64,000 nt of DNA, from the NCBI GenBank assembly GCA_902595805.1, contig CACJRM010000001.1, positions 99,806-163,805 of the forward strand. The letters run 5' to 3'. A program made the translations under genes and the position numbers. Positions 1-64,000 of this stretch are shown piece by piece; positions within the stretch are counted from its first letter, which is position 1, and each line of letters begins with the position of its first letter. The notes below the pieces were generated by a model, which saw nothing but the letters and a program-made list of their open reading frames with translations, was not told where the DNA came from and did no database searches. Origin of the DNA: an uncultured Alphaproteobacteria bacterium. GTDB lineage: Bacteria; Pseudomonadota; Alphaproteobacteria; HIMB59; GCA-002718135.

Positions 1-957
1 CAACGAAATAGAACTTTCGCAGTTATATTTTATTCTGGGCAGGGTACGGGTAAGAATATGTTCTTTAGTATCTTAAAAAGATTGTATGGCGCCTCTAATT
101 GTTCTTTTTTACGACTAGACCAGCTACTCGATAAGTTTCAACCCTTTATGTTAAGCTCTAATTATCTTTTCATAAGTGAAATCGATAGCACCGGTAAAGA
201 CATAAAGAGCAAACAAGCTAAACTGAGAGAGTTAATTTCAGATACAGATTTTATGGTCGAGATGAAAGGTGTCGATCTTATTCCTGTAACGAACTGTCAT
301 TATACAATCTGGGGAAGCACTAATGAACCTTACCCGTTATCTCTTCCGGGTGATGATCGTAGGACTATGTTTATAGATATAGGCGTTACGAAATATGAAA
401 TACTACAAAAGGATAAAGATTATTTTAAAAAGCTAGTAACTTTTAGAAAAGATCCTTTGAATATTGCTAGTGTGTATCATTATTTTAAAAACGTACACGT
501 TATATCAAAAGAATTTGATCCTAACGAGCCACCGGTAACAACAGCTAAAGATGAATTAATTGAAGCCAGTAAGCCTCAGTATATGAAAACTTTAGATGAT
601 TTGTTTGAAGGAGAAAAAATCGTTAGCTTTAAAAGAGATATTGTTAACGCAAAACTAATAACGCAAGAATTAAAAGCCTTAGAAGATTTTTCTATTATGA
701 GAGAAAATTTTACTGAGAATAAAGTTCTACGTTGGATAAGATTTAATCCTAAGAATTTCAGAATTCTAAAAGGCGAACCTTATCAAATACCGGGTTCATT
801 GCGAGGACGTTGTTGGGTTATACGTAACCACCCGTTCTGGAACCAACACAAAACTAGTAAAGAGATGATCGACCTACACTTTGAGAAGAAAGTCGAGACA
901 CCTTTATTTAAACAAAAGGATATTTATGACGAACAAAAAGATCAAATCCCCTTCTAG
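1..957 (+). CDS. Superfamily-3 (D5 / P4-alpha type) primase-helicase, C-terminal part; 5' end truncated by the window edge
   Basis: The frame of ORF 58..957 stays open back to base 1 (QRNRTFAVIFYSGQGTGKN before the first Met). Walker A GQGTGKN, Walker B YLFISEID and motif C TIWGSTNE occur in SF3 order and spacing. Confidence 0.7.
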   Translation, partial: QRNRTFAVIFYSGQGTGKNMFFSILKRLYGASNCSFLRLDQLLDKFQPFMLSSNYLFISEIDSTGKDIKSKQAKLRELISDTDFMVEMKGVDLIPVTNCHYTIWGSTNEPYPLSLPGDDRRTMFIDIGVTKYEILQKDKDYFKKLVTFRKDPLNIASVYHYFKNVHVISKEFDPNEPPVTTAKDELIEASKPQYMKTLDDLFEGEKIVSFKRDIVNAKLITQELKALEDFSIMRENFTENKVLRWIRFNPKNFRILKGEPYQIPGSLRGRCWVIRNHPFWNQHKTSKEMIDLHFEKKVETPLFKQKDIYDEQKDQIPF

Positions 958-1204
958 TTTAGTAGATATAGATGATATCTTTGATATTTCACAAATCCCT
1001 CACTTATCAAGTGGGGGAGATACTAAACCAGCAAAAGAAAAAGCAGCAACCTTACCGGTATCCAAGACCGGCAAAGGGGTAAGTATTTCATTTGAAGAAG
1101 TTTTAATCCGTGATCTCGTTAACGCTCAAACTTATATTAAGCAAAACGGTCTTGAAGAGGATTTTAATAAGTTCACGAAAAAATATACTAAAAAAAAGTT
1201 ATAA
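926..1204 (+). CDS. hypothetical protein of the mobile-element module (start moved from 881 to ATG 926)
   Basis: ATG at 926 lies 5 nt after AAGGA (916-920) and overlaps the helicase stop (955-957), suggesting translational coupling. I recognise no domain. Confidence 0.45.
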   Translation: MTNKKIKSPSSLVDIDDIFDISQIPHLSSGGDTKPAKEKAATLPVSKTGKGVSISFEEVLIRDLVNAQTYIKQNGLEEDFNKFTKKYTKKKL

Positions 1205-1234
1205 ATTTTTTTATAATTTTTTTTTTGCATACCT

Positions 1235-1254
1235 CCCCTAATAACTTTTAGGGG
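1235..1254 (+). terminator. possible intrinsic terminator of the helicase operon
   Basis: Hairpin CCCCTAA(1235-1241)-N6-TTAGGGG(1248-1254) is followed by U-rich TGTATGTTTGTCT. The tail is weak. Confidence 0.3.
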
Positions 1255-1376
1255 GTGTATGTTTGTCTCGATCATAGTCTTTAGCCTATCTCTATACAAC
1301 GACCCCCAATTTATGTCTCCCCCGGGGTGGGTAAGGGTCTTCATTCTGCTTATTTAAAAAATCTAAGTACCTAAGT

Positions 1377-1541
1377 TTAGGACTCAATAGTTATATTGTT
1401 GAATATAAAATAAAGGACAGCTAGATATATTATGCCAGATATAATTCTGATAATTCTCTTATCTTTATAAGTTTTGAAAACAACAAATCCATAGGTTGAT
1501 GAAATTAAGAAAATACCTATAGCCAATACCCAAGGTTGCAT
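1377..1541 (-). CDS. small 54-aa protein with two hydrophobic segments (below the ORF-track cutoff)
   Basis: Hand translation gives MQPWVLAIGIFLISSTYGFVVFKTYKDKRIIRIISGIIYLAVLYFIFNNITIES, from ATG 1541..1539 to TAA 1379..1377. Two TM-like stretches are separated by a KDKR loop. There is no SD and I recognise no homology. Confidence 0.3.
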   Translation of the reverse strand: MQPWVLAIGIFLISSTYGFVVFKTYKDKRIIRIISGIIYLAVLYFIFNNITIES

Positions 1542-1584
1542 AATTTTAGTATAAATTAAAACGTTACAAAATAAAATAATTTAA

Positions 1585-1745
1585 GCGGACGGAGTCCGCC
1601 GGAGGCGGAACGGCGATATCTTGCCCTTTAAAAGGATTCAGGAATCTGTCAGCGAGTTTGTAGGGGTAGAGCTGAGGTATGGATTCAAGCCTCTCTACAA
1701 GAATCTTTATCCCTTGTTTATGGGACAATAAAGAATCAAATAGAG
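1585..1745. other. GC-rich, hairpin-dense segment: candidate structured RNA or protein-binding region, identity unknown
   Basis: 25 of 31 nt are G/C at 1585-1615. GCGGAC-GGA-GTCCGC (1585-1599) and TCCGCC-GGA-GGCGGA (1595-1609) share bases 1595-1599 and so exclude each other. A second hairpin is GTAGA..GAGG-N12-CCTC-TCTAC (1665-1698). Confidence 0.3.
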
Positions 1746-1751
1746 CTGTTT

Positions 1752-1783
1752 TTTCGAATCACTTTCGAATCAATTCGATCCAC
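1752..1783 (+). repeat. three tandem iteron-like units with ~11-bp period
   Basis: The units are TTTCGAATCAC (1752-1762), TTTCGAATCAA (1763-1773) and TTCGA-TCCAC (1774-1783). Confidence 0.75.
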
Positions 1784-1874
1784 TTTTTATATAAAATTAA
1801 TCCCATATGTGATAACTTGGACCTTGTAGATATTTGACTTAAACTAAGGATTTCGTTAAAGGGATCACGTATCT

Positions 1875-1949
1875 TGGGGCGTCGCCAAGCGGTAAGGCAC
1901 CGGTTTTTGGAGTCGGCATTCGTAGGTTCGAATCCTACCGCCCCAGCCA
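1875..1949 (+). tRNA. tRNA-Gln (anticodon UUG), CCA encoded
   Basis: Cloverleaf: acceptor TGGGGCG/CGCCCCA, D arm GCCAAGCGGTAAGGC, anticodon stem CCGGT/GTCGG with loop TTTTGGA, T arm GTAGG-TTCGAAT-CCTAC. It is close to the E. coli tRNA-Gln sequence. Confidence 0.95.
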
Positions 1950-1952
1950 AAT

Positions 1953-2540
1953 TTAAAATTCTTTTTGAATTTTGTTTAGAGAGTTAACACTCTTCCAATA
2001 TAAATCATCAAATCTTTGGAAAAAGCTAATATTAATTATTTCTTTTTCTTTTACACCCCAAATATATTTTTTATCTATCCAACCTTTGTAATTTCTTGAT
2101 GACACTAAACACCAATCAATTTTACATTTTTCTAAAAAAACAATATTTCCCTTTCCTATTTCTCCAATAATATTGCCCTTCAAAGTGTTTAATAATTTAA
2201 TAGTATTATTATCATTTGATAAAATAATGCCTGTTCTAGTACCGGATATTAAACTTTTATGAATCCATCCAAAATTTTTCTGAAAATCTTCTACTTTTCT
2301 CCAATCTTCATACTCTTCTAATACTTTCAAGGGGTAATATTTTTTTATGTATTTAATTTCAATAGGGTAATTCTTACTTGGACCAACACGTATATTCGCA
2401 TCATTAGATTTTAAAGATACATACCTTGGAATTTCTAGACCAGTTTCCTTACCAATATCTGCATTACTTTCTTGGCTAAAAATTATAATTGAAATGAATG
2501 CTATTACAATTTGCATACTAAATATTTTATAAAGTAGCAT
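1953..2540 (-). CDS. secreted bacterial SH3-domain (DUF1058-like) protein
   Basis: Signal-peptide-like MQIVIAFISIIIFSQESNA precedes two SH3b-like halves (RVGPSKNYPI..WRKV; KGWIDKKYIWG). The ORF-track start at 2585 would overlap tRNA-Arg, so I use Met at 2540; Met at 2516 is the alternative. Confidence 0.75.
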   Translation of the reverse strand: MLLYKIFSMQIVIAFISIIIFSQESNADIGKETGLEIPRYVSLKSNDANIRVGPSKNYPIEIKYIKKYYPLKVLEEYEDWRKVEDFQKNFGWIHKSLISGTRTGIILSNDNNTIKLLNTLKGNIIGEIGKGNIVFLEKCKIDWCLVSSRNYKGWIDKKYIWGVKEKEIINISFFQRFDDLYWKSVNSLNKIQKEF

Positions 2541-2570
2541 AGGATTTATATAAAGTGTATAATATTTTAA

Positions 2571-2647
2571 GCGCCTGTAGCTCAATTGGATAGAGCGTAT
2601 GACTACGGATCATAAGGTTAGGAGTTCGACTCTTCTCAGGCGCGCCA
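2571..2647 (+). tRNA. tRNA-Arg (anticodon ACG), CCA encoded
   Basis: Acceptor GCGCCTG/CAGGCGC, D arm GCTCAATTGGATAGAGC, anticodon stem TATGA/TCATA with loop CTACGGA, T arm AGGAG-TTCGACT-CTTCT. Confidence 0.95.
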
Positions 2648-2650
2648 AAT

Positions 2651-2686
2651 CAAAAAAATACGATATTTTTGTACAAAAAAATACGA
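2651..2686 (+). repeat. perfect 13-nt direct repeat CAAAAAAATACGA x2, 4 nt downstream of tRNA-Arg
   Basis: The copies are at 2651-2663 and 2674-2686, a 23-nt period. Confidence 0.7.
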
Positions 2687-2708
2687 ATGTATATTACTAG
2701 TGATTAAT

Positions 2709-3731
2709 ATGTTAAGTGATATAAATTTAGATAGAATTAAAAGTGATAAAAATATTAGCGATTTATTTGTAAACGCAAGCTTTAGTTCTTTAGCCATAAA
2801 TTGTAATATTCTCAAAGGGAGTTTTTTTTCTGACGCATTTTACTATTTTCCAATTAGTAATAATAATCAGACATTTTCTTCGCTTTATTTGCGAGAGTTC
2901 AACAATCTTTCACATTTTTATACGGAAAAATTTTTTGAAAATTTTAATGAAAAAAAACATTCATTAAAATCTTTTAAAGATATTTATATATTAGGTTCAA
3001 ATTCTGGTAATAACTATTATTCCAATCTACTCCACTTTTTGCCTAGAATTTTTTTTAATAAACAAACAAATGTAAAAATTGCTATACATAGAAATTCTTC
3101 AAATAAATATAGGGAGTTTCTTAGAGCTATTCTTAATTCTCTTAAGATTGAATTCAATTTTATTTATTTAGATGATGATTTTTTTTATTTTCAAAATTCT
3201 GAATTTCCACAGTTTATGAGCATCAATGATTCTATAAAAATTTTAAAAAATTTTTTTAGTCCAAAAGCAAATCCTGAAAATAGTAAAAAAATTTACGTCA
3301 CAAGAGAAGACTCAAACTATAGAAGGATAATTAATGAGGGTGATATAATAACTCTTTTAAGAGAAAAAGGATATAGAGTTATTAATCCTCAATTATATGA
3401 AATTGAAGAACAAATAGAAATTTTTTCTAATGCTGAAAAAATTATTTCACCTTATGGGTCTAATTTGGCAAATATAATTTTTTGCAAGCCTGGGACAGAA
3501 ATAGTTGAAATTTCTCCTCCATTTACTGATAAAGAAAAGGTTTTCGATGAAAGATACTCCAACTTATCAATGCTTAATAAACTAAAGTACAATAAAATAG
3601 TTGCGGATACAATTGATGTTGAAAAACATTCTGAGCTAGCAAAAAAATATATTCATCCCAATATACTATCAAATAGTAATTATTACAAAAATTTAATTCT
3701 TAAAATTAAAGATTTAAAAGATATAATTTAA
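2709..3731 (+). CDS. glycosyltransferase family 61 / DUF563 protein
   Basis: The C-terminal half (YVTREDSNYRRIINE..ISPYGSNLANIIFCKPGTEIVEI) fits the DUF563/GT61 pattern. I prefer ATG 2709 to the GTG at 2700 in the ORF track. Confidence 0.7.
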   Translation: MLSDINLDRIKSDKNISDLFVNASFSSLAINCNILKGSFFSDAFYYFPISNNNQTFSSLYLREFNNLSHFYTEKFFENFNEKKHSLKSFKDIYILGSNSGNNYYSNLLHFLPRIFFNKQTNVKIAIHRNSSNKYREFLRAILNSLKIEFNFIYLDDDFFYFQNSEFPQFMSINDSIKILKNFFSPKANPENSKKIYVTREDSNYRRIINEGDIITLLREKGYRVINPQLYEIEEQIEIFSNAEKIISPYGSNLANIIFCKPGTEIVEISPPFTDKEKVFDERYSNLSMLNKLKYNKIVADTIDVEKHSELAKKYIHPNILSNSNYYKNLILKIKDLKDII

Positions 3732-4748
3732 TCAACATTTTTTAAAAAATAATGGAGTTAAAACATTAATGCTTGTTTCAAATTTTTTACAAACATTACT
3801 ATCAGAGTATTTAGATATATCATCATATTTAGATATTAAGCTTCCAATTAATGAAAGATCTTTTTTATTTTCATAAATCTTATAATCATTAAAATTATTT
3901 TCTTTAATAATATAATCTATTAAGCTTAAATAATCTAACTCTTCATCAATCAAGAAATTATTTTTAGCCTGATTGCTGTTATAAATTAGTGCACCAATAT
4001 TTTTTTTAATATAAGAAATTTCAATTTTTCTATTTTTTGAAACTTTGGCTACGAAATCATTATATATGTCGTCAACGATTTTTTGAAGATGTTCCACTTC
4101 CTTTTTTTCAGGACGTCTATAAGGATTAAATAAATCTTTACTTTGTCCTGCATTCTGATTGTAAACCTCGATTCCATTTTTTGTCTCTATAGATTGGTTT
4201 AATATGCCGTACGATAAGCTAATTGGTGTATTATAATAAAACCAACTTGGTCCACTGACACCAATACTTCCTATCATTGAACCATAAGATGCGAATATTT
4301 TGTCAGCAGAGGTTGCGATCCAGTAACCTCCTGATGCCAATATTTCAGTCGTATAAAAATATAATTTAACATTTGTTTTCTTTTTGAATTCATAAAAAAT
4401 ATTTTCTAGTTCAGCTGTAGCACTTACTGTCCCTCCTGGTGAATTAATATTTACAAGTAAAACTTTAATTTTAAGTTCTTTTAATTCATCTAAATAAGAT
4501 TGAATTTCCTTAGGATTGATGTAAGCATAAAAGTCACTTACAAAAAGATCATGGGTATTATGAAAAATTGGACCATTAAGATTCATATTTACTATAATAT
4601 TTTTGGAGTTTTCATTACCCTTTGTTATTTGAAATCGTTGATTTTTAAAATCATTTGAAAAATAAAATAAAATATTGAGAATTATTATAAAAACTAAAAG
4701 AGCAACAAAAAAACCAAGAGTTCTCAAAAATACATTAAAAAAGACCAT
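3732..4748 (-). CDS. sppA: signal peptide peptidase SppA (36K type, S49 family)
   Basis: N-terminal TM segment, with the motifs INSPGGTVSA and ASGGYWIA. Confidence 0.85.
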   Translation of the reverse strand: MVFFNVFLRTLGFFVALLVFIIILNILFYFSNDFKNQRFQITKGNENSKNIIVNMNLNGPIFHNTHDLFVSDFYAYINPKEIQSYLDELKELKIKVLLVNINSPGGTVSATAELENIFYEFKKKTNVKLYFYTTEILASGGYWIATSADKIFASYGSMIGSIGVSGPSWFYYNTPISLSYGILNQSIETKNGIEVYNQNAGQSKDLFNPYRRPEKKEVEHLQKIVDDIYNDFVAKVSKNRKIEISYIKKNIGALIYNSNQAKNNFLIDEELDYLSLIDYIIKENNFNDYKIYENKKDLSLIGSLISKYDDISKYSDSNVCKKFETSINVLTPLFFKKC

Positions 4749-4798
4749 TTTTTAAAATACCATAAGTTTGTTTAATTAGATTTTTTTTTAGTTTTTTC

Positions 4799-4827
4799 CT
4801 TGAATATAGCCCAATAATGCTTAAATA
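4799..4827 (+). promoter_or_regulatory. groESL promoter (CTTGAA-N17-TAAATA), also close to the alphaproteobacterial sigma-32 form CTTG-N17-CYTATNT
   Basis: CTTGAA lies at 4799-4804 and TAAATA at 4822-4827. Read as CTTG(4799-4802)-N17-CTTAAAT(4820-4826), it matches 6 of 7 positions of the RpoH -10 consensus as I recall it. Confidence 0.5.
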
Positions 4828-4828
4828 A

Positions 4829-4855
4829 CTAGCACTCTTATGATGAGAGTGCTAA
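4829..4855 (+). promoter_or_regulatory. CIRCE operator (HrcA binding site)
   Basis: cTAGCACTC-TTATGATGA-GAGTGCTAA matches the consensus TTAGCACTC-N9-GAGTGCTAA at 17 of 18 positions, 44 nt upstream of groES. Confidence 0.9.
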
Positions 4856-4898
4856 TAAAAAATTATTAAATTTCAATTAGTTAACAAAAAGAGGAAAT

Positions 4899-5204
4899 AT
4901 GAATTTTAGACCTTTACATGACAGAGTTTTAGTCAAAAGAGTAGACTCTGATCAAAAAACGGCAGGGGGTATAATCATCCCTGACACTGCTCAAGAAAAA
5001 CCAATGGAAGGTGAGGTATTAGAAGTTGGTTCTGGAGCAAGAGATGAAACAGGAAAACTAGTACCTTTGGATGTCAAAAAAGGAGATAAAATACTTTTTG
5101 GAAAATGGTCTGGTACTGAGGTAAAAATGAATGGTGATGATTTTTTAATTATGAAAGAGTCTGACATCATGGGAATTATAACTTCAGGTAAAAAAAAGAA
5201 ATAG
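4899..5204 (+). CDS. groES: co-chaperonin GroES
   Basis: Full-length Cpn10 sequence ([20 protein letters not shown]). Confidence 0.97.
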
Positions 5205-5211
5205 TAATTAA

Positions 5212-6894
<1,683 letters not shown>

Positions 6895-6915
6895 CTATAA
6901 AATAAATTTTTAAAG

Positions 6916-6946
6916 AAAGGGGCAAATTTATTTGCCCTTTTTTTTT
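6916..6946. terminator. bidirectional hairpin terminator between groEL and the convergent peroxidase gene
   Basis: GGGCAAA(6920-6926)-TTTA-TTTGCCC(6931-6937) is flanked by an A-run upstream and a T-run downstream (6938-6946). Confidence 0.7.
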
Positions 6947-7481
6947 AAATTAAACGATCGATCTGATTAGTAATTTTCGAACTATCTGGCTTTGTCATAG
7001 AAGACCAAGATTTAATAAGCTGTCCATTTCTATCAAATAAATATTTGTAAAAATTCCACTTTGGTTTTTCATTATACTCCTCCTCAATCCATGCATAAAT
7101 TGGATGAGTATTGCTTCCTTTTACATCCATTGGTGAAGAGGTAACAAAACCTACTCCATAATTAACTAAACAAATTTGTTTAATATCCTCGGTGTCTAAG
7201 TACTCTTGATTGAAAGAATTGCTTGTTGTAGCTATTATTGTTAAATCGCTATTTTTATAGTTCAAAAATAAATTTTGGAGATCAGCATACTGAGGAGTGA
7301 AACCACATCTAGAAGCTGTGTTCACTATTAAAATTGGCTTACCATCAAACTTCTCTAAATTTACCTGATTACCGTCTATATCTTCAAATGAAAAATCGTA
7401 TAAATTCACTGTCTCATTAGCTAATAATGTATTCTTTAAGTTAAGCATAATCAAAAAAACAAGTAAAAATATAAATTTCAT
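6945..7481 (-). CDS. glutathione peroxidase family protein (Cys type)
   Basis: NTASRCGFTPQY active-site motif and the WNFYKYL motif, with a signal peptide. Confidence 0.9.
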   Translation of the reverse strand: MKFIFLLVFLIMLNLKNTLLANETVNLYDFSFEDIDGNQVNLEKFDGKPILIVNTASRCGFTPQYADLQNLFLNYKNSDLTIIATTSNSFNQEYLDTEDIKQICLVNYGVGFVTSSPMDVKGSNTHPIYAWIEEEYNEKPKWNFYKYLFDRNGQLIKSWSSMTKPDSSKITNQIDRLI

Positions 7482-7507
7482 GTTAGTGAGTAATAAATAT
7501 ATCGCTT

Positions 7508-8644
7508 ATGGAAACATTCAATAGCTTTACAGACCTTTTTTTTGATGTTTGGAATAATGGTGTTTTTGGCATAAATGCTACAGATATCATAGTAAGCCTT
7601 GTAATTTTCCTTCTTTTTTATTTACTCAGAAGGCTTATAGCTAGATTTATTCTTAATCGATTATCAAGAATTGTTTCAAAAACTTCCAATCAAATTGATG
7701 ACGCTGTTATTGAAGTACTTGATGGGCCATTAAAATTTCTCCCTGTCGTTTTAGGTTTTTTTATAGCTTCTTCATATTTAGATGTTTCTGATAACAACCA
7801 AGATTTTTTAGATTTACTAAACAGATCATTAATTACAATTTTTATATTCTGGCTACTGCATCAATTGATTATACCATTTTCATTTGTAATAAAAAACTTT
7901 GAGTCAAAAATATCAAAACCTTTAGTTGATTGGACGCTTAAAGGTTTAAAAATTCTTGTTATTGTTCTTGGAGCAGTAGCAATTTTAGAATTGTGGGGAA
8001 TAAGAGTGGGACCAGTAATTGCAGGATTAGGTTTATTTGGTGTAGCCGTTGCACTGGGTGCTCAAGATTTATTTAAAAATTTAATTAGTGGTATCATGAT
8101 ACTAATGGAAAAGAGGTTTACTGTTGGTGATGTTATATTAGTTTCAGGTGAAGTAGAGGGAGTTGTTGAACAAATTGGATTTAGATCAACCCTTGTTAGA
8201 AGATTTGATTCAACCCCAGTAATGGTTCCAAATTATAAATTTGCAGAGCAGTCTGTAACTAATTACACAAGAAGACATCATAGACGTATAAGATGGCTAA
8301 TTGGATTAGAATATAGAACTAGTATTGATCAATTAAAAAATATCAGAGACGAGATAAATAATTTAATTGAAAAAGATGATAACTTTGCAAAAAATCAAAA
8401 TGCAAGTTTCTACGTTAGAATAGATAGTTTTTCTGATAGTTCTATCGATATGCTAGTACAAACATTTACTGTTACGAATGAATGGGCAGAATTTTTAAAA
8501 ATAAAAGAAAACCTTGCTGTCAAAATAATAGAAATAGTTGAAAATAATGAAGCTGGTTTTGCTTTTCCGAGTCAATCACTTTATGTTGAAAAATTATCAG
8601 ATGAAAAAACAGAAATTTTTAACCCCCAATCTACTAAGAAATAA
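7508..8644 (+). CDS. mechanosensitive ion channel (MscS family)
   Basis: TM helices followed by the conserved GAQDLFKNLISGIMILMEKRFTVGD pore/beta-domain junction. Confidence 0.85.
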   Translation: METFNSFTDLFFDVWNNGVFGINATDIIVSLVIFLLFYLLRRLIARFILNRLSRIVSKTSNQIDDAVIEVLDGPLKFLPVVLGFFIASSYLDVSDNNQDFLDLLNRSLITIFIFWLLHQLIIPFSFVIKNFESKISKPLVDWTLKGLKILVIVLGAVAILELWGIRVGPVIAGLGLFGVAVALGAQDLFKNLISGIMILMEKRFTVGDVILVSGEVEGVVEQIGFRSTLVRRFDSTPVMVPNYKFAEQSVTNYTRRHHRRIRWLIGLEYRTSIDQLKNIRDEINNLIEKDDNFAKNQNASFYVRIDSFSDSSIDMLVQTFTVTNEWAEFLKIKENLAVKIIEIVENNEAGFAFPSQSLYVEKLSDEKTEIFNPQSTKK

Positions 8645-9648
8645 TGAATGAAAATAATCGCGTAATTTCTGGCTCTCTTTTTATATTGGCCAGTATCGCT
8701 GTTGCATTCATTTTAAATTTCTCTCAACCTATAATGGTTCCATTTGTTTTAGCACTTCTTTTAAGGATATTAATTGATCCAATAATTGATTTTCAGACTA
8801 TAAATCTTCGAGTACATAGATTTATAGCAGTTTTTATTAGTATCTGTTTAATTGTTCTTTTATTCTCAATTATAGTTCCTTTTATTGTTTCTTCTGTAGC
8901 TACATTCTTGGAGTCTGCAGATGACTATAATCAAAAAGTAATAATTTTGATTGAGGCAGTCATAATACAACTTCAACAATTTGAAATTGATATTGATAGA
9001 GAAACAATTAGAAATACAATTGCAGAGTTACCCATTACTAATTGGGCTGGTACTATATTAAGTAACAGTGCGAATTTTATTTCAAAGTTTCTCCTAGTTG
9101 TAATAATCACACTTTTTTTATTACTTGGCACTCCTCCTAAGAATACCTCTGATGAGTGGAACGACATTATTAGATTAGTAAAAAAATATATTTTTACAAA
9201 ATTTTTAACATCAGCTTTTACAGGTATTGCTGCAGGATTAATTTATTGGTTTTTAGGTTTAGAATTAGCCTTTATTTTTGGTAGCTTAACATTTATTTTA
9301 AATTTTATTCCAGTTATTGGTTCTGTAATTGCTGTTTTACTTCCACTACCAATTGCTTTCCTTCAATATAACGACCCAACACTAGTTGTATTAATAATAA
9401 TTTTGCCTACGATTATTCATCAAATAGTAGGAAATTTTGTAGAACCTAAAATATTTGGTGAGAGTTTTGGATTACATCCAATTACGATTATTTTATCCTT
9501 AATTTTCTGGGGAATGATTTGGGGGTTTATTGGAGTTCTTCTTGCAGCACCTTTAACTGCAATTATCAGAATTACATTTGAAAGATTTGAAACAACCAAA
9601 CAAATTGCAAGATTATTAGAAGGTAAGATTCATATTAAAGAAAATTAA
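8644..9648 (+). CDS. AI-2E family (PerM/UPF0118) transporter
   Basis: Polytopic membrane protein with the C-terminal motif GLHPITIILSLIFWGMIWGFIGVLLAAPLTA. Confidence 0.8.
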   Translation: MNENNRVISGSLFILASIAVAFILNFSQPIMVPFVLALLLRILIDPIIDFQTINLRVHRFIAVFISICLIVLLFSIIVPFIVSSVATFLESADDYNQKVIILIEAVIIQLQQFEIDIDRETIRNTIAELPITNWAGTILSNSANFISKFLLVVIITLFLLLGTPPKNTSDEWNDIIRLVKKYIFTKFLTSAFTGIAAGLIYWFLGLELAFIFGSLTFILNFIPVIGSVIAVLLPLPIAFLQYNDPTLVVLIIILPTIIHQIVGNFVEPKIFGESFGLHPITIILSLIFWGMIWGFIGVLLAAPLTAIIRITFERFETTKQIARLLEGKIHIKEN

Positions 9649-10130
9649 CTTAATATTTTTTTACATATATCATAACTAAATCCAGCTCTTGCCATTTTTG
9701 CTAATTTTTTTTCATAGCTTTCATTTTTTTCTAACAACTTCTTTTTCCTAGCAAATATTCTTGCTGACTCTAACTCCCAATTTTCATTATCTTGTTTCAT
9801 TAAGTTTAAATTATTTTGAATTTGAGATTTATTTACTCCTTTTTTTATCAAGTAATTGAAAATAAAATTCGTAGATTTTCCAGAATTTGATAAAGATAGA
9901 ATTTTTGTTGAACTATATCTATCGTCATCAATAAATTTATTTTTTTCTAATTTTAAAACTATACTTTCAATAATATCTATAAGTTTTTTTTTCTCAAAAT
10001 TTGTTACATTTAATCTTAAGATTTTTCTTTTAAGTACATTGACTAAATTATTCTTTGAGGAATCGTATTTACTTAAGTAATCAACTGCGTATTTTAAGAG
10101 TTTTTTTTCGTCCACTAAATTAATATACAA
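9645..10130 (-). CDS. recX: RecX-like regulatory protein
   Basis: Size and the repeated three-helix pattern (YAVDYLSKY..; NYLIKKGV..; KMARAGFSYD) are typical of RecX. Sequence conservation is weak. Confidence 0.6.
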   Translation of the reverse strand: MYINLVDEKKLLKYAVDYLSKYDSSKNNLVNVLKRKILRLNVTNFEKKKLIDIIESIVLKLEKNKFIDDDRYSSTKILSLSNSGKSTNFIFNYLIKKGVNKSQIQNNLNLMKQDNENWELESARIFARKKKLLEKNESYEKKLAKMARAGFSYDICKKILS

Positions 10131-10163
10131 ATAATTTAAATATATTAAAAGAAAACTCCTAAT

Positions 10164-10934
10164 ATGATTTACTATAATTATCTTTGTTTTCTTACATTAG
10201 TAAAAAAAGAAGTGTTTAGGTTCTTAAAAGTTGGAATACAAACTGTGATTGGACCAGCCATTAGTTCTTTATTATTTCTAGCTGTTTTTAGTCTAGCTCT
10301 TGGTAGATCTGTGAATTCTATAAATGGTATTGATCTTCCTTATTTTATTGCACCTGGTTTAATAATGATGACTATGCTTCAAAACTCTTTTGCCAATTCT
10401 GCATCAAGTATTGGTCAATCAAAATTTCAAGGTAATATTGTAGACATATTAATGGCCCCATTAAACAATGTTGAATTAGCATTCGGATTTATAATTGGTT
10501 CAGTTTGCAGGGGTGTTGTGTGCGGTATAGTAACAACTTTAGGAGTTATGATATTTGTACCTCTTCAGGTTCATTCTTATACGGCACTATTATTTTTCAC
10601 ATTAATGGGATGCATAATGATGGGAACTTTGGGTACAATTGTTGGCATTTGGGCGGACAAATGGGATCAACAACAAGGTATAACTAACTTTATTGTTTTA
10701 CCTCTTACTTTTTTATCAGGAACATTCTATTCAATTTCAAGACTTCCTGATTTTTGGCAGACAGTTTCCTCATTTAATCCATTCTTTTACAATATTGATG
10801 GCTTCAGATATGCTTTTACGGGTATTTCTGATAGCTCTTTAATTCATGGCTCAATATTCTTAATAATTATTAATATTATATTAATTTTAATATGCTATTT
10901 TATGTTCCTCAAAGGATATAAAATTAAATTTTAA
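10164..10934 (+). CDS. ABC-2 type transporter permease (YadH-like)
   Basis: Six-TM ABC-2 permease pattern. No ATPase gene is adjacent. Confidence 0.75.
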   Translation: MIYYNYLCFLTLVKKEVFRFLKVGIQTVIGPAISSLLFLAVFSLALGRSVNSINGIDLPYFIAPGLIMMTMLQNSFANSASSIGQSKFQGNIVDILMAPLNNVELAFGFIIGSVCRGVVCGIVTTLGVMIFVPLQVHSYTALLFFTLMGCIMMGTLGTIVGIWADKWDQQQGITNFIVLPLTFLSGTFYSISRLPDFWQTVSSFNPFFYNIDGFRYAFTGISDSSLIHGSIFLIIINIILILICYFMFLKGYKIKF

Positions 10935-10936
10935 AT

Positions 10937-12115
10937 ATGGTTAACAAACCCTTATCAAATGTTATGCCAACTTATGGCAATAAAACTCTTGAATTTGTCA
11001 AAGGAAAAGGATGTTATTTATACACTAGTCAAAACAAAAAATATTTAGATTTTGCAAGTGGAATAGCTGTAAACTCTCTTGGTCATTGCCATCCAAAACT
11101 AATAGAGGCACTGAATAAGCAATCGAAACAACTCTGGCATGTTTCAAACTTATATAAAATAAAAAAACAAGAACAATTTGCAAAATTACTTTGTAAAAAT
11201 TCTTTTGCAGACAAAGTATTTTTTACTAATTCTGGAACTGAGTCTATTGAATGTGGAATTAAAATAATCAGAGCATATCATTCATATCACAAGACAAAAA
11301 AAACAGAGATTATTACTTTTGATGGTGCCTTTCATGGAAGAACTTACGGTGCACTTTCAGCACAAAAAAATAAAAAATACTCTAATGGCTTTGGCCCTAT
11401 GCTTAGAGGCTTTAAACAAATTGAATTTAATAATAAAAAAAAATTAATATCTGCAGTAAATAAAAAAACAGCCGGTATTATTATTGAACCAATTCAAGGA
11501 GAAGGTGGTATTCGTCCTGCTAATCTAAGTTTTTTAAAACTATTAAGAGACATCTGTAATGAAAACAAAATTTTACTTTTTTTTGATGAAGTTCAATGCG
11601 GCTTTGGGAGATCTGGTAAATTATTCTCTCATGAATGGGCAAAAATAAAACCTGATATCATGTCTGTTGCAAAAGGTATAGGATCTGGTTTTCCACTTGG
11701 AGCTTGTATGTCAACAAACAATGCATGTATTGCAATGACTAAGGGTAGTCATGGATCAACCTATGGTGGTAATCCGTTAGCTATGAGTGTAGGTTTAGAA
11801 GTTTTAAAAGTTGTCTCTAATAAAACATTTCTTTCAAAGATTGATAAAAAAGCTAGATATTTTTGGAAAAATTTAAAAGAATTGGAGAATACATCTAATA
11901 TTATTTCAGAGGTTAGGGGTGCAGGACTTTTATTGGGTATCAAAACAAATATTAGCAATATAGATTTTGCTGAACAACTAAAAAAAAATAAATTACTAAA
12001 TGTACCTGCTGCAGATAATACAGTAAGATTAGCACCACCACTTATTGTATCTTATAAAGAGATTGATAAATCAATTTCAATAATTAAAAAGACTTTAATA
12101 GAACTGTCAAGATGA
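10937..12115 (+). CDS. argD: acetylornithine aminotransferase
   Basis: Class-III aminotransferase with the motifs FTNSGTES, DEVQCGFGRSGK and SVAKGIG (PLP lysine). It is adjacent to argF. Confidence 0.9.
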   Translation: MVNKPLSNVMPTYGNKTLEFVKGKGCYLYTSQNKKYLDFASGIAVNSLGHCHPKLIEALNKQSKQLWHVSNLYKIKKQEQFAKLLCKNSFADKVFFTNSGTESIECGIKIIRAYHSYHKTKKTEIITFDGAFHGRTYGALSAQKNKKYSNGFGPMLRGFKQIEFNNKKKLISAVNKKTAGIIIEPIQGEGGIRPANLSFLKLLRDICNENKILLFFDEVQCGFGRSGKLFSHEWAKIKPDIMSVAKGIGSGFPLGACMSTNNACIAMTKGSHGSTYGGNPLAMSVGLEVLKVVSNKTFLSKIDKKARYFWKNLKELENTSNIISEVRGAGLLLGIKTNISNIDFAEQLKKNKLLNVPAADNTVRLAPPLIVSYKEIDKSISIIKKTLIELSR

Positions 12116-13005
12116 AACATTTTATTGATATAAATAATTTGAAAAAAAAAGAAATTGATGAGATAATTTCACTTGCTAAAAAAATTAAAAAAAACCCAAA
12201 AAAATACTCTTCATCTTGTAATGATAAAACTCTCGGTTTAATTTTTGAAAAACAATCACTAAGAACTAGATTAAGCTTTAGTGTAGGAATGCAAAAATTA
12301 GGGGGTTTTGTTTTAGAACTGCAAAGTAAAGATATTGGTTTTGATAATAAAAGAGAAAAAGCAGAAGATGTTCTAAATGTATTAAGTCAATATATTGATT
12401 GTTTGATGATAAGAAATAATAATCACAAACAAATAGTAAATTTAAGCAAACAAAATATTCTTCCAATAATAAATGGCTTAACCGAATATAGTCATCCGTG
12501 TCAAATACTTGGAGATTTTTTAACACTTCAAGAGAAGTTTAAAAATTATAAAAATGTAAGTATTGCTTGGATAGGTGATTATAATAATGTTTTGCGTTCA
12601 CTTATTCATTTGCAAAATATTTATAATTTTAAACTTAATGTTATTATTCCCAATCAAATTTTTAAAAATTATAAAAATGAATTTCTAAAATGTAAGAATA
12701 AAAATATGAAATACTTTGATGATCCTTTTGAAGGTGTAAAAAAATCAAATTGCATAATGACTGATGTCTGGGTATCAATGGGTGAAAAAAATAATAAATC
12801 TAAATATTTTAAAAATTTTACTGTGAATAAGAAAATTCTGACTAATGCATCAAATAATGCAATATTTATGCATTGTTTACCAGCAAAAAGAGGGAAAGAA
12901 GTAACTTCAGATGTTCTTGATGGTAAAAATTCTGTTGTATTACAACAAGCAAAAAATAGAATGTATATTCAACAAGCGATATTGATTTATGTACTTAAAA
13001 AATAG
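12112..13005 (+). CDS. argF: ornithine carbamoyltransferase
   Basis: SLRTR, HPCQILGD and HCLPA motifs, with a 4-nt overlap with argD. Confidence 0.9.
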   Translation: MKHFIDINNLKKKEIDEIISLAKKIKKNPKKYSSSCNDKTLGLIFEKQSLRTRLSFSVGMQKLGGFVLELQSKDIGFDNKREKAEDVLNVLSQYIDCLMIRNNNHKQIVNLSKQNILPIINGLTEYSHPCQILGDFLTLQEKFKNYKNVSIAWIGDYNNVLRSLIHLQNIYNFKLNVIIPNQIFKNYKNEFLKCKNKNMKYFDDPFEGVKKSNCIMTDVWVSMGEKNNKSKYFKNFTVNKKILTNASNNAIFMHCLPAKRGKEVTSDVLDGKNSVVLQQAKNRMYIQQAILIYVLKK

Positions 13006-13561
13006 TTTTATTTTAATTTATTTTATCATTCTATCTTGTCAGCCAGTTGAGATATTAAAACCAGTTGAAATTGATACGGCTAGGTTTGAAAAAATATCAA
13101 TAAATGCAGAAAAAATTGAAGTTAATAAAAAATACAATTCAGTATTTTCCAAATCTAATATTGAAGATCAAATACAAAAATCTCCAGTTAATTTAATGGC
13201 TGAGTGGACTAGTCAAAACATTCTCAAACTTGGAAATGAAAATATGTTAGTTGTAAACATTTTAGATGCATCTATTAAAAAAACTGAAATAATGAATCTT
13301 GATGCTAAAAAATATGAGGAAAGAACTATATTTAATTATGAAGTATTTTATTTAGTTGAATACGAACTTTATGATAGTAGTAGTTTTTTGATAGCTAACA
13401 CAACAGTACAGTCTTCAAGATCTACAACTTCTCAAAAATATATTTCTTTGAATGAAACTGAAATAATTATTAATGATTTATTAATTTTAGCAATGAAAGA
13501 TTTTATAAATGAAGCGAAAAACCAGCTATCAATTTATATGGGAGATTATCTAAGTTTTTAA
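12989..13561 (+). CDS. hypothetical lipoprotein
   Basis: Lipobox IILSC at the N-terminus. I recognise no family. Confidence 0.5.
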   Translation: MYLKNSFILIYFIILSCQPVEILKPVEIDTARFEKISINAEKIEVNKKYNSVFSKSNIEDQIQKSPVNLMAEWTSQNILKLGNENMLVVNILDASIKKTEIMNLDAKKYEERTIFNYEVFYLVEYELYDSSSFLIANTTVQSSRSTTSQKYISLNETEIIINDLLILAMKDFINEAKNQLSIYMGDYLSF

Positions 13562-15006
13562 CTTCTCCAAAAATTCATAGATAATAAAACTAATACAGTA
13601 AAAATTTCTAATCTCCCAATAATCATAGTAATTGATAATATCCATTTTGCCCCATCATCTAATAAAAAATAATTTCCACTTGGTCCAATTATTTCACCCA
13701 AGCCGGGACCAACATTTGATATAGCAGAAGCTGCTGCTGAAAAGGCAGTTAGAAAATCTAAATTGAATAAGCTTAAACTTACTGCTGATAAAATAAATAA
13801 AAATATATACATAAAGAAAAAGCCCATTATTGAGTTATAAGTATTTTCATTAACTGTTTTGCCATTAAATCGCATTACTAAGACAGCATGAGGCTGAGTT
13901 AACTTTCTAATTTGTGTAATCGCTCCTCTAAACAAAATTTGTAATCTAAAGATTTTAATTCCACCAGTAGTAGATCCTGCACATCCACCAACAAACATAA
14001 TAATCATCATTATTACAATGCCAAAACTTCCCCAATTGGAAAAGTTACTACTGCTATATCCAGTCCCAGTTAATATTGATGTAATATTGAATAAAGCAAT
14101 TCTAAAAGCTGAAAATGCATCTATTGATTGATTAGTTGTTAGCCAAATTGTTGTTAACAAAATAATTATAAACAAAATGAGAAAGAATAATTTTATTTGA
14201 TCATCTTTAAAAATTAATTTTTTTTGATTGTGCAGAAATTGCAAATATAAGACAAATGGCAAACTGCCAACTAACATAAAAATAATGCTTATAATCTCAA
14301 TTTGAAATGAATTAAAATAAAAAAAAGAATCATTATAATTTGAAAATCCACCAGTTGAAATCGTAGTCATTGCATGAATGATTGAATCAAAACCCTTCAT
14401 TCCATTTACAAAATACAAAAAAGCGCAAATAATTGATAAAGATACGTAAAGTAAAAATAATTCAATTACAAATCGATTAACTTTAGGAATTGTTTTTTCA
14501 TAAGGATCATCATGTTCCATGTGAAGCAGCTGCATTCCACCAATTTGTAAGGTTGGTAATATAGCCATTGCGAGAACGATAATTCCTATTCCTCCAAACC
14601 ATTGGAGTAGAGATCTCCAAATTAATATACCCTCTGATAAGTTTTCTAAATTATTAATAACAGTTGCGCCAGTTGTAGTAATTCCACTTACAGATTCAAA
14701 AAAAGCATCTGTATATGAAAGTGAGGATGACGAGTATACAAATGGAATTGCACCAAAAAGTGATATTACTAACCAAGATGAAATTGTTAATAAAAATGCC
14801 TGCCTAATTCCAAGCTTAATATTTTTTTTTCTAAATGAAAAATATAGAATTATTCCTATAAAAAATGTGATTAGACTAGAATAAAAAAATTGTAACCATT
14901 CATAATTTCCGTAATAAAGATCAAAACACATTGGTATTAGCATTGCCAATGCTTCAATACATATTAGTAAACCGATTATGTTTAATATCGACCTGAAGTC
15001 TCTCAT
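13558..15006 (-). CDS. trkH: potassium uptake protein TrkH
   Basis: Polytopic membrane protein with repeated TTGF/TGTG-type selectivity motifs (SGITTTGATV, STGGFSN, TGTGYSS, GSTTGGIK). Confidence 0.9.
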   Translation of the reverse strand: MRDFRSILNIIGLLICIEALAMLIPMCFDLYYGNYEWLQFFYSSLITFFIGIILYFSFRKKNIKLGIRQAFLLTISSWLVISLFGAIPFVYSSSSLSYTDAFFESVSGITTTGATVINNLENLSEGILIWRSLLQWFGGIGIIVLAMAILPTLQIGGMQLLHMEHDDPYEKTIPKVNRFVIELFLLYVSLSIICAFLYFVNGMKGFDSIIHAMTTISTGGFSNYNDSFFYFNSFQIEIISIIFMLVGSLPFVLYLQFLHNQKKLIFKDDQIKLFFLILFIIILLTTIWLTTNQSIDAFSAFRIALFNITSILTGTGYSSSNFSNWGSFGIVIMMIIMFVGGCAGSTTGGIKIFRLQILFRGAITQIRKLTQPHAVLVMRFNGKTVNENTYNSIMGFFFMYIFLFILSAVSLSLFNLDFLTAFSAAASAISNVGPGLGEIIGPSGNYFLLDDGAKWILSITMIIGRLEIFTVLVLLSMNFWRS

Positions 15007-15019
15007 TCTTGTTTATAAA

Positions 15020-15412
15020 TTAATTTAATTCGTTATTTTCAAATGGTGTATCTAATGAGAACTGAGGAATTTGAACATCAAAAGTATTACCATTATCACT
15101 TTGCATCTCGTAAGTTCCTTCCATAAAACCGGATGAAGTAGTTAAGGGTGTTCCACTTGTATATTCAAATTTTTCACCTGGATTTAGTATAGGCTGTTCA
15201 CCTACAACACCTTTTCCACGCACTTCTTGTAATGTGCCATTAGCATCAATAATTTTCCAGTGTCTGTTTACAAGTTGAACTTTTTCGTTACCTTGATTAT
15301 CAATTGTTACTTTATATGCCCATACATAATGCTGATCTTCTGGCTCAGATTGGTCTTCAAGATAATAAGGTTTTACAGTAATATTTATTTGTTTTGTTGT
15401 TTTAGAATACAT
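15020..15412 (-). CDS. apaG: ApaG (DUF525) protein
   Basis: YVWAYKVTIDNQG..HWKIIDANG..GVVGEQPIL.PGE.FEYTSG pattern. Confidence 0.9.
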   Translation of the reverse strand: MYSKTTKQINITVKPYYLEDQSEPEDQHYVWAYKVTIDNQGNEKVQLVNRHWKIIDANGTLQEVRGKGVVGEQPILNPGEKFEYTSGTPLTTSSGFMEGTYEMQSDNGNTFDVQIPQFSLDTPFENNELN

Positions 15413-15452
15413 TGAAAAAAGCTCAATATACCAAAATATTTATAAACAAAAG

Positions 15453-16370
15453 TTAATTTGTTTTTTTTATTTCCACTCTTCTATTTGCGGGCTGTTTAGT
15501 GTCATCTGGAGTATCTACAGCTAAAGATTCCTCCCCTTTACCTAATATTTTAATATTACTTTGTTTTATTCCATTATTAATTAAAATTTCTTTTACAACC
15601 TCAGCTCTTTTAATTGATAATGATAAGTTATATTTATTTGTTCCTTTGGTATCAGTATGTCCAACGACAAGATACTCATTAATAATGCCTCCATAATTAT
15701 TTAAAAATTTTTTTATTTTATCTTTACTTACTTCAGATAAATTAAATTGATCAAAATCAAAATATATTATCTGCATTAATTCTTTATTTTCATTTTTGGT
15801 TACAATTGTTACTTCATCTTTAGTTTCATCTTCTGAATTATTATTTTTTTTATTAACAGTTTCCTGCTCATCTTCCTCAGAAGATATTTTTTCATAAATA
15901 CTATGCATGGCATTTAAAAAATCATTCTTGCAACTATTAATATCCCATGTTTGCCAATTTTCCTCCTGTTGCTCTGACCAGCAATCTAATGACGAAATAG
16001 CTCTTGCTAAATTAAAAGGATCAATATTTTTAGCATCTTTATAAATTGTCATAAGGTTGTCATATGCAATTTTTATTTCATTAATATTTTCTTCTGGAAT
16101 TTTCCAATATGAAATTTCTTCTGGATATATTTCATCAGTTTCTAAACTCTTGAGAGCTTTTTCAGAATATAACTTCGCAGAATTCCAATCATGCATTTCT
16201 TCTGCCTCGAAACTAGCTCTTTTTTTGTATTCAGATAGTAAGTGTTCTTGAAAATTTTTTGGTTCTTTATTTTCCATTGTAGATAGTTGTTTATAACTAG
16301 CTGAACAACCGCCTAAAAAAATTATTAAACAGATAATAGGTAGTAGTAATTTAAGTTTCATAGAGTACAA
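15453..16370 (-). CDS. OmpA-domain lipoprotein
   Basis: Lipobox FLGGC and a C-terminal OmpA-like domain (GHTDTKGTNKYNLSLSIKRAEVV..NRRVEI). Confidence 0.8.
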   Translation of the reverse strand: MYSMKLKLLLPIICLIIFLGGCSASYKQLSTMENKEPKNFQEHLLSEYKKRASFEAEEMHDWNSAKLYSEKALKSLETDEIYPEEISYWKIPEENINEIKIAYDNLMTIYKDAKNIDPFNLARAISSLDCWSEQQEENWQTWDINSCKNDFLNAMHSIYEKISSEEDEQETVNKKNNNSEDETKDEVTIVTKNENKELMQIIYFDFDQFNLSEVSKDKIKKFLNNYGGIINEYLVVGHTDTKGTNKYNLSLSIKRAEVVKEILINNGIKQSNIKILGKGEESLAVDTPDDTKQPANRRVEIKKTN

Positions 16371-16407
16371 ATATCAAAACTTGCTGTCAAAACTAAGACG
16401 AAAATTT

Positions 16408-16422
16408 GACCTAATTAAGGTC
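16408..16422. promoter_or_regulatory. inverted repeat GACCT-AATTA-AGGTC in a divergent promoter region (candidate operator)
   Basis: Seen directly. It lies between the divergent OmpA-like and GcvT-like genes, so it is not placed to terminate either one. Confidence 0.25.
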
Positions 16423-16512
16423 CACCATTTTTTTTACATCACATACATTTTATCATTGCAGAGTATTTAAAGATTAAATACAGAAATAGCATATTTATTT
16501 AAGGAGTTTATA

Positions 16513-17844
16513 ATGATTAAACATTCTACGTCGGTGGATCAATCGGACAGAAAGGTTCCCTACAATTTAAGACAAAGTGGTCCTACACCAGTCCAAATGC
16601 TTATTTCAACAAGAGTGAGAAAATCACCTTATTGGCATTTGTCAATGGAGGCGGGATGTTGGAGAGCAACAGTTTATAATAGAATTTATCATCCAAGAGG
16701 TTACGTAAAACCAGAAGATGGTGGAGCAATGGTTGAGTATGAGGCAATTAAAAACCATGTTACTATGTGGAATGTTGCAGTTGAAAGACAAATTCAAGTT
16801 AAAGGTCCTGATGCTGAGGCATTTGTTGATTATGTTATAACTAGAGATGCTACTAAAATATCTCCAATGAGAGGAAGATATGTAATTCTTTGTAATCAAT
16901 ATGGTGGTGTTTTAAACGATCCTATTCTTCTAAGAATTTCAAAGGATGAGTTCTGGTTTTCATTATCTGACTCCGATATTGGTTTGTATTTACAGGGCGT
17001 AAATCATGATAATAGATTCAATGTTAATATTGATGAAATTGATGTAAGCCCAGTTCAAATTCAGGGTCCAAAAGCTCACGCTTTGATGAATGATTTAATA
17101 GGTGACCAAGTTAAAGTTGAAGAAATGCCATTTTATGGACTTGCTTCTGCGAAAGTAGGTGGAAGAGATTGTATTATTTCTCAAACAGGTTTCTCTGGAG
17201 AAGCAGGATTTGAAATATATTTGTATGACTCTACAAAATATGCAGATGATATGTGGAATGCTGTTTTAGAGGCAGGAAAAAAACATAATCTTATGGTTAT
17301 AGCTCCGGCTCATCACCGTAGAATTCAAGCAGGAATTCTATCTTGGGGTCAAGATATGGATAATCAGCATAATCCTTTTCAATGTAATTTAGGCTATCAA
17401 GTATCCTTATCTGGTAAAGGTGAGTGGAATAAAACTTCTGATTATGTTGGAAAAACTGTTCTTGAAAAGATGAAGGCTGATTTAAAAGATGGAAAAAAAC
17501 CATACAAGCTTCAGTTAGTTGGATTAAGCTTAGGTGGAAAACCTATCGAAGAATATGCTCCTGATTTTTGGCTTGTTTCAGAAGATGGCAATGAACCTTG
17601 TGGATTTATAACATCTCCTTGGTATCATCCTGAGCAAGGAAGAAACATTGCTATGGGCTATGTACCATTTGATGGAACTCTAAATAAAAATGGTTTTCCT
17701 ATTGGAAATTATGGTCGTAAATTCAAGGTTCATCTACCTGATCAATATGCAGACTCACCTGGTGTACCAGTAGATGCAGAAGTTGTGCCAATTCCTTTTA
17801 CTGAATCACACAACGCTAATACTAGAGAAGTAGTAGATAAATAA
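16513..17844 (+). CDS. GcvT-family, DmdA-like tetrahydrofolate-dependent aminomethyltransferase/demethylase (443 aa)
   Basis: GcvT fold signatures: VAVERQIQVKGPDA, GGVLNDPILLR, VQIQGPKA, QTGFSGEAGFEIY. It is about 70-80 aa longer than canonical GcvT. The substrate cannot be read from the sequence. Confidence 0.8.
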   Translation: MIKHSTSVDQSDRKVPYNLRQSGPTPVQMLISTRVRKSPYWHLSMEAGCWRATVYNRIYHPRGYVKPEDGGAMVEYEAIKNHVTMWNVAVERQIQVKGPDAEAFVDYVITRDATKISPMRGRYVILCNQYGGVLNDPILLRISKDEFWFSLSDSDIGLYLQGVNHDNRFNVNIDEIDVSPVQIQGPKAHALMNDLIGDQVKVEEMPFYGLASAKVGGRDCIISQTGFSGEAGFEIYLYDSTKYADDMWNAVLEAGKKHNLMVIAPAHHRRIQAGILSWGQDMDNQHNPFQCNLGYQVSLSGKGEWNKTSDYVGKTVLEKMKADLKDGKKPYKLQLVGLSLGGKPIEEYAPDFWLVSEDGNEPCGFITSPWYHPEQGRNIAMGYVPFDGTLNKNGFPIGNYGRKFKVHLPDQYADSPGVPVDAEVVPIPFTESHNANTREVVDK

Positions 17845-17853
17845 ATATTTTAA

Positions 17854-17880
17854 GAGGCTCTATTTAATTAATAGAGCTTC
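17854..17880. terminator. bidirectional hairpin between convergent genes
   Basis: GCTCTATT(17857-17864)-TAATT-AATAGAGC(17870-17877), extendable by 3 bp, with a T-rich tail. Confidence 0.6.
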
Positions 17881-17881
17881 T

Positions 17882-18502
17882 TTATTTTAATAAAGCTTTT
17901 ATTCTATCAATAGAGATATAACCAACAACAAGTTCTTCATTAACAAAAAAAGTAGGAGTTCCACGTGCACCTGATCCATTAGCTAAAAAAGAACTAAGTC
18001 TAACAACGTTATTAACTTCATCTTTTGTCATATCGATATTTAATTTAGCATCATTCAACTCAAGGTTTTCAATTATTTGTTTTAGTTTTGCATTATTTAA
18101 ATTTCCCTCAACTTCAAATAATGCATTATGAAAATCAATACCCTTGTTCTGCATATTGGCAGCCACTACCATATTTGCTAGTAATTTAGATGACTCACTT
18201 AAAATTGGATGTTGCAGGAAAACTATCCTTGTATCCTCTCTTTCGTTTGCAATTTGAAGTAATTCAGGATGGACTTTTTTACAGTATCCGCAAAAATAAT
18301 CCATGAATTCAATAATAGTATTTTTCGCATTTTCATCACCAATTTGCACAATTCCTTCCTCAGGAATAACATCTAATATTTTTAAATGAAAAGGCTTTGA
18401 CTCATCAAAAAATAATTCTTTAAGAGTCATTTCAGCCTTTACAGGAAGACAAATAAACGCACTCATTATAACCACCAAAATTATTTTTTTGAAGTATCTC
18501 AT
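17882..18502 (-). CDS. DsbA-family thiol:disulfide oxidoreductase
   Basis: Signal peptide, CGYC active site and the GTPTFFV cis-Pro loop region. Confidence 0.8.
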   Translation of the reverse strand: MRYFKKIILVVIMSAFICLPVKAEMTLKELFFDESKPFHLKILDVIPEEGIVQIGDENAKNTIIEFMDYFCGYCKKVHPELLQIANEREDTRIVFLQHPILSESSKLLANMVVAANMQNKGIDFHNALFEVEGNLNNAKLKQIIENLELNDAKLNIDMTKDEVNNVVRLSSFLANGSGARGTPTFFVNEELVVGYISIDRIKALLK

Positions 18503-18556
18503 GATTGACCCACCTTATTTAATATGATTAATGAAGTACAGTATTAAATAGTAATA

Positions 18557-20992
18557 ATGAAATCAAAGTCAAAAGTAGTTGTCATCGGTGGAGGTGCAGT
18601 AGGTGTTAGCACTCTTTATCATTTAGCAAAAAAGGGTTGGTCAGATGTAGTTCTGGTTGAAAGAAAGGAATTAACCTCAGGATCAACATGGCATGCTGCA
18701 GGGTTACTTCCACTATTCAATATGAGTTATTCAGTAGGTCAATTACATAAATACGCAGTCAAACTTTACAAAACTCTAGAAGAAGAAACAGGACAAAAAG
18801 TTGGGTTTAGTGTGGTTTCAAATATTCGTTTAGCAACTACTCAAGATAGAATGGATGAGTATTATCAATATTCAGGAGTCGCTAAAACAATTGGTGTAGA
18901 TGTTAAATTTTTAACTCCTGAACAAGTAAAAGAAATTTGGCCACTTTGTAACACAGATGGATTAATAGGTGCAATTCAGCATCCCGAAGATGGATACATT
19001 CAACCAGCCGATCTAACTCAAGCTCTTGCAAAAGGAGCAAGAGATAAAGGTGCGGAAATTTATAGAAACACTTCTGTAATAGGAATTAAAAAAAATAAAG
19101 ATGATTTATGGATTGTAGAAACTGATAAAGGATCTATTGAATGTGAGCATGTAGTGTCATGTAGTGGCAATTTTGCAAGACAGACTGGAAAGATGGTCGG
19201 ACTTGACATTCCAGTTATACCTGTTGAACATCAATACATCGTGACCGATGATCATCCTGAAATATTAAAAAGAAAAGAACAAGGACTTCCTGAAATGGGA
19301 GTCTTAAGAGATTCTGATAGTTCTTGGTACATGCGTGAAGAAAGAGGAGGATTGATTTTAGGGCCTTATGAAAAAGGAGCTCCAGTTTGTTATGTTGATG
19401 GACCTGATAAAGAATCTGAATTCGAATTATTTCAAGAAGATCTAGAGCGTTTAGAACCTCACATTGAATCAGCAATGCATCGTGTTCCTATTTTTGGAGA
19501 AGTTGGAGTTAAGAAAGTTTACAATGGCGCTATTTGTTATACACCAGATGGAAGTCCAATTGTTGGACCGGCATGGGGACTTAAAAATTTCTGGTTAAAT
19601 GAAGGTCATAGTTTTGGAATTACTGCAGCTGGTGGAGCTGGATGGCAAATTGCTGAGTGGATAGTAGACGGTGAACCTACAATTGATATGTTAGGTGTAG
19701 ATCCAAGAAGATTTGGTGATTATGCTACAGAGGCATATTTGATCAAAAAGAATGAAGAAGCTTACGCGAACGTTTTTACAGTACACTATCCTGATGAAGA
19801 AAGAGAAGAGGGACGTCCATTAAGACAAGCTCCTTGTTATGATAGATTAAAAAATCTTGGTGCAGTTTTTGGTCAAAAGTTTGGTTGGGAGCGTGCTAAC
19901 TGGTTTGCGCCTTCAAAAGAATTACAAAAAGATGATTGGTCATTTAGAAGATCAAAATGGTTTGAGCATGTTGGAAACGAGTGCTTAAATGTTCAGGAAA
20001 ATGCTGGCCTTCTAGATATGACTGCGTTTGCTAAATGCCGGATTTCAGGACCTGGTGCAGAAGAGTTTTTAGACTACTTGGTTGCAAACAAAATTCCAAA
20101 AAAAATTGGAAGAGTTAATCTTTGTCATGCATTAAACACTGCTGGAGGAGTCCACTCAGAATTCACAATTGCAAAAGAAAAAGAAAATTCATTTTATTTA
20201 GTTTCAGCAGGAGCGTTTCAAAGATTAGATCATGATTGGATTCATAAATGGATGCCCAAAGATGGATCAGTGATTTATGAAAATTTAACCAATAGTATAG
20301 GTGTTCTTGTTTTAGCAGGACCCAAATCAAGAGATATTCTCTCTAAAATCACAAAGACTGATTTATCTAATGAAAATTTCCCTTGGCTATCATCAAAAAA
20401 AATTAATGTTGGTTTAGCCCCTAGTATTGCTATGCGTATGAATTTTGTTGGTGAACTCGGATGGGAATTACATCATCCAATTGAATATCAAAACCATATT
20501 TTTGATAAATTGATGGAAGCAGGAAAAGATCATGGACTTAAACCATTTGGTATTAGAGCGATGGAAAGTTTACGTGTTGAAAAAACATATAAATTGGTTG
20601 GTACAGAAATGTCTATAGAATACGCAGCTTTTGAGTCTGGGTTAGATAGATTTGTACATTTAAACAAAGGGAATTTTATTGGAAGAGATGCTCTAGTTAA
20701 ATGGCAGCAAAATGGTTTTAAAAACAAAATGGTAACTTTAGAGGTTCATAATGTTGAAGATGCAGATGCTTTGGGTAATAATCCTATTTATAATAATGGA
20801 AATGTTATAGGTCGTGCGACAGGAGGTAACTATGGTTTTAGAGTGAAAAAATCATTAGCTATTGGTATGGTGGAACCTAAATTTGCAGATGTTGGTCAAA
20901 AATTAGAAATGGATATATTAGACAAAAAATACAATGTAACTGTTATAGAAGATAGTCCTTATGATCCTAAAAATGAAAAATTAAAACAATAG
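18557..20992 (+). CDS. dmgdh: dimethylglycine (or sarcosine) dehydrogenase: FAD oxidoreductase fused to a GcvT-like folate domain
   Basis: N-terminal [10 protein letters not shown] dinucleotide fold, SGSTWHAAG (the His used for covalent FAD in this family) and a C-terminal aminomethyltransferase domain, 811 aa in total. It is followed directly by etfBA. Confidence 0.85.
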
Positions 20993-20993
20993 T

Positions 20994-21743
20994 ATGAAGT
21001 TACTTGTCACCGTAAAAAGAGTCATAGATTATAATGTTCAAATCAGGGTTAAAGCTGATGGATCTGGAGTTGAAAAAGATAATGTAAAAATGTCCATGAA
21101 TCCTCCTGATGAAAATGCGGTAGAGGAAGCTCTTCGAATAAAAGAAGCTGGTAAAGCAGATGAGATTATAATTCTTTCTGTAGGTAATGATAAAGCTCAA
21201 GAAACTATCAGAACTGCATTAGCAATGGGAGCTGATAGAGGTATACATATTAAAACAGAAAATGATTTAGAACCTCTAGCTATTTCTAAAATAATTTCTA
21301 AAGTTGCTGAAGAAGAAAAACCATCAATTATTTTAATGGGCAAACAAGCAATAGATGATGATTCTAATCAAACCGGTCAAATGACATCTGCTTTACTTAA
21401 TTGGCCTCAGGCTACATTTGCGTCTAAAATTGAAATTGAGGGGCAAAATGCTATCGTTACTAGAGAGATTGATGAAGGTTTGGAGAGGATAAAAGTTTCT
21501 ATACCATTTGTAGCATCATGTGATCTTCGACTCAATGAACCTAGATACGCCTCTTTACCAAATATAATGAAAGCAAAGAAAAAACCAATTGATACAAAAG
21601 ATGCATCTTCACTTGGTATAAATATAGAACCTAGGATTGAACAAATAAAAGTAGAAGAACCACCTGTCAGACAAAAAGGAATTATGGTAAGTGATGTAGC
21701 TGAACTTGTTCAAAAACTTAAACATGAGGCAAAAGTTATATGA
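20994..21743 (+). CDS. etfB: electron transfer flavoprotein beta subunit
   Basis: Full-length ETF-beta ([12 protein letters not shown]..). Confidence 0.95.
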
Positions 21744-22693
21744 CAATATTAGTGTTAGCAGAACATAATAATATAGATATCAAATCATCAACCTTAAATA
21801 CTATATCTGCAGCATCGCAAATAGACCAAGATATACATGTTTTGGTAACAGGCTATGAATGTGAAGAGCTAGCTAAAAATATCTCTAAATTTGAAAAAGT
21901 TTCAAAAGTATATTTAGCCAATAATGAAAAACTTAAAAACCCAATTGCTGAAAATATTGAGCCTATAGTTGTATCTTTAGCCAATAATTATTCTCACATT
22001 ATGGCACCTGCGACAACGTTTGGAAAAAATATTTTTCCTAGAATCGCCGTTAAACTAGATATTGCACAAGTTAGCGATGTTATAAAAATAATAAGTTCCG
22101 ATACTTTTATGAGGCCAATTTACGCTGGTAACGCTATTGCAACAGTTAAATCAAATGACAAGATTAAAGTAGTAACGGTAAGACCAACATCGTTTGATCC
22201 TGTAGAAACTAGCGGAGGAAAAGAACAAGTTGAAAATATTTCTTTTGATAACGATAGTGGCAGTGTTGAATTTATAGATAGAGAAGAATCTCAATCTGAA
22301 AGACCAGAATTAAGTACTGCTCGAGTTGTGATATCCGGTGGCAGAGGATTACAAAGCGCCGAAAATTTTAAACTTTTAAATGAAATAGCAGATAAGCTTA
22401 ATGCGGCAGTTGGTGCTTCTCGTGCTGCAGTAGATGCTGGTTATGTTTCTAATGATTATCAAGTTGGTCAAACTGGCAAAGTAGTTGTCCCAGATTTGTA
22501 TATTGCTGTCGGAATTTCTGGTGCAATACAGCACTTAGCAGGTATGAAAGAAAGCAAGGTAATTGTTGCAATCAATAAAGATGAAGAAGCGCCAATATTT
22601 AATGTTGCTGATTATGGATTAAACGCTGATTTATTTGAGGCATTGCCTCAATTATCTTCTGAACTAGATAAATTAAATACTATTCAACAATAA
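21740..22693 (+). CDS. etfA: electron transfer flavoprotein alpha subunit
   Basis: Full-length ETF-alpha (VISGGRG..; [22 protein letters not shown]). Confidence 0.95.
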
Positions 22694-22716
22694 ATTAATT
22701 TATTACAATAAATAAA

Positions 22717-24345
22717 ATGGAAGTAGAACGCGAGTCAATGGACTATGATGTTGTGGTGGTAGGTGCTGGTCCATCAGGACTTTCAACTGCAATTAAACTA
22801 AAACAGCTAAACCCAGATATTAATATTTGTGTATTAGAAAAGGGATCAGAAGTTGGAGCCCATATTTTAAGTGGCAATGTCTTTGAAACAAGAGCACTTG
22901 ATGAATTAATACCTGATTGGAGAACTAAAGATTCGCCAATTAAAACTAAAGTAACAAAAGAAAAGTTTTTATTCTTATCAAAAAAAGGCTCTTTAAATTG
23001 GCCTACGTGGCTTCTTCCCAGTGTTCAAAAAAATCATAAGAATTATATTATTAGTCTTGCAAATTTATGTAGATGGCTAGCAAGTGAGGCTGAAAGTTTA
23101 GGAGTAGAAATTTTTCCAGGATTTGCAGCATCTAAAATATTATATTCAGATGATGATCACGTAATTGGTGTTCAAACAGGTGATATGGGTATTGGTAAAG
23201 ATGGTAATAAAAAAGATAGTTTTGAACCAGGTATTAATATTAACGCTAAAGTAACAGTATTTGCTGAAGGTTGCAGAGGTCATTTAGGTAAAGAATTAAT
23301 TAAAAAATATAATTTATCGAAAGATAAGTCACCACAACAATACGGAATTGGGTTTAAAGAAATTTGGGAAGTAGACGAAAGTCAGCATGAAGAAGGTCTT
23401 GTCATGCATACTGCTGGATGGCCATTAGATAATGCAACTTATGGTGGCAGTTTTTGTTATCATGCAGAAAATAAACAAATATTTTTAGGATACGTAATCG
23501 GTCTTGATTATAAAAATCCTTATTTATCACCTTATGATGAATTTCAAAAATTTAAAACTCACCCAGTAATTAAGAAAATTCTAACTAATGGAAAACGTAT
23601 TGCGTATGGAGCAAGAGCACTTATTGAAGGCGGTATTCAAAGTTTACCTACAATGTATATGCCGGGCGGATTACTAGTTGGATGCGATGCAGGTACCTTA
23701 AATATGCCAAAGATTAAAGGTTCTCATACTGCAATGAAAAGTGGAATTATAGCTGCTGAAACAATTAATGATTATTTAAGTAAATCTGTACCTCTTGCAG
23801 CATATGAAGATAAATTTAAACGTTCTTGGCTTTATAAAGAATTGTTTGCTGCAAGGAATGTAAAACCTAGTTTTAATTGGGGACTAATACCTGCAATAAT
23901 ATTTACAGGAATTGACCAAATAATATTTAAAGGCAAACTTCCTTTTACACTAAAACACAAACATGCTGATCATGAAGCTTTAAAACTAGCAAAAGATTCA
24001 AAAAAAATAGATTATCCAAAATATGATGGAATATTTACTTTTGATAAAACCAGTTCTGTTTATTTGACTGGAACCAACCATGAAGCTGATCAGCCAGTAC
24101 ATTTACAATTAAAGGATAAAGAATTACCAATAAAATTTACTTTAAATGCTTATGATGAGCCGTCTCAAAGATATTGTCCTGCTGGTGTATATGAGATTGA
24201 TAAGACAGATAGTCAAAATCCTAAATTTGTAATTAATGCGCAAAATTGTATTCATTGTAAAACATGTGATATTAAAGAGCCATCACAAAACATAAATTGG
24301 GTTGTGCCTGAAGGCAGTGGGGGGCCAAATTATGCAAATATGTAA
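22717..24345 (+). CDS. electron transfer flavoprotein-ubiquinone oxidoreductase
   Basis: N-terminal VVVVGAGPSG and a C-terminal 4Fe-4S motif (CPAGVYE..NAQNCIHCKTCDIK). Confidence 0.95.
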   Translation: MEVERESMDYDVVVVGAGPSGLSTAIKLKQLNPDINICVLEKGSEVGAHILSGNVFETRALDELIPDWRTKDSPIKTKVTKEKFLFLSKKGSLNWPTWLLPSVQKNHKNYIISLANLCRWLASEAESLGVEIFPGFAASKILYSDDDHVIGVQTGDMGIGKDGNKKDSFEPGININAKVTVFAEGCRGHLGKELIKKYNLSKDKSPQQYGIGFKEIWEVDESQHEEGLVMHTAGWPLDNATYGGSFCYHAENKQIFLGYVIGLDYKNPYLSPYDEFQKFKTHPVIKKILTNGKRIAYGARALIEGGIQSLPTMYMPGGLLVGCDAGTLNMPKIKGSHTAMKSGIIAAETINDYLSKSVPLAAYEDKFKRSWLYKELFAARNVKPSFNWGLIPAIIFTGIDQIIFKGKLPFTLKHKHADHEALKLAKDSKKIDYPKYDGIFTFDKTSSVYLTGTNHEADQPVHLQLKDKELPIKFTLNAYDEPSQRYCPAGVYEIDKTDSQNPKFVINAQNCIHCKTCDIKEPSQNINWVVPEGSGGPNYANM

Positions 24346-24389
24346 TATATTTGAAAAATACTTATTATTTAAATTAATTCATTTTAATT

Positions 24390-25223
24390 ATGAATAAAGA
24401 TAAAATTGTATTTACTTTTGCGACAGCGGAAGTAAATTTTATTGGTCAATTATTTATTAAAATTACTGAACTATTAACAGGAAAACTAAAATTAAAAAAA
24501 TTATATGATCAATATTTATCTGAAAATAGACCCCCTGAGCTTTTTTGGGATGATGCAGTAGATAAATTAAATCTTACTTTAATAACTAATTTTCAGGATG
24601 GTAGTTACATTCCTAAAAAAGGAAAATTAATTGTTATAGCAAATCATGCTTTTGGAGTTGCTGATGGAGTATCCATATGTTCAGCGATTTCAAAAGTAAG
24701 GCAAGATTATAAAATGGTCACACATAAAGTCTTAAGGCAAGCAGAGGCAGTAAAAGATAAAATATTACCAATTGATTTTAATGAAAATAAAGAAGCTCTA
24801 TTAACTAACATTAGTACACGTAAAGAAGCAGAAAAAGTTTTGCATAATGATGGTGTTCTAGTTCTTTTCCCCTCTGGAACGATAGCAACTAAACAAAACT
24901 TAAAAAAAAATACAAAAGCAGATGATGGTGAGTGGAAACAATGGGTTTCGAAATTAGTTCTTAAAACTAAAAGTCCTGTACTACCAATTTTTTTTGACGG
25001 TCAAAATAGTCAACTTTACCATATTGCTAATAAAATAGGACAAACTTTTAGATACTCTTTGTGCATGTATGAACTTAAAAGGAAGATAGGTGACGATATT
25101 TACATGTACTTTGGTTCACTTATACCTTATGAAAACCTTGAAAAAATTGGAGATATCAAAAAAATTACTCACTACTTAAGATCAACTACATATTCTTTAG
25201 ATCCACAATATAATAATAATTAA
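24390..25223 (+). CDS. PlsC-family (lysophospholipid) acyltransferase
   Basis: HX4D motif NHAFGVADG and an FPSGT block. Confidence 0.6.
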   Translation: MNKDKIVFTFATAEVNFIGQLFIKITELLTGKLKLKKLYDQYLSENRPPELFWDDAVDKLNLTLITNFQDGSYIPKKGKLIVIANHAFGVADGVSICSAISKVRQDYKMVTHKVLRQAEAVKDKILPIDFNENKEALLTNISTRKEAEKVLHNDGVLVLFPSGTIATKQNLKKNTKADDGEWKQWVSKLVLKTKSPVLPIFFDGQNSQLYHIANKIGQTFRYSLCMYELKRKIGDDIYMYFGSLIPYENLEKIGDIKKITHYLRSTTYSLDPQYNNN

Positions 25224-25261
25224 ATATTTATTTTTTACACTTGCCGTTTTATAGAGTTCAT

Positions 25262-25933
25262 ATGGTAGGTTTTGTTGGTTTACAAGCAAGAAGAAGAAGA
25301 AGAAATAGAATTTTACTAGTTATTTCTATTATAGCTATCTTTGGTATTTTTTTCTATTTCCCTTCTTTAGATTTATCAAATGATCAAACTAAGCCACCTA
25401 TTGAAATAATTCCTAGCAGCATTGTTGATGAATCAAGTTTACGATCTGAAATAGAAGAACTTAAACTTGAGATATTCCAAAAAGATCAGCGATTAAAATT
25501 TAGAGATGATCAAATAAAAAACTTACGTGAAGAAATAGGTGATTTAAATAAGTCATTCGATACAATTAAGAATGATTATGAACAATCTCTTAACAATATA
25601 TCAGATCTAGAAAATAACACATTAGAAAATAACTCAGAAAGTATTGAAAAACTTAACAAACTTGAAAATCAAATATCTGAATTAAATAAACAATTGTCAA
25701 AATATGAAGATCTTGTTAAAAAATTAAAAATAGAATTAGAAAGTTCTGTATCAAATGAAGATATGGAAGACGTAAAAATTGAAAATTCAATACTTAAATC
25801 AGAACTTAGACAAATTGAACAAAAAAATCGTAGTTTTGAAAATGAATTAAATGAGCTAAAAAAAATAATTAAAAATAAAGATAAAGAAATAGAAGATTTA
25901 ATTTATTTAAAAGATTCCCAACATCATGGTTGA
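25262..25933 (+). CDS. membrane-anchored coiled-coil protein, function unknown
   Basis: I prefer ATG 25262 to the TTG at 25241. It has an RRRRR stretch plus one TM segment, then about 170 aa of heptad-rich E/K/L/N sequence. Confidence 0.5.
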   Translation: MVGFVGLQARRRRRNRILLVISIIAIFGIFFYFPSLDLSNDQTKPPIEIIPSSIVDESSLRSEIEELKLEIFQKDQRLKFRDDQIKNLREEIGDLNKSFDTIKNDYEQSLNNISDLENNTLENNSESIEKLNKLENQISELNKQLSKYEDLVKKLKIELESSVSNEDMEDVKIENSILKSELRQIEQKNRSFENELNELKKIIKNKDKEIEDLIYLKDSQHHG

Positions 25934-26413
25934 TTATTCATTTTTCTTTCTGAATAAATAGGGCTCTTCAAAATCCCCAATCCATATACCTTTTTTATTT
26001 TGTTTTGCTTCTTCTTCTTCTTCAATATAATCCGTTGAATAATAGCGATAAGCTATTGCCCATCCATTCAGAACCATTGCACTATTTAAATCTAAATTAT
26101 CTTTGTAACAGATTCCAATAAATCTATTATATCGATCTTTACCTTTTGTGATGCATTCAATATTATTATTACCAATTAATTCCTTTAAGAACTTTGTTGA
26201 CTCCACACCACAATTCCAGACCTTACTATTTTTATTACATGTTTGATTTGTCTCCGGGGCATCAATAGCATGCAGTCTTATTTTATTTTTATTTATATGT
26301 ATAGTATCACCATCAATTACTTTTGCTTTTCCAAATATAGTTTTGCCAGATGATACTGTACTAAAAGAAATTAAGATAAAAAATAAATTAAATATTAAGA
26401 TTTTTACTACCAT
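25934..26413 (-). CDS. secreted thermonuclease (staphylococcal nuclease, SNase-like)
   Basis: Signal peptide followed by VIDGDTI..IRLHAIDAPE..RY.R..G pattern. Confidence 0.8.
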   Translation of the reverse strand: MVVKILIFNLFFILISFSTVSSGKTIFGKAKVIDGDTIHINKNKIRLHAIDAPETNQTCNKNSKVWNCGVESTKFLKELIGNNNIECITKGKDRYNRFIGICYKDNLDLNSAMVLNGWAIAYRYYSTDYIEEEEEAKQNKKGIWIGDFEEPYLFRKKNE

Positions 26414-26963
26414 CTACTAATAAATCATAAACATATTTTGCATGTGATCTGTTTAAATGTATATCTAATGAAGTTTCTTCTTTATCAGTATTATTTCTAA
26501 TAAAAAGTACTGGAATTTTTATAAATATAGTTTGAGCTACAGAAAAATTAGTTTCCAAGATTTTTTCTAAGTTCGCGACTAGAAATTTAGAAAGTAAAAT
26601 AAATACCTTTTCCCCTTCAAGCCGTAAAACAGTTTTATTAAATGAAACATCAGTTATTGCTGTTTTTTTTGGATTAAGTTTAGATTCTAATAGAGAAATA
26701 ATTTCATCTTTCTCATTTTCTGGTGTTTCGACTAACCATTCATTAGGACCAAGCCACATAATACTAATATTATTATTAAAAATTCTTACATTTGGCTCAA
26801 TTGGTAAAACCAGGTTTAATACTGACCCTATATTTTTCATAAATTCTTTATCTGAACTTTTACCTCTTATATTTATTTTACCTGATAGAGCTTTTTCTTC
26901 TATTGTTACTCCATTGTAATTTTTTTTATTTATATTCAAAACATTACTGTAAGTTAAACTCAT
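26388..26963 (-). CDS. soxG: sarcosine oxidase gamma subunit
   Basis: Size and position after soxA, with a 4-nt overlap. Sequence conservation is weak, as is usual for SoxG. Confidence 0.8.
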   Translation of the reverse strand: MSLTYSNVLNINKKNYNGVTIEEKALSGKINIRGKSSDKEFMKNIGSVLNLVLPIEPNVRIFNNNISIMWLGPNEWLVETPENEKDEIISLLESKLNPKKTAITDVSFNKTVLRLEGEKVFILLSKFLVANLEKILETNFSVAQTIFIKIPVLFIRNNTDKEETSLDIHLNRSHAKYVYDLLVDGSKNLNI

Positions 26964-29950
26964 TGATTAACCCTTTGATTCTCAGGATCAATAAATATTG
27001 GGCTAGTTATTTCTACTTCAATATTTTCATTTTCCATTGGGGCAATTAAAAAACTTCCTTTTTTTTCAAGACCACCTTTGATTAAAGCTAAAGCAAAAGA
27101 GCTTTTTAAATTAGGTGAATAGTAACTAGAGGTCACGTGACCAACCATTTTCATAGGTAGGGCAGTTATTTCTTCAACCAATTGAGATCCTTCTTCAAGA
27201 ACCTTATTTGGATCTTTAGTTCTTAATCCAACTAATTGTTTCCTATCTTTTTTAATAGTATCACTTCTATATAATGCCCTTTTACCAATAAAATCATATT
27301 TTTTCTTACTAACTATCCAGTCCATATCCAGATCTACTGGCGTCACTGATCCATCTGTTTCTTGTCCAACAATAATAAATCCTTTTTCAGCACGAAGTAC
27401 ATGCATCGCTTCAGTACCATATGGCGTAATATTAAATTCCTTACCTTTATCTATACAAAGTTTCCAAAGATTTTTAGCATAGCCAGATGGCACATTTATT
27501 TCATAACACATTTCCCCAGTAAAACTTATACGCATGACTCTACATTTTATTCCGTTAATATTAATATTCTTAAAACTCATATGAGGAAAATTTTCTTTTG
27601 AAAAATCAAAATCTGGAACTAGTTTTTGCATTAGTTTTTTCGAATTTGGGCCATTTAAGCTTATCGTTCCATAATTTTCTGTTACGGATGTTAAATATAC
27701 TTCTAACTCTGGCCATTCTGTTTGCAACCAATCTTCTAATTTTGACATTACTGATGCTGCATTTCCTGTAGTTGTTGACATAAGATAGTGATACTCATCT
27801 AATCTAGTTGTTACACCATCATCAATAACCATTCCATCGTCACCTAACATTACACCATATCGACATTTTCCAATTTCTAATTTTGACCATGAATTTGTGT
27901 AAACTCTATTTAAAAATTCACTTACATCTCTACCCTTAATATCTATTTTACCAAGAGTTGATGCATCTAATATTCCTAGACTATCTCTAGTTGCTTTTAC
28001 CTCTCTATTTAAAGCAGATTGAAAACTTTCATTCTTTTGAGGATAATACCAGGCTCTTTTCCATTGGCCTACGTCCTCAAATAAAGCTTTATTATCAATA
28101 TGCCATTGATGCATTGGGCTTGTTCTCTCTAAATCAAAAAATTCTTTAACATGACGCCCAGCAATTGCTCCAAATGTTACTGGTTTATAGGGTAAACGAA
28201 ATGTTGTTGTACCTAATTCAGAAATCTCAGTATTTGTTAATTCTGATATTATTCCAAGTGCATTAACATTACTGGTTTTGCCTTGATCAGTTGCCATTCC
28301 TGTAGTTGTATATCGTTTGACATGTTCAATGGATTGAAAACCCTCTTTTAAAGCTAGTTTAATATCTTTTGCTGTTACATCGTTTTGAAAATCTACAAAC
28401 ATTTTTGTTCTTGAGATACTGTTCTTTGATGTAATCCAAACATTTTCGTGTTTGCCATATTTTACATTATCTGATTTGTAATTTACTTCACCAAGTTCAT
28501 TTTGCTGATTATCATTTAAATATTTATATGTATCTTCTTCAGTATTTATTAATATTTCATTTAAATTATAGTCACCATTGCAACTGCCAACACACAATGT
28601 ATCTTGATAAACTTCATTAGGAATAAAACTTCCATCTACATCTCTAAATTTGAGTTTTCCTTTTGATTGAGTAAATAAATGAACAGTAGGAGTCCAACCA
28701 CCAGCAATTGCTAAAAGATCGCATTTAATATTAATAGAAGATTTTTCATTATTGTTTTCAGTTTTTATTTTTCTTAATTTAACTTCTCTAATTTTTAATC
28801 TTCCAACAGTATCACTAATTTCATAACCTTTTAGTATAGTAATACCTAATTTATTTGCTTTTTTAGGGTAATATCCATCACTACTATCTCTTGTATCGAC
28901 AATAGCCTCTACTTTTATACCTTGTTCAAAAAAATCTATTGCAGTTTCATAGGCACTATCGTTGTTTGTAAAAAAAACTAAATTTTTTCCAGGTGCAACT
29001 CCATACTTATTTAAGTATTTTTTCGCACTGTTAGAAAGCATAATACCAGGCCTATCATTATTGTTAAAAATTATTGGTCTTTCTATTGTGCCTGTTGCTA
29101 AAATAACTTTCTTTGATCTAATTTTCCAAATTCTTTCTTTAATATCGTTTTTTTTATATAATCCTTTTTCTGGATCAATTTCTTGGACAGCTAATAATAA
29201 ATTATAATTTAAATAAGCAAAACAAGTTGTATTTTTTACTATTTTTATATTTGAATTTTTAGAAAGTTTATCAACGATTTTATTTTTCCATTCATTAATT
29301 GGCAAGTTATCTATTTTAATATCTTGATTCCTGGTAGATAAAATTTCACCTCCGAGATCGTCTTCTTGCTCAATAAGTAATACTTTATAATTATTATTCG
29401 CTGCAATTTCTGCTGAAATTAATCCACTCACTCCTGCTCCAACAACTAGAACATCACAATGATAATGAAAATGTTCGTATTTGTGGGGATCATCTTTTTT
29501 TGGAGATTTACCAAGTCCTGCAGCATGTCTTATAAAAAACTCATATGCCTTCCAAAACTTTGGTGGCCACATAAAGGTCTTGTAATAGAACCCTGCAGGA
29601 AAAAATGGTGATAGTAAATCATTTATAGCACCTGCATCAAATTTCACTGACGGCCAATTATTTTGACTAAAAGCTTTTAACCCCTCATATATCTGGACTT
29701 CAGTCGCTCTTCTATTAGGTTCGGTATATTCTTTAGTCTCAAGCTGAACTATTCCATTAGGTTCTTCACTACCTGCGGTATAAATACCCCGGGGTCGATG
29801 ATATTTAAAACTTCTTCCTACCAAGTGAACATCATTTGCAAGAAGTGCTGAAGCTAAGGTGTCACCTTCAAATCCAAAATATTCTTTATTATCAAAATAA
29901 AATCTAATAGATTTATTATTTTCGAGATTTTTATTATTTTTGTATCGCAT
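26960..29950 (-). CDS. soxA: sarcosine oxidase alpha subunit
   Basis: 996 aa with an N-terminal 2Fe-2S-like/NAD fold (VLVVGAGVSG) and a C-terminal GcvT-like folate domain. Confidence 0.95.
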   Translation of the reverse strand: MRYKNNKNLENNKSIRFYFDNKEYFGFEGDTLASALLANDVHLVGRSFKYHRPRGIYTAGSEEPNGIVQLETKEYTEPNRRATEVQIYEGLKAFSQNNWPSVKFDAGAINDLLSPFFPAGFYYKTFMWPPKFWKAYEFFIRHAAGLGKSPKKDDPHKYEHFHYHCDVLVVGAGVSGLISAEIAANNNYKVLLIEQEDDLGGEILSTRNQDIKIDNLPINEWKNKIVDKLSKNSNIKIVKNTTCFAYLNYNLLLAVQEIDPEKGLYKKNDIKERIWKIRSKKVILATGTIERPIIFNNNDRPGIMLSNSAKKYLNKYGVAPGKNLVFFTNNDSAYETAIDFFEQGIKVEAIVDTRDSSDGYYPKKANKLGITILKGYEISDTVGRLKIREVKLRKIKTENNNEKSSINIKCDLLAIAGGWTPTVHLFTQSKGKLKFRDVDGSFIPNEVYQDTLCVGSCNGDYNLNEILINTEEDTYKYLNDNQQNELGEVNYKSDNVKYGKHENVWITSKNSISRTKMFVDFQNDVTAKDIKLALKEGFQSIEHVKRYTTTGMATDQGKTSNVNALGIISELTNTEISELGTTTFRLPYKPVTFGAIAGRHVKEFFDLERTSPMHQWHIDNKALFEDVGQWKRAWYYPQKNESFQSALNREVKATRDSLGILDASTLGKIDIKGRDVSEFLNRVYTNSWSKLEIGKCRYGVMLGDDGMVIDDGVTTRLDEYHYLMSTTTGNAASVMSKLEDWLQTEWPELEVYLTSVTENYGTISLNGPNSKKLMQKLVPDFDFSKENFPHMSFKNININGIKCRVMRISFTGEMCYEINVPSGYAKNLWKLCIDKGKEFNITPYGTEAMHVLRAEKGFIIVGQETDGSVTPVDLDMDWIVSKKKYDFIGKRALYRSDTIKKDRKQLVGLRTKDPNKVLEEGSQLVEEITALPMKMVGHVTSSYYSPNLKSSFALALIKGGLEKKGSFLIAPMENENIEVEITSPIFIDPENQRVNQ

Positions 29951-29958
29951 CTTTATTT

Positions 29959-30315
29959 TTAAAATCTATCTTTTTTTGATGTTGATAAATTCCCTGATCC
30001 AATACTTGGCTCACCTGAAGGAGTAGCTGGAATATTTGCTTTTAATTTAGGAGGAGCTTCTCCCATCTTATATACTGCTAGAATTTCATCGGTTGATGTA
30101 TTTCTTGCTAAATTAAACCATTGTCTGCATCCATATTCATGGTTCCATCTTTCATAATGAATACCTTTTTCGTTCTTTCGCAAGAATAAATATTCTGCCC
30201 ATTGATCATCAGAGAGTTCAGGAGGATTTTTTGGTCTTGCAATATGAGCCTCACCTCCACAAGAAAATTCAGCTTGATCTCTTTCTCCACAGTATGGGCA
30301 ATTTATTAAAAACAT
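29959..30315 (-). CDS. soxD: sarcosine oxidase delta subunit
   Basis: Begins MFLINCPYCGERDQAEFSCGGEAH, the zinc-ribbon motif typical of SoxD. Confidence 0.9.
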   Translation of the reverse strand: MFLINCPYCGERDQAEFSCGGEAHIARPKNPPELSDDQWAEYLFLRKNEKGIHYERWNHEYGCRQWFNLARNTSTDEILAVYKMGEAPPKLKANIPATPSGEPSIGSGNLSTSKKDRF

Positions 30316-30318
30316 GAT

Positions 30319-31578
30319 TTAATGTGCTACGGCAGCTGCACCATGTTCATCAACTAATTCACCGCTAGAAAATCTATTTATTGTAAAAGGAGCATTTAAT
30401 TCATGGGCTTGATCATTAGCTATAGTGTGAGCAAATACCCAACCAGAACCTGGTGTTGCTTTGAAACCACCTGTTCCCCAACCACAATTAAAATATAGTC
30501 CGTTTATGTGAGTTTTACTGATAATGGGGCTTGCATCAGGACATATATCTACAATTCCTCCCCAATGACGAAGCATTTTCATTCTAGAAAATATTGGAAA
30601 CAATTCAACGATCGCCATTAAAGTATCTTCAACAATGTTAAAGCCACCTCTTTGAGTATATGATGTATATCCATCTGTTCCAGCACCAATAACTAATTCT
30701 CCTTTATCTGATTGAGATACATACGCATGAATTGTATTGGACATTACTACAGTATCAATAACTGGTTTTACCGGTTCTGAAACTAGAGCTTGCAATGGCT
30801 TACTCTCTAAAGGTAATTTAATTCCAGCCATATTGGCAATAACACTTGTATGACCTGCAGCAGCTATTCCAATTTTATTTGATTCAATAGTTCCTTTTGT
30901 TGTTTCAATACCAGTTACATTTCCATTTTTTACATTAATACCAGTAACTTCACAATTTTGAATTATATCAACCCCCATTTCATCAGCTCCTCTTGCATAA
31001 CCCCATGCAACAGCATCATGTCTTGCAGTTCCTGCTCTTCTTTGTAGTGTTGCTCCTAAAACAGGATATCTAATGTTTGGTGAAGTATTTATTATTGGAC
31101 AAAATTCTTTAACTTTCTTTGTATCAAGCCATTCACAATCAATATCATTCAGTCTGTTTGCATGCCAACGTCTTTTTAATTCTCTTACATCATGAAGATT
31201 ATGAGCAACATTCAAAACTCCTCTTTGAGAAAACATTACGTTGTAATTTAATTCTTGAGACATACCTTCCCAAAGTTTTAATGCATGCTCGTATAAAGCT
31301 GCACTTTGATCCCACAAATAGTTTGATCTAATTATAGTGGTATTTCGCCCTGTATTCCCTCCACCTATCCAACCTTTTTCAATTACTGCAATATTATTAA
31401 TTCCATGGTTTTTTGCTAAATAGTAAGCAGTAGTTAAACCGTGTCCACCACCACCGACTATTATTGCATCATAACTTTTTTTTGGTTCAGGACTATTCCA
31501 AGTCTTTTGCCAATTCTCATGATGATTTAAAGCGTTTCTAGCAATAGAAAGAAATGAGTATTTATTATTATTAAACAT
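30319..31578 (-). CDS. soxB: sarcosine oxidase beta subunit
   Basis: [12 protein letters not shown] fold, full length at 419 aa. Confidence 0.95.
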
Positions 31579-31598
31579 TATAACTCTTTATAGCAGTT

Positions 31599-33272
31599 TT
31601 AAAAAAGACCTTCAATTTCTCCGTGGTCATTGAGCTTTATCGAATTTGCCGCAGGAACACTTGGTAGGCCCGGCATGGTCATAATATCACCGCAAACAAC
31701 TACTATAAATTCTGCTCCTGATGACAATCTTACCTCTCTAATAGGTAAAACGTGGCCAGTAGGGGCACCTTTTAAATTAGGGTCAGTTGAAAAACTATAT
31801 TGAGTCTTTGCAATGCAAACAGGTAATTTGCCAAATCCTTTAGTTTCAAAATCCTTCAATTGTTGACGTACTTTCGTGTCTGCCACAACTTCACTTGCGT
31901 GATAAATCTCTTGTGCAATTTTTTCTATTTTTTTGAATAGAGTTAAATTATCTTCATATAAAAATTTAAATGTATTCTTATTATCTTCACAAATATCTAT
32001 TACATTTTGAGCTAATTCAGTTGCACCATCACCACCATCGGACCAGTGAGTACACATGGAAGCCTTGACTCCTTGAGTTGTACAAAAACTTAGAACGGCA
32101 TCAACTTCAGCTTTAGAATCAGTGACAAAATGATTAATAGCAACAGTTACTGGTAATCCAAATTTCCTAACATTATTAATATGTCTCTCTAGATTTACTA
32201 AACCTTTTTTAAGAGCATTTACATTTTCATTTTTTAAATCTTCTTTTGAAACATCGCCATGCATTTTTAATGCTCTTATTGTAGCTACCAAAACCACACA
32301 ATCAGGTTTTAAATTTGATTTTCTACATTTTATATCAAGGAATTTTTCTGCTCCTAGATCAGCTCCAAAGCCTGCTTCAGTTACAACGTAATCACTTAAT
32401 TTTAAACTAGCTTTAGTTGCAATTACAGAATTGCAACCATGAGCAATATTTGCAAATGGCCCACCATGAATTATAGCAGGATTATTTTCTAACGTTTGTG
32501 TTATGTTGGGCCTAATGGCATCTTTTAATAATACTGTCATTGGACCCTCTGCCTTTAAATCTTTTGCATAAATAGCTTTTTTGTCTCGTGTATAAGCAAT
32601 AGTTATATTTCCAATTCTCTCTTCAAGATCTTTTAAATCTTTTGCTAAGCAGAAAATTGCCATTATCTCCGATGCAACAGTAATATCAAAACCATCTTGT
32701 CTAGGATATCCATTCGCAACTCCTCCTAAATCAACAACAATAGATCTAAGTGATCTATCATTCATATCCATTACTCTCTTCCAAACAACCCTTCTAACAT
32801 CAATATTTAATTTATTACCCCAGTAGATATGATTATCAATTAATGCAGAAAGTAAATTATGAGCGGATGTAATTGCATGAAAATCTCCAGTAAAATGCAA
32901 ATTAATTTGCTCCATTGGTACTACTTGAGCATAGCCTCCACCAGCTGCACCACCTTTCATACCGAATGATGGTCCAAGACTCGGCTCTCTTAAACAAACT
33001 ATTGATTTCTTTCCTAGTTTATTAAGACCATCACTTAATCCAACAGAAGTTGTTGTTTTACCTTCTCCTGCTGGTGTTGGAGTTATTGCTGAGACTAGAA
33101 CAAGTTTACCATCTTTATTTTTATTAAGTGAATCTATGTACTCCAAGTTTATTTTTGCAATATGACGACCCATAGGACTGAAGGCTTCAGGTGTGTCTGG
33201 TACATCAAGCTCTTTTAGAATTTCACTAATAGGCTTCATTTTAGCTTTTCTTGCTATTTCAATATCTGACAT
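31599..33272 (-). CDS. fhs: formate--tetrahydrofolate ligase
   Basis: [12 protein letters not shown]-loop, full length at 557 aa. Confidence 0.97.
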
Positions 33273-33365
33273 GAGTCTCCTTAATTATTAGATTCTTAAT
33301 CTATAAATTAACTTAAATATCAAACAACTTTTGTTTCATTAAAAGATAAAAAAATTGTGAAGAAG

Positions 33366-34259
33366 CTAATTTAACTCGAATTTCTGTTTATTATTATAAG
33401 AAAAATCTGAGTTATTAAATTGATTTAACCACTCTGATGTTTTTTTCATACCACCAAACGCATAGAAGTGTATTTTTTCAAGTTTAGAGTCTTTGTTTAT
33501 TTTGCTATGTTCAGCAAGATCATAAATTAATTTGTCAGGAGTGCTCAATGTTGCAAGTTTAGTTAAGTTAAAAGCCTGTTTTGTAATAAATCTTAAAGAA
33601 TTTCCAATACCGCAAGACCTTGCATAATTTACTAATGTTTTAATAGAGGCAGGACCTGGTATCCCAGCGTGGATTGGTAATTTATTTCCAATTTTTACTA
33701 AGTGTTTTTCCCAGTCGATTAAAGATTTAGCTTCAAAAAAAAATTGTGTTGCTAAATACATTTTAAAATCAACATTTTTTGCAAAATCATTCTTCTGTTT
33801 AATTGCTAAATCTAAATTTTCATTTGAAATATCTGGGCTTCCTTCGGGATGTCCAGCCACACCCACAAATTGATAATTATATTTTGAAAGAAAATCTGTT
33901 TTTAAAACATCAATTGAGGAAGAGATTTCGCCAGCTTGATTTCCACCACCACCAATAATTAAAATTTTTGAACACCCAGATTCATTTGCAAGTTCACCAA
34001 TATATTTTTCTAAGTCATTTTTATTTACAATAGTTCTTGCAGGCAAATGAGGTATAACATCATAACCTTCTAATTTTAATTTTTTTGCCGTTCTAATAAC
34101 ATTTTTTGAATTTTCATCTGGTAAATAAGTTATATAAACGTCATGATTTTTATTAAGAAATTCAGAAAAGCCTCCATATTTTTCGTAAACATTTGGAGTT
34201 GTTTCTATAGAATAACTATTGAGAAAATTTTTAACAATATTAATGGTTTCTTTAGACAT
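33366..34259 (-). CDS. metF: methylenetetrahydrofolate reductase family protein
   Basis: TIM-barrel MTHFR pattern (YITYLPDE.., GHPEGSP, FFFEA). Confidence 0.8.
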   Translation of the reverse strand: MSKETINIVKNFLNSYSIETTPNVYEKYGGFSEFLNKNHDVYITYLPDENSKNVIRTAKKLKLEGYDVIPHLPARTIVNKNDLEKYIGELANESGCSKILIIGGGGNQAGEISSSIDVLKTDFLSKYNYQFVGVAGHPEGSPDISNENLDLAIKQKNDFAKNVDFKMYLATQFFFEAKSLIDWEKHLVKIGNKLPIHAGIPGPASIKTLVNYARSCGIGNSLRFITKQAFNLTKLATLSTPDKLIYDLAEHSKINKDSKLEKIHFYAFGGMKKTSEWLNQFNNSDFSYNNKQKFELN

Positions 34260-34292
34260 AAATTTTTAAAGTTTTTTATATTAATTAGATAA

Positions 34293-35228
34293 ATGAACAA
34301 CAAGTACTTTACTATAATTACTTTTTATCAATTCAAAATGATTAAAGATAAAAATGGTATCATTACTAAACTTAAAGATTTTTGCAAATTTAATAAAATA
34401 AAAGGTACAATATTGATTGCTGATGAAGGTATTAATGGAACAATAGCTGGCTTAGAAAAAAACATAAATTCTTTCTTTTTATATCTTAAAAATTTTAGTT
34501 TTGAGAAACTTAATCTTAAACGATCAAAATATAAATATATGCCTTTTCAAAAACTAAAAATTAGAAATAAAAATGAAATAGTCACACTCAGAACCAAATT
34601 CGCTGATCCTACAAAAATATCTGGAAAAAAAGTTAAATACAATGAATGGAATCAATTAATTAAAGACAAAGACACTATTGTGATTGATGTAAGAAATGAA
34701 TTTGAGGTTAAAATAGGATCTTTTGAAGGGGCAATTAATCCAAGAACTAAAAGTTTCACTGACTTTAAATCTTTTGTTCAAAAAAAACTAAATAAGTCAA
34801 AAGACAAAAAAATTGCAATGTTTTGTACTGGAGGTATCAGGTGTGAGAAGGCTTCATCATATATGATGATGAAGGGTTTTAAAAATGTTGCTCAGTTAGA
34901 CGGAGGTATACTAAATTATTTAGAAAAAACTCCAAAAAAAGATTCAATGTGGAATGGTGAATGTTTCGTATTTGATGGAAGAGTATCTTTGAAAAATGAA
35001 TTAAAAGATGGAACTTACAAACTTTGTCATGCTTGTCGTTTACCCATTAGTATTAAAGATACTTATAATAAATATTATAAACCAGGCGTATCTTGTCATA
35101 ATTGTTTTGATAAAACATCTGAAGAAAAGAAAAAAAAATTACTTGAAAGAAATAAACAAATTAAACTTGATAAAAAAAGAGGAAATTTTAACCGTTTTAT
35201 TAAGCAGTCAATTTCTGATTATGAATAA
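34293..35228 (+). CDS. trhO: rhodanese-domain protein UPF0176 / tRNA uridine(34) hydroxylase TrhO
   Basis: Rhodanese active-site loop CTGGIRCEK and a C-terminal Cys cluster. Confidence 0.85.
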   Translation: MNNKYFTIITFYQFKMIKDKNGIITKLKDFCKFNKIKGTILIADEGINGTIAGLEKNINSFFLYLKNFSFEKLNLKRSKYKYMPFQKLKIRNKNEIVTLRTKFADPTKISGKKVKYNEWNQLIKDKDTIVIDVRNEFEVKIGSFEGAINPRTKSFTDFKSFVQKKLNKSKDKKIAMFCTGGIRCEKASSYMMMKGFKNVAQLDGGILNYLEKTPKKDSMWNGECFVFDGRVSLKNELKDGTYKLCHACRLPISIKDTYNKYYKPGVSCHNCFDKTSEEKKKKLLERNKQIKLDKKRGNFNRFIKQSISDYE

Positions 35229-35269
35229 ATAATACTTTATTTCATATAATTATTCTGTATAGACACCTC

Positions 35270-35464
35270 ATGGCAAAAAAAACCTCATTCGCTCTTAAAC
35301 AGCTAGTACCTGAAGAAAATCCAAAAACAGGAACTAAGTATATTGTAAGAAAACCGACAAAAGGATTGAAAGTTGCTGAAAAGCTTCGAATGAAAAAATA
35401 TGATCCTGTGTTAAAAAAACACGTTTGGTTCGTAGAGAAAAAAATGCCTCCTCATAGTAAATAA
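35270..35464 (+). CDS. rpmG: 50S ribosomal protein L33
   Basis: KLRMKKYDPVLKKHVWFVEKK matches the L33 C-terminal signature. Confidence 0.9.
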   Translation: MAKKTSFALKQLVPEENPKTGTKYIVRKPTKGLKVAEKLRMKKYDPVLKKHVWFVEKKMPPHSK

Positions 35465-35510
35465 TAGATTTACCTCTTTAATTTATTCTAAATTAACATA
35501 ATTTAAACTC

Positions 35511-36932
35511 ATGGTAGCCATTTATGGAATTCATTGGTTTAGACAAGATTTGCGATTACAAGAAAATCCATCTTTATTGTCACTTTCAAAAAAAGTTGAT
35601 CAGATAATTCCTATCTATATTTTAGATTTAAATCAAAGAATTGGATCTACATCAAAATGGTGGTTAGAAAAATCCTTAATTAGTTTATATGATTCAATAC
35701 AAAAACATAATGGCAAACTAAATATATTTGCTGGTGATCCAGAGAAAATTATATCTTCAATACTAAAGAATTCAAAAGTCAAATATGTATCCTGGAATAG
35801 ACTATATGATCCATATTCAATTAAAAGAGATACTAAAATTAAATCTATAGTTACCTCATCTAAAATAGAATGCGACTCGCACAATGGATATCTTTTAAAT
35901 GAACCTTGGAATATTAAAAATAAAAGTGGAACCTTTTTTAAAGTATTTACCCCTTACTGGCGACATTGTGATGAACTACTAAAACAAAAAGATCTTAAAT
36001 TTAAAAATACAAAAATAATCTACGCCAATTCAAAACTTAAAAATGAAATAACTATACAAGATTTAAACCTAACAAACAAAAAAGAGAAATGGATCAAAAA
36101 AATTTCAAAATATTGGATACCTGGTGAAAGTAATGCAAAATTACAATTAAAAAAATATATTTCCCAAAAAGCAAATAACTATTCAGTTGGAAGAGATAGA
36201 CCCGATAAAGATTTAACTTCAAAATTATCACCTCATCTTCATTTTGGAGAAATATCCGCTTTGGAAGTTTATGATACCGTAAATATTGAAAAAAAAATTG
36301 ATCCTGAAAATAAAAAAAAATTTCTTGCTGAACTTGGCTGGAGAGATTTTTCTTATAATCTTTTATTTCATTATCCAGATATGACTCATAAACCTATACA
36401 AAGTAAATTTAATAAATTTCCATGGATTAAAAATGCTAAAAATTTATCATTATGGCATAATGGTAAAACTGGTATTCCAATTGTTGATGCTGGAATGAGA
36501 CAACTATATAAAACAGGCTGGATGCATAATAGAGTAAGAATGATTGTAGGCTCGTTTCTAACAAAAAATTTATTGTTACACTGGAAAAATGGAGAGGAGT
36601 GGTTTTTTGATACTTTAGTTGATGCTGACGTTGGGTCTAATTCTGCAGGTTGGCAATGGATATCTGGTTGTGGTGCAGATGCAAGTCCATATTTTAGAAT
36701 TTTTAATCCAATATTACAGGGTCAAAAATATGATCCAGATGGTGATTATGTAAAAGAATTTGTTCCTGAGTTGAATAATATTCCAAAAAAATATATTCAT
36801 AATCCTTGGGAGATGTCTATGGAGGATCAAAAGAAATATAATTTTGAGATTGGTACTTCATATCCAGCACCAATTGTAGATTTAAAAGAAACAAGAAATA
36901 GAGCACTATCAGCGTTTAAAACTATTAGTTGA
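35511..36932 (+). CDS. phrB: deoxyribodipyrimidine photolyase
   Basis: WFRQDLRL N-terminus and the FAD-binding C-terminal blocks TGWMHNRVRM and WQWISGCGADASPYFRIFNP. Confidence 0.9.
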   Translation: MVAIYGIHWFRQDLRLQENPSLLSLSKKVDQIIPIYILDLNQRIGSTSKWWLEKSLISLYDSIQKHNGKLNIFAGDPEKIISSILKNSKVKYVSWNRLYDPYSIKRDTKIKSIVTSSKIECDSHNGYLLNEPWNIKNKSGTFFKVFTPYWRHCDELLKQKDLKFKNTKIIYANSKLKNEITIQDLNLTNKKEKWIKKISKYWIPGESNAKLQLKKYISQKANNYSVGRDRPDKDLTSKLSPHLHFGEISALEVYDTVNIEKKIDPENKKKFLAELGWRDFSYNLLFHYPDMTHKPIQSKFNKFPWIKNAKNLSLWHNGKTGIPIVDAGMRQLYKTGWMHNRVRMIVGSFLTKNLLLHWKNGEEWFFDTLVDADVGSNSAGWQWISGCGADASPYFRIFNPILQGQKYDPDGDYVKEFVPELNNIPKKYIHNPWEMSMEDQKKYNFEIGTSYPAPIVDLKETRNRALSAFKTIS

Positions 36933-36933
36933 T

Positions 36934-38229
36934 GTGAGAGAAAAAATAGCAATTATTGGTTCTGGTATTTCAGGAATAAGTGCAGCTTACCTTTTGTCTT
37001 CTAAATATGATGTTTATTTATTTGAAAAAAATAATAGATTGGGCGGACATACAAGAACTATCTATGTTGAAGAATCAACAAAGACAATCCCAGTCGATAC
37101 AGGGTTTATTGTATTCAATGAAAATAATTATCCAGATTTAACAAATTTTTTTAAATTACTTGATGTGAAATGCAAAAATTCAGATATGACTTTTGCCGTC
37201 TCAAATCAAGATCCTAAAATTGAATATAGCGGCAAAAATATCTTTTCTCTTTTTGCTAATTTTAGAAATGTATTTTCTTTTAATTTTTTTAAAATGTTAT
37301 TTGAAATAAGAAAACTTTATTTATTATGTAATAGCTTGAATGTTAATAATTTAGAGGAAACAAAAACCTTAAATGATTTTTTAAAAACTAATAATTTTTC
37401 AACATACCTAATAAATTATCATATTTTACCTATGATATCATCTATATGGTCAAGCAATATAAGTGATGTAAAAAATTTTCCTCTCATAACATTCATTAAT
37501 TTTTTTAAAAATCATGCTTTATTTAATTTAAAAAAAAGACCTCAATGGAAATACGTAGAAGGTGGAAGTAACGAATATATAAAAAAAATTATTAATAAAA
37601 ATGTTTTTGAGTATGAAACAAATTTCAAAATTAAAAAAATTATTAGAGAAAATAGTAAAATTAAAATAGAAGATGAGAAAAATAATATACTAGAATTTCA
37701 TAAGGTAATATTCGCAACCCATGCAAATCAAGTATTGGATATTTTGGAAAAACCAACAGAAGAAGAAGTAAAAATATTTTCACAATTCAAATATTCAACT
37801 AACTCAGCAATACTTCACTCTGATCACTCTTTAATGCCTAAATCAAAAATTGCTTGGTCTAGTTGGAATTTTTTAAATAAGCCATCATCTTCTAAATTTA
37901 CTTTAACTTATTGGATGAATTTCTTGCAAAAATTGCCAACTAAACAAAATTATTTTGTAACTGTTAATCCATATAAAAAGCCTAAAAATATAATTAACGA
38001 AACAACATTTAATCATCCAATATATACTACTGATACTATTTTAGCTCAAAAAAATGTAATGGAAATTCAAGGAAAGAATAATACATTTTTCTGTGGAGCT
38101 TACCTTGGATATGGTTTTCATGAAGATGGAATTCAATCATCTTCTTATATTTGTAAATTATTAAATTGTGATTTACCTTGGAAGAGAGATAAAAATTTTT
38201 ATAATAGATTGCAAATTAATTTTAAATGA
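36934..38229 (+). CDS. FAD/NAD-binding amine-oxidase-like oxidoreductase (COG2907 type)
   Basis: IAIIGSGISGISAAYLL dinucleotide fold. GTG start 1 nt after the phr stop. Confidence 0.8.
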   Translation: MREKIAIIGSGISGISAAYLLSSKYDVYLFEKNNRLGGHTRTIYVEESTKTIPVDTGFIVFNENNYPDLTNFFKLLDVKCKNSDMTFAVSNQDPKIEYSGKNIFSLFANFRNVFSFNFFKMLFEIRKLYLLCNSLNVNNLEETKTLNDFLKTNNFSTYLINYHILPMISSIWSSNISDVKNFPLITFINFFKNHALFNLKKRPQWKYVEGGSNEYIKKIINKNVFEYETNFKIKKIIRENSKIKIEDEKNNILEFHKVIFATHANQVLDILEKPTEEEVKIFSQFKYSTNSAILHSDHSLMPKSKIAWSSWNFLNKPSSSKFTLTYWMNFLQKLPTKQNYFVTVNPYKKPKNIINETTFNHPIYTTDTILAQKNVMEIQGKNNTFFCGAYLGYGFHEDGIQSSSYICKLLNCDLPWKRDKNFYNRLQINFK

Positions 38230-38999
38230 TTTCTCAAATACTATTATCTAGCATTATACATAAAAGATTTATTCCGTTTAAACACACATTGAAATATGAG
38301 GTACCAAGTCTTTTTATTAATTTGGATAATCTTGATCAATTAAATAAAAACTATAAACTTTTTTCATTAAACTCTTTTAATCTTTTTTCTATTTATGAAA
38401 ATGATCATGGATATAGAGATAAAAGGTCAATAAAGACATTCGTTAAAGATTCCCTCTCTAAATTTAATATTAAATATAAACATCTTAATATAATGATATT
38501 ATGTTTTCCAAGAATTTTGGGATATGTATTTGACCCCTTATCAATTATATATTGTTATGATGATAAAAAATTAATATCTATTTTCTATGAAGTCAAAAAT
38601 ACGACTAATGAACAACATACCTATATTTTTAAAGGAAATGTAAATTTTGAAGATTTTAAATTATCTCATGAATGTGCAAAGCAGTTTTATGTATCCCCAT
38701 TTATAGAAATGGAGGCAAATTATAAATTTTTTAATCGAATGCAAAAAGATAAAATAAATATTAATATTGATCTTTATGATAAAAATAATAAAAAAGTTCT
38801 AACAGCTACCCAGCATGGCAAATTTATAGATTTTAACTCAAAAAATATGTTTAAATTTTTATATTATAATCCACTTTTTGGTTTTAAGGTAATGGCTGGA
38901 ATTCTTTATGAGGCTTTAAAAATAATTTACAAAGGTGGTAAATATTATGCACGAAAAAAGAAGCCAAATGATACAGTGAGTTTTGAAGGTAATTTTTAA
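38226..38999 (+). CDS. DUF1365 family protein
   Basis: HKRF.PFKH..Y N-terminus and PRILGYVF.PLS block. ATGA overlap with the upstream gene. Confidence 0.75.
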   Translation: MISQILLSSIIHKRFIPFKHTLKYEVPSLFINLDNLDQLNKNYKLFSLNSFNLFSIYENDHGYRDKRSIKTFVKDSLSKFNIKYKHLNIMILCFPRILGYVFDPLSIIYCYDDKKLISIFYEVKNTTNEQHTYIFKGNVNFEDFKLSHECAKQFYVSPFIEMEANYKFFNRMQKDKININIDLYDKNNKKVLTATQHGKFIDFNSKNMFKFLYYNPLFGFKVMAGILYEALKIIYKGGKYYARKKKPNDTVSFEGNF

Positions 39000-40193
39000 A
39001 TGAATTTTTTTAAAACAAATTTTGATAAAACTGTCGAAAAGTTATTAGTAAACTTTTTATCTAAAATTCGATATGGAAAATTAACAGTTCAATTTCCTAC
39101 TGGCGAGGAGAGAGTTTTTGTTGGAAAAGAAGAGGATATATCTGCAAGTATTAAAATTCATAATTATAATTTTTTAAATTTAATTTTTAAAAAAGGTTCT
39201 GTAGGCTTTGCAGAAGCCTATATGAATGGTTACTTTTCAAGCACCGATTTAACTAATTTATTACTACTTTCTCATAAAAATGAAAGTTATTTTTTACAAA
39301 GTATAAATACTAATCTTTTTTTTGCTACTTTTGCTAAATTAAAACATTTTTTAAATAACAATTCAAAATCACAGAGTAAAAAAAACATAAAATATCATTA
39401 TGATTTAGGAAATAATTTTTACGAAAAGTGGTTAGATAAAACCATGACCTATTCTTCTGCTCTTTTTGATAATAAGAATACCAATTTATCGGATGCACAA
39501 TTTAACAAATATAGAAAGATTGCTGAAACTTTATCATTAGACTCAAATTCTAAAACTTTAGAAATTGGATGTGGATGGGGTGGGTTTTCATCATTTGTAG
39601 CAAAAAATTATAATTGTTCAGTTGATGCTATAACTATTTCTAAGGAACAATACGAATATGCTTCTGAAAAAATTCAAAATGAAGGTTTGTCTGAAAAAGT
39701 ATCAGTTATGTTCAGAGATTATAGGGATATCAAAAAAAAATATTCAAATATTGTTTCAATTGAAATGTTTGAAGCAGTTGGGAAGAAATACTGGCATAAT
39801 TACTTCGATAAAATTAGAAATTCTCTCAACGATGGCGGTATGGCTGCACTACAAGTCATAACAATTGATGAACAAAAGGCTAAAGATTATCAAAACAGAC
39901 CAGATTTTATTCAACAATATATTTTCCCTGGCGGTATGCTTCCAACCAAAAAACAATTTGAATATTCAGCAAAACACGTTGGATTAAAATGTATTGAAAA
40001 TCTAAGTTTCGGTAGTTCTTATGCAAAAACACTTAAAATGTGGAATAAACAATTTCAAAAATCTTGGACTGATTTATCAAAGTTTGGTTTCGATATTAAA
40101 TTTAAAAGAATGTGGGAATTTTATTTCTCATATTGTGAAACAGGTTTCTCAAATAGTTCTACTGACGTTTCTCATTTTTTAATTCAAAAATAG
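39000..40193 (+). CDS. cfa: cyclopropane-fatty-acyl-phospholipid synthase family SAM methyltransferase
   Basis: HYDLGNNFY and the SAM motif LEIGCGWGG, with SIEMFEAVG. Confidence 0.9.
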   Translation: MNFFKTNFDKTVEKLLVNFLSKIRYGKLTVQFPTGEERVFVGKEEDISASIKIHNYNFLNLIFKKGSVGFAEAYMNGYFSSTDLTNLLLLSHKNESYFLQSINTNLFFATFAKLKHFLNNNSKSQSKKNIKYHYDLGNNFYEKWLDKTMTYSSALFDNKNTNLSDAQFNKYRKIAETLSLDSNSKTLEIGCGWGGFSSFVAKNYNCSVDAITISKEQYEYASEKIQNEGLSEKVSVMFRDYRDIKKKYSNIVSIEMFEAVGKKYWHNYFDKIRNSLNDGGMAALQVITIDEQKAKDYQNRPDFIQQYIFPGGMLPTKKQFEYSAKHVGLKCIENLSFGSSYAKTLKMWNKQFQKSWTDLSKFGFDIKFKRMWEFYFSYCETGFSNSSTDVSHFLIQK

Positions 40194-40195
40194 AA

Positions 40196-40708
40196 ATGCA
40201 AAAACTAAAAGTATTTTTAGTCTTAACTGGCTATCAACTAACTTGGTTAGCTTGTGTATTTGGTGAAACAAAATTTTCTAATACTATGTTGGGCATCTGG
40301 GTTGGAATTATTTTCTTACTAACTTATTTTTATTTTAATCATAATAAACAAAAATTTATTAAGATTTCACTTTTGATTTCAGTTCCAGGATATTTTTTTG
40401 ACACTTTATTAGTTTATTTCCAAATTTACGATTTTGAAACTATTGCTAAACTTGGCACTCTGCCATTATGGATGATTGTTTTATGGTTTAGTTTTAGTAC
40501 TCTTTTTGATGAAATTCTTACTTTTTTTAAAAGCTATAAAATTTTAGGAATTATTTTAAGTGGAGTTTTAGGACCTTTAACCTATTATCTTGGTGAGCCT
40601 ATTGGAGTTATAAAAATATATAACTTTCAAATTTTTATTATTTCAATGGTATTATTTTGGATGATCTTGATGTTCTATTATCTAAATTACGTTATAAAAA
40701 ATGATTAA
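40196..40708 (+). CDS. DUF2878-like small polytopic membrane protein
   Basis: Four or five TM segments. Its position after cfa is the usual one for this family. The family call is from memory. Confidence 0.6.
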   Translation: MQKLKVFLVLTGYQLTWLACVFGETKFSNTMLGIWVGIIFLLTYFYFNHNKQKFIKISLLISVPGYFFDTLLVYFQIYDFETIAKLGTLPLWMIVLWFSFSTLFDEILTFFKSYKILGIILSGVLGPLTYYLGEPIGVIKIYNFQIFIISMVLFWMILMFYYLNYVIKND

Positions 40709-41247
40709 TTTTCTTGATCTACTTTTTTTGTTCTAGTTCTATTTAAAGTTCTTTCGAGATCCTTATAAGTACATAAACCAACATCCATTGGACTCTTTGC
40801 CTCAAGAACTGCTTCTCTGTATGTACCATTTCTTATCGCCTCTACTGTATTTTTTGTTGAGCCGGTAAGTTTTGCAATTTGAGAACTACTTAATTCAGTC
40901 GGATATCTTTTTATAAGCCACAAAATAGCATACGGCTTTTCTTGTCTTAAAGAAAGAGGTGTATATTTAGAATCTTTTTTTCTTGGTGGCAAATCTTCAA
41001 TTACATCAGACTTAATAAGACTTAAACGAGCTGCATTATCTTTTTCACATCTTTCAATTTCTTCTTTTGTTAATTGATTATTATCTATTGGATCATAACC
41101 TCTCATACCGACAGCAACTTCCCCATCAGCTATTCCTTGAACTTCTAATTCATGTAATCCACAAAATTCAGCTATTTGATCAAACGTTAAAGCTGTATTT
41201 TCAACTAACCATATTGCAGTTGCTTTAGGCATTAAAGGATATTTCAT
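40705..41247 (-). CDS. DUF1013 family protein (alphaproteobacterial TrcR-like regulator family)
   Basis: PLMPKATAIWLVENTALTFDQIAEFCGLHELEVQGIADGEVA matches the DUF1013 N-terminus. I prefer ATG 41247 to the TTG at 41271. Confidence 0.8.
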   Translation of the reverse strand: MKYPLMPKATAIWLVENTALTFDQIAEFCGLHELEVQGIADGEVAVGMRGYDPIDNNQLTKEEIERCEKDNAARLSLIKSDVIEDLPPRKKDSKYTPLSLRQEKPYAILWLIKRYPTELSSSQIAKLTGSTKNTVEAIRNGTYREAVLEAKSPMDVGLCTYKDLERTLNRTRTKKVDQEN

Positions 41248-41291
41248 AATTGGCTCATATAATATAATCAAAAAATAATATATAACAAAAT

Positions 41292-41480
41292 ATGACTATG
41301 ACAGATTTTTTTGAAGTTGATGAAAAACAAAAGACGGTTAAAATATTAAATTTGGATGATTTCAGTGTTGAGGATTTACAAAATTATATTTCTGAACTTC
41401 AAACTGAAGTATTAAGAGTTCAAGATGAGATAAAAAAGAAGAAAAATTTAAAACTTGATGCTGAAAAGTTTTTTAAATAA
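41292..41480 (+). CDS. DUF1192 family small coiled-coil protein
   Basis: LSVEDLQNYISELQTEV..I..K pattern, and its position next to DUF1013 is typical of alphaproteobacteria. Confidence 0.65.
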   Translation: MTMTDFFEVDEKQKTVKILNLDDFSVEDLQNYISELQTEVLRVQDEIKKKKNLKLDAEKFFK

Positions 41481-41708
41481 TTATTTATTTGTTTTAAGAC
41501 CTTTAAATCTTTTTTGGAATCTAGCTACCTGTCCTTCAGATTCATTAAGACCAACCTTGCCACCAGTCCAAGCAGGGTGAGATTTAGGATCAATTTCTAG
41601 TTTAAGAGTTTCACCTTCTTTGCCCCAAGTAGATCTAGTTTTGAAAGTAGATCCATCAGTCATTACAATGTTTATTTCGTGATATTTAGGATGTATATCT
41701 TTTTTCAT
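41481..41708 (-). CDS. rpmE: 50S ribosomal protein L31
   Basis: Begins [10 protein letters not shown] and contains HPAWTGG. Confidence 0.95.
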
Positions 41709-41732
41709 GAAGTTCTTATATTTATATAGATT

Positions 41733-42509
41733 TCAAAGTAAAGTAAGTTTTTTAACTAATTCATTATGAATTTTATTATTTGAAGCAACTAAATCACGAG
41801 ATTTTATTTCCCATTCATTCCCATCTATTTTAGAAATTTTCCCCCCAGCTTCTTTAACTAAAAGAATACCCGTTGAAACATCCCATAAATTTAGATCTTT
41901 TTCCCAAAAACCATCTAATTTACCTGAGGCAACATAAGCAAGATCAAGGCCCGCAGAACCAAGTCTTCTTATTCCTGCAGATGATTTTAGGATTTCATCA
42001 ATCTCACTTAAATAGTTTTTATAAATTCTTTCTCCAAACGGAAGACCAGTTCCTATCAAGCAATCTGAAAAAATTTGCCTGTTTGACACTCTAAGTCTAC
42101 TATTATTACACCATGAACCTTTACCCTTAGAACTCCAAAAAAATTCATTTAAAATTGGATTATAAATCACACCGTCTGTGATTTCACCATTTATCATTTT
42201 AGAAACGATTATTCCAACATGAGGTATTCCATGTATAAAATTTGAGGTTCCATCAATGGGATCAATAATAATGGTGTTTTCATCACCTTTTATTTCACCA
42301 GTTTCTTCAGTTATATAAGTATAATCTGGATAATAATATTTTAGAGTTTCTAAAAGTGTTTTTTCTACTTTAATATCTGCATTTGTTACAAAATCTCCAA
42401 CTGATTTAGATTGTATTTGTAAATTTTCTAATTCTCCAAAATCTCTTAATAATATTTTACCAGCTTTTTTTACTGCCTTTTCAAAGATATTAATTACAGC
42501 AGGCTGCAT
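41733..42509 (-). CDS. suhB: inositol monophosphatase family protein
   Basis: IIDPIDGTSNF and WDVSTG motifs. Confidence 0.9.
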   Translation of the reverse strand: MQPAVINIFEKAVKKAGKILLRDFGELENLQIQSKSVGDFVTNADIKVEKTLLETLKYYYPDYTYITEETGEIKGDENTIIIDPIDGTSNFIHGIPHVGIIVSKMINGEITDGVIYNPILNEFFWSSKGKGSWCNNSRLRVSNRQIFSDCLIGTGLPFGERIYKNYLSEIDEILKSSAGIRRLGSAGLDLAYVASGKLDGFWEKDLNLWDVSTGILLVKEAGGKISKIDGNEWEIKSRDLVASNNKIHNELVKKLTLL

Positions 42510-43078
42510 TAATTTTTTGATTTTTCGATATAACTACCGTCAATTGTACTTATTACTATTTTATCATTAACTGCAATAAATTGTGGTACAGATGTTTTAA
42601 TATTCTTTTCTAAAGTAGCTGGTTTATATGATGATGCAGCTGTTTGACCTTTTACAACACCTTCAGTTTCTATGACAGTTAATTCTACAGTATCAGGCAA
42701 GTCAATTCCGACCGGTTTTTCATTATAGAAATTAATAATAACATTACTATTCTCAACTAAAAATTTTGATTGATCCTCAGTTAATATGTCTGAGCCAAGT
42801 TCTATTTGTTCATAAGTTTGTTTATCCATGAATATAAAATTATTATTATCATCATAAAGATATTGAAATTCTTTTTCATCAAGGATAGCTCTTTCTACTG
42901 TTTCTGATGATCTAAACCTACTATTCATTTTAGTACCTTCTCTTATTTCTTTAAGTTCAGCTTGTAAGTAGGCACCACCCTTTCCTGGTTGAGTATGCTG
43001 GGTTTTCAAAACTTTCCAAAGTTTGTTATTAATTTCTAAAATATTTCCAACTTTAATTTCATTTCCATCTATTTTCAT
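42509..43078 (-). CDS. efp: elongation factor P
   Basis: Full-length EF-P with loop sequence HTQPGKGGAY. Confidence 0.95.
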   Translation of the reverse strand: MKIDGNEIKVGNILEINNKLWKVLKTQHTQPGKGGAYLQAELKEIREGTKMNSRFRSSETVERAILDEKEFQYLYDDNNNFIFMDKQTYEQIELGSDILTEDQSKFLVENSNVIINFYNEKPVGIDLPDTVELTVIETEGVVKGQTAASSYKPATLEKNIKTSVPQFIAVNDKIVISTIDGSYIEKSKN

Positions 43079-43473
43079 AGTTTTATCTTAAGTTTTTTTT
43101 GTATATTTTTAATTTTCGTAAGATCTACTACATCAAAAGTTGGATTTAATAAAACCTTATTTTTTTTAGCAATTTGATTAATTTTATTTAAGATAATTTT
43201 ATTATTTTTTAATTTTAAATAATCAATATTTTCGTAAGTTAATAATATACTAAGACCTTGATCATAACCTGAGTCGATAAAAAACTTAATATTGTGTGTC
43301 TTATATTTATTTTTAATATGGTTTATTAACGTTCTAAGCCACTCTATCCCAAAACCTTTAATTAAAAAATATTTTATAAATATGATCGAAGTTTTAAACT
43401 TTGATTTTCGAAATTCTATTAAATTTTCAATTTGTGTTAGTGTCGATACTGCAAAACAAATTTTTTTAGGCAC
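43075..43473 (-). CDS. hypothetical protein (132 aa), overlap-coupled between gap and efp
   Basis: Clean ORF with a 1-nt overlap with gap and a 4-nt overlap with efp. I recognise no family. Confidence 0.5.
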   Translation of the reverse strand: MPKKICFAVSTLTQIENLIEFRKSKFKTSIIFIKYFLIKGFGIEWLRTLINHIKNKYKTHNIKFFIDSGYDQGLSILLTYENIDYLKLKNNKIILNKINQIAKKNKVLLNPTFDVVDLTKIKNIQKKLKIKL

Positions 43474-44477
43474 TAAATAAATTTTTTAAGATCAACCATA
43501 GTGTCTACCATTCTATTTGAGAATCCCCATTCATTATCATACCAAGATAAAACTCTACAGAATTTATCTTTGACAACTTGTGTTTGACTCATATCAAATA
43601 CAGAACTGCTTGAATTATGATTAAAATCAATTGAAACTAGAGGTAATGAGTTTGTTGATAGAATTCCAATTAATTTTTTAGTTTTTGAAGCTTGAAGAAC
43701 TATAGAATTAATTTTTTCTGTGCTAGTTTTTTTCTTACTTACAAATGTAAGATCTATAAGTGAAACATTAGGAGTAGGTACTCGAATAGCTGTTCCATCT
43801 AGTTTACCTTTTAATTTTGGTAAGACTAGACTCAAAGCCTTTGCCGCTCCTGTAGAAGTCGGAATCATGGACTCGGCTGCAGCCCTTGCTCTTCTAAAGT
43901 CAGAATGGGTTTGATCAACAGTTCTTTGATCACCCGTGTAACTATGAATTGTTGTCATGAAACCACTTTCAATTCCTAATTTTTCATCAAGAACCATAGC
44001 TAAAGGTGCAAGACAGTTAGTAGTACAAGATCCGTTTGAAATTACGTTATGATTTTTTTTAATCGTATCGTTATTTACACCTTGAACAATTGTGGCATCT
44101 ACATTTGAAGCTGGTGCTGAAATAAGAACTTTTTTTGCTCCTGCATTTAAATGAGAAATCGCCTTTTCTTTTGAAGTAAAAACACCACTACATTCAAGAA
44201 CAACATCTACGTTGAGTGACTTCCAAGGAAGGTTATTTGGATCTCTTTCGGAATAAAAATTAATTTTATGTTTACCAATTTTTAATCCATTTTTGATTGA
44301 ACTAATTTTATCTTTAAGAATACCGTGAACACTGTCATATTTAAGTAAGTGAGCACTGCTCTCAACACTTCCTAGTTCATTAATAGCTACAATATTAATA
44401 TCTTTAGGATTTTTTTCTAATAAAGCTCTAAAAACAAGTTTTCCAATTCTTCCAAATCCATTTATTGCAACTTTCAT
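43473..44477 (-). CDS. gap: glyceraldehyde-3-phosphate dehydrogenase
   Basis: INGFGRIG and the SCTTNCLAP active site. Confidence 0.97.
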   Translation of the reverse strand: MKVAINGFGRIGKLVFRALLEKNPKDINIVAINELGSVESSAHLLKYDSVHGILKDKISSIKNGLKIGKHKINFYSERDPNNLPWKSLNVDVVLECSGVFTSKEKAISHLNAGAKKVLISAPASNVDATIVQGVNNDTIKKNHNVISNGSCTTNCLAPLAMVLDEKLGIESGFMTTIHSYTGDQRTVDQTHSDFRRARAAAESMIPTSTGAAKALSLVLPKLKGKLDGTAIRVPTPNVSLIDLTFVSKKKTSTEKINSIVLQASKTKKLIGILSTNSLPLVSIDFNHNSSSSVFDMSQTQVVKDKFCRVLSWYDNEWGFSNRMVDTMVDLKKFI

Positions 44478-44489
44478 ATTTTTTCCTTT

Positions 44490-46403
44490 TTATAAAGTTT
44501 TAGTTATTTTTTCAATTAAGTAATCATCTGTTATCTTAAAGTGCTTATATAAATCTTTGTATGGACCACTTTCACCAAAAGTTGACATACCAACAAAATT
44601 TTCATTCTTAATATATTTTTCCCAACCATTTATTACTCCAGCCTCAATAGCAAAAATAGGTTTATTTCCTAAAATTTCATTTTTATAACCATCATCATTT
44701 TTCTCAAACAATTCAAATGAAGACATGCTTACAACTCTTATCTTTAAATTATTGTTTTCAAAAAGTTTATTTGATGCAGAGCAAGCAATCTCAACTTCAG
44801 AACCAGAAGATAAAATTGTTGCATCATATTCTTTAAAATCTCTTATTTTATAAGCACCTTTATTTACAAGATTTTCTTTGCGATTATCTTTTTGTAACAT
44901 CGGTAGATTTTGTCTTGTTAAAACTAAGATTGTTGGCCCAGTATTGTTGATTGCACATTCCCATGCTTCTATAGTTTCAATTATATCACAAGGCCTAATG
45001 ACTGTTAAATTTGGTATAGATCTTAAAGATGCAAGATGTTCGACAGGTTGATGGGTTGGTCCATCTTCTCCTAATCCTATTGAGTCATGCGTCATTACAT
45101 AAATAACTGGTATATTCATAATAGCTGATAACCTAATTGAAGGTCTGCAATAATCGGTAAATACCAAAAACGTTCCTCCATATGGAATTAAACCTTTATG
45201 CAAAGCAATGCCATTCATTACTCCAGCCATTCCATGTTCTCTGATGCCGTAATGAATATAATTTCCATTAAAATTATTAGATGTAATTACATTCATATCT
45301 TTTGCCTTAGTGTTATTTGATCCAGTAAGATCAGCAGATCCACCAATAAGATTTTTTTGATAGTTTGAAATTAAATTTAGCGTTAGCTCACTTGATTTTC
45401 TTGAAGCACAATTTGTTTTATCATTAAAATGCTTAAATTTTAATTCACTAAGTTTTTCTGGAATTTGATGATCAATTTTTTGATAAAAACTATCTTTAAA
45501 ATTTTTACTTTCAATTAATTCTTTGTTTTTTGACAACCATGAATTTCTTGATTCTTCATTTCTTTTATAGAAACTTCTCCACTCACGTAATAAATCATCT
45601 GGAATTTCAAATGGCGAATAATTCCATTCTAATTTTTTTCTTGTTAAACTAATTTCATCTTCACCAAGAGGTGAACCATGTGATGAAGCTGAACCTTCTT
45701 TGTTTGGAGAGCCAAAACCAATTTTAGTTTTGCAAGATATAATTGTTGGAGCATCATTTTTTTTTGCTTGAATTATAGCTTGATCAATTTCCTCATATTT
45801 ATGACCATCTATTTCAATTATTTTCCAATTATAAGCTTCAAATCTTTTTTTCACATTGTCTGAAACTGAAAGATCTGTTGATCCATCTATGGAAATAGAA
45901 TTATTATCAAAAAACAAAATAAGCTTATCTAATTTTAAATGTCCCGCGAGACTACATGATTCATGACTTAAACCTTCCATTAAGCATCCATCTCCAGCAA
46001 AAACATAGGTGTAATGATCGAATAATTCTTTTCCAAAATTGTTTGATAATTTTTTTTCCGCTAGAGCCATTCCAACTGCATTTGCTAAACCTTGAGACAA
46101 AGGCCCAGTAGTTGTTTCTATCCCTTCTGCACTTCCGTATTCTGGGTGACCAGCAGTTTTATTATGTAATTGTCTAAAATTTTTAATTTGATTTATATCA
46201 ATATCTTTATATCCTGTAAGATACAAACAAGAGTATAAGAGCATTGAGCCATGCCCATTTGAAATAATTAATCTATCTCTATCAATCCATTCCGGATCAT
46301 TCGGATCAAACTTTAAATGATTTTTATAAAGAACTGTTGCGATATCTGCCATACCCATAGGCATACCAGGATGACCAGATTTTGCTTTTTCCACTGCATC
46401 CAT
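44490..46403 (-). CDS. tkt: transketolase (true start probably upstream of 46403 at a non-ATG codon)
   Basis: GHPG, GDGCLMEG and the other transketolase blocks are present. The conserved N-terminal motif continues in frame upstream of the first ATG (..LSNCIRFLS-MDAVEKAKSGHPG). Confidence 0.95.
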   Translation of the reverse strand: MDAVEKAKSGHPGMPMGMADIATVLYKNHLKFDPNDPEWIDRDRLIISNGHGSMLLYSCLYLTGYKDIDINQIKNFRQLHNKTAGHPEYGSAEGIETTTGPLSQGLANAVGMALAEKKLSNNFGKELFDHYTYVFAGDGCLMEGLSHESCSLAGHLKLDKLILFFDNNSISIDGSTDLSVSDNVKKRFEAYNWKIIEIDGHKYEEIDQAIIQAKKNDAPTIISCKTKIGFGSPNKEGSASSHGSPLGEDEISLTRKKLEWNYSPFEIPDDLLREWRSFYKRNEESRNSWLSKNKELIESKNFKDSFYQKIDHQIPEKLSELKFKHFNDKTNCASRKSSELTLNLISNYQKNLIGGSADLTGSNNTKAKDMNVITSNNFNGNYIHYGIREHGMAGVMNGIALHKGLIPYGGTFLVFTDYCRPSIRLSAIMNIPVIYVMTHDSIGLGEDGPTHQPVEHLASLRSIPNLTVIRPCDIIETIEAWECAINNTGPTILVLTRQNLPMLQKDNRKENLVNKGAYKIRDFKEYDATILSSGSEVEIACSASNKLFENNNLKIRVVSMSSFELFEKNDDGYKNEILGNKPIFAIEAGVINGWEKYIKNENFVGMSTFGESGPYKDLYKHFKITDDYLIEKITKTL

Positions 46404-46551
46404 TGATAAAAATCTAATACAATTTGATAATCGTCTTAGATTGTTGATATTGTTTAAATTATTCAGATACTTACCTTTATAGTTGATATAAAATTATTTA
46501 ATATGGGTTCATTACAGTGACAATTATAAAATTACAAACTATAAAATTATA

Positions 46552-46740
46552 ATGGAAATACAAAAAAAAATTACGGTTCTAAGCGAAAACTTAAATAATC
46601 TAAGATCTGCATTAGAAGATTTTAGGGATCATCATATTTCTAAGAAAGAAAAAATTAAAAATCTTGAAAATGAAATTAAAAATTTAAGAAAACAAATGTC
46701 CGAGTATATTGATGAATTGGAACTTTTAATTAAGAAATAA
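46552..46740 (+). CDS. small coiled-coil protein (DUF4164/ZapB-like)
   Basis: 62 aa of heptad-rich sequence, immediately upstream of the zapA-like gene. Confidence 0.5.
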   Translation: MEIQKKITVLSENLNNLRSALEDFRDHHISKKEKIKNLENEIKNLRKQMSEYIDELELLIKK

Positions 46741-46742
46741 CT

Positions 46743-47162
46743 ATGCCTTTTTATAAGACAAAAATTTTAAACAGAGAAATCTCATTAGAATATGAAAAAA
46801 AAGATGAAAAAAAAATAATAGATTCAATAAATCTAATTAATGAAAAAATTGATAATAAATTACAAAATCCAAAATATTCTAATGGAAAAATAAGTGATAC
46901 TATATTGTTATCGCTTCTCTCTATTGAGCTTCAAGCAGAGCTTTCAGAAAAATTAAATATAGAAAAAATTTCAGAAGTAAATGATTCCAAGAATGAAGAA
47001 TATCTAAAGAACAATTTAGAACTTAAAGACAAAATACTAAAACTACAAAATGAAAAAAAAATTTTAGAAGATGAAAAATTGAAATTAAATCAAGAATTTG
47101 ATGAAATAAATCAAAAAGTAGAGGGTTTAATTGATATAATTAAGAATTCTTATTATGAATAA
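46743..47162 (+). CDS. zapA: cell division protein ZapA-like
   Basis: The N-terminal pattern (KTKILNREISLEYEKKDEKKIIDSINLINEKI) followed by a coiled coil fits ZapA. Synteny with ygfA supports the call. Confidence 0.55.
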   Translation: MPFYKTKILNREISLEYEKKDEKKIIDSINLINEKIDNKLQNPKYSNGKISDTILLSLLSIELQAELSEKLNIEKISEVNDSKNEEYLKNNLELKDKILKLQNEKKILEDEKLKLNQEFDEINQKVEGLIDIIKNSYYE

Positions 47163-47736
47163 TATTAAAGATGAAAAATCAATTATTAGAAAAAAACAAA
47201 AAATTATAAGAGATAAGATTTTTAATAAAAAGCCATCTCATTTTACTTTATCTTTGTTTAATAAACTTTTTGAAAAAATTAAATTTCAAGAAATCAATAT
47301 AGTTTCTAGTTTTATTTCTATAAATTCTGAGATAAATACAAGTGAGCTTAACAATCTTATCTTTGTTAAAAATAAAATTTTATGTCTTCCTGTAATTGAA
47401 AAAAAGAATAGTCATTTAATCTTTAAGCAATTTAAAAGTGAAGAGAATTTTGTAAAAGGACATATGAATATATCAGAGCCTCAAAATAAAAATAAAATTT
47501 TAGATCCTGAATTAATTTTTGTACCTTGTTTAGCTTTTGATAATAAGGGAAATAGATTAGGTTATGGTGGAGGTTATTATGACAGGACTTTTGCTTATTT
47601 AAATAAAATTAATCATAGATTCATTTCTGTAGCCTATGCATATGAAGAACAAAAGTTAGATTACATACCCATAGACAAATTTGATTTTAAAGTGGATTAT
47701 GTTATTACTGAAAAAAATTTATATAGTTTTCAATGA
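47155..47736 (+). CDS. ygfA: 5-formyltetrahydrofolate cyclo-ligase
   Basis: GNRLGYGGGYYDR motif. Confidence 0.85.
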   Translation: MNNIKDEKSIIRKKQKIIRDKIFNKKPSHFTLSLFNKLFEKIKFQEINIVSSFISINSEINTSELNNLIFVKNKILCLPVIEKKNSHLIFKQFKSEENFVKGHMNISEPQNKNKILDPELIFVPCLAFDNKGNRLGYGGGYYDRTFAYLNKINHRFISVAYAYEEQKLDYIPIDKFDFKVDYVITEKNLYSFQ

Positions 47737-48524
47737 ATATTCTTTTTATAGGTGATATTGTCGGTAAGGCGTCACGAAAAAAAATTAAAGAAATTATGCC
47801 AACACTCAAATCTAAATACAATACAGACATGATTATTGCTAATAGTGAAAATGCTACTTCTGGTTATGGACTTTCAAAAAAGGATGCTGAAGAATTATTT
47901 TCCAGCGGATTAGATCTACTTACACTTGGGAATCATGCATGGGATCAAAGAGACATGCTTTCTTATATTGAAGAAAATCCAAAGATAATCAGAGCGTTGA
48001 ATTACCCTGACGGTGTTCCTGGAAAAGGATATTATAAGTTTGAACTTTTAAATGGAAAAAAAATTATCGTCGTTCAAGTAATGCTAAGATTATTTATGAA
48101 TTTATCATTAGATGATCCATTTAAAAGTATAATTGAATTTCTTCAAAAAGAGAAATTAGGTAGTACATGTGATGTGATAATTATTGATATGCATGGTGAA
48201 GCAACTTCTGAAAAAAAAGCATTTGGATATTATGTTGATGGACAAGTCACGGCAGTTTTAGGTACACATACTCATGTACCAACAGCAGACAGTGTTATTT
48301 TACCCAAAGGTACAGCTTATCAAACAGATGTTGGAATGTCAGGTGATTACAATTCAATAATTGGTTTTGATATAAATAATCCAATACATGGATTTGTTAA
48401 GGGATATAGGGCTGAAGGTAGATTTACACCTGCTACTGAAAATATAACTATATGTGGAGCTTTAATAGAAATTGATATTAATAATGGTTTAGCCAAAAAT
48501 ATCACCCCAATTCAAGAGACATAA
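47733..48524 (+). CDS. ymdB: YmdB-family metallophosphoesterase (TIGR00282 type)
   Basis: ILFIGDIVG..NSENATSGYG..GNHAWDQ..DMHGEATSEK..GTHTHVPTAD. Confidence 0.85.
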   Translation: MNILFIGDIVGKASRKKIKEIMPTLKSKYNTDMIIANSENATSGYGLSKKDAEELFSSGLDLLTLGNHAWDQRDMLSYIEENPKIIRALNYPDGVPGKGYYKFELLNGKKIIVVQVMLRLFMNLSLDDPFKSIIEFLQKEKLGSTCDVIIIDMHGEATSEKKAFGYYVDGQVTAVLGTHTHVPTADSVILPKGTAYQTDVGMSGDYNSIIGFDINNPIHGFVKGYRAEGRFTPATENITICGALIEIDINNGLAKNITPIQET

Positions 48525-48603
48525 TTTACATATATTAGACACATTTATCTAATATTTTATACCTTTACTAACATCGGATAAAATATTTATAAATCTACTC
48601 GAA

Positions 48604-49353
48604 ATGGCAGGACACTCCAAGTTTAAAAATATTATGCATCGAAAAGGTGCTCAAGATAAAAAAAGAGCAAAGGTATTTTCAAGACTTGGAAGAGAAATAT
48701 CTGTTGCAGTCAAAGTCGGTGGTGAAGATATTGAAAGTAATATTAGATTAAGATCTGCAATTGCTTCAGCCAAGTCTCTAAATATGCCAAAAGATAACAT
48801 TGAGAGAGCAATTAAAAAAGGTCAAGGGAATGACCCTGATAGTAATTATGAAGAAGTAAGATATGAGGGGTATGGACCTGAAGGTGTTGCAATAATAGTT
48901 GAGGCCCTTACAAATAATAAAAATAGAACAGCTGCAGAAATTAGATCAACTTTTAGCAAATATGGAGGTAATTTGGGTGAAACAGGTAGCGTTAGTTTTG
49001 GTTTTGATAGATTTGGAAATATCACCCTTGATAAAAACTTAGTGAAAGAAGATCAGCTTCTAGAATTTCTTATTGAAAATAATAGTGAAGATTATGAAAT
49101 TAATGACACTGAATATTCAATATACTGTGATCAAAATAATTTGCATGAACTTAATGATAAATTAATTAAACAGTATGGTCAGACTAACTCTGCAAATTTA
49201 ATCTGGAAAAGTAAAAATAATATAAATATTGGAAAAATTACAGCAGACAAACTATTTAAATTACTTGAAGTTTTAGAAGACAATGACGACGTTCAAGTTG
49301 TATCATCAAATTTTGAAGTTGATGATAATGTATTATCTTCACTCACAGCCTAA
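48604..49353 (+). CDS. yebC: YebC/PmpR family DNA-binding regulator
   Basis: Begins MAGHSKFKNIMHRKGAQDKKRAK. Full length. Confidence 0.95.
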   Translation: MAGHSKFKNIMHRKGAQDKKRAKVFSRLGREISVAVKVGGEDIESNIRLRSAIASAKSLNMPKDNIERAIKKGQGNDPDSNYEEVRYEGYGPEGVAIIVEALTNNKNRTAAEIRSTFSKYGGNLGETGSVSFGFDRFGNITLDKNLVKEDQLLEFLIENNSEDYEINDTEYSIYCDQNNLHELNDKLIKQYGQTNSANLIWKSKNNINIGKITADKLFKLLEVLEDNDDVQVVSSNFEVDDNVLSSLTA

Positions 49354-49367
49354 CGAAAGGAATATAG

Positions 49368-49661
49368 ATGCCTGATAAAGCCTGGAAAAAAAGAGAAAGA
49401 GATGTTGCAAATTATTTCAATGGGAAAAGGACACCTTTGAGCGGGGGTAATGGTAAAGTAACAAGAGCTGATGTAATTCATGAAGATTTATTCATAGAAT
49501 GTAAATTAAGAGCAAAGCATACAGCAATTAGTTTATGGGATGATACCGCAAAGCTTGCCAAAGAAGAGGGTAAGACACCAGTAATAGCATTATGTGAAAA
49601 AAATAGACCAGGTTTTTGGGTTATGGTTCATAGTAGTGATCTTGAAAAAATTAAAAAGTAA
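49368..49661 (+). CDS. small PD-(D/E)XK nuclease, Hjc/YraN-like (putative Holliday-junction resolvase analogue)
   Basis: E10, a Gly-rich loop SGGNG, D35 and E44-C-K46 (RADVIHEDLFIECK) reproduce the E..D..E-x-K arrangement and spacing of archaeal Hjc. It occupies the locus where ruvC normally follows yebC. Confidence 0.55.
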   Translation: MPDKAWKKRERDVANYFNGKRTPLSGGNGKVTRADVIHEDLFIECKLRAKHTAISLWDDTAKLAKEEGKTPVIALCEKNRPGFWVMVHSSDLEKIKK

Positions 49662-49666
49662 TTATT

Positions 49667-50380
49667 ATGTCAGATATAAATAGCACAAATTTATCTACAG
49701 AAGCTCCAGATTTTTCAATGCTTGCGTTATTTATGCAAGCTGACCTTGTAGTTAAATCTGTAATAATAATTTTAATCCTTGCCTCTCTTTATTCTTGGAA
49801 TGTAATAATTTCAAAAATTTTAAGAATTAGACAATTAAAAAAACTTGAACAAGAATTTGAAGATATTTTTTGGTCTGGAAATTCATTTGAAGATTTATAT
49901 GAAACTTTAAACTTTAATCAGACAGATCCAAAATCAAAATTATTTTGTGCTGCAATTTTAGAGTGGAAGAAAAGTAAAACTCAGTTTGAAAATGATACAT
50001 CTGATATTAATTCTTTAAAAGATAGAATGATGAGATCAATGACAGTTGTTTTCAATAAAGAAAGTGAAAATGTTGAGAGAAATTTAACATTCCTAGCAAC
50101 TGCTGGATCAACTGCACCTTTTATTGGGTTATTTGGAACAGTCTGGGGTATAATGAATAGTTTTAAATCTATCGCAATAGCTCAAAATACAAATTTAGCA
50201 GTAGTTGCACCAGGAATTGCTGAGGCCCTTTTTGCCACTGCATTAGGTCTTTTTGTGGCCATACCTGCTGTAGTTGCCTACAATAAAATTTCAAACGATT
50301 TATCAAAATATTTTATATCTTTGGAAACATTTATGGATGAATTCTCAACAATTTTTTTTAGACAATTAGAGAAAAAATAA
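49667..50380 (+). CDS. tolQ: Tol-Pal system protein TolQ
   Basis: MotA/TolQ/ExbB family (TAPFIGLFGTVWGIM). Confidence 0.9.
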   Translation: MSDINSTNLSTEAPDFSMLALFMQADLVVKSVIIILILASLYSWNVIISKILRIRQLKKLEQEFEDIFWSGNSFEDLYETLNFNQTDPKSKLFCAAILEWKKSKTQFENDTSDINSLKDRMMRSMTVVFNKESENVERNLTFLATAGSTAPFIGLFGTVWGIMNSFKSIAIAQNTNLAVVAPGIAEALFATALGLFVAIPAVVAYNKISNDLSKYFISLETFMDEFSTIFFRQLEKK

Positions 50381-50381
50381 A

Positions 50382-50810
50382 TTGATTACCTCAAATAATT
50401 TAAACAAACGAAAGAAGCAAAGGTACACTCAAATGAGTGAAATTAATGTTACACCTTTTGTGGATGTTATGCTTGTTTTACTAATTGTTTTTATGGTTAC
50501 TGCACCTCTCCTAACGGTTGGAATTAAAGTTGATTTACCAAAGGTTAAAGCTACTGCATTAACTGATATTAAAGATCCAATTGAGATAACCGTTAAGTTA
50601 GACGGAGAAGTCTACATTGCAGAATCAAAGGTTGAAGTAGAAAATTTAATTCCTCGACTAAACGCTATTACTGAACAAAACACAGAAGCAAGAATTTATA
50701 TACGAGGTGATAGAGTAGTAGCTTATGGAAGGATTATGGAAATTATGTCCATAATAAATTCAGCAGGATATATTAAAGTTGCATTAATTACTCAAAATCT
50801 TGAGCAATAA
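50382..50810 (+). CDS. tolR: Tol-Pal system protein TolR
   Basis: ExbD/TolR motif SEINVTPFVDVMLVLLIVFMV. TTG start. Confidence 0.9.
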   Translation: MITSNNLNKRKKQRYTQMSEINVTPFVDVMLVLLIVFMVTAPLLTVGIKVDLPKVKATALTDIKDPIEITVKLDGEVYIAESKVEVENLIPRLNAITEQNTEARIYIRGDRVVAYGRIMEIMSIINSAGYIKVALITQNLEQ

Positions 50811-51881
50811 ATGGATCGTATAAGCTATAATAGTTTAAAAATAATAAACTTTTTTGAAAATTTAAATCCTAAAACATCAGGAGTTATTTTTTCAACATTA
50901 ATACATTTAATTATCCTTTTGTTTATGGTTGGCTTACCAAATTTTTTTTCTCCTAAAGAAATCTACGTTCCAAATGTAATACCTATTGAAATACTTAATG
51001 TTGATGAAAATACAAATTTGAAAAAATCTGATACTAAAAAACCAGAAAATAAAAATAAGGAAACAATTACTAAGCAAAAAAAATTTAATTCATCTGATCA
51101 ATTAGAAGTAAAAAAAAATGTTGAAATAAATAAAACTGAAATTGAAGAAAAAACTAATCCAAATCAACCAGTTTTGGAAATGAAACAAACTCCAAATTTA
51201 GAAGTTAAGGAAACAAAAAAAGTAATTATCAAAGAGAAGGAAATTTTAGAGGTTAAGAAAAAAATAGAAACAATTAAAACTGATATAATTAAACCAAAAC
51301 TTAAACCAAAGCCAAAAAATATAAATAATGAAAATGTTAAATCAGATTTAGACGTTGAAACAAACATAAAGGATAAACCAAAGTTGGAAAGTGATAAAGC
51401 CGTATCTAAACCAAAGCCGAAACCTGAAAAAGATTTTAGCATAGCCTCAATGCTTAAAGATTTAAGAAATGAAAAAACAAATATGGTTCAAAATGAGGTT
51501 AAAGAAGAGGTTGAAGAAGTTGATAATAAAAGTACAGATGATACTGATGACAATGTAATGCTATCAATATCTGAAATAGACATGTTGAGGCAACAATTAT
51601 CTTCTTGTTGGAATGCACCAGCAGGTGCAGTTATAGAAAGAGGAGATAAAGTAACAATTTCAGCAAAAGTACTACAAAATATGAAGGTTTCTCCAAATAG
51701 TATCCGCATTGTTGACACAAATATAACTAAAACTAATCCATTTTATGGACCAATTACAGATAGCGCAATGAGAACACTTTTAAATCCAGAATGTACACCG
51801 TTAAAACTTCCAAAAGATAAATATAATCTATGGAAAAATCTTACAATTACCTTTGATTATAGTATTATGAAGGGATATTGA
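50811..51881 (+). CDS. tolA: TolA-like protein
   Basis: N-terminal TM segment, a long K/E/P-rich linker and a C-terminal globular domain. Its position lies between tolR and tolB. Confidence 0.7.
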   Translation: MDRISYNSLKIINFFENLNPKTSGVIFSTLIHLIILLFMVGLPNFFSPKEIYVPNVIPIEILNVDENTNLKKSDTKKPENKNKETITKQKKFNSSDQLEVKKNVEINKTEIEEKTNPNQPVLEMKQTPNLEVKETKKVIIKEKEILEVKKKIETIKTDIIKPKLKPKPKNINNENVKSDLDVETNIKDKPKLESDKAVSKPKPKPEKDFSIASMLKDLRNEKTNMVQNEVKEEVEEVDNKSTDDTDDNVMLSISEIDMLRQQLSSCWNAPAGAVIERGDKVTISAKVLQNMKVSPNSIRIVDTNITKTNPFYGPITDSAMRTLLNPECTPLKLPKDKYNLWKNLTITFDYSIMKGY

Positions 51882-53197
51882 TGAAAAAAGCTTTCTTAAT
51901 AACCCTTTTTTTATTTTCAAGTTTTAAAGTCCATTCATTAGAAGTGACTCTAACACAGGGTAGTGTAAAGCCAACCCCAATAGCTATAACAGAGCTATAC
52001 TCAAAAAATTCACAATTAATTAAAGTAGGTAAGAATATAGCAACTGTTATTTCAGATAACTTAGAAAGATCTGGGCTTTTTTTACCGATAGATAAAAGAT
52101 CTTTTATTCAAGATAATGAATCTTTATCAAATAAACCTAGATTTGAAGATTGGAAATTAATAAAAGCTCAACATTTAGTTTCAGGAAAAATTTCAACAAA
52201 CAATGGAAAAATATCTGTCGAATTCAGATTGTTTGATGTCTTTCAACAAAAGCAAATTGTGGGAAAAAAATATGAGACAAATGAAAAAAATTGGAGAAGA
52301 GTTGCTCATATTATTTCAGATTCCATTTTTAAAAATATAACTGGCGAAGGTGGTTACTTTGATACAAGAATAGTTTACGTTGCTGAGACTGGTCCAAAAG
52401 AAAATAAACAAAAAAGATTAGCAATAATGGATCAAGATCAATCAAATCATCGTTTTTTAACTGATGGATCATACTTGGTATTAACACCAAGATTTTCTCC
52501 TAATTCACAAAAAATTACCTACATGTCTTATGTTAATAGAAATAATCCTAGAGTGTATATATTTGATATAGAAACTGGTAAACAAGAAATAGTAGGTGAA
52601 TTTCCAGGAATGACATTTGCGCCACGTTTTTCACCTGATGGTAATCAAATCGTAATGTCTTACACTGATCCAGAAATTGGTAATTCTGAAATTTATATTC
52701 TTGATCTAAAAACAAGAATTTCAAAAAGAGTTACTAATAATTCTTCAATTGATGTTTCTGCAAGTTTTTCACCAGATGGCAAAAAAATTGTTTTTAATTC
52801 AGATAGAAGTGGAAGAAGACATTTATATGTATGTGATAATAATGGAAAAAATATCAAGAGAATTAGCAGGGAAGCAGGAAGTTACTACACACCTGTCTGG
52901 TCTCCAAGAGGTGATATGATTGCATTCACTAAACAAGAGGGAGGCCAATTTTATATAGGTGTGATGGAGGTTGATGGTTCTAATGAAAGAATGATTGCAA
53001 AATCATTCCATGTTGAGGGCCCTACATGGGCTCCGAATGGCAGATTTTTAATGTATTTTAAAGAAGAAAGAACAGCTGAAGATGGTTCAGGAGGTGAATC
53101 TAGTCTATATTCTATTGATTTAACTGGATTTAATGAAAGAAAAGTAATAACTCCCTTAGGGGGATCGGACCCAGCTTGGTCTCCTTTGATGCATTAA
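51878..53197 (+). CDS. tolB: Tol-Pal system beta-propeller protein TolB
   Basis: Repeated PRFSPDG/ASFSPDGKK/PVWSPRG propeller blades. Confidence 0.95.
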   Translation: MMKKAFLITLFLFSSFKVHSLEVTLTQGSVKPTPIAITELYSKNSQLIKVGKNIATVISDNLERSGLFLPIDKRSFIQDNESLSNKPRFEDWKLIKAQHLVSGKISTNNGKISVEFRLFDVFQQKQIVGKKYETNEKNWRRVAHIISDSIFKNITGEGGYFDTRIVYVAETGPKENKQKRLAIMDQDQSNHRFLTDGSYLVLTPRFSPNSQKITYMSYVNRNNPRVYIFDIETGKQEIVGEFPGMTFAPRFSPDGNQIVMSYTDPEIGNSEIYILDLKTRISKRVTNNSSIDVSASFSPDGKKIVFNSDRSGRRHLYVCDNNGKNIKRISREAGSYYTPVWSPRGDMIAFTKQEGGQFYIGVMEVDGSNERMIAKSFHVEGPTWAPNGRFLMYFKEERTAEDGSGGESSLYSIDLTGFNERKVITPLGGSDPAWSPLMH

Positions 53198-53297
53198 TTT
53201 AATATAATACAAAAAAATATACGAAATTTTGAAAAAAATGTTAAGGAATTCAATATAATTTAGTATATCTACTCAAAGTATTAAGGGAGCATTATTT

Positions 53298-53819
53298 ATG
53301 TTTTACAAGTTTTTTATCTCTATATTTATGGTTTTATTTGTTGCCGCTTGTGCAACAACACCAAAAGATTCAGCTGACTCTTCTGGATCAGGGTCCAGTA
53401 GTTCTGGAAGTGATGTTTCTTCAGAAGGTACTATTACCGAAACTGCAGGAAGCGGAATAGTTTCTGGATCACAAGAAGATTTAATTGTTAATGTTGGTGA
53501 TAGAGTATTTTTTGGATATGATAGTTCAGATTTAGACTCAGACGCTTTAGAGTTACTACAAGATCAAGTTGCATGGCTAAAACAGAACAGCGATGTCACA
53601 GTAACAATCGAAGGGCATTGTGACGAAAGAGGTACTAGAGAGTACAACTTAGCTCTTGGTGAAAAAAGAGCTCAGGCTGTTAAAAATTATCTAATAGGAT
53701 TAGGAATAAATCCTGACAGGGTTTCAACTATTAGTTATGGTAAAGAAAGACCTGCTGTTGTAGGATCAAATGATGGAGCATGGGCTCAAAACAGACGATC
53801 AGTAACTTTAGTTAATTAA
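53298..53819 (+). CDS. pal: peptidoglycan-associated lipoprotein Pal
   Basis: Lipobox VAAC, an S/G-rich linker and an OmpA-like domain (GHCDERGTREYNLALGEKRA..NRR). Confidence 0.9.
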   Translation: MFYKFFISIFMVLFVAACATTPKDSADSSGSGSSSSGSDVSSEGTITETAGSGIVSGSQEDLIVNVGDRVFFGYDSSDLDSDALELLQDQVAWLKQNSDVTVTIEGHCDERGTREYNLALGEKRAQAVKNYLIGLGINPDRVSTISYGKERPAVVGSNDGAWAQNRRSVTLVN

Positions 53820-53839
53820 TTATTTTTCCTTAATACTTT

Positions 53840-53869
53840 GGCGCTATAGAAATATAGCGCCATATTTTT
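53840..53869 (+). terminator. intrinsic terminator after pal
   Basis: GGCGCTATA-GAAA-TATAGCGCC (53840-53861) followed by ATATTTTTA. Confidence 0.7.
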
Positions 53870-53896
53870 ATCTCATTTAGAAATTAAAAACCGTTA

Positions 53897-54814
53897 ATGT
53901 TTAAATACATACTTACAGTTTTAATTTTATTTTTCTCAAGTTATGCTTTTTCTAATGAAAATGATCTAACAATCTCCCAACAATTAGAAAGATTACAAAG
54001 AGAAGTCTCAGATCTTTCCAAAGAAGTTTTTTCAAATTCACCGAATCAATCAAATGGAACAAATAATGATTTCGTTAAAAATCTTTCTGCTATCGATTTG
54101 CGAATATATGATATTGAAAACGATATAAAAAATTTAACTTCTAATTTAGAAGAATTATATTTTCAATTAGACGATATCTTTAATAAATTAGAAAATTTAG
54201 AATTAGTTATTAATAATTTCCAATCAGTTCCTTTAAATAATGTTGAAGTAGATACCGATGAAGCTTCACAAGATACTTCTGAAGTTAAAAGTAAAACTTT
54301 AAGTGACACTGAAACTGAAAATACACTTGGAACATTAAATATTTCAAAAAACACAAGTGATACAAATGAAGAAGTTATATCTGAAGATCAGGAAGTAAAT
54401 TCTAATGAAAAGGAAGAGGTCTTATCACCTGAAGATCAATTCCAAAAAGCATTTGATAATATTAGAGATAAAAAATGGCAGGATGCCAAAACTTCATTCG
54501 AACAGTTTATTTCAGACAATCCTGATAATCAACTATCAGGTTCAGCACATTATTGGCTTGGAGAATTATATATTCTAGAAAAAAATTATAGAGAAGCAGC
54601 ACTTATATTTGCAGAAGGTTTTCAAAAATTTCCAGATAGTATTAAAGCTGCAGAAATGCTTTTCAAACTTTCTCAGTCATTATACCAAGTTGAAAAAACT
54701 ACTGAAGCTTGTAAAACTATGGAAAAATTAATTATTGATTTTCCAAAAAATAAAATAATTCCTCAAACAAAAAAACAAATTGTTGAGTATAATTGTTTAG
54801 AAAATAATGAATGA
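53897..54814 (+). CDS. cpoB: CpoB/YbgF (Tol-Pal associated TPR protein)
   Basis: Signal peptide, coiled coil and C-terminal TPR repeats (AHYWLGELY..). It lies downstream of pal. Confidence 0.75.
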   Translation: MFKYILTVLILFFSSYAFSNENDLTISQQLERLQREVSDLSKEVFSNSPNQSNGTNNDFVKNLSAIDLRIYDIENDIKNLTSNLEELYFQLDDIFNKLENLELVINNFQSVPLNNVEVDTDEASQDTSEVKSKTLSDTETENTLGTLNISKNTSDTNEEVISEDQEVNSNEKEEVLSPEDQFQKAFDNIRDKKWQDAKTSFEQFISDNPDNQLSGSAHYWLGELYILEKNYREAALIFAEGFQKFPDSIKAAEMLFKLSQSLYQVEKTTEACKTMEKLIIDFPKNKIIPQTKKQIVEYNCLENNE

Positions 54815-55782
54815 AGCTTACAAATAAAGAATTCATTAAAAACATAGAAAAAAAATATACTTTTGAAAAAAAACCTTCTGTCGCTGTGGCAGTTTCAGGC
54901 GGTCCAGATAGTATGTCATTATTATTCCTTGTAAATGCCTTTATAAAATTCAAAAAAGGGAAATTGATGGCTTTAATTGTAGATCATCGTATTAGAAAAA
55001 ATTCTAAAGAGGAAGCTAAGTTTATTTCTAACTACTTGGATAAAAACAACATTAACTCTCAAATTCTAACTGTCAACAATGATAAAGTGACTAAGAAAAG
55101 CATGAATGAGGCTAGAAATAATCGTTATAATTTACTTACAGATTTTTGTATTAAAAATAAAATTTTGCATTTATTTATTGCTCATCATAAAGATGATAAT
55201 TTAGAAACTTTTTTGAATAGAAGGATCGCTGGTAGTGATTTTTATGGTTTAAAATCAATGTCTGAACTATCATTTTACAACAGAGTCAATGTAGTAAGGC
55301 CACTTTTAAATTTCTCCAAAGAAATGTTATTAGACTACAATAAGAAAAATAAAATAGAATATATTAATGATCCATCAAATTTTAATTTAGATTATACTCG
55401 ACCTACAATAAGAAATTTTCTTAAGAAATCTAACCAAAAAACAATTAAAGAAATAAATAAAGATTTTGAGAATATACTTTTTTATTCACCATATTTTATT
55501 CAAATGATACTTGAGATACTTCTTAAAAATATCGTTTATGTTGACAGCAAACAAATTGTTGTTAGCCTTCATAATATAAAAAATTTAAATGAAATTACTT
55601 CTGAAAATATTATACGAAGAATATATCAGTTTTTATTTTTTCAATCTTATGCTCCTCGATCGAAAAAAACTAGGATTCTAATAAGTGAAATGAAGAAATT
55701 AAATTTTAATATTTTTAATGTCAAAGGTATGATTGTAAAAAAAAATGATGATTTTCTTACATTTTCAAGAAAATCTCTTTAA
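54811..55782 (+). CDS. tilS: tRNA(Ile)-lysidine synthase
   Basis: PP-loop VAVSGGPDS. Confidence 0.85.
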   Translation: MKLTNKEFIKNIEKKYTFEKKPSVAVAVSGGPDSMSLLFLVNAFIKFKKGKLMALIVDHRIRKNSKEEAKFISNYLDKNNINSQILTVNNDKVTKKSMNEARNNRYNLLTDFCIKNKILHLFIAHHKDDNLETFLNRRIAGSDFYGLKSMSELSFYNRVNVVRPLLNFSKEMLLDYNKKNKIEYINDPSNFNLDYTRPTIRNFLKKSNQKTIKEINKDFENILFYSPYFIQMILEILLKNIVYVDSKQIVVSLHNIKNLNEITSENIIRRIYQFLFFQSYAPRSKKTRILISEMKKLNFNIFNVKGMIVKKNDDFLTFSRKSL

Positions 55783-55833
55783 TTTTCTACAAAACTATTG
55801 TGTTTTTATAATAAATTCCTATGTATTAATTAG

Positions 55834-57735
55834 ATGAAAAACATAAGTAAAAATGTTGTACTGTGGATTATAATTGGACTGTTATTAATTGTTCTTTTCA
55901 ATCTTTTTCAAGGAACTTCTAACAATAGAAATAGCTCAAAAATATCCTTTTCTGACTTCATTGCGGCAACAGAAAGTGGAAATGTTTCTGAAGTTAATAT
56001 TAATGGTAGCAACGTTACAGGATTTCTAAACGACGGACGATCATTTAGCACATATGTCCCTAATTATCCCAATTTGGTTGATAAACTTAATGAAAGTGGT
56101 GTTAAGATTACTGCTGAGCCCTCTGAAAGATCAATGCATCCACTTTTAAGTGTCTTACTATCGTGGTTTCCAATGCTTCTATTAATTGGAGTATGGATCT
56201 TCTTTATGCGCCAAATGCAAGGTGGTGGTGGAAAAGCAATGGGCTTTGGTAAATCTAAAGCCAAATTATTAAATGAAGCTGTAGGTAAGGTTACTTTTGA
56301 TGATGTAGCAGGTATCGACGAAGCTAAACAAGAATTAGAAGAAGTCGTTGAATTTTTAAAAGACCCTTCTAAGTTCTCCAGATTAGGTGGTAAAATTCCA
56401 AGAGGCGCACTTTTAGTAGGTCCCCCAGGTACTGGAAAAACATTACTTGCAAGAGCTATTGCAGGCGAAGCAAACGTTCCTTTCTTTTCTATTTCAGGAT
56501 CAGATTTTGTTGAAATGTTTGTAGGTGTTGGAGCTAGTAGAGTTAGAGATATGTTTGATCAAGGCAAAAAAAACGCACCTTGTATAGTTTTTATTGATGA
56601 AATTGACGCTGTCGGAAGACACCGTGGCGCTGGTCTTGGTGGGGGGAATGATGAAAGAGAGCAGACTCTTAATCAACTCCTTGTTGAAATGGATGGGTTT
56701 GAAGCAAATGCAGGTGTAATTATTATTGCTGCAACCAATAGACCTGATGTTCTTGATCCAGCTTTGCTTAGACCAGGAAGATTTGATAGACAAATAACAG
56801 TTAATAATCCTGATGTTATGGGAAGAGATAAAATACTTAAAGTTCATATTAAAAAAATTAAAGTTTCACCAAAATTTGATTCAAAAATTATTGCAAGGGG
56901 AACTCCCGGTTTCTCTGGAGCTGATTTGGCAAATTTAGTTAATGAAGCAGCATTATTAGCAGCTAGAAAAAATAAAAGAATGGTAACACTTGAGGATTTT
57001 GAAAGTGCTAAAGATAAAGTGATGATGGGTGCTGAAAAAAGATCTATGGTTATGTCAGAAGATGAAAAGAAACTTACAGCTTATCATGAGGCTGGTCATG
57101 CTGTAGCAACTCTTCACTCTCCAGCTTCTGATCCGATACATAAAGCAACTATAATTCCAAGAGGTAGGGCATTAGGTATGGTTATGAGACTTCCTGAAAA
57201 AGATCAACTGTCTATGAGAAAAGATCAAATGAAAGCCCATTTATTAATAGCTACTGGGGGAAGAATTGCAGAAGAAATGATTTTTGGTAAAGATAAAATT
57301 ACAAATGGCGCAGCAAGCGATATTCAAATGGTGACAAATCTATCAAAAAAAATGATTACTGAATGGGGTATGAGTGAAAAATTAGGCCGTCTAAGATATA
57401 ACAATGACAGCGAGGAAGTTTTCCTGGGACATTCAGTTGCTCAATCTAAAAATTTATCCGACTCTACAGCAAAATTAATTGATGAAGAAGTTAGATCTCT
57501 TGCTGAAGAAGCTGAAAATAATTGTCGAAAAATACTTCAAGACAATATTGAAGAACTGCATATTGTTGCTAAAGGACTTTTAGAGTATGAAACATTATCG
57601 GGTGATGAAATTAAAGATTTAATCAAAGGTATTAAGCCAACTCGTGATGATTTTGACAATGATATAAATACACCAAAAAAACCAGCTACATCAGTTCCAA
57701 AAACAGGTGGATCTGCCCCTGCTCCTGCAAACTAA
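55834..57735 (+). CDS. ftsH: ATP-dependent zinc metalloprotease FtsH
   Basis: GPPGTGKT, the SRH region and zinc motif HEAGH. Confidence 0.98.
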
Positions 57736-57779
57736 TTTAATTACTTCACTTTATTTATTTTTTTGAATAAAAGACATAA

Positions 57780-59127
57780 ATGTCTAAAATATTTGGTACC
57801 GATGGTATACGGTGCTTAGTTAATGAGGAACCTCTTTCTGCTGAAACTTGTCTTAAAATTTCTAAAACAGTTGCATTTCTTCTAAAAAAGAAAAATTCTA
57901 AAAATAGCAGGGTTGTGATTTGCAAAGATACTAGATTATCTGGATATTTATATGAGCCACTTGTGACAGCTGGATTTATTTCTATGGGCATGGATGTAAT
58001 TTTAGTCGGCCCCCTTCCAACACCAGCCGTCCCATTAATGATTAAAACTTTAAGAGCAGATATTGGCGTAATGATTACAGCTTCTCATAACACATATGAA
58101 TATAATGGACTTAAATTTTTTGATAACACCGGAACAAAGCTAAGTTCATTGATAGAGCAAAAGGTTGAAAAAATAGTATTAGATAATAAAAAATATTCTA
58201 GAATCTCAAACAACACATTTATTTCTGGAAATGCAAGAAGACTGGAAGATGCCTCAGGTAGATACTCAGAATTCTTAAAAAGTACTTTGAATAAAACATC
58301 TTCCAAGAAAAAACTAAAAATTGTTTTAGATTGTGCGAATGGAGCCACATATAATATTGCTCCAAATCTATTCTGGGAGCTAGGTCATAATATAATTGCC
58401 ATAAATAATAATCCAGATGGCTTAAACATTAATAAAAATTGTGGTGCAGTCGATGTGAAATCACTCTCACAAAATGTCATAAAAGAAAAGGCTGATGTTG
58501 GATTTGCATTTGATGGTGATGGAGATAGGTTAATAGTTGTAGATGAAGAAGGTAAAGAAGTTGATGGTGATAAAATTATAGGATTGTTATGTAAAAGTTA
58601 TGTAAAACCTCAGAAAAAATCCAACCAACATGATGTTATTATAACGGTCATGTCTAATATGGGATTAGAAAATTATCTCACAAATAAATTAAAATTAAAG
58701 ATTAAGCGAACATCTGTTGGAGATATAAACGTTATAAATCAAATGAAAAAATCTAATTCTATGATAGGTGGGGAACAATCAGGACATATAATATTGTCAG
58801 AATATTCTGAAACTGGTGATGGAATTTTGGCTGCTCTAAAAATCACTGAAATTTTGATATCAAATAAAAATAAGGCGAGCAAACTTTTTGATTTGTACAA
58901 TGACTTTGCCCAAGAAAAAATTAACTTAAGTTATAAAACAAAAAATACCAAACTTTTAAAAATTCTTGATAAGTTAAAAAATGATAAACTATATAATAAT
59001 AAAAAAATCAGATCTCTTGTAAGGTTATCTGGAACTGAACCATTAGTTAGAATACTAGTCGAAGGACAAGAAGTTACTGAGGTTAAAAAGAAATCTCTTG
59101 AAATAAAAAAATTAGTAAGGCCTTATC

Positions 59128-59135
<8 letters not shown>
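57780..59135 (+). CDS. glmM: phosphoglucosamine mutase
   Basis: Begins FGTDGIRC, with the active-site TASHN and FDGDGDR. Confidence 0.95.
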
Positions 59136-62363
<3,228 letters not shown>

Positions 62364-62393
62364 AATACGCCTATATCATAAATAAAATATAAT

Positions 62394-63365
62394 TTAATAT
62401 TTAAGCAATAATTCAATTAAATTCTTAAAATCTTCAGGAATTTCAATATCAAAATCCATCCTTTTTTTTGATGTAGGATGATCAAAACCAAGATGATAAG
62501 CATGCAATGCTTGTCTTTCAAAATTTTTTAAAATCATGAATTTATTAAATGTATTTTTATCTTTTCCAAATTGATTAATTTTACTTTTTCCATAAATCTT
62601 ATCACCAATTATTGGAGAATTTTTAGAAGTTAAATGAAGTCTAATTTGATGCGTTCTTCCAGTATGTAAATGACAGTCAACTAAACTAGCAATACCAAAA
62701 GTTTTTTCTAATTTAATATCGGTTTTAGAATATTTTCCAAAACCCTTATTGTTTAAACTCATTTTTTTTCTATTTTTTCTATTTCTCTCTATGTACCCTT
62801 CAATTGATTGATTATCAGGAGTTCCCCAAACTATTGCTTTATATCTACGAGATATTGTATGTTCTTTGAATTGTTCGGCTAAATTAATATGAACATTATT
62901 ATTCTTCGCAACAACAAGAATTCCACTCGTATCCTTATCTAAACGATGGACTATTCCTGGTCTAGAATTATTATCTAAATTACTTAGTTGATTATTAGTG
63001 TAATGCATAAGAGCATTCACAAGAGTGCCGCTTTCATTTCCAGGAGCTGGATGCATTACTAAATTTGGAGGTTTATTTATAACAATTAAATCTTCATCTT
63101 CAAAAATAATGTTTAAGTCTATATTTTCAGCTAAATGTTTTGTTTCTTGCTTTAAGATAATCTTAATAAAGTAATTTTCATTTTCTTTAGTTATGTAAGA
63201 TGGATCTTTTATTTCCTTTTCATCAAGACATACATTGCCATTTAATATTAAAGTTTTAATTTGTGTTCTTGAATATCCTTCCAATTTTGAAACGAGCACT
63301 TTATCTAATCTTTGTGAACTTAATTGTTTATTTATAGTTAATTTAAGATTATAAAATTCTTTCAT
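62394..63365 (-). CDS. rluD: 23S rRNA pseudouridine synthase RluD family
   Basis: S4 domain N-terminus and the catalytic HRLDKDTSG. Confidence 0.9.
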   Translation of the reverse strand: MKEFYNLKLTINKQLSSQRLDKVLVSKLEGYSRTQIKTLILNGNVCLDEKEIKDPSYITKENENYFIKIILKQETKHLAENIDLNIIFEDEDLIVINKPPNLVMHPAPGNESGTLVNALMHYTNNQLSNLDNNSRPGIVHRLDKDTSGILVVAKNNNVHINLAEQFKEHTISRRYKAIVWGTPDNQSIEGYIERNRKNRKKMSLNNKGFGKYSKTDIKLEKTFGIASLVDCHLHTGRTHQIRLHLTSKNSPIIGDKIYGKSKINQFGKDKNTFNKFMILKNFERQALHAYHLGFDHPTSKKRMDFDIEIPEDFKNLIELLLKY

Positions 63366-63657
63366 GTCTCAAAAAATTCTTAAATTTATTGTAATATTTT
63401 TAGGTCTATTAATTGTTATTTGTTTTTTAGCTCTAGTTTATGGTTTGTATATAAAAACAACAAAAAAACAAAGTAATTTAGAAACAAATTTAATTGAATA
63501 TAATTTAAATTTAGAAAAAGAGCACAAAATTACAGATATAGATATGATTGATAATAATCGGATTTTGTTTACAATAAAAAGTAATGATAAAGTTTATGCT
63601 TTAATATATGATACACAAACATCAAATATTACAAAAATAGATACATCTAATGAATAA
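63364..63657 (+). CDS. small membrane-anchored hypothetical protein
   Basis: One N-terminal TM segment. Compact ORF overlapping both neighbours by a few nt. Confidence 0.45.
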   Translation: MSQKILKFIVIFLGLLIVICFLALVYGLYIKTTKKQSNLETNLIEYNLNLEKEHKITDIDMIDNNRILFTIKSNDKVYALIYDTQTSNITKIDTSNE

Positions 63658-63868
63658 AGATAATAATTTTGAAAATAATTTAAAAAAACTTGAGTCTATT
63701 GTTGAGAAATTAGAAAATGGTGAAGTTGATTTAGAAGAATCTGTAAAACTTTACGAAGAAGGAATGAATTTAAAAAAAGCATGTGAGGAAAAATTAAAAA
63801 GTATTGAAAGCCAAATTAAAAAAATTAAGCAAGAAAACAATAAAGTTACAAAAGAAGATTTTAAGTAA
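63650..63868 (+). CDS. xseB: exodeoxyribonuclease VII small subunit
   Basis: FENNLKKLESIVEKLENGEVDLEESVKLYEEG is the XseB signature. Confidence 0.85.
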   Translation: MNKDNNFENNLKKLESIVEKLENGEVDLEESVKLYEEGMNLKKACEEKLKSIESQIKKIKQENNKVTKEDFK

Positions 63869-63877
63869 TTTTCAAAT

Positions 63878-64000
63878 TTGAGTAAAAATCTAAAAATAAG
63901 ACTTGATCAGCTTTTAATGGATAGAAACTTAGCTGATAGTAAATCAAAGGCCCAATCTATGATTATGGCCGGTCAAGTTTATGTAAACGATAAAATTATT
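63878..64000 (+). CDS. tlyA: TlyA-family rRNA 2'-O-methyltransferase, N-terminal S4 domain only (runs off the window)
   Basis: TTG start at 63878. IRLDQLLMDRNLADSKSKAQSMIMAGQVYVN matches the TlyA N-terminus. Confidence 0.7.
   Translation, partial: MSKNLKIRLDQLLMDRNLADSKSKAQSMIMAGQVYVNDKII

What the first reader, a model, noticed from the sequence alone, without database searches (positions are those of the whole stretch)
1..1204. Window opens inside a mobile-element replication module with an SF3 primase-helicase
The reading frame of ORF 58..957 is open to base 1, and the 19 codons before the first Met contain a P-loop (YSGQGTGKN). Together with YLFISEID and TIWGSTNE this gives SF3 helicase motifs A, B and C in the correct order.

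D5/P4-alpha type SF3 helicases belong to phages, phage satellites (the P4 and PICI Pri/Rep type), plasmids and integrative elements, not to the cellular replisome. The segment is visibly less AT-rich than the host genes to its right, and it ends next to a tRNA gene.

Integrated elements are rare in SAR11-type genomes. As far as I recall, cultured pelagiphage podoviruses use T7 gp4-like helicases instead. An SF3-based element here could therefore be a new kind of prophage or satellite. Only its last ~1.2 kb of coding sequence is visible.
Basis: partly seen in the sequence, partly recalled or inferred. Interest (0 to 1): 0.6.

Follow-up and report, generated by a model that had tools for sequence, protein, structure and literature searches.

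The report
Small mobile replicon in tRNA-Gln
The window opens inside the replication gene of a roughly 6-kb self-replicating mobile element lodged in the glutamine tRNA gene of a SAR11-type marine bacterium; it is a new family member of the small marine "satellite-like" elements already described, not a new kind of element.

Summary
Frame 1 is open from base 1 to the stop at 955-957. It encodes the last 318 residues of a 689-aa primase-helicase with an N-terminal Toprim domain and an SF3 (NrS-1/D5-like, DUF5906) helicase core.

The gene belongs to a conserved seven-gene element of about 6.1 kb: tyrosine integrase, two small regulators, a CHC2 zinc ribbon, an unknown ORF, the primase-helicase and a small ORF. 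Marine metagenomes hold it as self-closing circles and multi-copy concatemers.

The element's junction with the host lies inside tRNA-Gln (1875-1949), not beside it. The circular form carries the first 41 nt of tRNA-Gln plus a promoter-like upstream region. The integrated element therefore sits upstream of the tRNA and supplies its 5' half. None of 37 related single-cell genomes has the element here. One carries a relative (integrase 74% identical) in the same tRNA with the opposite, canonical polarity.

In a 99.95%-identical genome no integrase lies within 6 kb upstream, so this copy is either stranded or cargo-carrying.

This matches the VEIME/tycheposon-like elements already reported in Pelagibacter. 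It is a new member of a known kind, of moderate interest.

The parts
1..957 (+). 3' 954 nt (residues 372-689 of 689) of the Toprim-SF3 primase-helicase gene. Walker A is at 31-57, Walker B at 163-186, motif C at 304-327 and the Arg finger at 352-363. The C-terminal helical/beta domain is encoded from about nt 430.
   Evidence: Searches support the helicase assignment. The fragment is 100% identical to P0015 residues 372-689. The AF2 model of P0015 has pLDDT 88. Foldseek matches are the NrS-1 helicase (1.7e-18), the SaPI5 primase-helicase (1.8e-10) and poxvirus D5/E5.
926..1204 (+). Small ORF (92 aa from the ATG at 926; 107 aa from the TTG at 881) overlapping the helicase 3' end. It is the last gene of the element and its function is unknown.
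   Evidence: It is conserved in position in every family member at 32-95% identity. The exact protein is called in SAG contig CABZQA010000002.1. It has no Pfam, PHROG, PADLOC, NCBIfam or phage-database hit.
1205..1874 (.). Non-coding right arm of the element. It holds the likely cis-acting sites (origin and/or integrase arm sites) and ends in the element-borne upstream region of tRNA-Gln.
   Evidence: It is homologous to the stretch between the last ORF and the integrase in circular or tandem relatives (alignments A1 and A2; blastn 90% identity for 1596-1915 against L004). It is absent upstream of tRNA-Gln in the related genomes, whose similarity to the window starts at 1874.
1377..1559 (-). 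183-nt insertion specific to this lineage (also present in L059). It contains a 54-aa strongly hydrophobic ORF at 1377-1541 on the minus strand.
   Evidence: L003 is 98% identical on both sides but has 31 nt here instead. The ORF is listed and has only sub-threshold family hits.
1596..1608 (.). G+C-rich hairpin with a GGA triloop (CCGCC-GGA-GGCGG), conserved in the family.
   Evidence: Relatives keep the stem through paired changes: CCGGC/GCCGG in L006 and L007, CCCCCC-GAA-GGGGGG in L002. No T-run follows and there is no Rfam match.
1592..1771 (.). Cluster of 8 GANTC sites, 7 of them GAATC/GATTC. They are candidate iterons of the origin or integrase arm sites. GANTC is also the motif methylated in Pelagibacter.
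   Evidence: There are 8 sites in 180 nt, against 1.85 per kb in the host part. No host 181-nt window has more than 3, and 1-1204 has none. The equivalent regions of L001, L002, L004, L007 and L058 hold 7-10 copies. GANTC methylation in Pelagibacter is reported in PMC9516812.
1834..1862 (+). Promoter-like TTGACT, a 17-nt spacer, then TAAAGG, ending 12 nt before the tRNA. It is carried by the element.
   Evidence: This is read from the sequence. The same geometry is seen in attP of L004, L007 and L058 and in host copies (TTGACT-17-TAGAGA). The strict consensus scan did not flag it, so the assignment is inferred.
1875..1949 (+). tRNA-Gln(UUG), which forms the right junction (attR). The 5' part comes from the element and the 3' part from the host.
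   Evidence: ARAGORN and Rfam identify the tRNA. All element loci stop matching the window at 1914/1915. Related genomes start matching at 1874.
1905..1915 (+). Inferred recombination core: the anticodon loop plus the 3' strand of the anticodon stem (TTTTGGAGTCG).
   Evidence: This is the overlap of two identity blocks. One is tRNA positions 1-41, carried by attP of this family. The other runs from position 31 to the 3' end and is carried by the related L024 element and by other islands in this tRNA. The core is inferred, not shown.

Best explanation
Window 1-1915 is the right-hand end of a small integrative, self-replicating element of about 6.1 kb in its simplest form.

The gene order is tyrosine integrase, p165, a small HTH-like protein, a CHC2 zinc-ribbon protein, p162, a Toprim-SF3 primase-helicase and a small ORF. 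A non-coding arm of about 650 nt follows, ending in the att site.

The element moves by site-specific recombination in the anticodon loop of the host tRNA-Gln. Its att site carries tRNA positions 1-41 plus about 150-200 nt of promoter-bearing upstream sequence. After integration the element therefore lies upstream of the tRNA. The intact tRNA-Gln is a hybrid, with promoter and 5' half from the element and 3' half from the host. A broken copy should remain at the integrase end.

Once excised, the circle is presumably replicated by its own primase-helicase. The Toprim domain and the separately encoded zinc ribbon would prime, and the SF3 hexamer would unwind. The origin is probably in the GAATC-repeat/hairpin region at 1590-1790.

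The element encodes no capsid or packaging genes. Spread between cells most likely depends on a helper phage, packaged as concatemers like the marine VEIME satellites, or on vesicles.

What is shown: the protein identity, the gene order, the circular or tandem forms, the tRNA-derived att site and the absence from related genomes. What is inferred: the crossover position, the origin, promoter use and helper dependence.

In the genome that matches the window, the integrase end is either deleted or separated by at least 6 kb of cargo.
For: Protein identity. DUF5906 scores 7e-14, and PHROG and PDB matches agree. The full-length AF2 model (pLDDT 88) matches the NrS-1 helicase, the SaPI5 primase-helicase, PriRep1 and poxvirus D5/E5. 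It also matches a TOPRIM-annotated phage protein over 699 columns (1e-31). The EGE and DxD motifs are conserved. The N-terminus hits Rickettsia plasmid toprim proteins and distant homologues carry Toprim_2. A CHC2 zinc-ribbon ORF lies upstream.

Element anatomy. The gene order is identical in 13 metagenome loci and in L052-L058. The integrase matches Phage_integrase at 1e-24 and PHROG 1 at 2e-59.

Circular or tandem forms. L007, L008 and L009 have exact terminal overlaps of 99, 123 and 45 nt, giving circles of 6108, 6109 and 6835 nt. One contig holds 3.4 copies of a 6106-nt unit. L052 holds two tandem copies.

att site. attP of L004, L005, L007, L008 and L058 contains tRNA-Gln nt 1-40/41 and then diverges. 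Element similarity to the window ends at 1914/1915, and host similarity begins at 1874.

Mobility. Of 37 related genomes, 0 have the element here, and 23 have a simple locus. SAG AG-913-F06 (L024) has a related element (integrase 74%, primase-helicase 34% identical) in the same tRNA.

Literature. Small integrase plus primase/helicase elements without capsid genes are packaged as concatemers and found integrated in Pelagibacter (PMC9618062, PMC11876622). Pelagiphages also reconstitute the 5' end of SAR11 tRNAs on integration (bioRxiv 10.1101/410191).
Against: The left end of this copy was not seen. In L059 (99.95% identical to window 1-2010) family similarity stops 175 nt downstream of where the integrase gene would end. 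No integrase or partial tRNA-Gln occurs in the 6 kb further upstream. This copy may therefore no longer be mobile.

No gene points to a helper phage. p165, p162 and the last ORF have no phage, PHROG or PADLOC match. The metagenome contigs come from unknown size fractions, so encapsidation is not shown.

Self-closing contigs cannot separate free circles from tandem chromosomal arrays. The copies in the 3.4-mer differ only at ambiguity codes and a few bases, so it could be an assembly artefact of a circle.

The origin and promoter assignments rest on motif patterns only.
Confidence: 0.8

Rival explanations
1. This copy is a stranded, integrase-less remnant. The replication module and right arm were kept because the arm now provides the promoter and 5' half of tRNA-Gln, while the integrase and left junction were deleted.
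For: L059 has no integrase and no second tRNA-Gln fragment within 10 kb upstream of the last ORF. A metagenome contig (L003, 98% identical) shares the same breakpoint. SAG L046 shows a remnant upstream of tRNA-Gln with only a cargo-like gene, 47% identical to a cargo ORF of L002.
Against: All five replication-module ORFs are intact, and the primase-helicase differs by at most one residue in 689 between the SAG and a metagenome protein (P0015). The breakpoint coincides with the slot where relatives L002 and L058 carry cargo between the integrase and p165. The integrase could therefore lie more than 6 kb further upstream, beyond what could be fetched.
Confidence: 0.45
2. It is an integrative plasmid-like or tycheposon-like element that needs no helper phage. 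It would replicate as a circle and spread through vesicles or not at all.
For: No terminase, capsid-remodelling or interference gene was detected. Circular forms exist. Relatives have cargo slots. Tycheposons and some concatemeric elements are found in vesicles (bioRxiv 10.1101/2020.12.28.424599; PMC9618062; PMC11876622).
Against: Three of seven genes have no known function, so a hijacking function cannot be excluded. Published capsid-less marine satellites are equally bare. The multi-copy contigs fit concatemer packaging.
Confidence: 0.3
3. It is the tail end of a conventional prophage whose structural genes lie upstream of the window.
For: SF3 primase-helicases are common in phages. Temperate pelagiphages integrate into SAR11 tRNAs in the same 5'-complementing way (bioRxiv 10.1101/410191).
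Against: Complete circles of the family are 6.1-6.8 kb with seven to ten small genes and no structural gene. There is no DNA similarity to any of 50,697 phage records. The 6 kb upstream in L059 has no phage-like gene.
Confidence: 0.03
4. It is a cellular, non-mobile helicase gene that happens to lie next to a tRNA.
For: None beyond its chromosomal location.
Against: It is absent from the locus in 37 related genomes. A peptide-pattern scan of one genome per species (185,579 species) found no close relative. All homologues come from marine metagenome contigs carrying the element's gene set.
Confidence: 0.01

Closest known systems
VEIMEs, the virion-encapsidated integrative mobile elements / marine phage satellites (Eppley et al. 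2022, PMC9618062; Pelagibacter examples also in PMC11876622)
   Same: Monomer size falls within their range of under 5 to 16.8 kb. They carry a tyrosine integrase plus a primase/helicase and small DNA-binding regulators, with no capsid genes. They are found integrated in Pelagibacter-type genomes and occur as multi-copy concatemers or circles.
   Different: Encapsidation of this family was not shown here. No sequence comparison with the published VEIME set was possible. No HNH endonuclease, terminase small subunit or other module-specific gene was found.
Tycheposons (Hackl et al., bioRxiv 10.1101/2020.12.28.424599; Cell 2023 from my own knowledge)
   Same: Integration at tRNA genes is driven by a tyrosine recombinase. 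Hallmark primase/helicase genes are present, with both PICI-like and cargo-carrying variants. Tandem elements are separated by partial tRNAs, and islands grow at the tRNA.
   Different: They were described mainly in Prochlorococcus. Membership of this integrase in the tycheposon recombinase clade was not tested. Here the element carries the 5' half of the tRNA, so the island grows upstream of the gene.
PICIs / SaPI Pri-Rep replication modules (SaPI5 primase-helicase, PDB 7OLA; PriRep1, 7PDS)
   Same: It works the same way: an integrase plus a self-encoded primase-helicase with an SF3 core. The fold matches SaPI5 at E=1.8e-10. An origin-like repeat region lies next to the replication gene.
   Different: The element is half the size. 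No terS, capsid-morphogenesis or interference genes were detected. The primase domain is Toprim-like with a separate zinc ribbon. Sequence identity to the SaPI5 protein is about 13%.
Satellite phage P4 alpha protein (primase, SF3 helicase and ori-binding domain)
   Same: It has the same three-part logic in one polypeptide: an N-terminal primase, a central SF3 helicase and a C-terminal domain that could bind the origin (domain logic from established knowledge).
   Different: It is not a member of the P4 family model (TIGR01613 scores 16.5 bits against a cutoff of 108.7). The closest helicase by sequence and fold is NrS-1-like/DUF5906.
HTVC019P-type temperate pelagiphages (Zhao et al., bioRxiv 10.1101/410191)
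   Same: They have the same host group and the same unusual att logic. The phage-borne partial 5' end of a tRNA reconstitutes the SAR11 tRNA after integration.
   Different: Those are 35-45-kb podoviruses with structural genes, and their targets are tRNA-Cys, -Leu and -Arg. The integrase here has no close pelagiphage relative; its best phage hits are about 31% identical, from Pseudomonas and Ralstonia phages.
PICMIs, the minimalist satellites of marine Vibrionaceae (bioRxiv 10.1101/2023.07.18.549517)
   Same: They are very small marine satellites without capsid-remodelling genes, packaged as concatemers (as stated in that abstract).
   Different: They have a different host phylum branch and gene set. 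No homology was tested or seen.

Membership tests
SF3 helicase, NrS-1/D5-like (Pfam DUF5906) | Walker A GxxxxGK, Walker B acidic residue, motif C Asn and arginine finger, in that order | tested here: met
   The motifs are at nt 31-57, 163-186, 304-327 and 352-363. G, K, E, N and R are invariant in a 28-sequence alignment. The residue after the Walker A lysine is Asn rather than Ser/Thr. NrS-1 has Gly at that position.
SF3 helicase, NrS-1/D5-like (Pfam DUF5906) | Profile score above the curated threshold | tested here: met
   DUF5906 scores 52.8 bits against a gathering score of 27.6, E=7e-14.
SF3 helicase, NrS-1/D5-like (Pfam DUF5906) | Fold of solved SF3 primase-helicases | tested here: met
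   The AF2 model (pLDDT 88) matches 6k9c at 1.7e-18, 7ola at 1.8e-10 and MPXV E5/vaccinia D5 at about 1e-8.
Toprim (DnaG-type) primase domain | Conserved Glu (EGE) and DxD acidic motifs, with a profile or fold match to Toprim | tested here: inconclusive
   EGE102-104 is invariant and D148 is nearly invariant. There is a full-length fold match to a TOPRIM-annotated phage protein (1e-31). Rickettsia plasmid toprim proteins match at 1e-5. Homologues P0031 and P0038 carry Toprim_2. However, there is no direct Pfam Toprim hit (only DUF6371 at 0.013) and no PDB sequence hit.
P4-alpha family primase-helicase | Match to TIGR01613 (phage/plasmid primase, P4 family, C-terminal domain) above its cutoff | tested here: not met
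   The score is 16.5 bits against a cutoff of 108.7.
PICI (phage-inducible chromosomal island) | Integrase at one end, site-specific attachment site | tested here: inconclusive
   This is met in the family. It was not seen within 6 kb upstream in the genome matching the window.
PICI (phage-inducible chromosomal island) | Packaging or interference genes (terS, capsid morphogenesis, ppi) | tested here: not met
   No such hit was found in Pfam, PHROGs, NCBIfam, PADLOC or the phage database for any of the seven ORFs.
PICI (phage-inducible chromosomal island) | Induction and packaging by a helper phage | not testable with these tools
   This needs infection experiments or virion sequencing.
VEIME marine phage satellites | Small monomer (under 5 to 16.8 kb), integrase, replication genes, no capsid genes, integrated in marine bacterioplankton | tested here: met
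   Units are 6.1-6.8 kb. The gene set is shown. Integrated copies are in the window and in SAG L024.
VEIME marine phage satellites | Concatemers inside virus particles | tested here: inconclusive
   Multi-copy and self-closing contigs exist, but the size fraction of those metagenomes is unknown. The IMG/VR scan found no relative.
Tycheposons | Integrase belongs to the deep-branching tycheposon tyrosine-recombinase clade | not tested
   No reference sequences were available. The closest phage integrases are about 31% identical.
Tycheposons | Integration at a tRNA gene leaving partial tRNA copies; tandem elements separated by partial tRNAs | tested here: met
   The attP and inter-copy junctions hold tRNA-Gln nt 1-41. 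The tandem contigs are shown.
Temperate pelagiphage (HTVC019P-type) | Phage structural and packaging genes | tested here: not met
   There are none in the complete units and no DNA match to phage records.

The most novel reading that the evidence does not exclude
Closely related integrases (74% identical) recombine at the same anticodon loop of the same tRNA-Gln, but their elements carry opposite halves of the gene.

One lineage inserts downstream and restores the 3' half. This lineage inserts upstream and restores the 5' half together with its own promoter. A single tRNA gene thus seeds islands on both sides. In carriers, tRNA-Gln is transcribed from element DNA.

That promoter sits beside a conserved cluster of GANTC (CcrM-type) sites, which may double as the element's origin. 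This could couple element replication or tRNA expression to the host's methylation cycle. It could also make loss of the right arm costly, which would explain an integrase-less copy that keeps an intact replication module.
Probability: 0.25. Interest if true: 0.6.

Novelty: new member of a known kind. Interest (0 to 1): 0.38.

Why it matters
SAR11 is among the most abundant bacteria in the ocean and was long thought nearly free of mobile elements. This locus gives a fully dissected example of one of its small integrative replicons. The dissection covers gene order, circular form, attachment site to within about 10 nt, target tRNA and a natural series of occupied, empty and remnant sites.

It shows that the 5'-complementing mode of tRNA integration, known from pelagiphages, is also used by capsid-less elements. 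It also shows that tRNA-Gln is a two-sided hotspot. The primase-helicase family (Toprim plus an NrS-1-like SF3 core, with a split zinc ribbon) is confined to marine metagenomes and has no characterised member.

None of this changes the known categories. The value is as a well-defined model for testing helper dependence, origin function and tRNA promoter replacement in SAR11.

Tried and rejected
- Peptide-pattern scans with the helicase found nothing in one-genome-per-species contigs or in IMG/VR. The family is missed there or absent.
- AF2 on the 318-aa window fragment with 13 sequences gave an unusable model (pLDDT 44). The full-length homologue with 28 sequences worked.
- A PDB sequence search with the N-terminal 345 aa gave only noise.
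- Rfam found no RNA family in 1-6000 other than the two tRNAs.
- The consensus promoter/terminator scan flagged nothing convincing in the right arm.
- p165, p162 and the last ORF had no hits in the phage database, PADLOC or NCBIfam.
- The integrase shows no special relation to pelagiphage integrases.
- The supplementary VEIME tables are not held.
- I first suspected that the degenerate hairpin at 1660-1700 was a tRNA 3' fragment marking attR. I rejected this once the alignments showed the junction inside tRNA-Gln.
- The idea that the GAATCA/CACTTTTT motif is a general SAR11 tRNA-upstream motif was not supported by the tRNA-Arg upstream region.
- GANTC depletion of the element as a whole was checked and not found. 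Only the cluster stands out.
Full report
**1. The observation**

Frame 1 is open from base 1 to the stop at 955-957. The 318 residues contain YSGQGTGKN (nt 31-57), YLFISEID (163-186), TIWGSTNE (304-327) and a DDRR arginine finger (352-363).

- They match Pfam DUF5906 at E=7e-14, above the curated threshold.
- They match the C-terminal part of PHROG 'DNA primase' families.
- They match the helicase region of the phage NrS-1 primase-polymerase in PDB.
- tRNA-Gln(UUG) is at 1875-1949 and tRNA-Arg(ACG) at 2571-2647.
- To the right lie ordinary host genes: an SH3-domain protein, a GT61 glycosyltransferase, an S49 peptidase and groES/groEL.
- The segment is slightly richer in G+C than the rest of the window (0.338 against 0.292), but 8.6% of host windows are as high.

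The ORF start at 58 is only mechanical.

**2. The whole protein**

A metagenome contig (L003) and a single-cell genome contig (L059, GCA_902527735.1) are 98% and 99.95% identical to the start of the window. Both show the full gene of 689 aa. The window's part is 100% identical to residues 372-689 of P0015.

An AlphaFold model of P0015 built on 28 homologues is confident (pLDDT 88). Its best solved-structure matches are the NrS-1 helicase region (1.7e-18), the SaPI5 satellite primase-helicase (1.8e-10), PriRep1, poxvirus D5/E5 and the ASFV PrimPol.

Several lines point to a Toprim domain at the N-terminus.

- Among predicted viral structures the best match is a full-length alignment to a TOPRIM (DnaG/twinkle)-annotated phage protein (1e-31).
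- The N-terminal third has conserved EGE and DxD motifs.
- It hits 'toprim domain-containing' proteins of Rickettsia plasmids.
- It is homologous to proteins with Pfam Toprim_2.
- It does not reach a Toprim profile directly.
- A separate 89-aa ORF just upstream is a DnaG-type CHC2 zinc ribbon.

The protein is not a P4-alpha family member (TIGR01613 scores 16.5 bits against 108.7).

**3. The element**

Every locus that encodes a relative has the same gene order. These are 13 metagenome contigs plus L052-L058, at 33-100% protein identity. The order is:

- tyrosine integrase (335-345 aa; Phage_integrase 1e-24, PHROG 1 2e-59)
- a 165-aa protein
- a roughly 90-aa weakly HTH-like protein
- the zinc ribbon
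- a 160-aa protein
- the primase-helicase
- a small ORF (926-1204 in the window)
- about 650 nt of non-coding DNA, followed by the integrase again

This is documented.

The last point is the key to topology. Three contigs close on themselves with exact terminal overlaps, giving circles of 6108, 6109 and 6835 nt. One 20.8-kb contig holds 3.4 copies of a 6106-nt unit. Another holds two non-identical tandem copies. No structural, packaging or known defence gene is present. Some relatives carry one or two unrelated genes between the integrase and the 165-aa gene, which marks a cargo slot.

**4. The attachment site**

In the circles, the stretch just before the integrase is homologous to window 1596-1874. 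It continues into the first 40-41 nt of tRNA-Gln and then diverges. All element loci stop matching the window at 1914/1915.

Conversely, 37 related single-cell genomes, found through the neighbouring SH3 gene, start matching the window at 1874, the first base of the tRNA. The window therefore shows attR. Everything up to the anticodon stem-loop comes from the element, and the rest of the tRNA and the flank come from the host.

The element-borne part includes TTGACT-17 nt-TAAAGG ending 12 nt before the tRNA. Host copies use the same geometry (TTGACT-17-TAGAGA). Promoter use is my inference.

This upstream, 5'-complementing mode is the mirror image of the textbook case. It has, however, been demonstrated for several pelagiphages on SAR11 tRNAs (bioRxiv 10.1101/410191).

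**5. A natural comparison series**

- Of the 37 genomes, 23 have a simple locus.
- About 13 have islands of 0.6-5.7 kb between a full tRNA-Gln and a partial 3' copy that starts at the anticodon loop.
- None has the window's element.
- One island (SAG AG-913-F06, L024) is a complete relative of the element. Its integrase is 74% and its primase-helicase 34% identical, with the same gene order. It is inserted with the canonical polarity: full tRNA, integrase, remaining genes, then a partial tRNA from TTTTGGAGTCGG onward.
- The two identity blocks (positions 1-41 and 31-75) overlap in 11 nt, window 1905-1915. I take this as the recombination core (inferred).
- Another genome (L046) has, upstream of tRNA-Gln, only a gene 47% identical to a cargo gene of relative L002. 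This looks like a remnant of an upstream-type element.

**6. The state of this copy**

In L059 the family similarity ends 175 nt downstream of where the integrase gene would stop. Upstream lie at least 6 kb of small membrane or secreted proteins of unknown function. There is no integrase and no second tRNA-Gln fragment. L003 shares that breakpoint.

Either the integrase end was lost, or it lies beyond a long cargo segment. I could not read further. All replication-module ORFs are intact.

**7. Cis elements in the right arm**

Window 1592-1771 holds 8 GANTC sites, 7 of them GAATC/GATTC. The host part has 1.85 per kb, and no host window of that size has more than 3. The cluster is kept (7-10 copies) in relatives down to 62% protein identity. 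These repeats are candidate origin iterons or integrase arm sites. GANTC is also the motif methylated genome-wide in Pelagibacter (PMC9516812).

A G+C-rich hairpin with a GGA/GAA triloop (1596-1608) is preserved through compensatory changes. It fits no Rfam family or terminator pattern. Its function is unknown.

**8. Mechanism and rivals**

The best-supported account is a small integrative replicon. It recombines in the anticodon loop of tRNA-Gln and replicates as a circle with its own Toprim-SF3 primase-helicase. Lacking any particle genes, it depends on a helper phage or vesicles to spread.

This is what has been described as VEIME satellites and PICI-like tycheposons, including in Pelagibacter (PMC9618062; PMC11876622; bioRxiv 10.1101/2020.12.28.424599). 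Helper dependence is inferred, not shown, and a plasmid-like or vesicle-borne lifestyle remains a real rival. A conventional prophage and a cellular gene are excluded by the complete 6-kb circles and by absence from related genomes.

**9. Verdict**

The novelty is modest: a new, well-resolved family within a known kind. Three details are worth a specialist's attention. Related integrases show opposite polarity at one tRNA. The element supplies the tRNA promoter next to a GANTC cluster. One copy appears to lack an integrase yet keeps an intact replication module.

Noticed in passing
window 2571-2647 and downstream; L014, L031, L033, L047, L042: tRNA-Arg(ACG), only about 620 nt from tRNA-Gln, is a second insertion hotspot. 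Four related genomes have insertions of roughly 0.5 to 8 kb starting right after it. One (L042) has a distant integrase-like match there. A pelagiphage (HTVC120P) is reported to target a SAR11 tRNA-Arg.
   Followed up: partly
window 1377-1559 (minus-strand ORF 1377-1541): A 183-nt insertion is present in the window and in L059 but replaced by 31 nt in the 98%-identical contig L003. It encodes a 54-aa very hydrophobic peptide, which could be a small membrane toxin or chance. It has no significant family match.
   Followed up: partly
window 1700-1874 versus L014/L026/L024 upstream of tRNA-Gln: The usual host region upstream of tRNA-Gln weakly resembles the element's right arm. It shares the TTGAATCAAT...GATCACTTTTT block and the TTGACTTA promoter (local alignment z = 3-6 against shuffles). 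The tRNA-Ser-type relative L001 has the same block. Either the element captured a host tRNA-Gln locus, or the host region is a fossil of an old upstream insertion.
   Followed up: partly
L001 1090-1140, L009, L010; L002 1-48: A sister subfamily (primase-helicase about 77% identical) carries what looks like the 5' half of tRNA-Ser(GGA) in its attP instead of tRNA-Gln. The more distant L002 starts with the 3' end of a long-variable-arm tRNA, with matching acceptor sequence, directly before its integrase. Target switching within the family was not analysed further.
   Followed up: partly
L004 7297-7320; L007 3805-3830: After tRNA-Gln position 41, the attP sequence (ATGTTCCCTTGTTAATTTCCCA) still resembles the tRNA's T-arm region in 11 of 22 positions. 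The attP may descend from a complete captured tRNA gene whose 3' half has decayed.
   Followed up: no
P0014 (878-nt ENA contig): A predicted protein fuses the N-terminus of succinyl-CoA synthetase beta (ATP-grasp) to the last ~90 residues of this helicase family. It is probably a chimeric assembly or an element fragment next to sucC.
   Followed up: no
L059 1-6022: The 6 kb upstream of the element in the matching genome encodes about ten small signal-peptide, lipoprotein or multi-TM proteins with no family assignment and one MORN-repeat protein. It has no similarity to the same region of 37 related genomes. It is either cargo of the element or part of a hypervariable island.
   Followed up: partly
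window 31-57: The Walker A motif ends in GKN rather than GK[ST] in this subfamily. Relatives have GKT and NrS-1 has GKG.
   Followed up: no

What the first reader, a model, noticed from the sequence alone, without database searches (positions are those of the whole stretch)
1592..1783. Eight GANTC sites in 180 bp plus 11-bp tandem TTTCGAATCA iterons just downstream of the helicase module
GANTC pentamers start at 1592 (GAGTC), 1635 (GATTC), 1642 (GAATC), 1682 (GATTC), 1701, 1733, 1756 and 1767 (all GAATC). With roughly 15% G, 15% C, 35% A and 35% T, the expectation is about 0.5 sites per 180 bp. Even at the locally higher GC it stays below one.

Several sites sit in repeated contexts:
- GGATTCARG occurs twice, at 1634 and 1681.
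- Three tandem units have a one-helical-turn period: TTTCGAATCAC, TTTCGAATCAA and TTCGA-TCCAC (1752-1783).

GANTC is the target of the alphaproteobacterial cell-cycle methyltransferase CcrM, and GANTC clusters mark methylation-controlled promoters and the Caulobacter origin. Separately, satellite and plasmid origins are typically iteron arrays placed just 3' of the rep/helicase gene. This could be the replication origin of the element, a methylation-sensing switch that couples it to the host cell cycle, or both.
Basis: partly seen in the sequence, partly recalled or inferred. Interest (0 to 1): 0.6.

Follow-up and report, generated by a model that had tools for sequence, protein, structure and literature searches.

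The report
Methylation-site array beside satellite attachment site
The pile-up of GANTC sites is real and marks one end of a small phage-satellite-like element inserted in a SAR11 tRNA-Gln gene: the "iterons" are the outer integrase-binding arm of its attachment site, and next to them lies a family-conserved array of the exact 5-base motif (GAWTC) that SAR11's cell-cycle-type methyltransferase is reported to methylate; what the array does is not yet known.

Summary
Observation confirmed. There are 8 GANTC sites in 180 bp, against 0.35 expected from the window, and no shuffle gave more than 6.

The site is the integrase-distal end (attR) of a ~6-kb integrative element: tyrosine integrase, AlpA-like HTH, 691-aa primase-helicase. 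It belongs to the marine VEIME / PICI-like tycheposon class and sits in tRNA-Gln(UUG) of a SAR11-type genome. The element carries its own 5' half of the tRNA.

- **Tandem units.** The third unit (TTCGATCCAC) behaves as an integrase arm-type site. In relatives it co-varies with two copies just upstream of int.
- **GANTC array.** It is conserved across divergent relatives as GAWTC only: 84 GAWTC against 1 GASTC in 12 regions, and the most enriched recurrent pentamer at 19-fold. Flanks and positions turn over. GAWTC is the motif published as methylated in SAR11, and it is depleted in this host and in the element's own genes.
- **Not helicase-specific.** An Int-related lineage with a different helicase (AAA_25) has the same layout, but built from GASTC. 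This argues against helicase-specific iterons.

Best reading (about 0.4): a methylation-sensitive accessory array coupled to the attachment site. Rivals are a P4 crr-like origin region (0.25), a protein-only binding array, a promoter control region, and a pac site. The function is unproven.

The parts
1..957 (+). C-terminal 318 aa of a ~691-aa primase-helicase (DUF5906 / D5-like SF3 helicase); the gene starts left of the window
   Evidence: Pfam DUF5906 E=7e-14 and PHROG DNA primase. The full-length 691-aa homologue in L043 is 90% identical. The AF2 model is poor, but residues ~217-275 show an H-H-H-beta-beta (winged-helix-like) topology; no significant fold match was found.
926..1204 (+). Conserved small ORF (92 aa) that follows the helicase gene in relatives
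   Evidence: ORF list. An 87-88-aa homologue sits in the same position in L003 and L043. No Pfam or PHROG match.
1203..1226 (.). AT-rich palindromic block AAATTTTTTTATAATTTTTT just after the last ORF
   Evidence: Coordinates, inverted repeats. A similar block follows the last ORF in all satellite lineages seen.
1232..1255 (+). Terminator-like hairpin CCTCCCCTAA...TTAGGGGG
   Evidence: Terminator scan. Conserved in L003.
1585..1608 (.). Two overlapping GC hairpins (GCGGAC-GGA-GTCCGC and CCGCC-GGA-GGCGG) with a C-GRA-G loop; contains GAGTC at 1592
   Evidence: Coordinates. A hairpin with the same loop and different stems sits at the equivalent place in relatives: 10 variants, 100% paired, 28 double changes. 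The examples were picked by eye, so selection bias applies.
1626..1646 (.). First conserved block of the array: CTTTAAAAGGATTCAGGAATC (GATTC-AG-GAATC inverted pair)
   Evidence: A TTTAAGATTCCAAATTT-like context marks the first site in most GAWTC-lineage relatives.
1635..1771 (.). GAWTC array: seven sites (1635, 1642, 1682, 1701, 1733, 1756, 1767)
   Evidence: GAATC/GATTC is the most enriched recurrent pentamer in 12 of 12 related regions: 77 observed against 4.0 expected.
1728..1754 (.). Second conserved block ATAAAGAATCAAATAGAGCTGTTTTTT, directly before the tandem units
   Evidence: The core AAAGAATCAAATAGAGC, then GTTTTT (one variable base between them), is identical in all six aligned tRNA-Gln-type relatives, although the flanks diverge.
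1752..1773 (.). Tandem units A1 and A2 (TTTCGAATCAC, TTTCGAATCAA): arm-like units with GAATC at their centre
   Evidence: In relatives these two units keep a GANTC whatever the sequence of the third unit (L043, L001, L003, L077, L083, L086, L090).
1774..1783 (.). Unit B (TTCGATCCAC): inferred integrase arm-type site (int-distal arm)
   Evidence: In L054, the circular form with an identical att region, the related motifs TTCGTCACAC and ACGGTCCAC lie just upstream of int. The same rule holds in L001, L002, L003, L043, L051, L058, L077 and L086.
1784..1803 (.). AT-rich stretch TTTTTATATAAAATTAATCC after the arm
   Evidence: A TTTATTATCCC-like stretch is present in relatives.
1834..1862 (+). Promoter-like TTGACT-N17-TAAAGG upstream of the tRNA (inferred; it failed the strict consensus scan)
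   Evidence: Coordinates. TTGACTTA lies at the same distance from the tRNA start in empty-site genomes. The consensus scan found no sigma-70-type site.
1875..1949 (+). tRNA-Gln(UUG). The 5' part (1875 to about 1904) is inferred to be element-borne; the crossover region lies within 1904-1914 (TTTTTGGAGTC, anticodon loop/stem)
   Evidence: ARAGORN and Rfam. Circular forms L003, L043, L046, L054 and L078 carry the 5' half and diverge after GGAGTC. Integrated L077 has a displaced 5' half at attL and a full tRNA at attR. Homology to empty-site genomes starts at 1874.

Best explanation
**What it is (well supported).**
- Window 1-1914 is the right-hand part of a ~6-kb integrative, replicative element of the marine phage-satellite class (VEIME / PICI-like tycheposon). 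It is inserted in tRNA-Gln(UUG) of a SAR11-type bacterium.
- The element brings its own copy of the tRNA's 5' half and upstream region. An intact tRNA is therefore rebuilt at this end (attR).
- The three tandem 10-11-bp units are the outer, integrase-distal arm of the attachment site. Unit B (TTCGATCCAC) is an integrase arm-type site.
- The GANTC pile-up is a family-conserved array of GAWTC pentamers. It abuts that arm and runs into it: units A1 and A2 are arm-like units with GAATC at the centre.

**How it most likely works (inferred).**
- GAWTC is the motif that SMRT studies report as methylated in SAR11, and they attribute it to a CcrM-family adenine methyltransferase. The array would therefore exist in fully methylated, hemimethylated or unmethylated states. 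These depend on whether the DNA is resident, just replicated, or newly delivered or over-replicated.
- I propose that this state modulates binding at and next to the arm, by integrase, by its directionality factor, or by a host reader. It would thereby gate assembly of the recombination complex, and possibly the neighbouring replication start.
- The analogy is with Dam-site clusters that gate IS10/Tn10 transposition, P1 pac cleavage and oriC.

**Shown:** identity, architecture, conservation, motif specificity, host depletion.

**Not shown:** methylation at these sites, any protein binding, and the output process.
For: **Element and att structure**
- Primase-helicase domains.
- Relatives carry int, an AlpA-like HTH, a CHC2 zinc-finger protein and a 691-aa primase-helicase.
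- Concatemer contig with a 6105-bp period. Published VEIMEs of Pelagibacter are packaged as concatemers (PMC9618062).
- Circular attP forms carry the tRNA-Gln 5' half.
- A complete integrated copy at the same locus shows attL and attR as predicted (L077).
- Empty-site genomes match the window only from 1874 onward.

**Arm-type sites**
- Unit B recurs twice upstream of int, and it differs between elements in step.
- Mini-islands at tRNA-Gln keep 2 + 3 such units.

**Array**
- 84 GAWTC against 1 GASTC in 12 regions, with weak flank preferences (T at -1 in 54%).
- 19-fold enrichment; 3 or more copies in 12 of 12 regions.
- Sites turn over while their number is kept.
- Orientation flips at homologous positions: GAATC in the window, GATTC in L003.
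- GAWTC is depleted in the element's own genes (O/E 0.29-0.61 in 4 of 5 elements) and in the host (0.59-0.67).

**Methyltransferase**
- SAR11 CcrM homologues with GAWTC or GANTC specificity, with matching genome depletion.

**Link to the Int/att module rather than to a particular helicase**
- The same layout occurs in lineages that share only Int (37-39% identity). One of them has an AAA_25 helicase.
Against: - No methylation data exist for these sites, and no ccrM gene lies in the window.
- The array extends 110-280 bp beyond the arm with up to 12 sites. That is more than known directionality-factor or arm regions need.
- Mini-islands keep the arms without any array. The array is therefore not needed for the arm structure itself, although those islands may be dead remnants.
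- The tRNA-Phe-targeting lineage uses mainly GASTC (14 against 2 before the arm; one search lists GACTC/GAGTC as the only pentamer with 3 or more copies in all three regions). Its relatives sit in ~29-30% GC, Pelagibacter-like genomes. Most SAR11 are reported to leave GASTC unmethylated.
- That lineage is also not GANTC-depleted in its genes. This fits an element-encoded reader at least as well as a methylation sensor.
- Helical phasing of the sites is only weak (R = 0.30; 182 of 5000 random placements do as well).
Confidence: 0.4

Rival explanations
1. **Replication origin or P4 crr-like cis replication region.** The GAWTC pentamers are short iterons bound by the winged-helix-like C-terminal part of the primase-helicase, or by another initiator. 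The GC hairpin serves as a priming signal and the AT-rich stretch as the unwinding element. Methylation may add timing control, as at oriC or P1 oriR.
For: - It is the only iteron-like array in the element. The other non-coding stretches of a full unit show no comparable repeats.
- Its position, between the 3' end of the primase-helicase operon and att/int, matches my recollection of where crr lies in satellite P4. This is from memory and was not checked here.
- A covarying GC hairpin with a C-GRA-G loop lies 20-40 bp upstream.
- An AT-rich stretch follows.
- Mini-islands without replication genes lack the array.
- The helicase C-terminus has a conserved region with winged-helix-like secondary structure.
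Against: - The motif does not co-vary with the helicase. It is the same GAWTC from 35% to 100% helicase identity.
- A GANTC array in the same place accompanies an unrelated AAA_25 helicase.
- The array always abuts the integrase arm, and GANTC is embedded in arm-like units.
- A 5-bp quasi-palindrome with almost no flank conservation is short for a specific initiator site.
- There are no DnaA or CtrA boxes.
- The structure model is too poor to confirm an origin-binding domain.
Confidence: 0.25
2. **Binding array for an element-encoded protein, with methylation irrelevant.** The protein could be the recombination directionality factor, an AlpA-like protein or another small protein. It would form a filament next to the arm sites, as Xis or Cox proteins do. 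The match to the CcrM motif would be coincidental, or a by-product.
For: - Sites lie adjacent to the arm sites, with some 10-11, 19-21 and 29-31-bp spacings.
- The centre base is lineage-specific: W in the tRNA-Gln/Ser/Leu elements and S in the tRNA-Phe elements. This looks like coevolution with a protein.
- The S-lineage probably also lives in SAR11-like hosts.
Against: - No protein other than Int is detectably shared between the two lineages.
- In this AT-rich host the motif carries the same centre-base restriction (W) that is reported for most SAR11 CcrM homologues. Both lineage variants fall inside GANTC, which would be a double coincidence.
- Recognition is limited to 5 bp, orientation is free, and site number is very variable at 3-12.
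- The element's genes avoid the motif as the host genome does, which suggests the motif has consequences in the cell.
Confidence: 0.15
3. **Upstream control region of the element-borne promoter.** In the integrated state this promoter drives the rebuilt tRNA-Gln. In the circular state it points through attP into int. The GAWTC sites would act as methylation-dependent activator or repressor sites.
For: - The element replaces the tRNA's 5' half and its whole upstream region, so it must supply a promoter. TTGACTTA lies at the same distance from the tRNA as in empty-site genomes.
- Those native upstream regions also carry one or two TTGAATCAAT units.
- In the S-lineage, two GATTC sites lie inside a promoter-like TTGAC-N17-TTCAAT sequence.
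Against: - The array is also present in elements that carry the 3' part of the tRNA. In these the array is not upstream of a functional tRNA (L014, L083, L086).
- It lies 100-280 bp upstream of the promoter-like site.
- The consensus scan found no sigma-70-type promoter in 1150-2000.
Confidence: 0.08
4. **Packaging (pac) site recognised by a helper phage terminase.** The analogy is the P1 pac site, whose seven Dam-site hexamers make cleavage depend on methylation. Such control would keep most copies in a concatemer uncut.
For: - Relatives occur as concatemer contigs in viral-fraction data. VEIMEs are reported to be packaged as concatemers.
- No terminase gene was seen in the element.
- HTVC010P has three GGACTC sites within 45 bp upstream of terL.
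Against: - The HTVC010P triplet is not conserved in five other HTVC010P-type pelagiphages.
- HTVC019P and HTVC011P almost lack GANTC, with 6 and 1 sites.
- No phage in the collection matches the region.
- Constant adjacency to the att arm is not expected for a pac site.
Confidence: 0.07

Closest known systems
Virion-encapsidated integrative mobile elements (VEIMEs) of Pelagibacter (Eppley et al. 2022, PMC9618062) and PICI-like tycheposons (Hackl et al., bioRxiv 2020.12.28.424599)
   Same: - About 6 kb, with a tyrosine integrase and a primase/helicase replication module, and no capsid genes.
- Integration at tRNA genes, leaving partial tRNA repeats.
- Concatemeric forms in viral-fraction data.
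- SAR11 hosts.
   Different: - In the passages I searched (for the VEIME paper, for the tycheposon preprint), neither paper mentions a GANTC/GAWTC array, att arm sites, or replacement of the tRNA's 5' half. The VEIME main text has no occurrence of 'tRNA' or 'origin of replication'.
- Literature searches for GAWTC, or for GANTC with 'satellite', found nothing on this.
- Encapsidation of this particular element was not tested.
Phage lambda-type attP with arm-type integrase sites (three tandem P' sites; Xis, IHF and Fis sites in the P arm). From general knowledge.
   Same: - Short direct repeats about 10-11 bp apart, lying about 125-160 bp from the crossover on one side and about 70-90 bp on the other.
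- The repeats are the same on both sides and specific to each integrase.
   Different: - The crossover lies in the anticodon loop/stem of a tRNA, and the element supplies the 5' half.
- Two of the three distal units carry a methyltransferase target at their centre.
- A further 5-10 copies of that target extend outward. No lambda-type site is known to have such an array.
Dam-site clusters in cis-acting DNA: E. coli oriC (11 GATC in 245 bp, SeqA sequestration), P1 oriR, the P1 pac site (7 TGATCA/G hexamers), IS10/Tn10 ends. From general knowledge.
   Same: - Strong local over-representation of the host orphan adenine-methyltransferase target.
- The surrounding genome shows no such clusters.
- The location is a cis-acting region of a replicon or mobile element.
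   Different: - The motif is a CcrM-family target (GAWTC), not GATC.
- The host is an alphaproteobacterium, where no SeqA is known.
- The output process is unknown.
- No experimental methylation dependence has been shown.
Caulobacter Cori and CcrM/GcrA-controlled promoters (PMC3973325, PMC7987155)
   Same: - GANTC sites in regulatory DNA of an alphaproteobacterium.
- GANTC is under-represented genome-wide.
   Different: - Those sites number one to five and lie in promoters or the chromosomal origin.
- Here 5-12 sites lie in a mobile element's att-proximal region.
- No promoter-like site lies within the array, and no DnaA or CtrA boxes are present.
Satellite P4 ori/crr (alpha-protein octamer iterons) and SaPI ori (iterons 3' of rep). 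From general knowledge.
   Same: - A satellite with an alpha-like primase-helicase.
- A repeated short motif in both orientations, in non-coding DNA between the replication operon and att/int.
   Different: - P4 and SaPI iterons are specific to their initiator.
- Here the motif stays constant across very divergent helicases, and a GANTC array also accompanies an unrelated helicase family.

Membership tests
Marine phage satellite / VEIME / PICI-like tycheposon (identity of the element) | Small integrative element with an integrase plus its own replication module and no virion structural genes | tested here: met
   The window holds only the primase-helicase 3' end and one small ORF. Complete relatives (L043 unit of 6105 bp, L001, L078, L014, L077) encode int, small HTH proteins, a CHC2 zinc-finger protein and a primase-helicase. 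No capsid or terminase domains were found.
Marine phage satellite / VEIME / PICI-like tycheposon (identity of the element) | Site-specific integration at a tRNA gene, flanked by full and partial tRNA copies | tested here: met
   L077 shows a displaced 5' half at attL and a full tRNA-Gln at attR. attP forms carry the 5' half. Homology to empty sites starts at the tRNA.
Marine phage satellite / VEIME / PICI-like tycheposon (identity of the element) | Packaged as concatemers in helper-phage capsids; dependence on a helper | not testable with these tools
   Concatemer contigs of relatives exist. This fits the published description but does not prove encapsidation or helper dependence for this element.
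Tyrosine-integrase attachment site with arm-type sites | The same short repeat lies on both sides of the crossover region and co-varies with the integrase or element | tested here: met
   Distal unit B against the two int-proximal copies, in nine element types.
Tyrosine-integrase attachment site with arm-type sites | Binding of the integrase N-terminal domain to the repeats | not testable with these tools
   Needs EMSA or footprinting.
Iteron-type replication origin (P4 ori/crr, SaPI ori, plasmid iterons) | Repeats are specific to, and co-vary with, the element's initiator or helicase | tested here: not met
   GAWTC is unchanged across 35-100% helicase identity. A GANTC array is also present with an AAA_25 helicase.
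Iteron-type replication origin (P4 ori/crr, SaPI ori, plasmid iterons) | Adjacent AT-rich unwinding element, and supports autonomous replication | tested here: inconclusive
   A 20-bp AT-rich stretch at 1784-1803 and an AT-rich region at 1540-1583 exist. Replication activity cannot be tested here.
Methyltransferase-target cluster acting as an epigenetic cis-element (oriC/SeqA, P1 pac, IS10 type) | Significant local excess of the target of a methyltransferase present in the host | tested here: met
   Excess. Host methyltransferase: not in the window, but SAR11 GAWTC/GANTC methylation and CcrM homologues are reported. The host sequence shows the matching GAWTC-only depletion.
Methyltransferase-target cluster acting as an epigenetic cis-element (oriC/SeqA, P1 pac, IS10 type) | The sites are methylated in vivo, and function depends on their methylation state | not testable with these tools
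   No methylation calls or functional assays are available. The GASTC-based sister lineage raises doubt.
CcrM/GcrA-regulated promoter | GANTC within or next to the -35/-10 elements of a promoter | tested here: not met
   No sigma-70-type site was found in 1150-2000. The promoter-like TTGACT-N17-TAAAGG at 1834-1862 has no GANTC. S-lineage elements do have GATTC in a promoter-like site.
Structured non-coding RNA or small protein gene | Match to a known RNA family, conserved secondary structure, or a conserved ORF | tested here: not met
   No Rfam match, even at E <= 10, beyond noise. RNAalifold gave -14.5 kcal/mol with a positive covariation term, and pairs are broken in divergent members. The ORFs at 1564-1728(-) and 1679-1837(+) have no family match, and no reading frame is evident in divergent relatives (by eye).

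The most novel reading that the evidence does not exclude
The array is an epigenetic sensor. Through it, an abundant class of ocean phage satellites reads the state of the host's CcrM-type, cell-cycle-linked adenine methylation: full, hemi or none. This tells the element whether its DNA is resident, freshly replicated or newly injected. It uses that reading to gate integration and excision, and perhaps replication or packaging.

The centre base of the motif would then track the specificity of the methyltransferase the element meets: W in most SAR11 elements and S in a sister lineage.

[quoted passage not shown] In that version, bound methyltransferase molecules themselves pre-melt the region.
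Probability: 0.25. Interest if true: 0.8.

Novelty: new variant of a known kind. Interest (0 to 1): 0.6.

Why it matters
SAR11 is reported as the most abundant bacterial group in the ocean, and small satellites of this class are reported to be common in its genomes and in marine virus particles. How they decide to integrate, excise, replicate and get packaged is unknown.

A conserved array of the host's methyltransferase target, fused to the attachment site, gives a concrete and testable handle on that control. Existing native-DNA long-read data from virus particles and cells could show directly whether the array differs in methylation between the resident and the packaged state.

If it does, this would extend the Dam-type logic of oriC, P1 pac and IS10 to the CcrM family and to phage satellites. 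It would also link a mobile element's life cycle to the host cell cycle in a genome-streamlined organism with very few regulators.

Independently of function, the work gives three things:
- exact ends and att architecture for this element family;
- two alternative ways of repairing the target tRNA (5' half or 3' part);
- a simple sequence signature for finding such elements: GC hairpin, GANTC array, tandem arm units, then the tRNA part.

Tried and rejected
- **Known RNA family.** Rfam at gathering and at E <= 10 found only the two tRNAs plus noise.
- **Conserved RNA structure across the array.** RNAalifold gave weak energy and a positive covariation term, with pairs broken in divergent members. 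Only the upstream GC hairpin covaries.
- **Small ORFs.** The ORFs at 1377-1541(-), 1564-1728(-) and 1679-1837(+) have no Pfam or PHROG match. The 1377-1541 segment is absent from close relatives.
- **DnaA, Caulobacter G-box and CtrA boxes in 1200-1900.** No DnaA-type box within one mismatch and no exact TTAA-N7-TTAA. The GATCCAC in unit B varies between elements, so it is not a DnaA box.
- **Helicase-specific iterons.** Rejected by comparison across helicase families. The other non-coding stretches of a full unit have no repeat arrays.
- **Helical phasing.** Only weak, so it is not used as an argument.
- **Origin-binding domain.** The AF2 model has pLDDT 43, and Foldseek against PDB gave nothing below E = 0.4; the top hits are winged-helix proteins. 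A PDB sequence search matched only a phage primase.
- **Helper pac mimicry.**
  - No phage DNA matches the region.
  - The GGACTC triplet upstream of HTVC010P terL is not conserved in five relatives.
  - HTVC019P and HTVC011P nearly lack GANTC.
- **IMG/VR viral contigs.** No relatives of the helicase, and only two distant integrase relatives.
- **Does the centre base (W or S) follow host methyltransferase specificity?** Unresolved.
  - All ten contexts returned for the S-lineage integrase were circular or concatemeric.
  - Relatives with host flanks sit in ~29-30% GC genomes, and one cluster member is labelled Candidatus Pelagibacter sp..
  - The flanks are too short to measure GASTC depletion.
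- **Integrase-positive, helicase-negative elements.** I looked for elements with a visible distal arm, to separate linkage to the Int module from linkage to the replication module. None was captured.
Full report
**1. Observation**

The eight GANTC sites are at the stated positions.
- GANTC is under-represented in the window as a whole: 126 sites against 184 +/- 13 in dinucleotide shuffles. A cluster is therefore all the more unusual.
- The window-wide rate predicts 0.35 sites per 180 bp. Local composition predicts 0.62. Local dinucleotide shuffles give a mean of 1.27 and never more than 6 in 5000.
- No whole-window shuffle produced a cluster above 5, and the next real cluster in the window has 4 sites.
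- The repeated GGATTCARG and the three tandem units are present.
- Seven of the eight sites are GAWTC.

**2. Context in the window**

- Positions 1-957 encode the C-terminal 318 residues of a DUF5906 / D5-type primase-helicase. A conserved 92-aa ORF follows (926-1204).
- The 670-bp non-coding stretch then contains, in order:
  - an AT-rich palindrome (1203-1226);
  - a terminator-like hairpin (1232-1255);
  - a G-rich tract;
  - a window-specific segment with a non-conserved 54-aa ORF;
  - two overlapping GC hairpins (1585-1608);
  - the GAWTC array (1635-1771);
  - the tandem units (1752-1783);
  - an AT-rich stretch.
- After that come tRNA-Gln(UUG) at 1875-1949, an SH3-domain gene on the minus strand, and tRNA-Arg.
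- G+C is about 35% left of the tRNA and 20-30% to its right.

**3. What the element is**

- The SH3 gene recovers 38 loci from marine single-cell and metagenome-assembled genomes labelled uncultured Alphaproteobacteria, at about 29% G+C. Most match the window only from position 1874, the first base of the tRNA, rightwards.
- The helicase has relatives only in marine metagenomes. Phage records gave only distant matches (24-28% identity) and IMG/VR none.
- Complete relatives are about 6-7-kb units. They encode a 335-aa tyrosine integrase, small HTH proteins, a CHC2 zinc-finger protein, a 691-aa primase-helicase and one to three small ORFs.
- One 20.8-kb contig is a head-to-tail concatemer with a 6105-bp period.
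- This matches the published virion-encapsidated integrative mobile elements of Pelagibacter, which are packaged as concatemers (PMC9618062). It also matches PICI-like tycheposons.

**4. The attachment site**

- Contigs in the circular (attP) configuration read, in order: array, tandem units, about 90 nt, the 5' half of tRNA-Gln ending at GGAGTC, non-tRNA sequence, two copies of a short repeat, then the int start codon (L003, L043, L046, L054, L078). L054 matches the window almost base for base from about 1630 to 1914 (a few substitutions), although its helicase is only 62% identical.
- A 122-kb genomic contig (L077) carries a complete integrated copy at the same locus. At the left end is a displaced 5' half of tRNA-Gln followed by the two repeats and int. 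At the right end are the array, the tandem units and a full tRNA-Gln.
- The crossover therefore lies in the anticodon loop/stem (window 1904-1914). The element supplies the tRNA's 5' half and upstream region.
- Other members carry the 3' part of the tRNA instead (L014, L083, L086, L090, L092). These leave the full tRNA next to int.

**5. The tandem units**

The third unit matches the two int-proximal repeats in every element type, and it differs between types:

| Element | Distal third unit | Int-proximal repeats |
|---|---|---|
| window / L054 | TTCGATCCAC | TTCGTCACAC, ACGGTCCAC |
| L043 | TTCGCCACAC | TTCGCCACAC, ACGGCACAC |
| L001 | TTGGCACAC | TTGGCACAC, ATGGCACAC |
| L003 | TTGGTCTCAC | TTGGTCTCAC, TAGGTCTCAC |
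| L002 | TCGCGACAC | CTCGCGACAC, CGCGACAC |

The same rule holds for L051, L058, L077 and L086.

- The distances from the crossover are about -125 to -160 on one side and +70 to +90 on the other. These resemble a lambda-type attP (general knowledge).
- Small cargo islands at tRNA-Gln in other SAR11 genomes lack both int and helicase. They still keep two repeats at one end and three tandem repeats at the other (for example TTTGGCTACAA TTTGGCTACAC TTACAAGGTCAC), with no GANTC.
- I conclude that the units are the integrase-distal arm. In the satellites, the outer one or two units have a GANTC at their centre.

**6. The array is a family character, and it is GAWTC**

- In 12 array regions from different elements (2187 bp) there are 84 GAWTC and 1 GASTC.
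- Flanks are weakly biased: T at -1 in 54% of sites and few G at +1.
- Neighbour spacings peak at 7, 10-11, 19-21 and 29-31 bp. The phasing statistic is only marginal: R = 0.30, and 182 of 5000 random placements do as well.
- An unbiased count finds GAATC/GATTC to be the top recurrent pentamer. It has 77 copies against 4.0 expected from element background, and 3 or more copies in 12 of 12 regions.
- Site number ranges from 3-4 (L052, L057, L014) to 12 (L001).
- Between relatives, sites move, are replaced and flip orientation, while the count is roughly kept.
- Two blocks are conserved. The first site lies in a TTTAAGATTCCAAATTT-like context. The last pre-arm site lies in AAAGAATCAAATAGAGC followed by GTTTTT, and both stretches are identical in six aligned relatives.
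- Outside the array, the elements avoid the motif as their hosts do. Coding parts have GAWTC O/E of 0.29-0.61 in four of five elements. The host part of the window is at 0.59 and pooled SAR11 loci at 0.67. GASTC stays near 0.9-1.0.

**7. The methyltransferase link**

- The window has no ccrM-like gene: no ORF of 150 aa or more has a DPPY-type motif in a methyltransferase-like context.
- Published SMRT metaepigenomics reports CcrM homologues in SAR11 with GAWTC specificity, and GANTC specificity in some lineages. GASTC is almost unmethylated where GAWTC is the target. SAR11 genomes show selective depletion of GAWTC, and one SAR11 MAG lacks the system (PMC8919816).
- A second study reports 71-95% methylation of GANTC in a Pelagibacter MAG, an origin-to-terminus gradient, and GANTC depletion in about half of pelagiphages (PMC9516812).
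- The array is thus built from exactly the motif variant reported as methylated in most SAR11. A 5-bp quasi-palindrome with free orientation and almost no flank information fits a methyltransferase-type recognition unit better than a typical repeat for a sequence-specific binding protein. This last point is inference.

**8. Test of the origin/iteron idea**

- GAWTC is unchanged across helicases from 100% down to 35% identity.
- Integrase relatives at 37-40% identity define a sister group that targets tRNA-Phe. Its members are also 6-7-kb concatemer-forming units. They share only Int with the window's family, and one type has an AAA_25 helicase instead of DUF5906.
- They have the same layout: hairpins, a GANTC cluster, two GANTC-bearing units, one arm-type unit, a promoter-like site, the tRNA part, two arm repeats, then int. 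But the cluster is mainly GAGTC/GACTC: 14 GASTC against 2 GAWTC before the arm in three types. GACTC is the only pentamer with 3 or more copies in all three regions (11-fold).
- The array therefore travels with the Int/att architecture and not with one helicase family. This speaks against helicase-specific iterons.
- It does not exclude an origin defined by a host factor or by methylation.
- Points in favour of a replication role:
  - there is no other repeat array in the element;
  - a GC hairpin with an invariant C-GRA-G loop and freely covarying stems lies 20-40 bp upstream (examples chosen by eye);
  - an AT-rich stretch lies beyond the arm;
  - the array is absent from islands without replication genes;
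  - the position is analogous to P4 crr (from memory).

**9. What weakens the methylation reading**

- Relatives of the GASTC lineage with host flanks lie in 29-30% G+C genomes next to infA and tRNA-Phe. One cluster member is labelled Candidatus Pelagibacter sp.. These elements probably also live in SAR11-like cells, where GASTC is mostly reported as unmethylated.
- Their genes are not depleted in GANTC (O/E 1.0-1.8).
- One explanation is that their hosts belong to lineages with GANTC-type enzymes. I could not resolve this: every context returned for the S-lineage integrase was circular or concatemeric.

**10. Other alternatives**

- **RNA.** No known RNA family and no conserved RNA structure were found.
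- **ORFs and boxes.** No conserved ORF. No DnaA or CtrA boxes.
- **Promoter control.**
  - For: the element must supply the tRNA promoter. TTGACTTA lies at the native distance. Native upstream regions of empty-site genomes even carry one or two TTGAATCAAT units followed by CTGATCAC.
  - Against: the array is also present where it is not upstream of a functional tRNA.
- **Pac mimicry.** No phage DNA matches the region. The GGACTC triplet upstream of HTVC010P terL is not conserved in five relatives. HTVC019P and HTVC011P have only 6 and 1 GANTC in 42 and 39 kb.

**11. Verdict**

- The "iterons" are best explained as the integrase-distal arm of attR of a SAR11 satellite-type element.
- The GANTC pile-up is a conserved GAWTC array fused to that arm.
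- Identity and architecture: about 0.85 or higher.
- That methylation of the array by the host CcrM-type enzyme matters for its function: about 0.55.
- That the controlled process is recombination at the att site rather than replication, transcription or packaging: a lean, not a result. Overall this specific mechanism stands at about 0.4, and the origin/crr-like reading at 0.25.
- I found no description of such an array in the searchable literature.
- It is a new variant of a known principle, namely methyltransferase-target clusters in cis-acting DNA of mobile elements and origins, placed in an ecologically dominant host. It is directly testable with existing native-DNA long-read data.

Noticed in passing
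window 1585-1608; L003 ~1609-1621, L054 ~5864-5878, L014 (reverse strand) ~10930-10944, L002 ~7796-7812, L061 ~1732-1750: A GC-rich hairpin lies 20-40 bp upstream of the first GAWTC. Its C-GRA-G loop is invariant (GGA or GAA) and its stems covary freely: 10 variants, 100% paired, 28 double changes. It lacks a consistent T-run on either strand. It resembles the very stable d(GCGAAGC)-type DNA mini-hairpin, so it might be a priming or single-strand signal rather than a terminator. The examples were picked by eye.
   Followed up: partly
window 1203-1226; also L001 ~625-650, L002 ~7568-7590, L078 ~4997-5020, L086 ~6400-6425, L090 ~8440-8460: An AT-rich palindromic block (AATTTTTATAAAATTTTTT-like) follows the stop codon of the last ORF. 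It is conserved even between satellite lineages that share only the integrase. Its function is unknown; a promoter, an unwinding element or a packaging signal are all possible.
   Followed up: no
window 1364-1375; L052 ~9440, L057 ~5975, L059 ~3800, L078 ~5180: The motif TTAAGTACCTAA(C/G) recurs in the non-coding region of most family members, between the G-rich tract and the GC hairpin.
   Followed up: no
window 1319-1339; L003 ~1462-1503, L014 (reverse strand) ~11120-11150, L001 ~735-750: A G-run tract (GGGG T GGG TAA GGG in the window) is conserved as runs of G in relatives. It might form a G-quadruplex.
   Followed up: no
L004, L005, L009, L016: the ~190 bp upstream of tRNA-Gln (locus coordinates about 10712-10900; 8086-8270 in L009): 'Empty-site' SAR11 genomes carry, upstream of tRNA-Gln, one or two tandem TTGAATCAAT units followed by CTGATCAC. 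They also have the same TTGACTTA box at the same distance from the tRNA as the element copy (window 1834-1841). Either the element's tRNA-proximal region is a diverged copy of host DNA, or the host region is a fossil of a satellite end.
   Followed up: partly
window 1834-1914; L054 ~6110-6290; L043 ~7230-7400: In the circular form, the element-borne tRNA promoter-like site and the 5' tRNA half point through the crossover region into int. Integrase might therefore be transcribed strongly only from the excised or incoming circle. This is inference.
   Followed up: no
L086 6660-6800, L090 8630-8790, L092 2690-2860: A sister lineage of 6-7-kb concatemer-forming elements targets tRNA-Phe. Its Int is 37-40% identical, and one type has an AAA_25 helicase. 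It has the same att-proximal layout, but its cluster is made of GAGTC/GACTC. GANTC is not depleted in its genes and is often enriched (O/E 1.0-1.8).
   Followed up: partly
L118 (HTVC019P, 42 kb) and L119 (HTVC011P, 39 kb): These two T7-like temperate pelagiphages almost lack GANTC. They have 6 and 1 sites against roughly 127 and 112 expected, and no GASTC at all. This fits the published GANTC depletion in some pelagiphages and is the opposite of what the satellites do.
   Followed up: partly
L117 (HTVC010P) 620-664: Three GGACTC sites lie within 45 bp in the non-coding region upstream of gp01 and terL. The triplet is degenerate or absent in five other HTVC010P-type phages (L120-L124, and L125 as far as it is covered).
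   Followed up: yes
L007, L008, L017, L021, L024, L025, L029, L034, L035, L039: between the two tRNA-Gln copies: The tRNA-Gln locus is an insertion hotspot. Islands of 0.5-3.4 kb carry cargo genes, for example a 217-aa ORF that I read as a methyltransferase (no domain search run) and a 928-aa helicase/restriction-like protein in L025. They are flanked by integrase arm-type repeats but have no integrase of their own.
   Followed up: partly
window 1377-1541 (- strand): A 54-aa hydrophobic ORF lies in a ~170-bp segment that is absent from the closest relatives (L003, L043). It may be a small insertion specific to this copy.
   Followed up: no
L051 200-700 and 7360-7950: One 10-kb contig carries two different complete attP-type junctions. 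One has a tRNA-Leu(CAA)-like part, and each has its own matching arm repeats and GAWTC array. This suggests a tandem or co-integrate of two different satellites, or an assembly chimera.
   Followed up: no
L123 (HTVC100P) 481-672: An HTVC010P-type pelagiphage is annotated with a short 'DNA N-6-adenine-methyltransferase' ORF just upstream of its terminase region. This would be relevant if helper phages change the methylation state.
   Followed up: no

What the first reader, a model, noticed from the sequence alone, without database searches (positions are those of the whole stretch)
49368..49661. Minimal Hjc/YraN-like PD-(D/E)XK nuclease occupies the slot of ruvC-ruvA-ruvB-ybgC between yebC and tolQ
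The 97-aa protein MPDKAWKKRERDVANYFNGKRTPLSGGNGKVTRADVIHEDLFIECKLR... has an early acidic residue (E10), a Gly-rich loop (SGGNG), D35 and E44-x-K46. This is the E...D...E-x-K catalytic arrangement and spacing of archaeal Holliday-junction resolvase Hjc and of the YraN family. A second half follows (..GKTPVIALCEKNRPGFWVM..) that aligns by eye with the Hjc C-terminal strands.

Its neighbours are yebC upstream and tolQ-tolR-tolA-tolB-pal-cpoB-tilS-ftsH downstream. In many alphaproteobacteria this exact interval holds ruvC, ruvA, ruvB and ybgC. All four are missing from the locus and this single small nuclease stands in their place. That suggests non-orthologous displacement of RuvC by a minimal resolvase in a streamlined genome, and possibly branch-migration-independent resolution. 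I am not aware of this having been described.
Basis: partly seen in the sequence, partly recalled or inferred. Interest (0 to 1): 0.65.

Follow-up and report, generated by a model that had tools for sequence, protein, structure and literature searches.

The report
Captured phage resolvase in ruvC's slot
An abundant ocean bacterium (HIMB59/AEGEAN-169 group) keeps a tiny, very strongly conserved DNA-cutting enzyme of the archaeal Hjc Holliday-junction-resolvase type. The gene was captured from a marine phage and sits exactly where bacteria normally keep ruvC, so it probably does ruvC's job, but whether ruvABC is truly gone from the genome could not be checked here.

Summary
Window 49368-49661(+) encodes the quoted 97-aa protein, 14 bp after yebC and 5 bp before tolQ.

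It is a real Hjc-like PD-(D/E)XK nuclease:
- PHROG 2002 "Holliday junction resolvase", E 2.5e-10.
- hhalign against Hjc: probability 83%, E 9e-6, with the catalytic residues paired.
- AlphaFold pLDDT 91; the top 12 PDB fold hits are all Hjc.
- E10, R21, S25-G26, D35, E44 and K46 are invariant or nearly so over 148 diverse relatives.

- The lineage is the HIMB59 order, not SAR11 proper.
- The family is otherwise phage or prophage-borne. Marine phages of about 38 kb carry 66-84% identical copies between the small and large terminase genes.
- The chromosomal copies form one clade nested inside phage diversity, which indicates one capture and then vertical inheritance.

The gene is fixed: 73 of 73 TolQ-baited contigs carry it. 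It is more conserved than TolQ or YebC (dN/dS about 0.02).

No ruvA/B/C lies in the window or in about 160 related loci. Published tables show yebC-ruvC adjacency in other alphaproteobacteria and score three SAR11 genomes as lacking RuvABC. The genome-wide ruv status of this lineage stayed untestable, so displacement of RuvC is likely but unproven.

Verdict: a new member of a known kind, of moderate interest.

The parts
49368..49661 (+). 97-aa Hjc-like PD-(D/E)XK nuclease gene of phage origin. The predicted protein is 11.1 kDa with pI 9.5.
   Evidence: ORF. PHROG 2002, E 2.5e-10. hhalign against Hjc, probability 83%, E 9e-6. AF2 pLDDT 91.3 and Foldseek top hits all Hjc. dN/dS 0.02. Size and pI.
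49395..49397 (+). Codon for E10, the first catalytic acidic residue. It aligns with E9 of P. furiosus Hjc.
   Evidence: Kept in 146/149 representatives. Paired with Hjc E9 by hhalign.
49428..49445 (+). Codons R21 to G26 (R-T-P-L-S-G), a conserved basic/Ser-Gly loop. It corresponds to the R25...S-x-G region of Hjc.
   Evidence: R21, S25 and G26 are each kept in 148/149. Alignment.
49470..49472 (+). Codon for D35, a catalytic residue that aligns with Hjc D33.
   Evidence: Kept in 149/149. Alignment.
49497..49505 (+). Codons E44-C45-K46, the ExK catalytic motif on strand beta-3. It aligns with Hjc E46-x-K48.
   Evidence: E44 and K46 are kept in 149/149. Alignment. Strand 41-48 in the model.
49354..49367 (+). 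14-bp spacer between yebC and the gene, holding the ribosome-binding motif AAAGGAA (49356-49362). No promoter or terminator is present.
   Evidence: Sequence. The spacing is conserved in 80 loci. Promoter and terminator scan.
48604..49353 (+). yebC (TACO1/YebC family), the usual upstream partner of ruvC.
   Evidence: Pfam. 43% identical to E. coli YebC. The yebC-ruvC linkage is documented in PMC3403352 and visible in E. coli.
49667..53819 (+). tolQ-tolR-tolA-tolB-pal, co-directional and starting 5 bp after the nuclease gene.
   Evidence: ORFs. Pfam. Synteny holds in 80 genome loci and 73/73 metagenome contigs.
53839..53862 (+). Strong hairpin plus T-run terminator after pal. It is the first convincing + strand terminator downstream of about 46.4 kb, so the nuclease gene lies inside one long co-directional unit.

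Best explanation
The gene encodes an active, Mg2+-dependent, structure-specific endonuclease of the Hjc type. By analogy with Hjc it probably works as a homodimer that binds four-way DNA junctions and makes paired nicks.

It descends from a resolvase or debranching gene that marine podophage-like phages carry between their small and large terminase genes. There it presumably clears branched DNA before packaging.

An ancestor of the HIMB59/AEGEAN-169 order captured one copy directly downstream of yebC, the ancestral ruvC position. The captured gene most likely replaced the ruvC(-ruvA-ruvB-ybgC) block. Since then it has been inherited vertically as a core housekeeping gene, co-transcribed with yebC and tol-pal. 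It most likely serves as the cell's Holliday-junction resolvase after RecA-mediated recombination and fork repair.

Shown here: the fold and catalytic motif, the phage origin, fixation in the lineage, strong constraint, and the local absence of ruv genes.

Inferred: dimerisation, junction specificity, genome-wide loss of RuvC and RuvAB, and how branch migration is provided (RecG, or none).
For: Nuclease identity:
- PHROG 2002 'Holliday junction resolvase', E 2.5e-10; 108/123 diverse relatives hit the same PHROG.
- hhalign of the family against four solved Hjc/Hje sequences gives probability 83%, E 9e-6 over 88 columns. It pairs E10/R21/D35/E44/K46 with Pfu Hjc E9/R25/D33/E46/K48.
- AF2 pLDDT 91.3, pTM 0.83, topology alpha-beta-beta-beta-alpha-beta-beta-alpha.
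- With two independent models, the best PDB fold hits are all Hjc (probability 0.98-1.0, TM up to 0.61).
- Phage structure library: 18 hits at E<=1e-3, several named Holliday junction resolvase.
- The catalytic set is invariant over 148 representatives and intact in 74/74 metagenomic alleles.

Phage origin:
- 155 viral contigs encode relatives. The 80 kept are 66-83% identical by tblastn to the window protein, and share no other window gene. Median GC is 39% against 29% for the window.
- In 78/80 the order is TerS, gene, TerL.
- All other relatives inspected are phage or prophage.
- Host copies are monophyletic (23/30 bootstraps) and nested among phage copies.

Core status:
- Identical synteny in 80 genome loci.
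- Present in 73/73 TolQ-baited contigs.
- dN/dS 0.021, against tolQ 0.023 and yebC 0.091.
- Median identity 95.9%, against TolQ 86.5% and YebC 83.1%, with pS 0.62.
- No terminator or promoter separates it from its neighbours.

RuvC slot:
- No RuvA/B/C within the window or about 160 related loci.
- yebC-ruvC adjacency and the RuvABC-YbgC-Tol neighbourhood are documented.
- Three other streamlined marine alphaproteobacteria of the SAR11 clade are scored RuvA-, RuvB-, RuvC-, RecU-.
Against: - Genome-wide absence of ruvC, ruvA and ruvB in this lineage was not tested. If they exist elsewhere, the displacement story weakens.
- No biochemical data exist for any member of this phage family. 'Holliday junction resolvase' in PHROG and IMG is an inferred label.
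- Similarity to Hjc is remote: Pfam PF01870 gives no hit for this protein and a hit at 0.028 for 1 of 123 relatives; Foldseek E-values are only 5e-3 to 5e-2; hhalign probability is 83%, not above 95%.
- The position between the terminase genes in marine phages could instead mean a packaging-accessory nuclease rather than a junction resolvase.
- The protein is about 25 residues shorter than Hjc, and dimerisation was not modelled.
Confidence: 0.6

Rival explanations
1. Redundant or accessory nuclease. The genome still has ruvABC elsewhere. This captured phage nuclease is an extra structure-specific endonuclease, comparable to RusA in E. coli K-12, used for a subset of branched substrates such as stalled forks.
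For: The genome-wide ruv status is unknown. Zhang et al. report that nearly all bacteria keep RuvAB. Phage resolvases are often broad debranching enzymes.
Against: - The gene sits precisely in the ruvC position with 14-bp and 5-bp spacers and no ruv remnant.
- It is fixed in 73/73 contigs and more conserved than TolQ and YebC. That is unusual for a redundant gene in a streamlined genome of 1.5-1.7 Mb.
- A whole ruvC-ruvA-ruvB block would have had to relocate.
Confidence: 0.2
2. A co-opted packaging or anti-phage nuclease. The phage protein is a terminase-accessory endonuclease. The host keeps it to interfere with replication or packaging of related phages, as a form of superinfection exclusion or defence, and not for recombination.
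For: 78/80 marine phage homologues lie between TerS and TerL, overlapping the TerL start. The host and phage proteins differ at only four diagnostic positions.
Against: - No PADLOC defence model matches.
- The gene is not in a defence island or variable region but inside the conserved yebC-tol-pal unit.
- Defence genes are typically patchy and fast-evolving. This one is universal, with dN/dS 0.02.
- In other phages and prophages the family sits in replication-recombination modules (integrase, AAA_24, DUF669, helicase, Prim-Pol; or DUF3799/PDDEXK_1), as expected of resolvases.
Confidence: 0.1
3. A different PD-(D/E)XK function, such as an RNA endonuclease related to tRNA-splicing endonucleases, or a YraN-like protein of unknown role.
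For: tRNA-splicing endonucleases and cap-snatching nucleases follow Hjc in the Foldseek lists.
Against: - Hjc chains fill the top 12 ranks with both models.
- Splicing endonucleases lack the E-D-ExK metal site that is invariant here.
- YraN, VRR-NUC and RecU do not appear among the Pfam families listed for the window protein or for 123 relatives.
- The phage contexts are DNA replication and packaging.
Confidence: 0.05
4. A decaying prophage remnant or selfish insertion with no host function.
For: The family is otherwise phage-borne.
Against: - No other phage gene, integrase or repeat lies nearby.
- Identical position across two families of the order.
- 79 nucleotide alleles but only 27 protein variants; dN/dS 0.02 with dS about 0.6.
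- The catalytic residues are intact in 74/74 alleles.
Confidence: 0.02

Closest known systems
Archaeal Holliday junction resolvase Hjc/Hje (Pfam PF01870; PDB 1GEF, 2WCW, 1HH1, 1OB8)
   Same: Same fold and order of secondary-structure elements. Same catalytic constellation: E...(R..SG)...D...ExK. It is the best structural match in the PDB, and profile-profile alignment pairs all catalytic residues.
   Different: About 25 residues shorter (97 against 120-143 aa). D-to-E spacing is 9 rather than 13. No HMMER-level sequence similarity. Found in bacteria and phages rather than archaea. Dimerisation and junction cleavage are untested.
PHROG 2002 'Holliday junction resolvase' / Pfam PF24608 PDDEXK_15 'Phage putative PDDEXK endonuclease'
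   Same: This is the family the protein belongs to: E 2.5e-10 to PHROG 2002, and 108/123 relatives hit it. 17/123 relatives hit PF24608.
   Different: All other members inspected are in phages or prophages. This clade is a fixed chromosomal core gene in a free-living bacterial order. The window protein itself does not reach PF24608. I know of no characterised member of the family.
RecU of Firmicutes and Mollicutes (PF03838; PDB 1RZN)
   Same: A PD-(D/E)XK resolvase that replaced RuvC in a whole bacterial lineage. It is the textbook non-orthologous displacement, and the proposed role is analogous.
   Different: A different family: the 1RZN chain has 150 residues, ranks only 36th by fold with probability 0.16, and gives no sequence hit. 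RecU works with RuvAB and its gene lies far from ruvAB. Here RuvAB may also be missing.
RusA (lambdoid prophage resolvase; chromosomal in some bacteria)
   Same: A phage-derived resolvase that can substitute for RuvC. RusA is the alternative resolution system (with RecG) named in PMC3403352. That it can substitute for RuvC is my own knowledge.
   Different: An unrelated fold. The window protein has no hit to the 'RusA-like' phrog_244 at E<=1. In E. coli RusA is cryptic and accessory; here the gene is fixed, operonic and highly constrained.
Phage debranching resolvases T7 endonuclease I and T4 endonuclease VII
   Same: Phage enzymes that clear branched DNA before packaging (my knowledge). This matches the TerS-gene-TerL position of the marine phage homologues. 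T7 endonuclease I is also a PD-(D/E)XK enzyme.
   Different: No detectable sequence or top-ranked structural similarity. Different architecture: T7 endonuclease I is a domain-swapped dimer and T4 endonuclease VII is a zinc/HNH-type enzyme.
RuvC (RNase H-fold resolvase of the RuvABC resolvasome)
   Same: Same genomic position (directly downstream of yebC) and the same presumed cellular role.
   Different: An unrelated fold, with no sequence similarity. RuvC acts within a RuvAB branch-migration complex.

Membership tests
Hjc (Pfam PF01870) | Sequence match to the family HMM above the gathering threshold | tested here: not met
   No Pfam hit for the window protein at E<=1. Only 1 of 123 relatives touches PF01870, at E 0.028. 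No phmmer or hmmsearch hit to PDB Hjc chains.
Hjc (Pfam PF01870) | Catalytic E ... D ... E-x-K set plus the conserved R/S-G loop, in Hjc order | tested here: met
   E10, R21, S25-G26, D35, E44 and K46 are invariant or nearly so. hhalign pairs them with Pfu Hjc E9, R25, S/G, D33, E46 and K48.
Hjc (Pfam PF01870) | Hjc fold (alpha-beta-beta-beta-alpha-beta core) as the best structural match | tested here: met
   Two AF2 models (pLDDT 83 and 91). The Foldseek PDB top ranks are all Hjc, with probability 0.98-1.0 and TM 0.5-0.61, although E-values are only 5e-3 to 5e-2.
Hjc (Pfam PF01870) | Profile-profile homology | tested here: inconclusive
   hhalign probability 83%, E 9e-6 over 88 columns, but against a thin 4-sequence Hjc profile. 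Supportive, not decisive.
Hjc (Pfam PF01870) | Homodimer that cleaves four-way junctions with paired nicks | not testable with these tools
   Needs biochemistry or a multimer model.
PHROG 2002 (phage 'Holliday junction resolvase') | Significant full-length match to the PHROG HMM | tested here: met
   E 2.5e-10, residues 3-94 against profile positions 16-112 of 130. 108/123 relatives match.
Pfam PF24608 PDDEXK_15 | Match to the family HMM | tested here: inconclusive
   The window protein has no hit. 17/123 homologous representatives hit it, best E 2.7e-6. It is probably the same superfamily cluster, at its edge.
RecU (PF03838) | Sequence or top structural match to RecU | tested here: not met
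   RecU is not among the Pfam families listed for the protein or its relatives. 1RZN ranks 36th with probability 0.16.
YraN / UPF0102 (PF02021) and VRR-NUC (PF08774) | Match to the family HMM | tested here: not met
   No hit for the window protein at E<=1. Neither is among the 25 listed of 38 families hit by the 123 relatives. Neither is in the Foldseek top 50.
RuvC / RuvA / RuvB | Sequence similarity to the E. coli proteins | tested here: not met
   tblastn finds no hit at E<=1e-3 in the window or related loci (E<=1e-4 for the metagenome loci), while the YebC control hits at 2e-60.
RusA | Match to RusA-type models | tested here: not met
   The window protein has only the PHROG 2002 hit at E<=1. 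Weak phrog_244 'RusA-like' hits in 30/123 relatives cover the same PD-(D/E)XK region, which suggests a mislabelled PHROG.
Known anti-phage defence systems (PADLOC) | Match to any defence-protein model | tested here: not met
   0 families at E<=1.
Non-orthologous displacement of RuvC (the RecU or RusA scenario) | The organism lacks RuvC genome-wide | not testable with these tools
No paper or supplement reports ruv content for HIMB59. Local absence only. SAR11 precedent.
Non-orthologous displacement of RuvC (the RecU or RusA scenario) | The replacement gene is fixed and under purifying selection in the lineage | tested here: met
   73/73 unbiased contigs. dN/dS 0.02. More conserved than TolQ in 58/59 loci.

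The most novel reading that the evidence does not exclude
The HIMB59/AEGEAN-169 order has lost the entire RuvABC resolvasome. It relies on a single 97-aa phage-derived Hjc-type nuclease as its only Holliday-junction resolvase. That would be a minimal resolution pathway without a dedicated branch-migration motor, in one of the ocean's most abundant free-living bacterial groups, acquired by in-situ replacement of ruvC-ruvA-ruvB-ybgC with a phage packaging gene.
Probability: 0.4. Interest if true: 0.7.

Novelty: new member of a known kind. Interest (0 to 1): 0.5.

Why it matters
Holliday-junction resolution is needed to finish recombination and to segregate chromosomes, and RuvABC is close to universal in bacteria. 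The known exceptions (RecU in Firmicutes, RusA from prophages) shaped the idea that resolvases are repeatedly replaced by unrelated enzymes.

This case would add three things:
- An Hjc-type enzyme, the archaeal solution, fixed in a free-living bacterium.
- A clear donor: a marine phage gene sitting between the terminase genes.
- A precise in-situ swap at the yebC-ruvC position.

It also gives the uncharacterised phage family PHROG 2002 / PF24608 (1365 representatives at 50% clustering) a tractable, very small (11 kDa), strongly conserved member for biochemistry.

Finally, it points to an open question about streamlined ocean bacteria. SAR11 genomes are scored as lacking RuvABC and RecU although they recombine frequently. 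How streamlined plankton resolve junctions can now be tested directly.

Tried and rejected
- Direct sequence searches gave nothing: Pfam, NCBIfam, PDB phmmer and PDB profile.
- The tblastn search of cultured phages found only two gut phages at about 45% identity. This first suggested a distant phage link. The IMG/VR scan later showed much closer marine phages.
- I spent the single genome-contig scan on the gene's own context. That closed off any genome-wide search for ruvA, ruvB and ruvC.
- Attempts to recover that information from the literature all failed: two searches on SAR11/HIMB59 with ruv or Holliday terms, HIMB59 with 'DNA repair', HIMB59 with 'ruv', Viklund 2013, supplements of two HIMB59 papers, Grote 2012 and Pelagibacter with 'ruv'.
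- A 'putative Holliday junction resolvase' listed in the SAR11 core is probably the generic YqgF label, so I did not use it.
- The idea that the 30 hits to 'RusA-like' phrog_244 mean fusions with RusA was rejected. The hits cover the same PD-(D/E)XK region.
- The idea that other AT-rich plankton such as SAR11 proper carry a chromosomal copy found no support. AT-rich-type relatives lie on short or viral-fraction contigs, and long-contig members are a prophage or a large phage.
- Prophage remnant, defence gene and RNA nuclease readings were considered and ranked low, as set out under the rival explanations.
Full report
1. The observation

The ORF at 49368-49661 (+) exists. It starts with ATG and encodes exactly the 97-aa protein quoted. 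It lies 14 bp downstream of the yebC stop codon, with an AAAGGAA ribosome-binding motif in the spacer. It ends 5 bp before the tolQ start. Pfam confirms the neighbours: YebC/TACO1 upstream and MotA_ExbB (TolQ) downstream, preceded by a 5-formyl-THF cyclo-ligase and a YmdB gene. tolR, tolA, tolB, pal, a TPR protein, tilS and ftsH follow. The predicted protein is 11.1 kDa and basic, with pI 9.5.

2. What the protein is

Plain sequence searches are silent: Pfam, NCBIfam, PDB sequences and a PDB profile search all return nothing. The protein does match PHROG 2002, annotated 'Holliday junction resolvase', over its whole length at E 2.5e-10.

An exhaustive profile search of 1.84 billion cluster representatives finds 1365 relatives at E<=1e-3, of which 815 are at E<=1e-10. 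Across 148 of these, which are mutually <=50% identical, the following are invariant or nearly so: E10, R21, S25, G26, D35, E44 and K46.

Of 123 representatives, 108 hit PHROG 2002. Seventeen hit Pfam PF24608 (PDDEXK_15, 'Phage putative PDDEXK endonuclease'). One touches Hjc (PF01870) weakly.

I compared the family by profile-profile alignment with four solved Hjc/Hje sequences, which I recovered from PDB alignments. The result is probability 83%, E 9e-6 over 88 columns. It pairs E10, R21, D35, E44 and K46 with E9, R25, D33, E46 and K48 of P. furiosus Hjc.

AlphaFold models built from a 25-sequence alignment and then a 123-sequence alignment reach pLDDT 83 and 91. Both show the topology alpha-beta-beta-beta-alpha-beta-beta-alpha. 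With both models the top Foldseek hits in the PDB are archaeal Hjc from A. fulgidus, P. furiosus and S. tokodaii. Probabilities are 0.98-1.0 and TM-scores reach 0.61, while E-values are only 5e-3 to 5e-2. tRNA-splicing endonucleases, Cas4 and viral cap-snatching nucleases follow. RecU ranks 36th. In the viral structure library there are 18 hits at E<=1e-3, several named Holliday junction resolvase.

I conclude that this is a minimal Hjc-like PD-(D/E)XK nuclease. YraN, VRR-NUC, RecU, RusA and the known defence families are not supported.

3. Whose genome this is

Eighty species-level genomes carry the gene at 92-100% identity. Their titles include HIMB59-LRMED-199, MarineAlpha5_Bin5 and many GORG-Tropics single-cell genomes. 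The window's GC of 29.3% matches the GCA-002718135 family of the HIMB59 order (29.1%) described in PMC10734472. The organism therefore belongs to the HIMB59/AEGEAN-169 order, which current phylogenomics separates from SAR11.

4. The surprise: a phage gene

The first hint came from a Bacteroides phage protein about 45% identical and its standalone relatives of about 137 aa on contigs of 80-90 kb.

Scanning IMG/VR then found 155 viral contigs that encode relatives. The 80 kept are 66-83% identical to the window protein, and many are on contigs of 36-38 kb. These contigs share no other gene with the window. DNA similarity stops at the gene borders (about 76% nucleotide identity). Their median GC is 39%.

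Annotation of these contigs shows Cro, RepB-type primase, a DEAD helicase, small terminase, this gene, large terminase (whose start overlaps the gene's stop), portal, protease and major capsid protein. The order TerS, gene, TerL holds in 78 of 80 loci.

Every other relative whose context I inspected is also viral:
- a contig with HTH, DUF3799/PDDEXK_1 and MT-A70 genes;
- a podophage-like contig;
- an integrated prophage on a 764-kb contig, where the gene closes a module of integrase, AAA_24, DUF669, helicase and Prim-Pol;
- a 135-kb phage-like contig.

AT-rich-type relatives lie on short or viral-fraction contigs.

In a neighbour-joining tree the chromosomal copies form one clade (23 of 30 bootstraps). 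That clade is nested among the marine phage copies, and the successive outgroups are all phage-borne. Host and phage consensus sequences differ at only four positions. The simplest reading is a single phage-to-host capture followed by vertical descent.

5. Is it a working host gene?

Synteny (5-FTHF cyclo-ligase, ymdB, yebC, gene, tolQRAB, pal) is identical in all 80 genome loci. It is the same in a more divergent genome whose copy is 88% identical.

Those loci were chosen because they carry the gene, so I repeated the test with TolQ as bait on metagenome contigs. This sample spans TolQ identities of 79-99%. In 73 of 73 contigs with enough upstream sequence, the gene lies directly upstream of tolQ.

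Across 59 loci that hold all three genes:
- median identity to the window is 95.9% for this gene, 86.5% for TolQ and 83.1% for YebC;
- the gene is the more conserved in 58/59 comparisons with TolQ and 57/59 with YebC;
- the catalytic set is intact in 74 of 74 alleles;
- pN/pS is 0.06 at pS 0.62.

In the genome set there are 79 nucleotide alleles but only 27 protein variants. dN/dS is 0.021, compared with tolQ 0.023, tolR 0.030, yebC 0.091 and ymdB 0.092. The high synonymous divergence rules out a recent sweep as the cause of the conservation.

There is no + strand terminator between a promoter-like cluster near 46.4 kb and the strong hairpin after pal at 53839. So the gene is embedded in one co-directional unit. 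This is a domesticated, functionally important core gene and not a prophage remnant.

6. The ruvC slot

E. coli RuvA, RuvB and RuvC find nothing in the window, in +/-10 kb of 80 genomes, or in the 80 TolQ-baited loci. The YebC control hits at 2e-60.

The claim that this position is ruvC's place is documented:
- In E. coli, ruvC directly follows yebC.
- Zhang et al. 2012 (PMC3403352) report yebC and ruvC in one operon in about half of RuvC-containing bacteria. They list YebC, YbgC, TolB, TolQ and TolR as the top STRING partners of RuvA, RuvB and RuvC.
- Their Table S1 places ruvC 12 bp after yebC in the marine alphaproteobacterium Puniceispirillum marinum, and overlapping yebC in Midichloria.
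- The same table scores Pelagibacter ubique HTCC1062, HTCC7211 and HIMB114 as YebC+, RuvC-, RecU-, RuvA-, RuvB-. Streamlined marine alphaproteobacteria can therefore lose the whole resolvasome.

HIMB59 is not in that table. I could not establish its genome-wide ruv content. This is the main gap in the argument.

7. Most likely mechanism

By homology, the protein is a metal-dependent, structure-specific endonuclease. E10, D35 and E44 would bind the metal. K46 would act as the general base or stabiliser. R21 and the S25-G26 loop would contact DNA. Like Hjc, it probably acts as a dimer that nicks two strands of a four-way junction.

In the phages it sits where a debranching enzyme is useful, just before the terminase. 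In other phages it sits at the end of replication-recombination modules.

In the host, three things make 'cellular Holliday-junction resolvase that took over from RuvC' the best explanation, at confidence about 0.6: its position in the ruvC slot, its fixation and its extreme constraint. The nuclease identity (about 0.95) and the phage origin and domestication (about 0.9) are much firmer than the displacement claim. Whether RuvAB is also gone, and whether RecG or nothing provides branch migration, is inference.

8. Rivals

- An accessory nuclease alongside an intact ruvABC elsewhere (0.2).
- A co-opted packaging or anti-phage nuclease (0.1). Against this: no PADLOC match, a core rather than island location, and universal presence.
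- A different PD-(D/E)XK function such as RNA cleavage (0.05).
- A selfish remnant (0.02), effectively excluded by the selection data.

9. Comparison with known systems, and novelty

The enzyme works like Hjc and belongs to the phage family PHROG 2002, close to PF24608. It fails Pfam's Hjc threshold, so I file it as Hjc-like and not as an Hjc family member.

The evolutionary scenario parallels RecU, which replaced RuvC across a lineage, and RusA, a phage resolvase able to replace RuvC. It differs from them in fold family, in the precise in-situ position and in the clear phage donor.

The family is catalogued, and IMG labels one close relative (P0404, in the 90%-identity cluster of the 88%-identical P0022) 'Holliday junction resolvase'. 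The exact window protein occurs on at least 999 contigs and is called 'hypothetical protein'. I found no paper describing the capture.

I rate it a new member of a known kind, with interest 0.5. If complete genomes confirm loss of RuvABC, the interest rises to about 0.7.

Noticed in passing
L081 5323-6315 (Bacteroides phage BS162P1, OP172706.1 58549-59541): The annotated 330-aa 'DNA endonuclease I-HmuI' is a resolvase gene of this family interrupted in frame by a NUMOD4 + HNH_3 homing-endonuclease module of about 180 aa. Residues 1-29 and 211-330 match residues 1-29 and 10-129 of the standalone homologue P0122, so a 20-residue duplication flanks the insert.
   Followed up: partly
L094 8001-8300 and 8290-9705; L090-L169 in general: In 78 of 80 marine phage contigs the homologue lies between the small and large terminase genes. 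In most of these it abuts or overlaps the large terminase start (within about 30 bp). This hints at translational coupling of a debranching nuclease with packaging.
   Followed up: partly
Literature: PMC3403352, Table S1: Pelagibacter ubique HTCC1062, Pelagibacter sp. HTCC7211 and HIMB114 are scored YebC+ but RuvC-, RecU-, RuvA-, RuvB-. I saw no chromosomal member of this nuclease family outside the HIMB59 order. What resolves junctions in SAR11 proper, which recombines frequently, therefore looks open.
   Followed up: partly
L182 1553-1830 and L185 4822-5100 (metagenome contigs LUMT01002935.1, LUMB01000110.1): Two contigs carry deletions of about 140-160 bp with different breakpoints. Each removes the 3' half of the nuclease gene together with the tolQ start. 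A third allele is also truncated. Protein P0253 reads from the nuclease into TolQ. These are either assembly artefacts or rare defective alleles; I did not resolve which.
   Followed up: partly
Family representatives (alignment A2): 30 of 123 family members weakly match phrog_244, labelled 'RusA-like Holliday junction resolvase', over the same PD-(D/E)XK region. RusA has a different fold, so that PHROG label looks unreliable or the PHROG is mixed.
   Followed up: partly
window 35511-36932 (+): A DNA photolyase gene (FAD_binding_7 + DNA_photolyase). It shows that light-dependent direct repair is kept in this streamlined genome.
   Followed up: no
window 16513-33272: A cluster of one-carbon and methylamine oxidation genes: GCV_T-domain proteins (16513-17844), a DAO + GCV_T protein resembling dimethylglycine dehydrogenase (18557-20992), ETF-QO (22717-24345), a protein resembling the sarcosine oxidase alpha subunit (26960-29950, - strand) and formate-THF ligase (31599-33272, - strand).
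   Followed up: no
window 53839-53862 (+): A strong 10-bp-stem hairpin followed by a T-run lies directly after pal. It is the only convincing + strand terminator between about 46.4 kb and 54 kb, which implies a very long co-directional unit from the zapA-like gene through pal.
   Followed up: no
L062 (NHJW02000023.1): A contig titled 'Gammaproteobacteria bacterium TMED225' carries the gene at 98% identity. It is one of the 80 loci that all show the same synteny, so that MAG or contig is probably mislabelled or misbinned.
   Followed up: no
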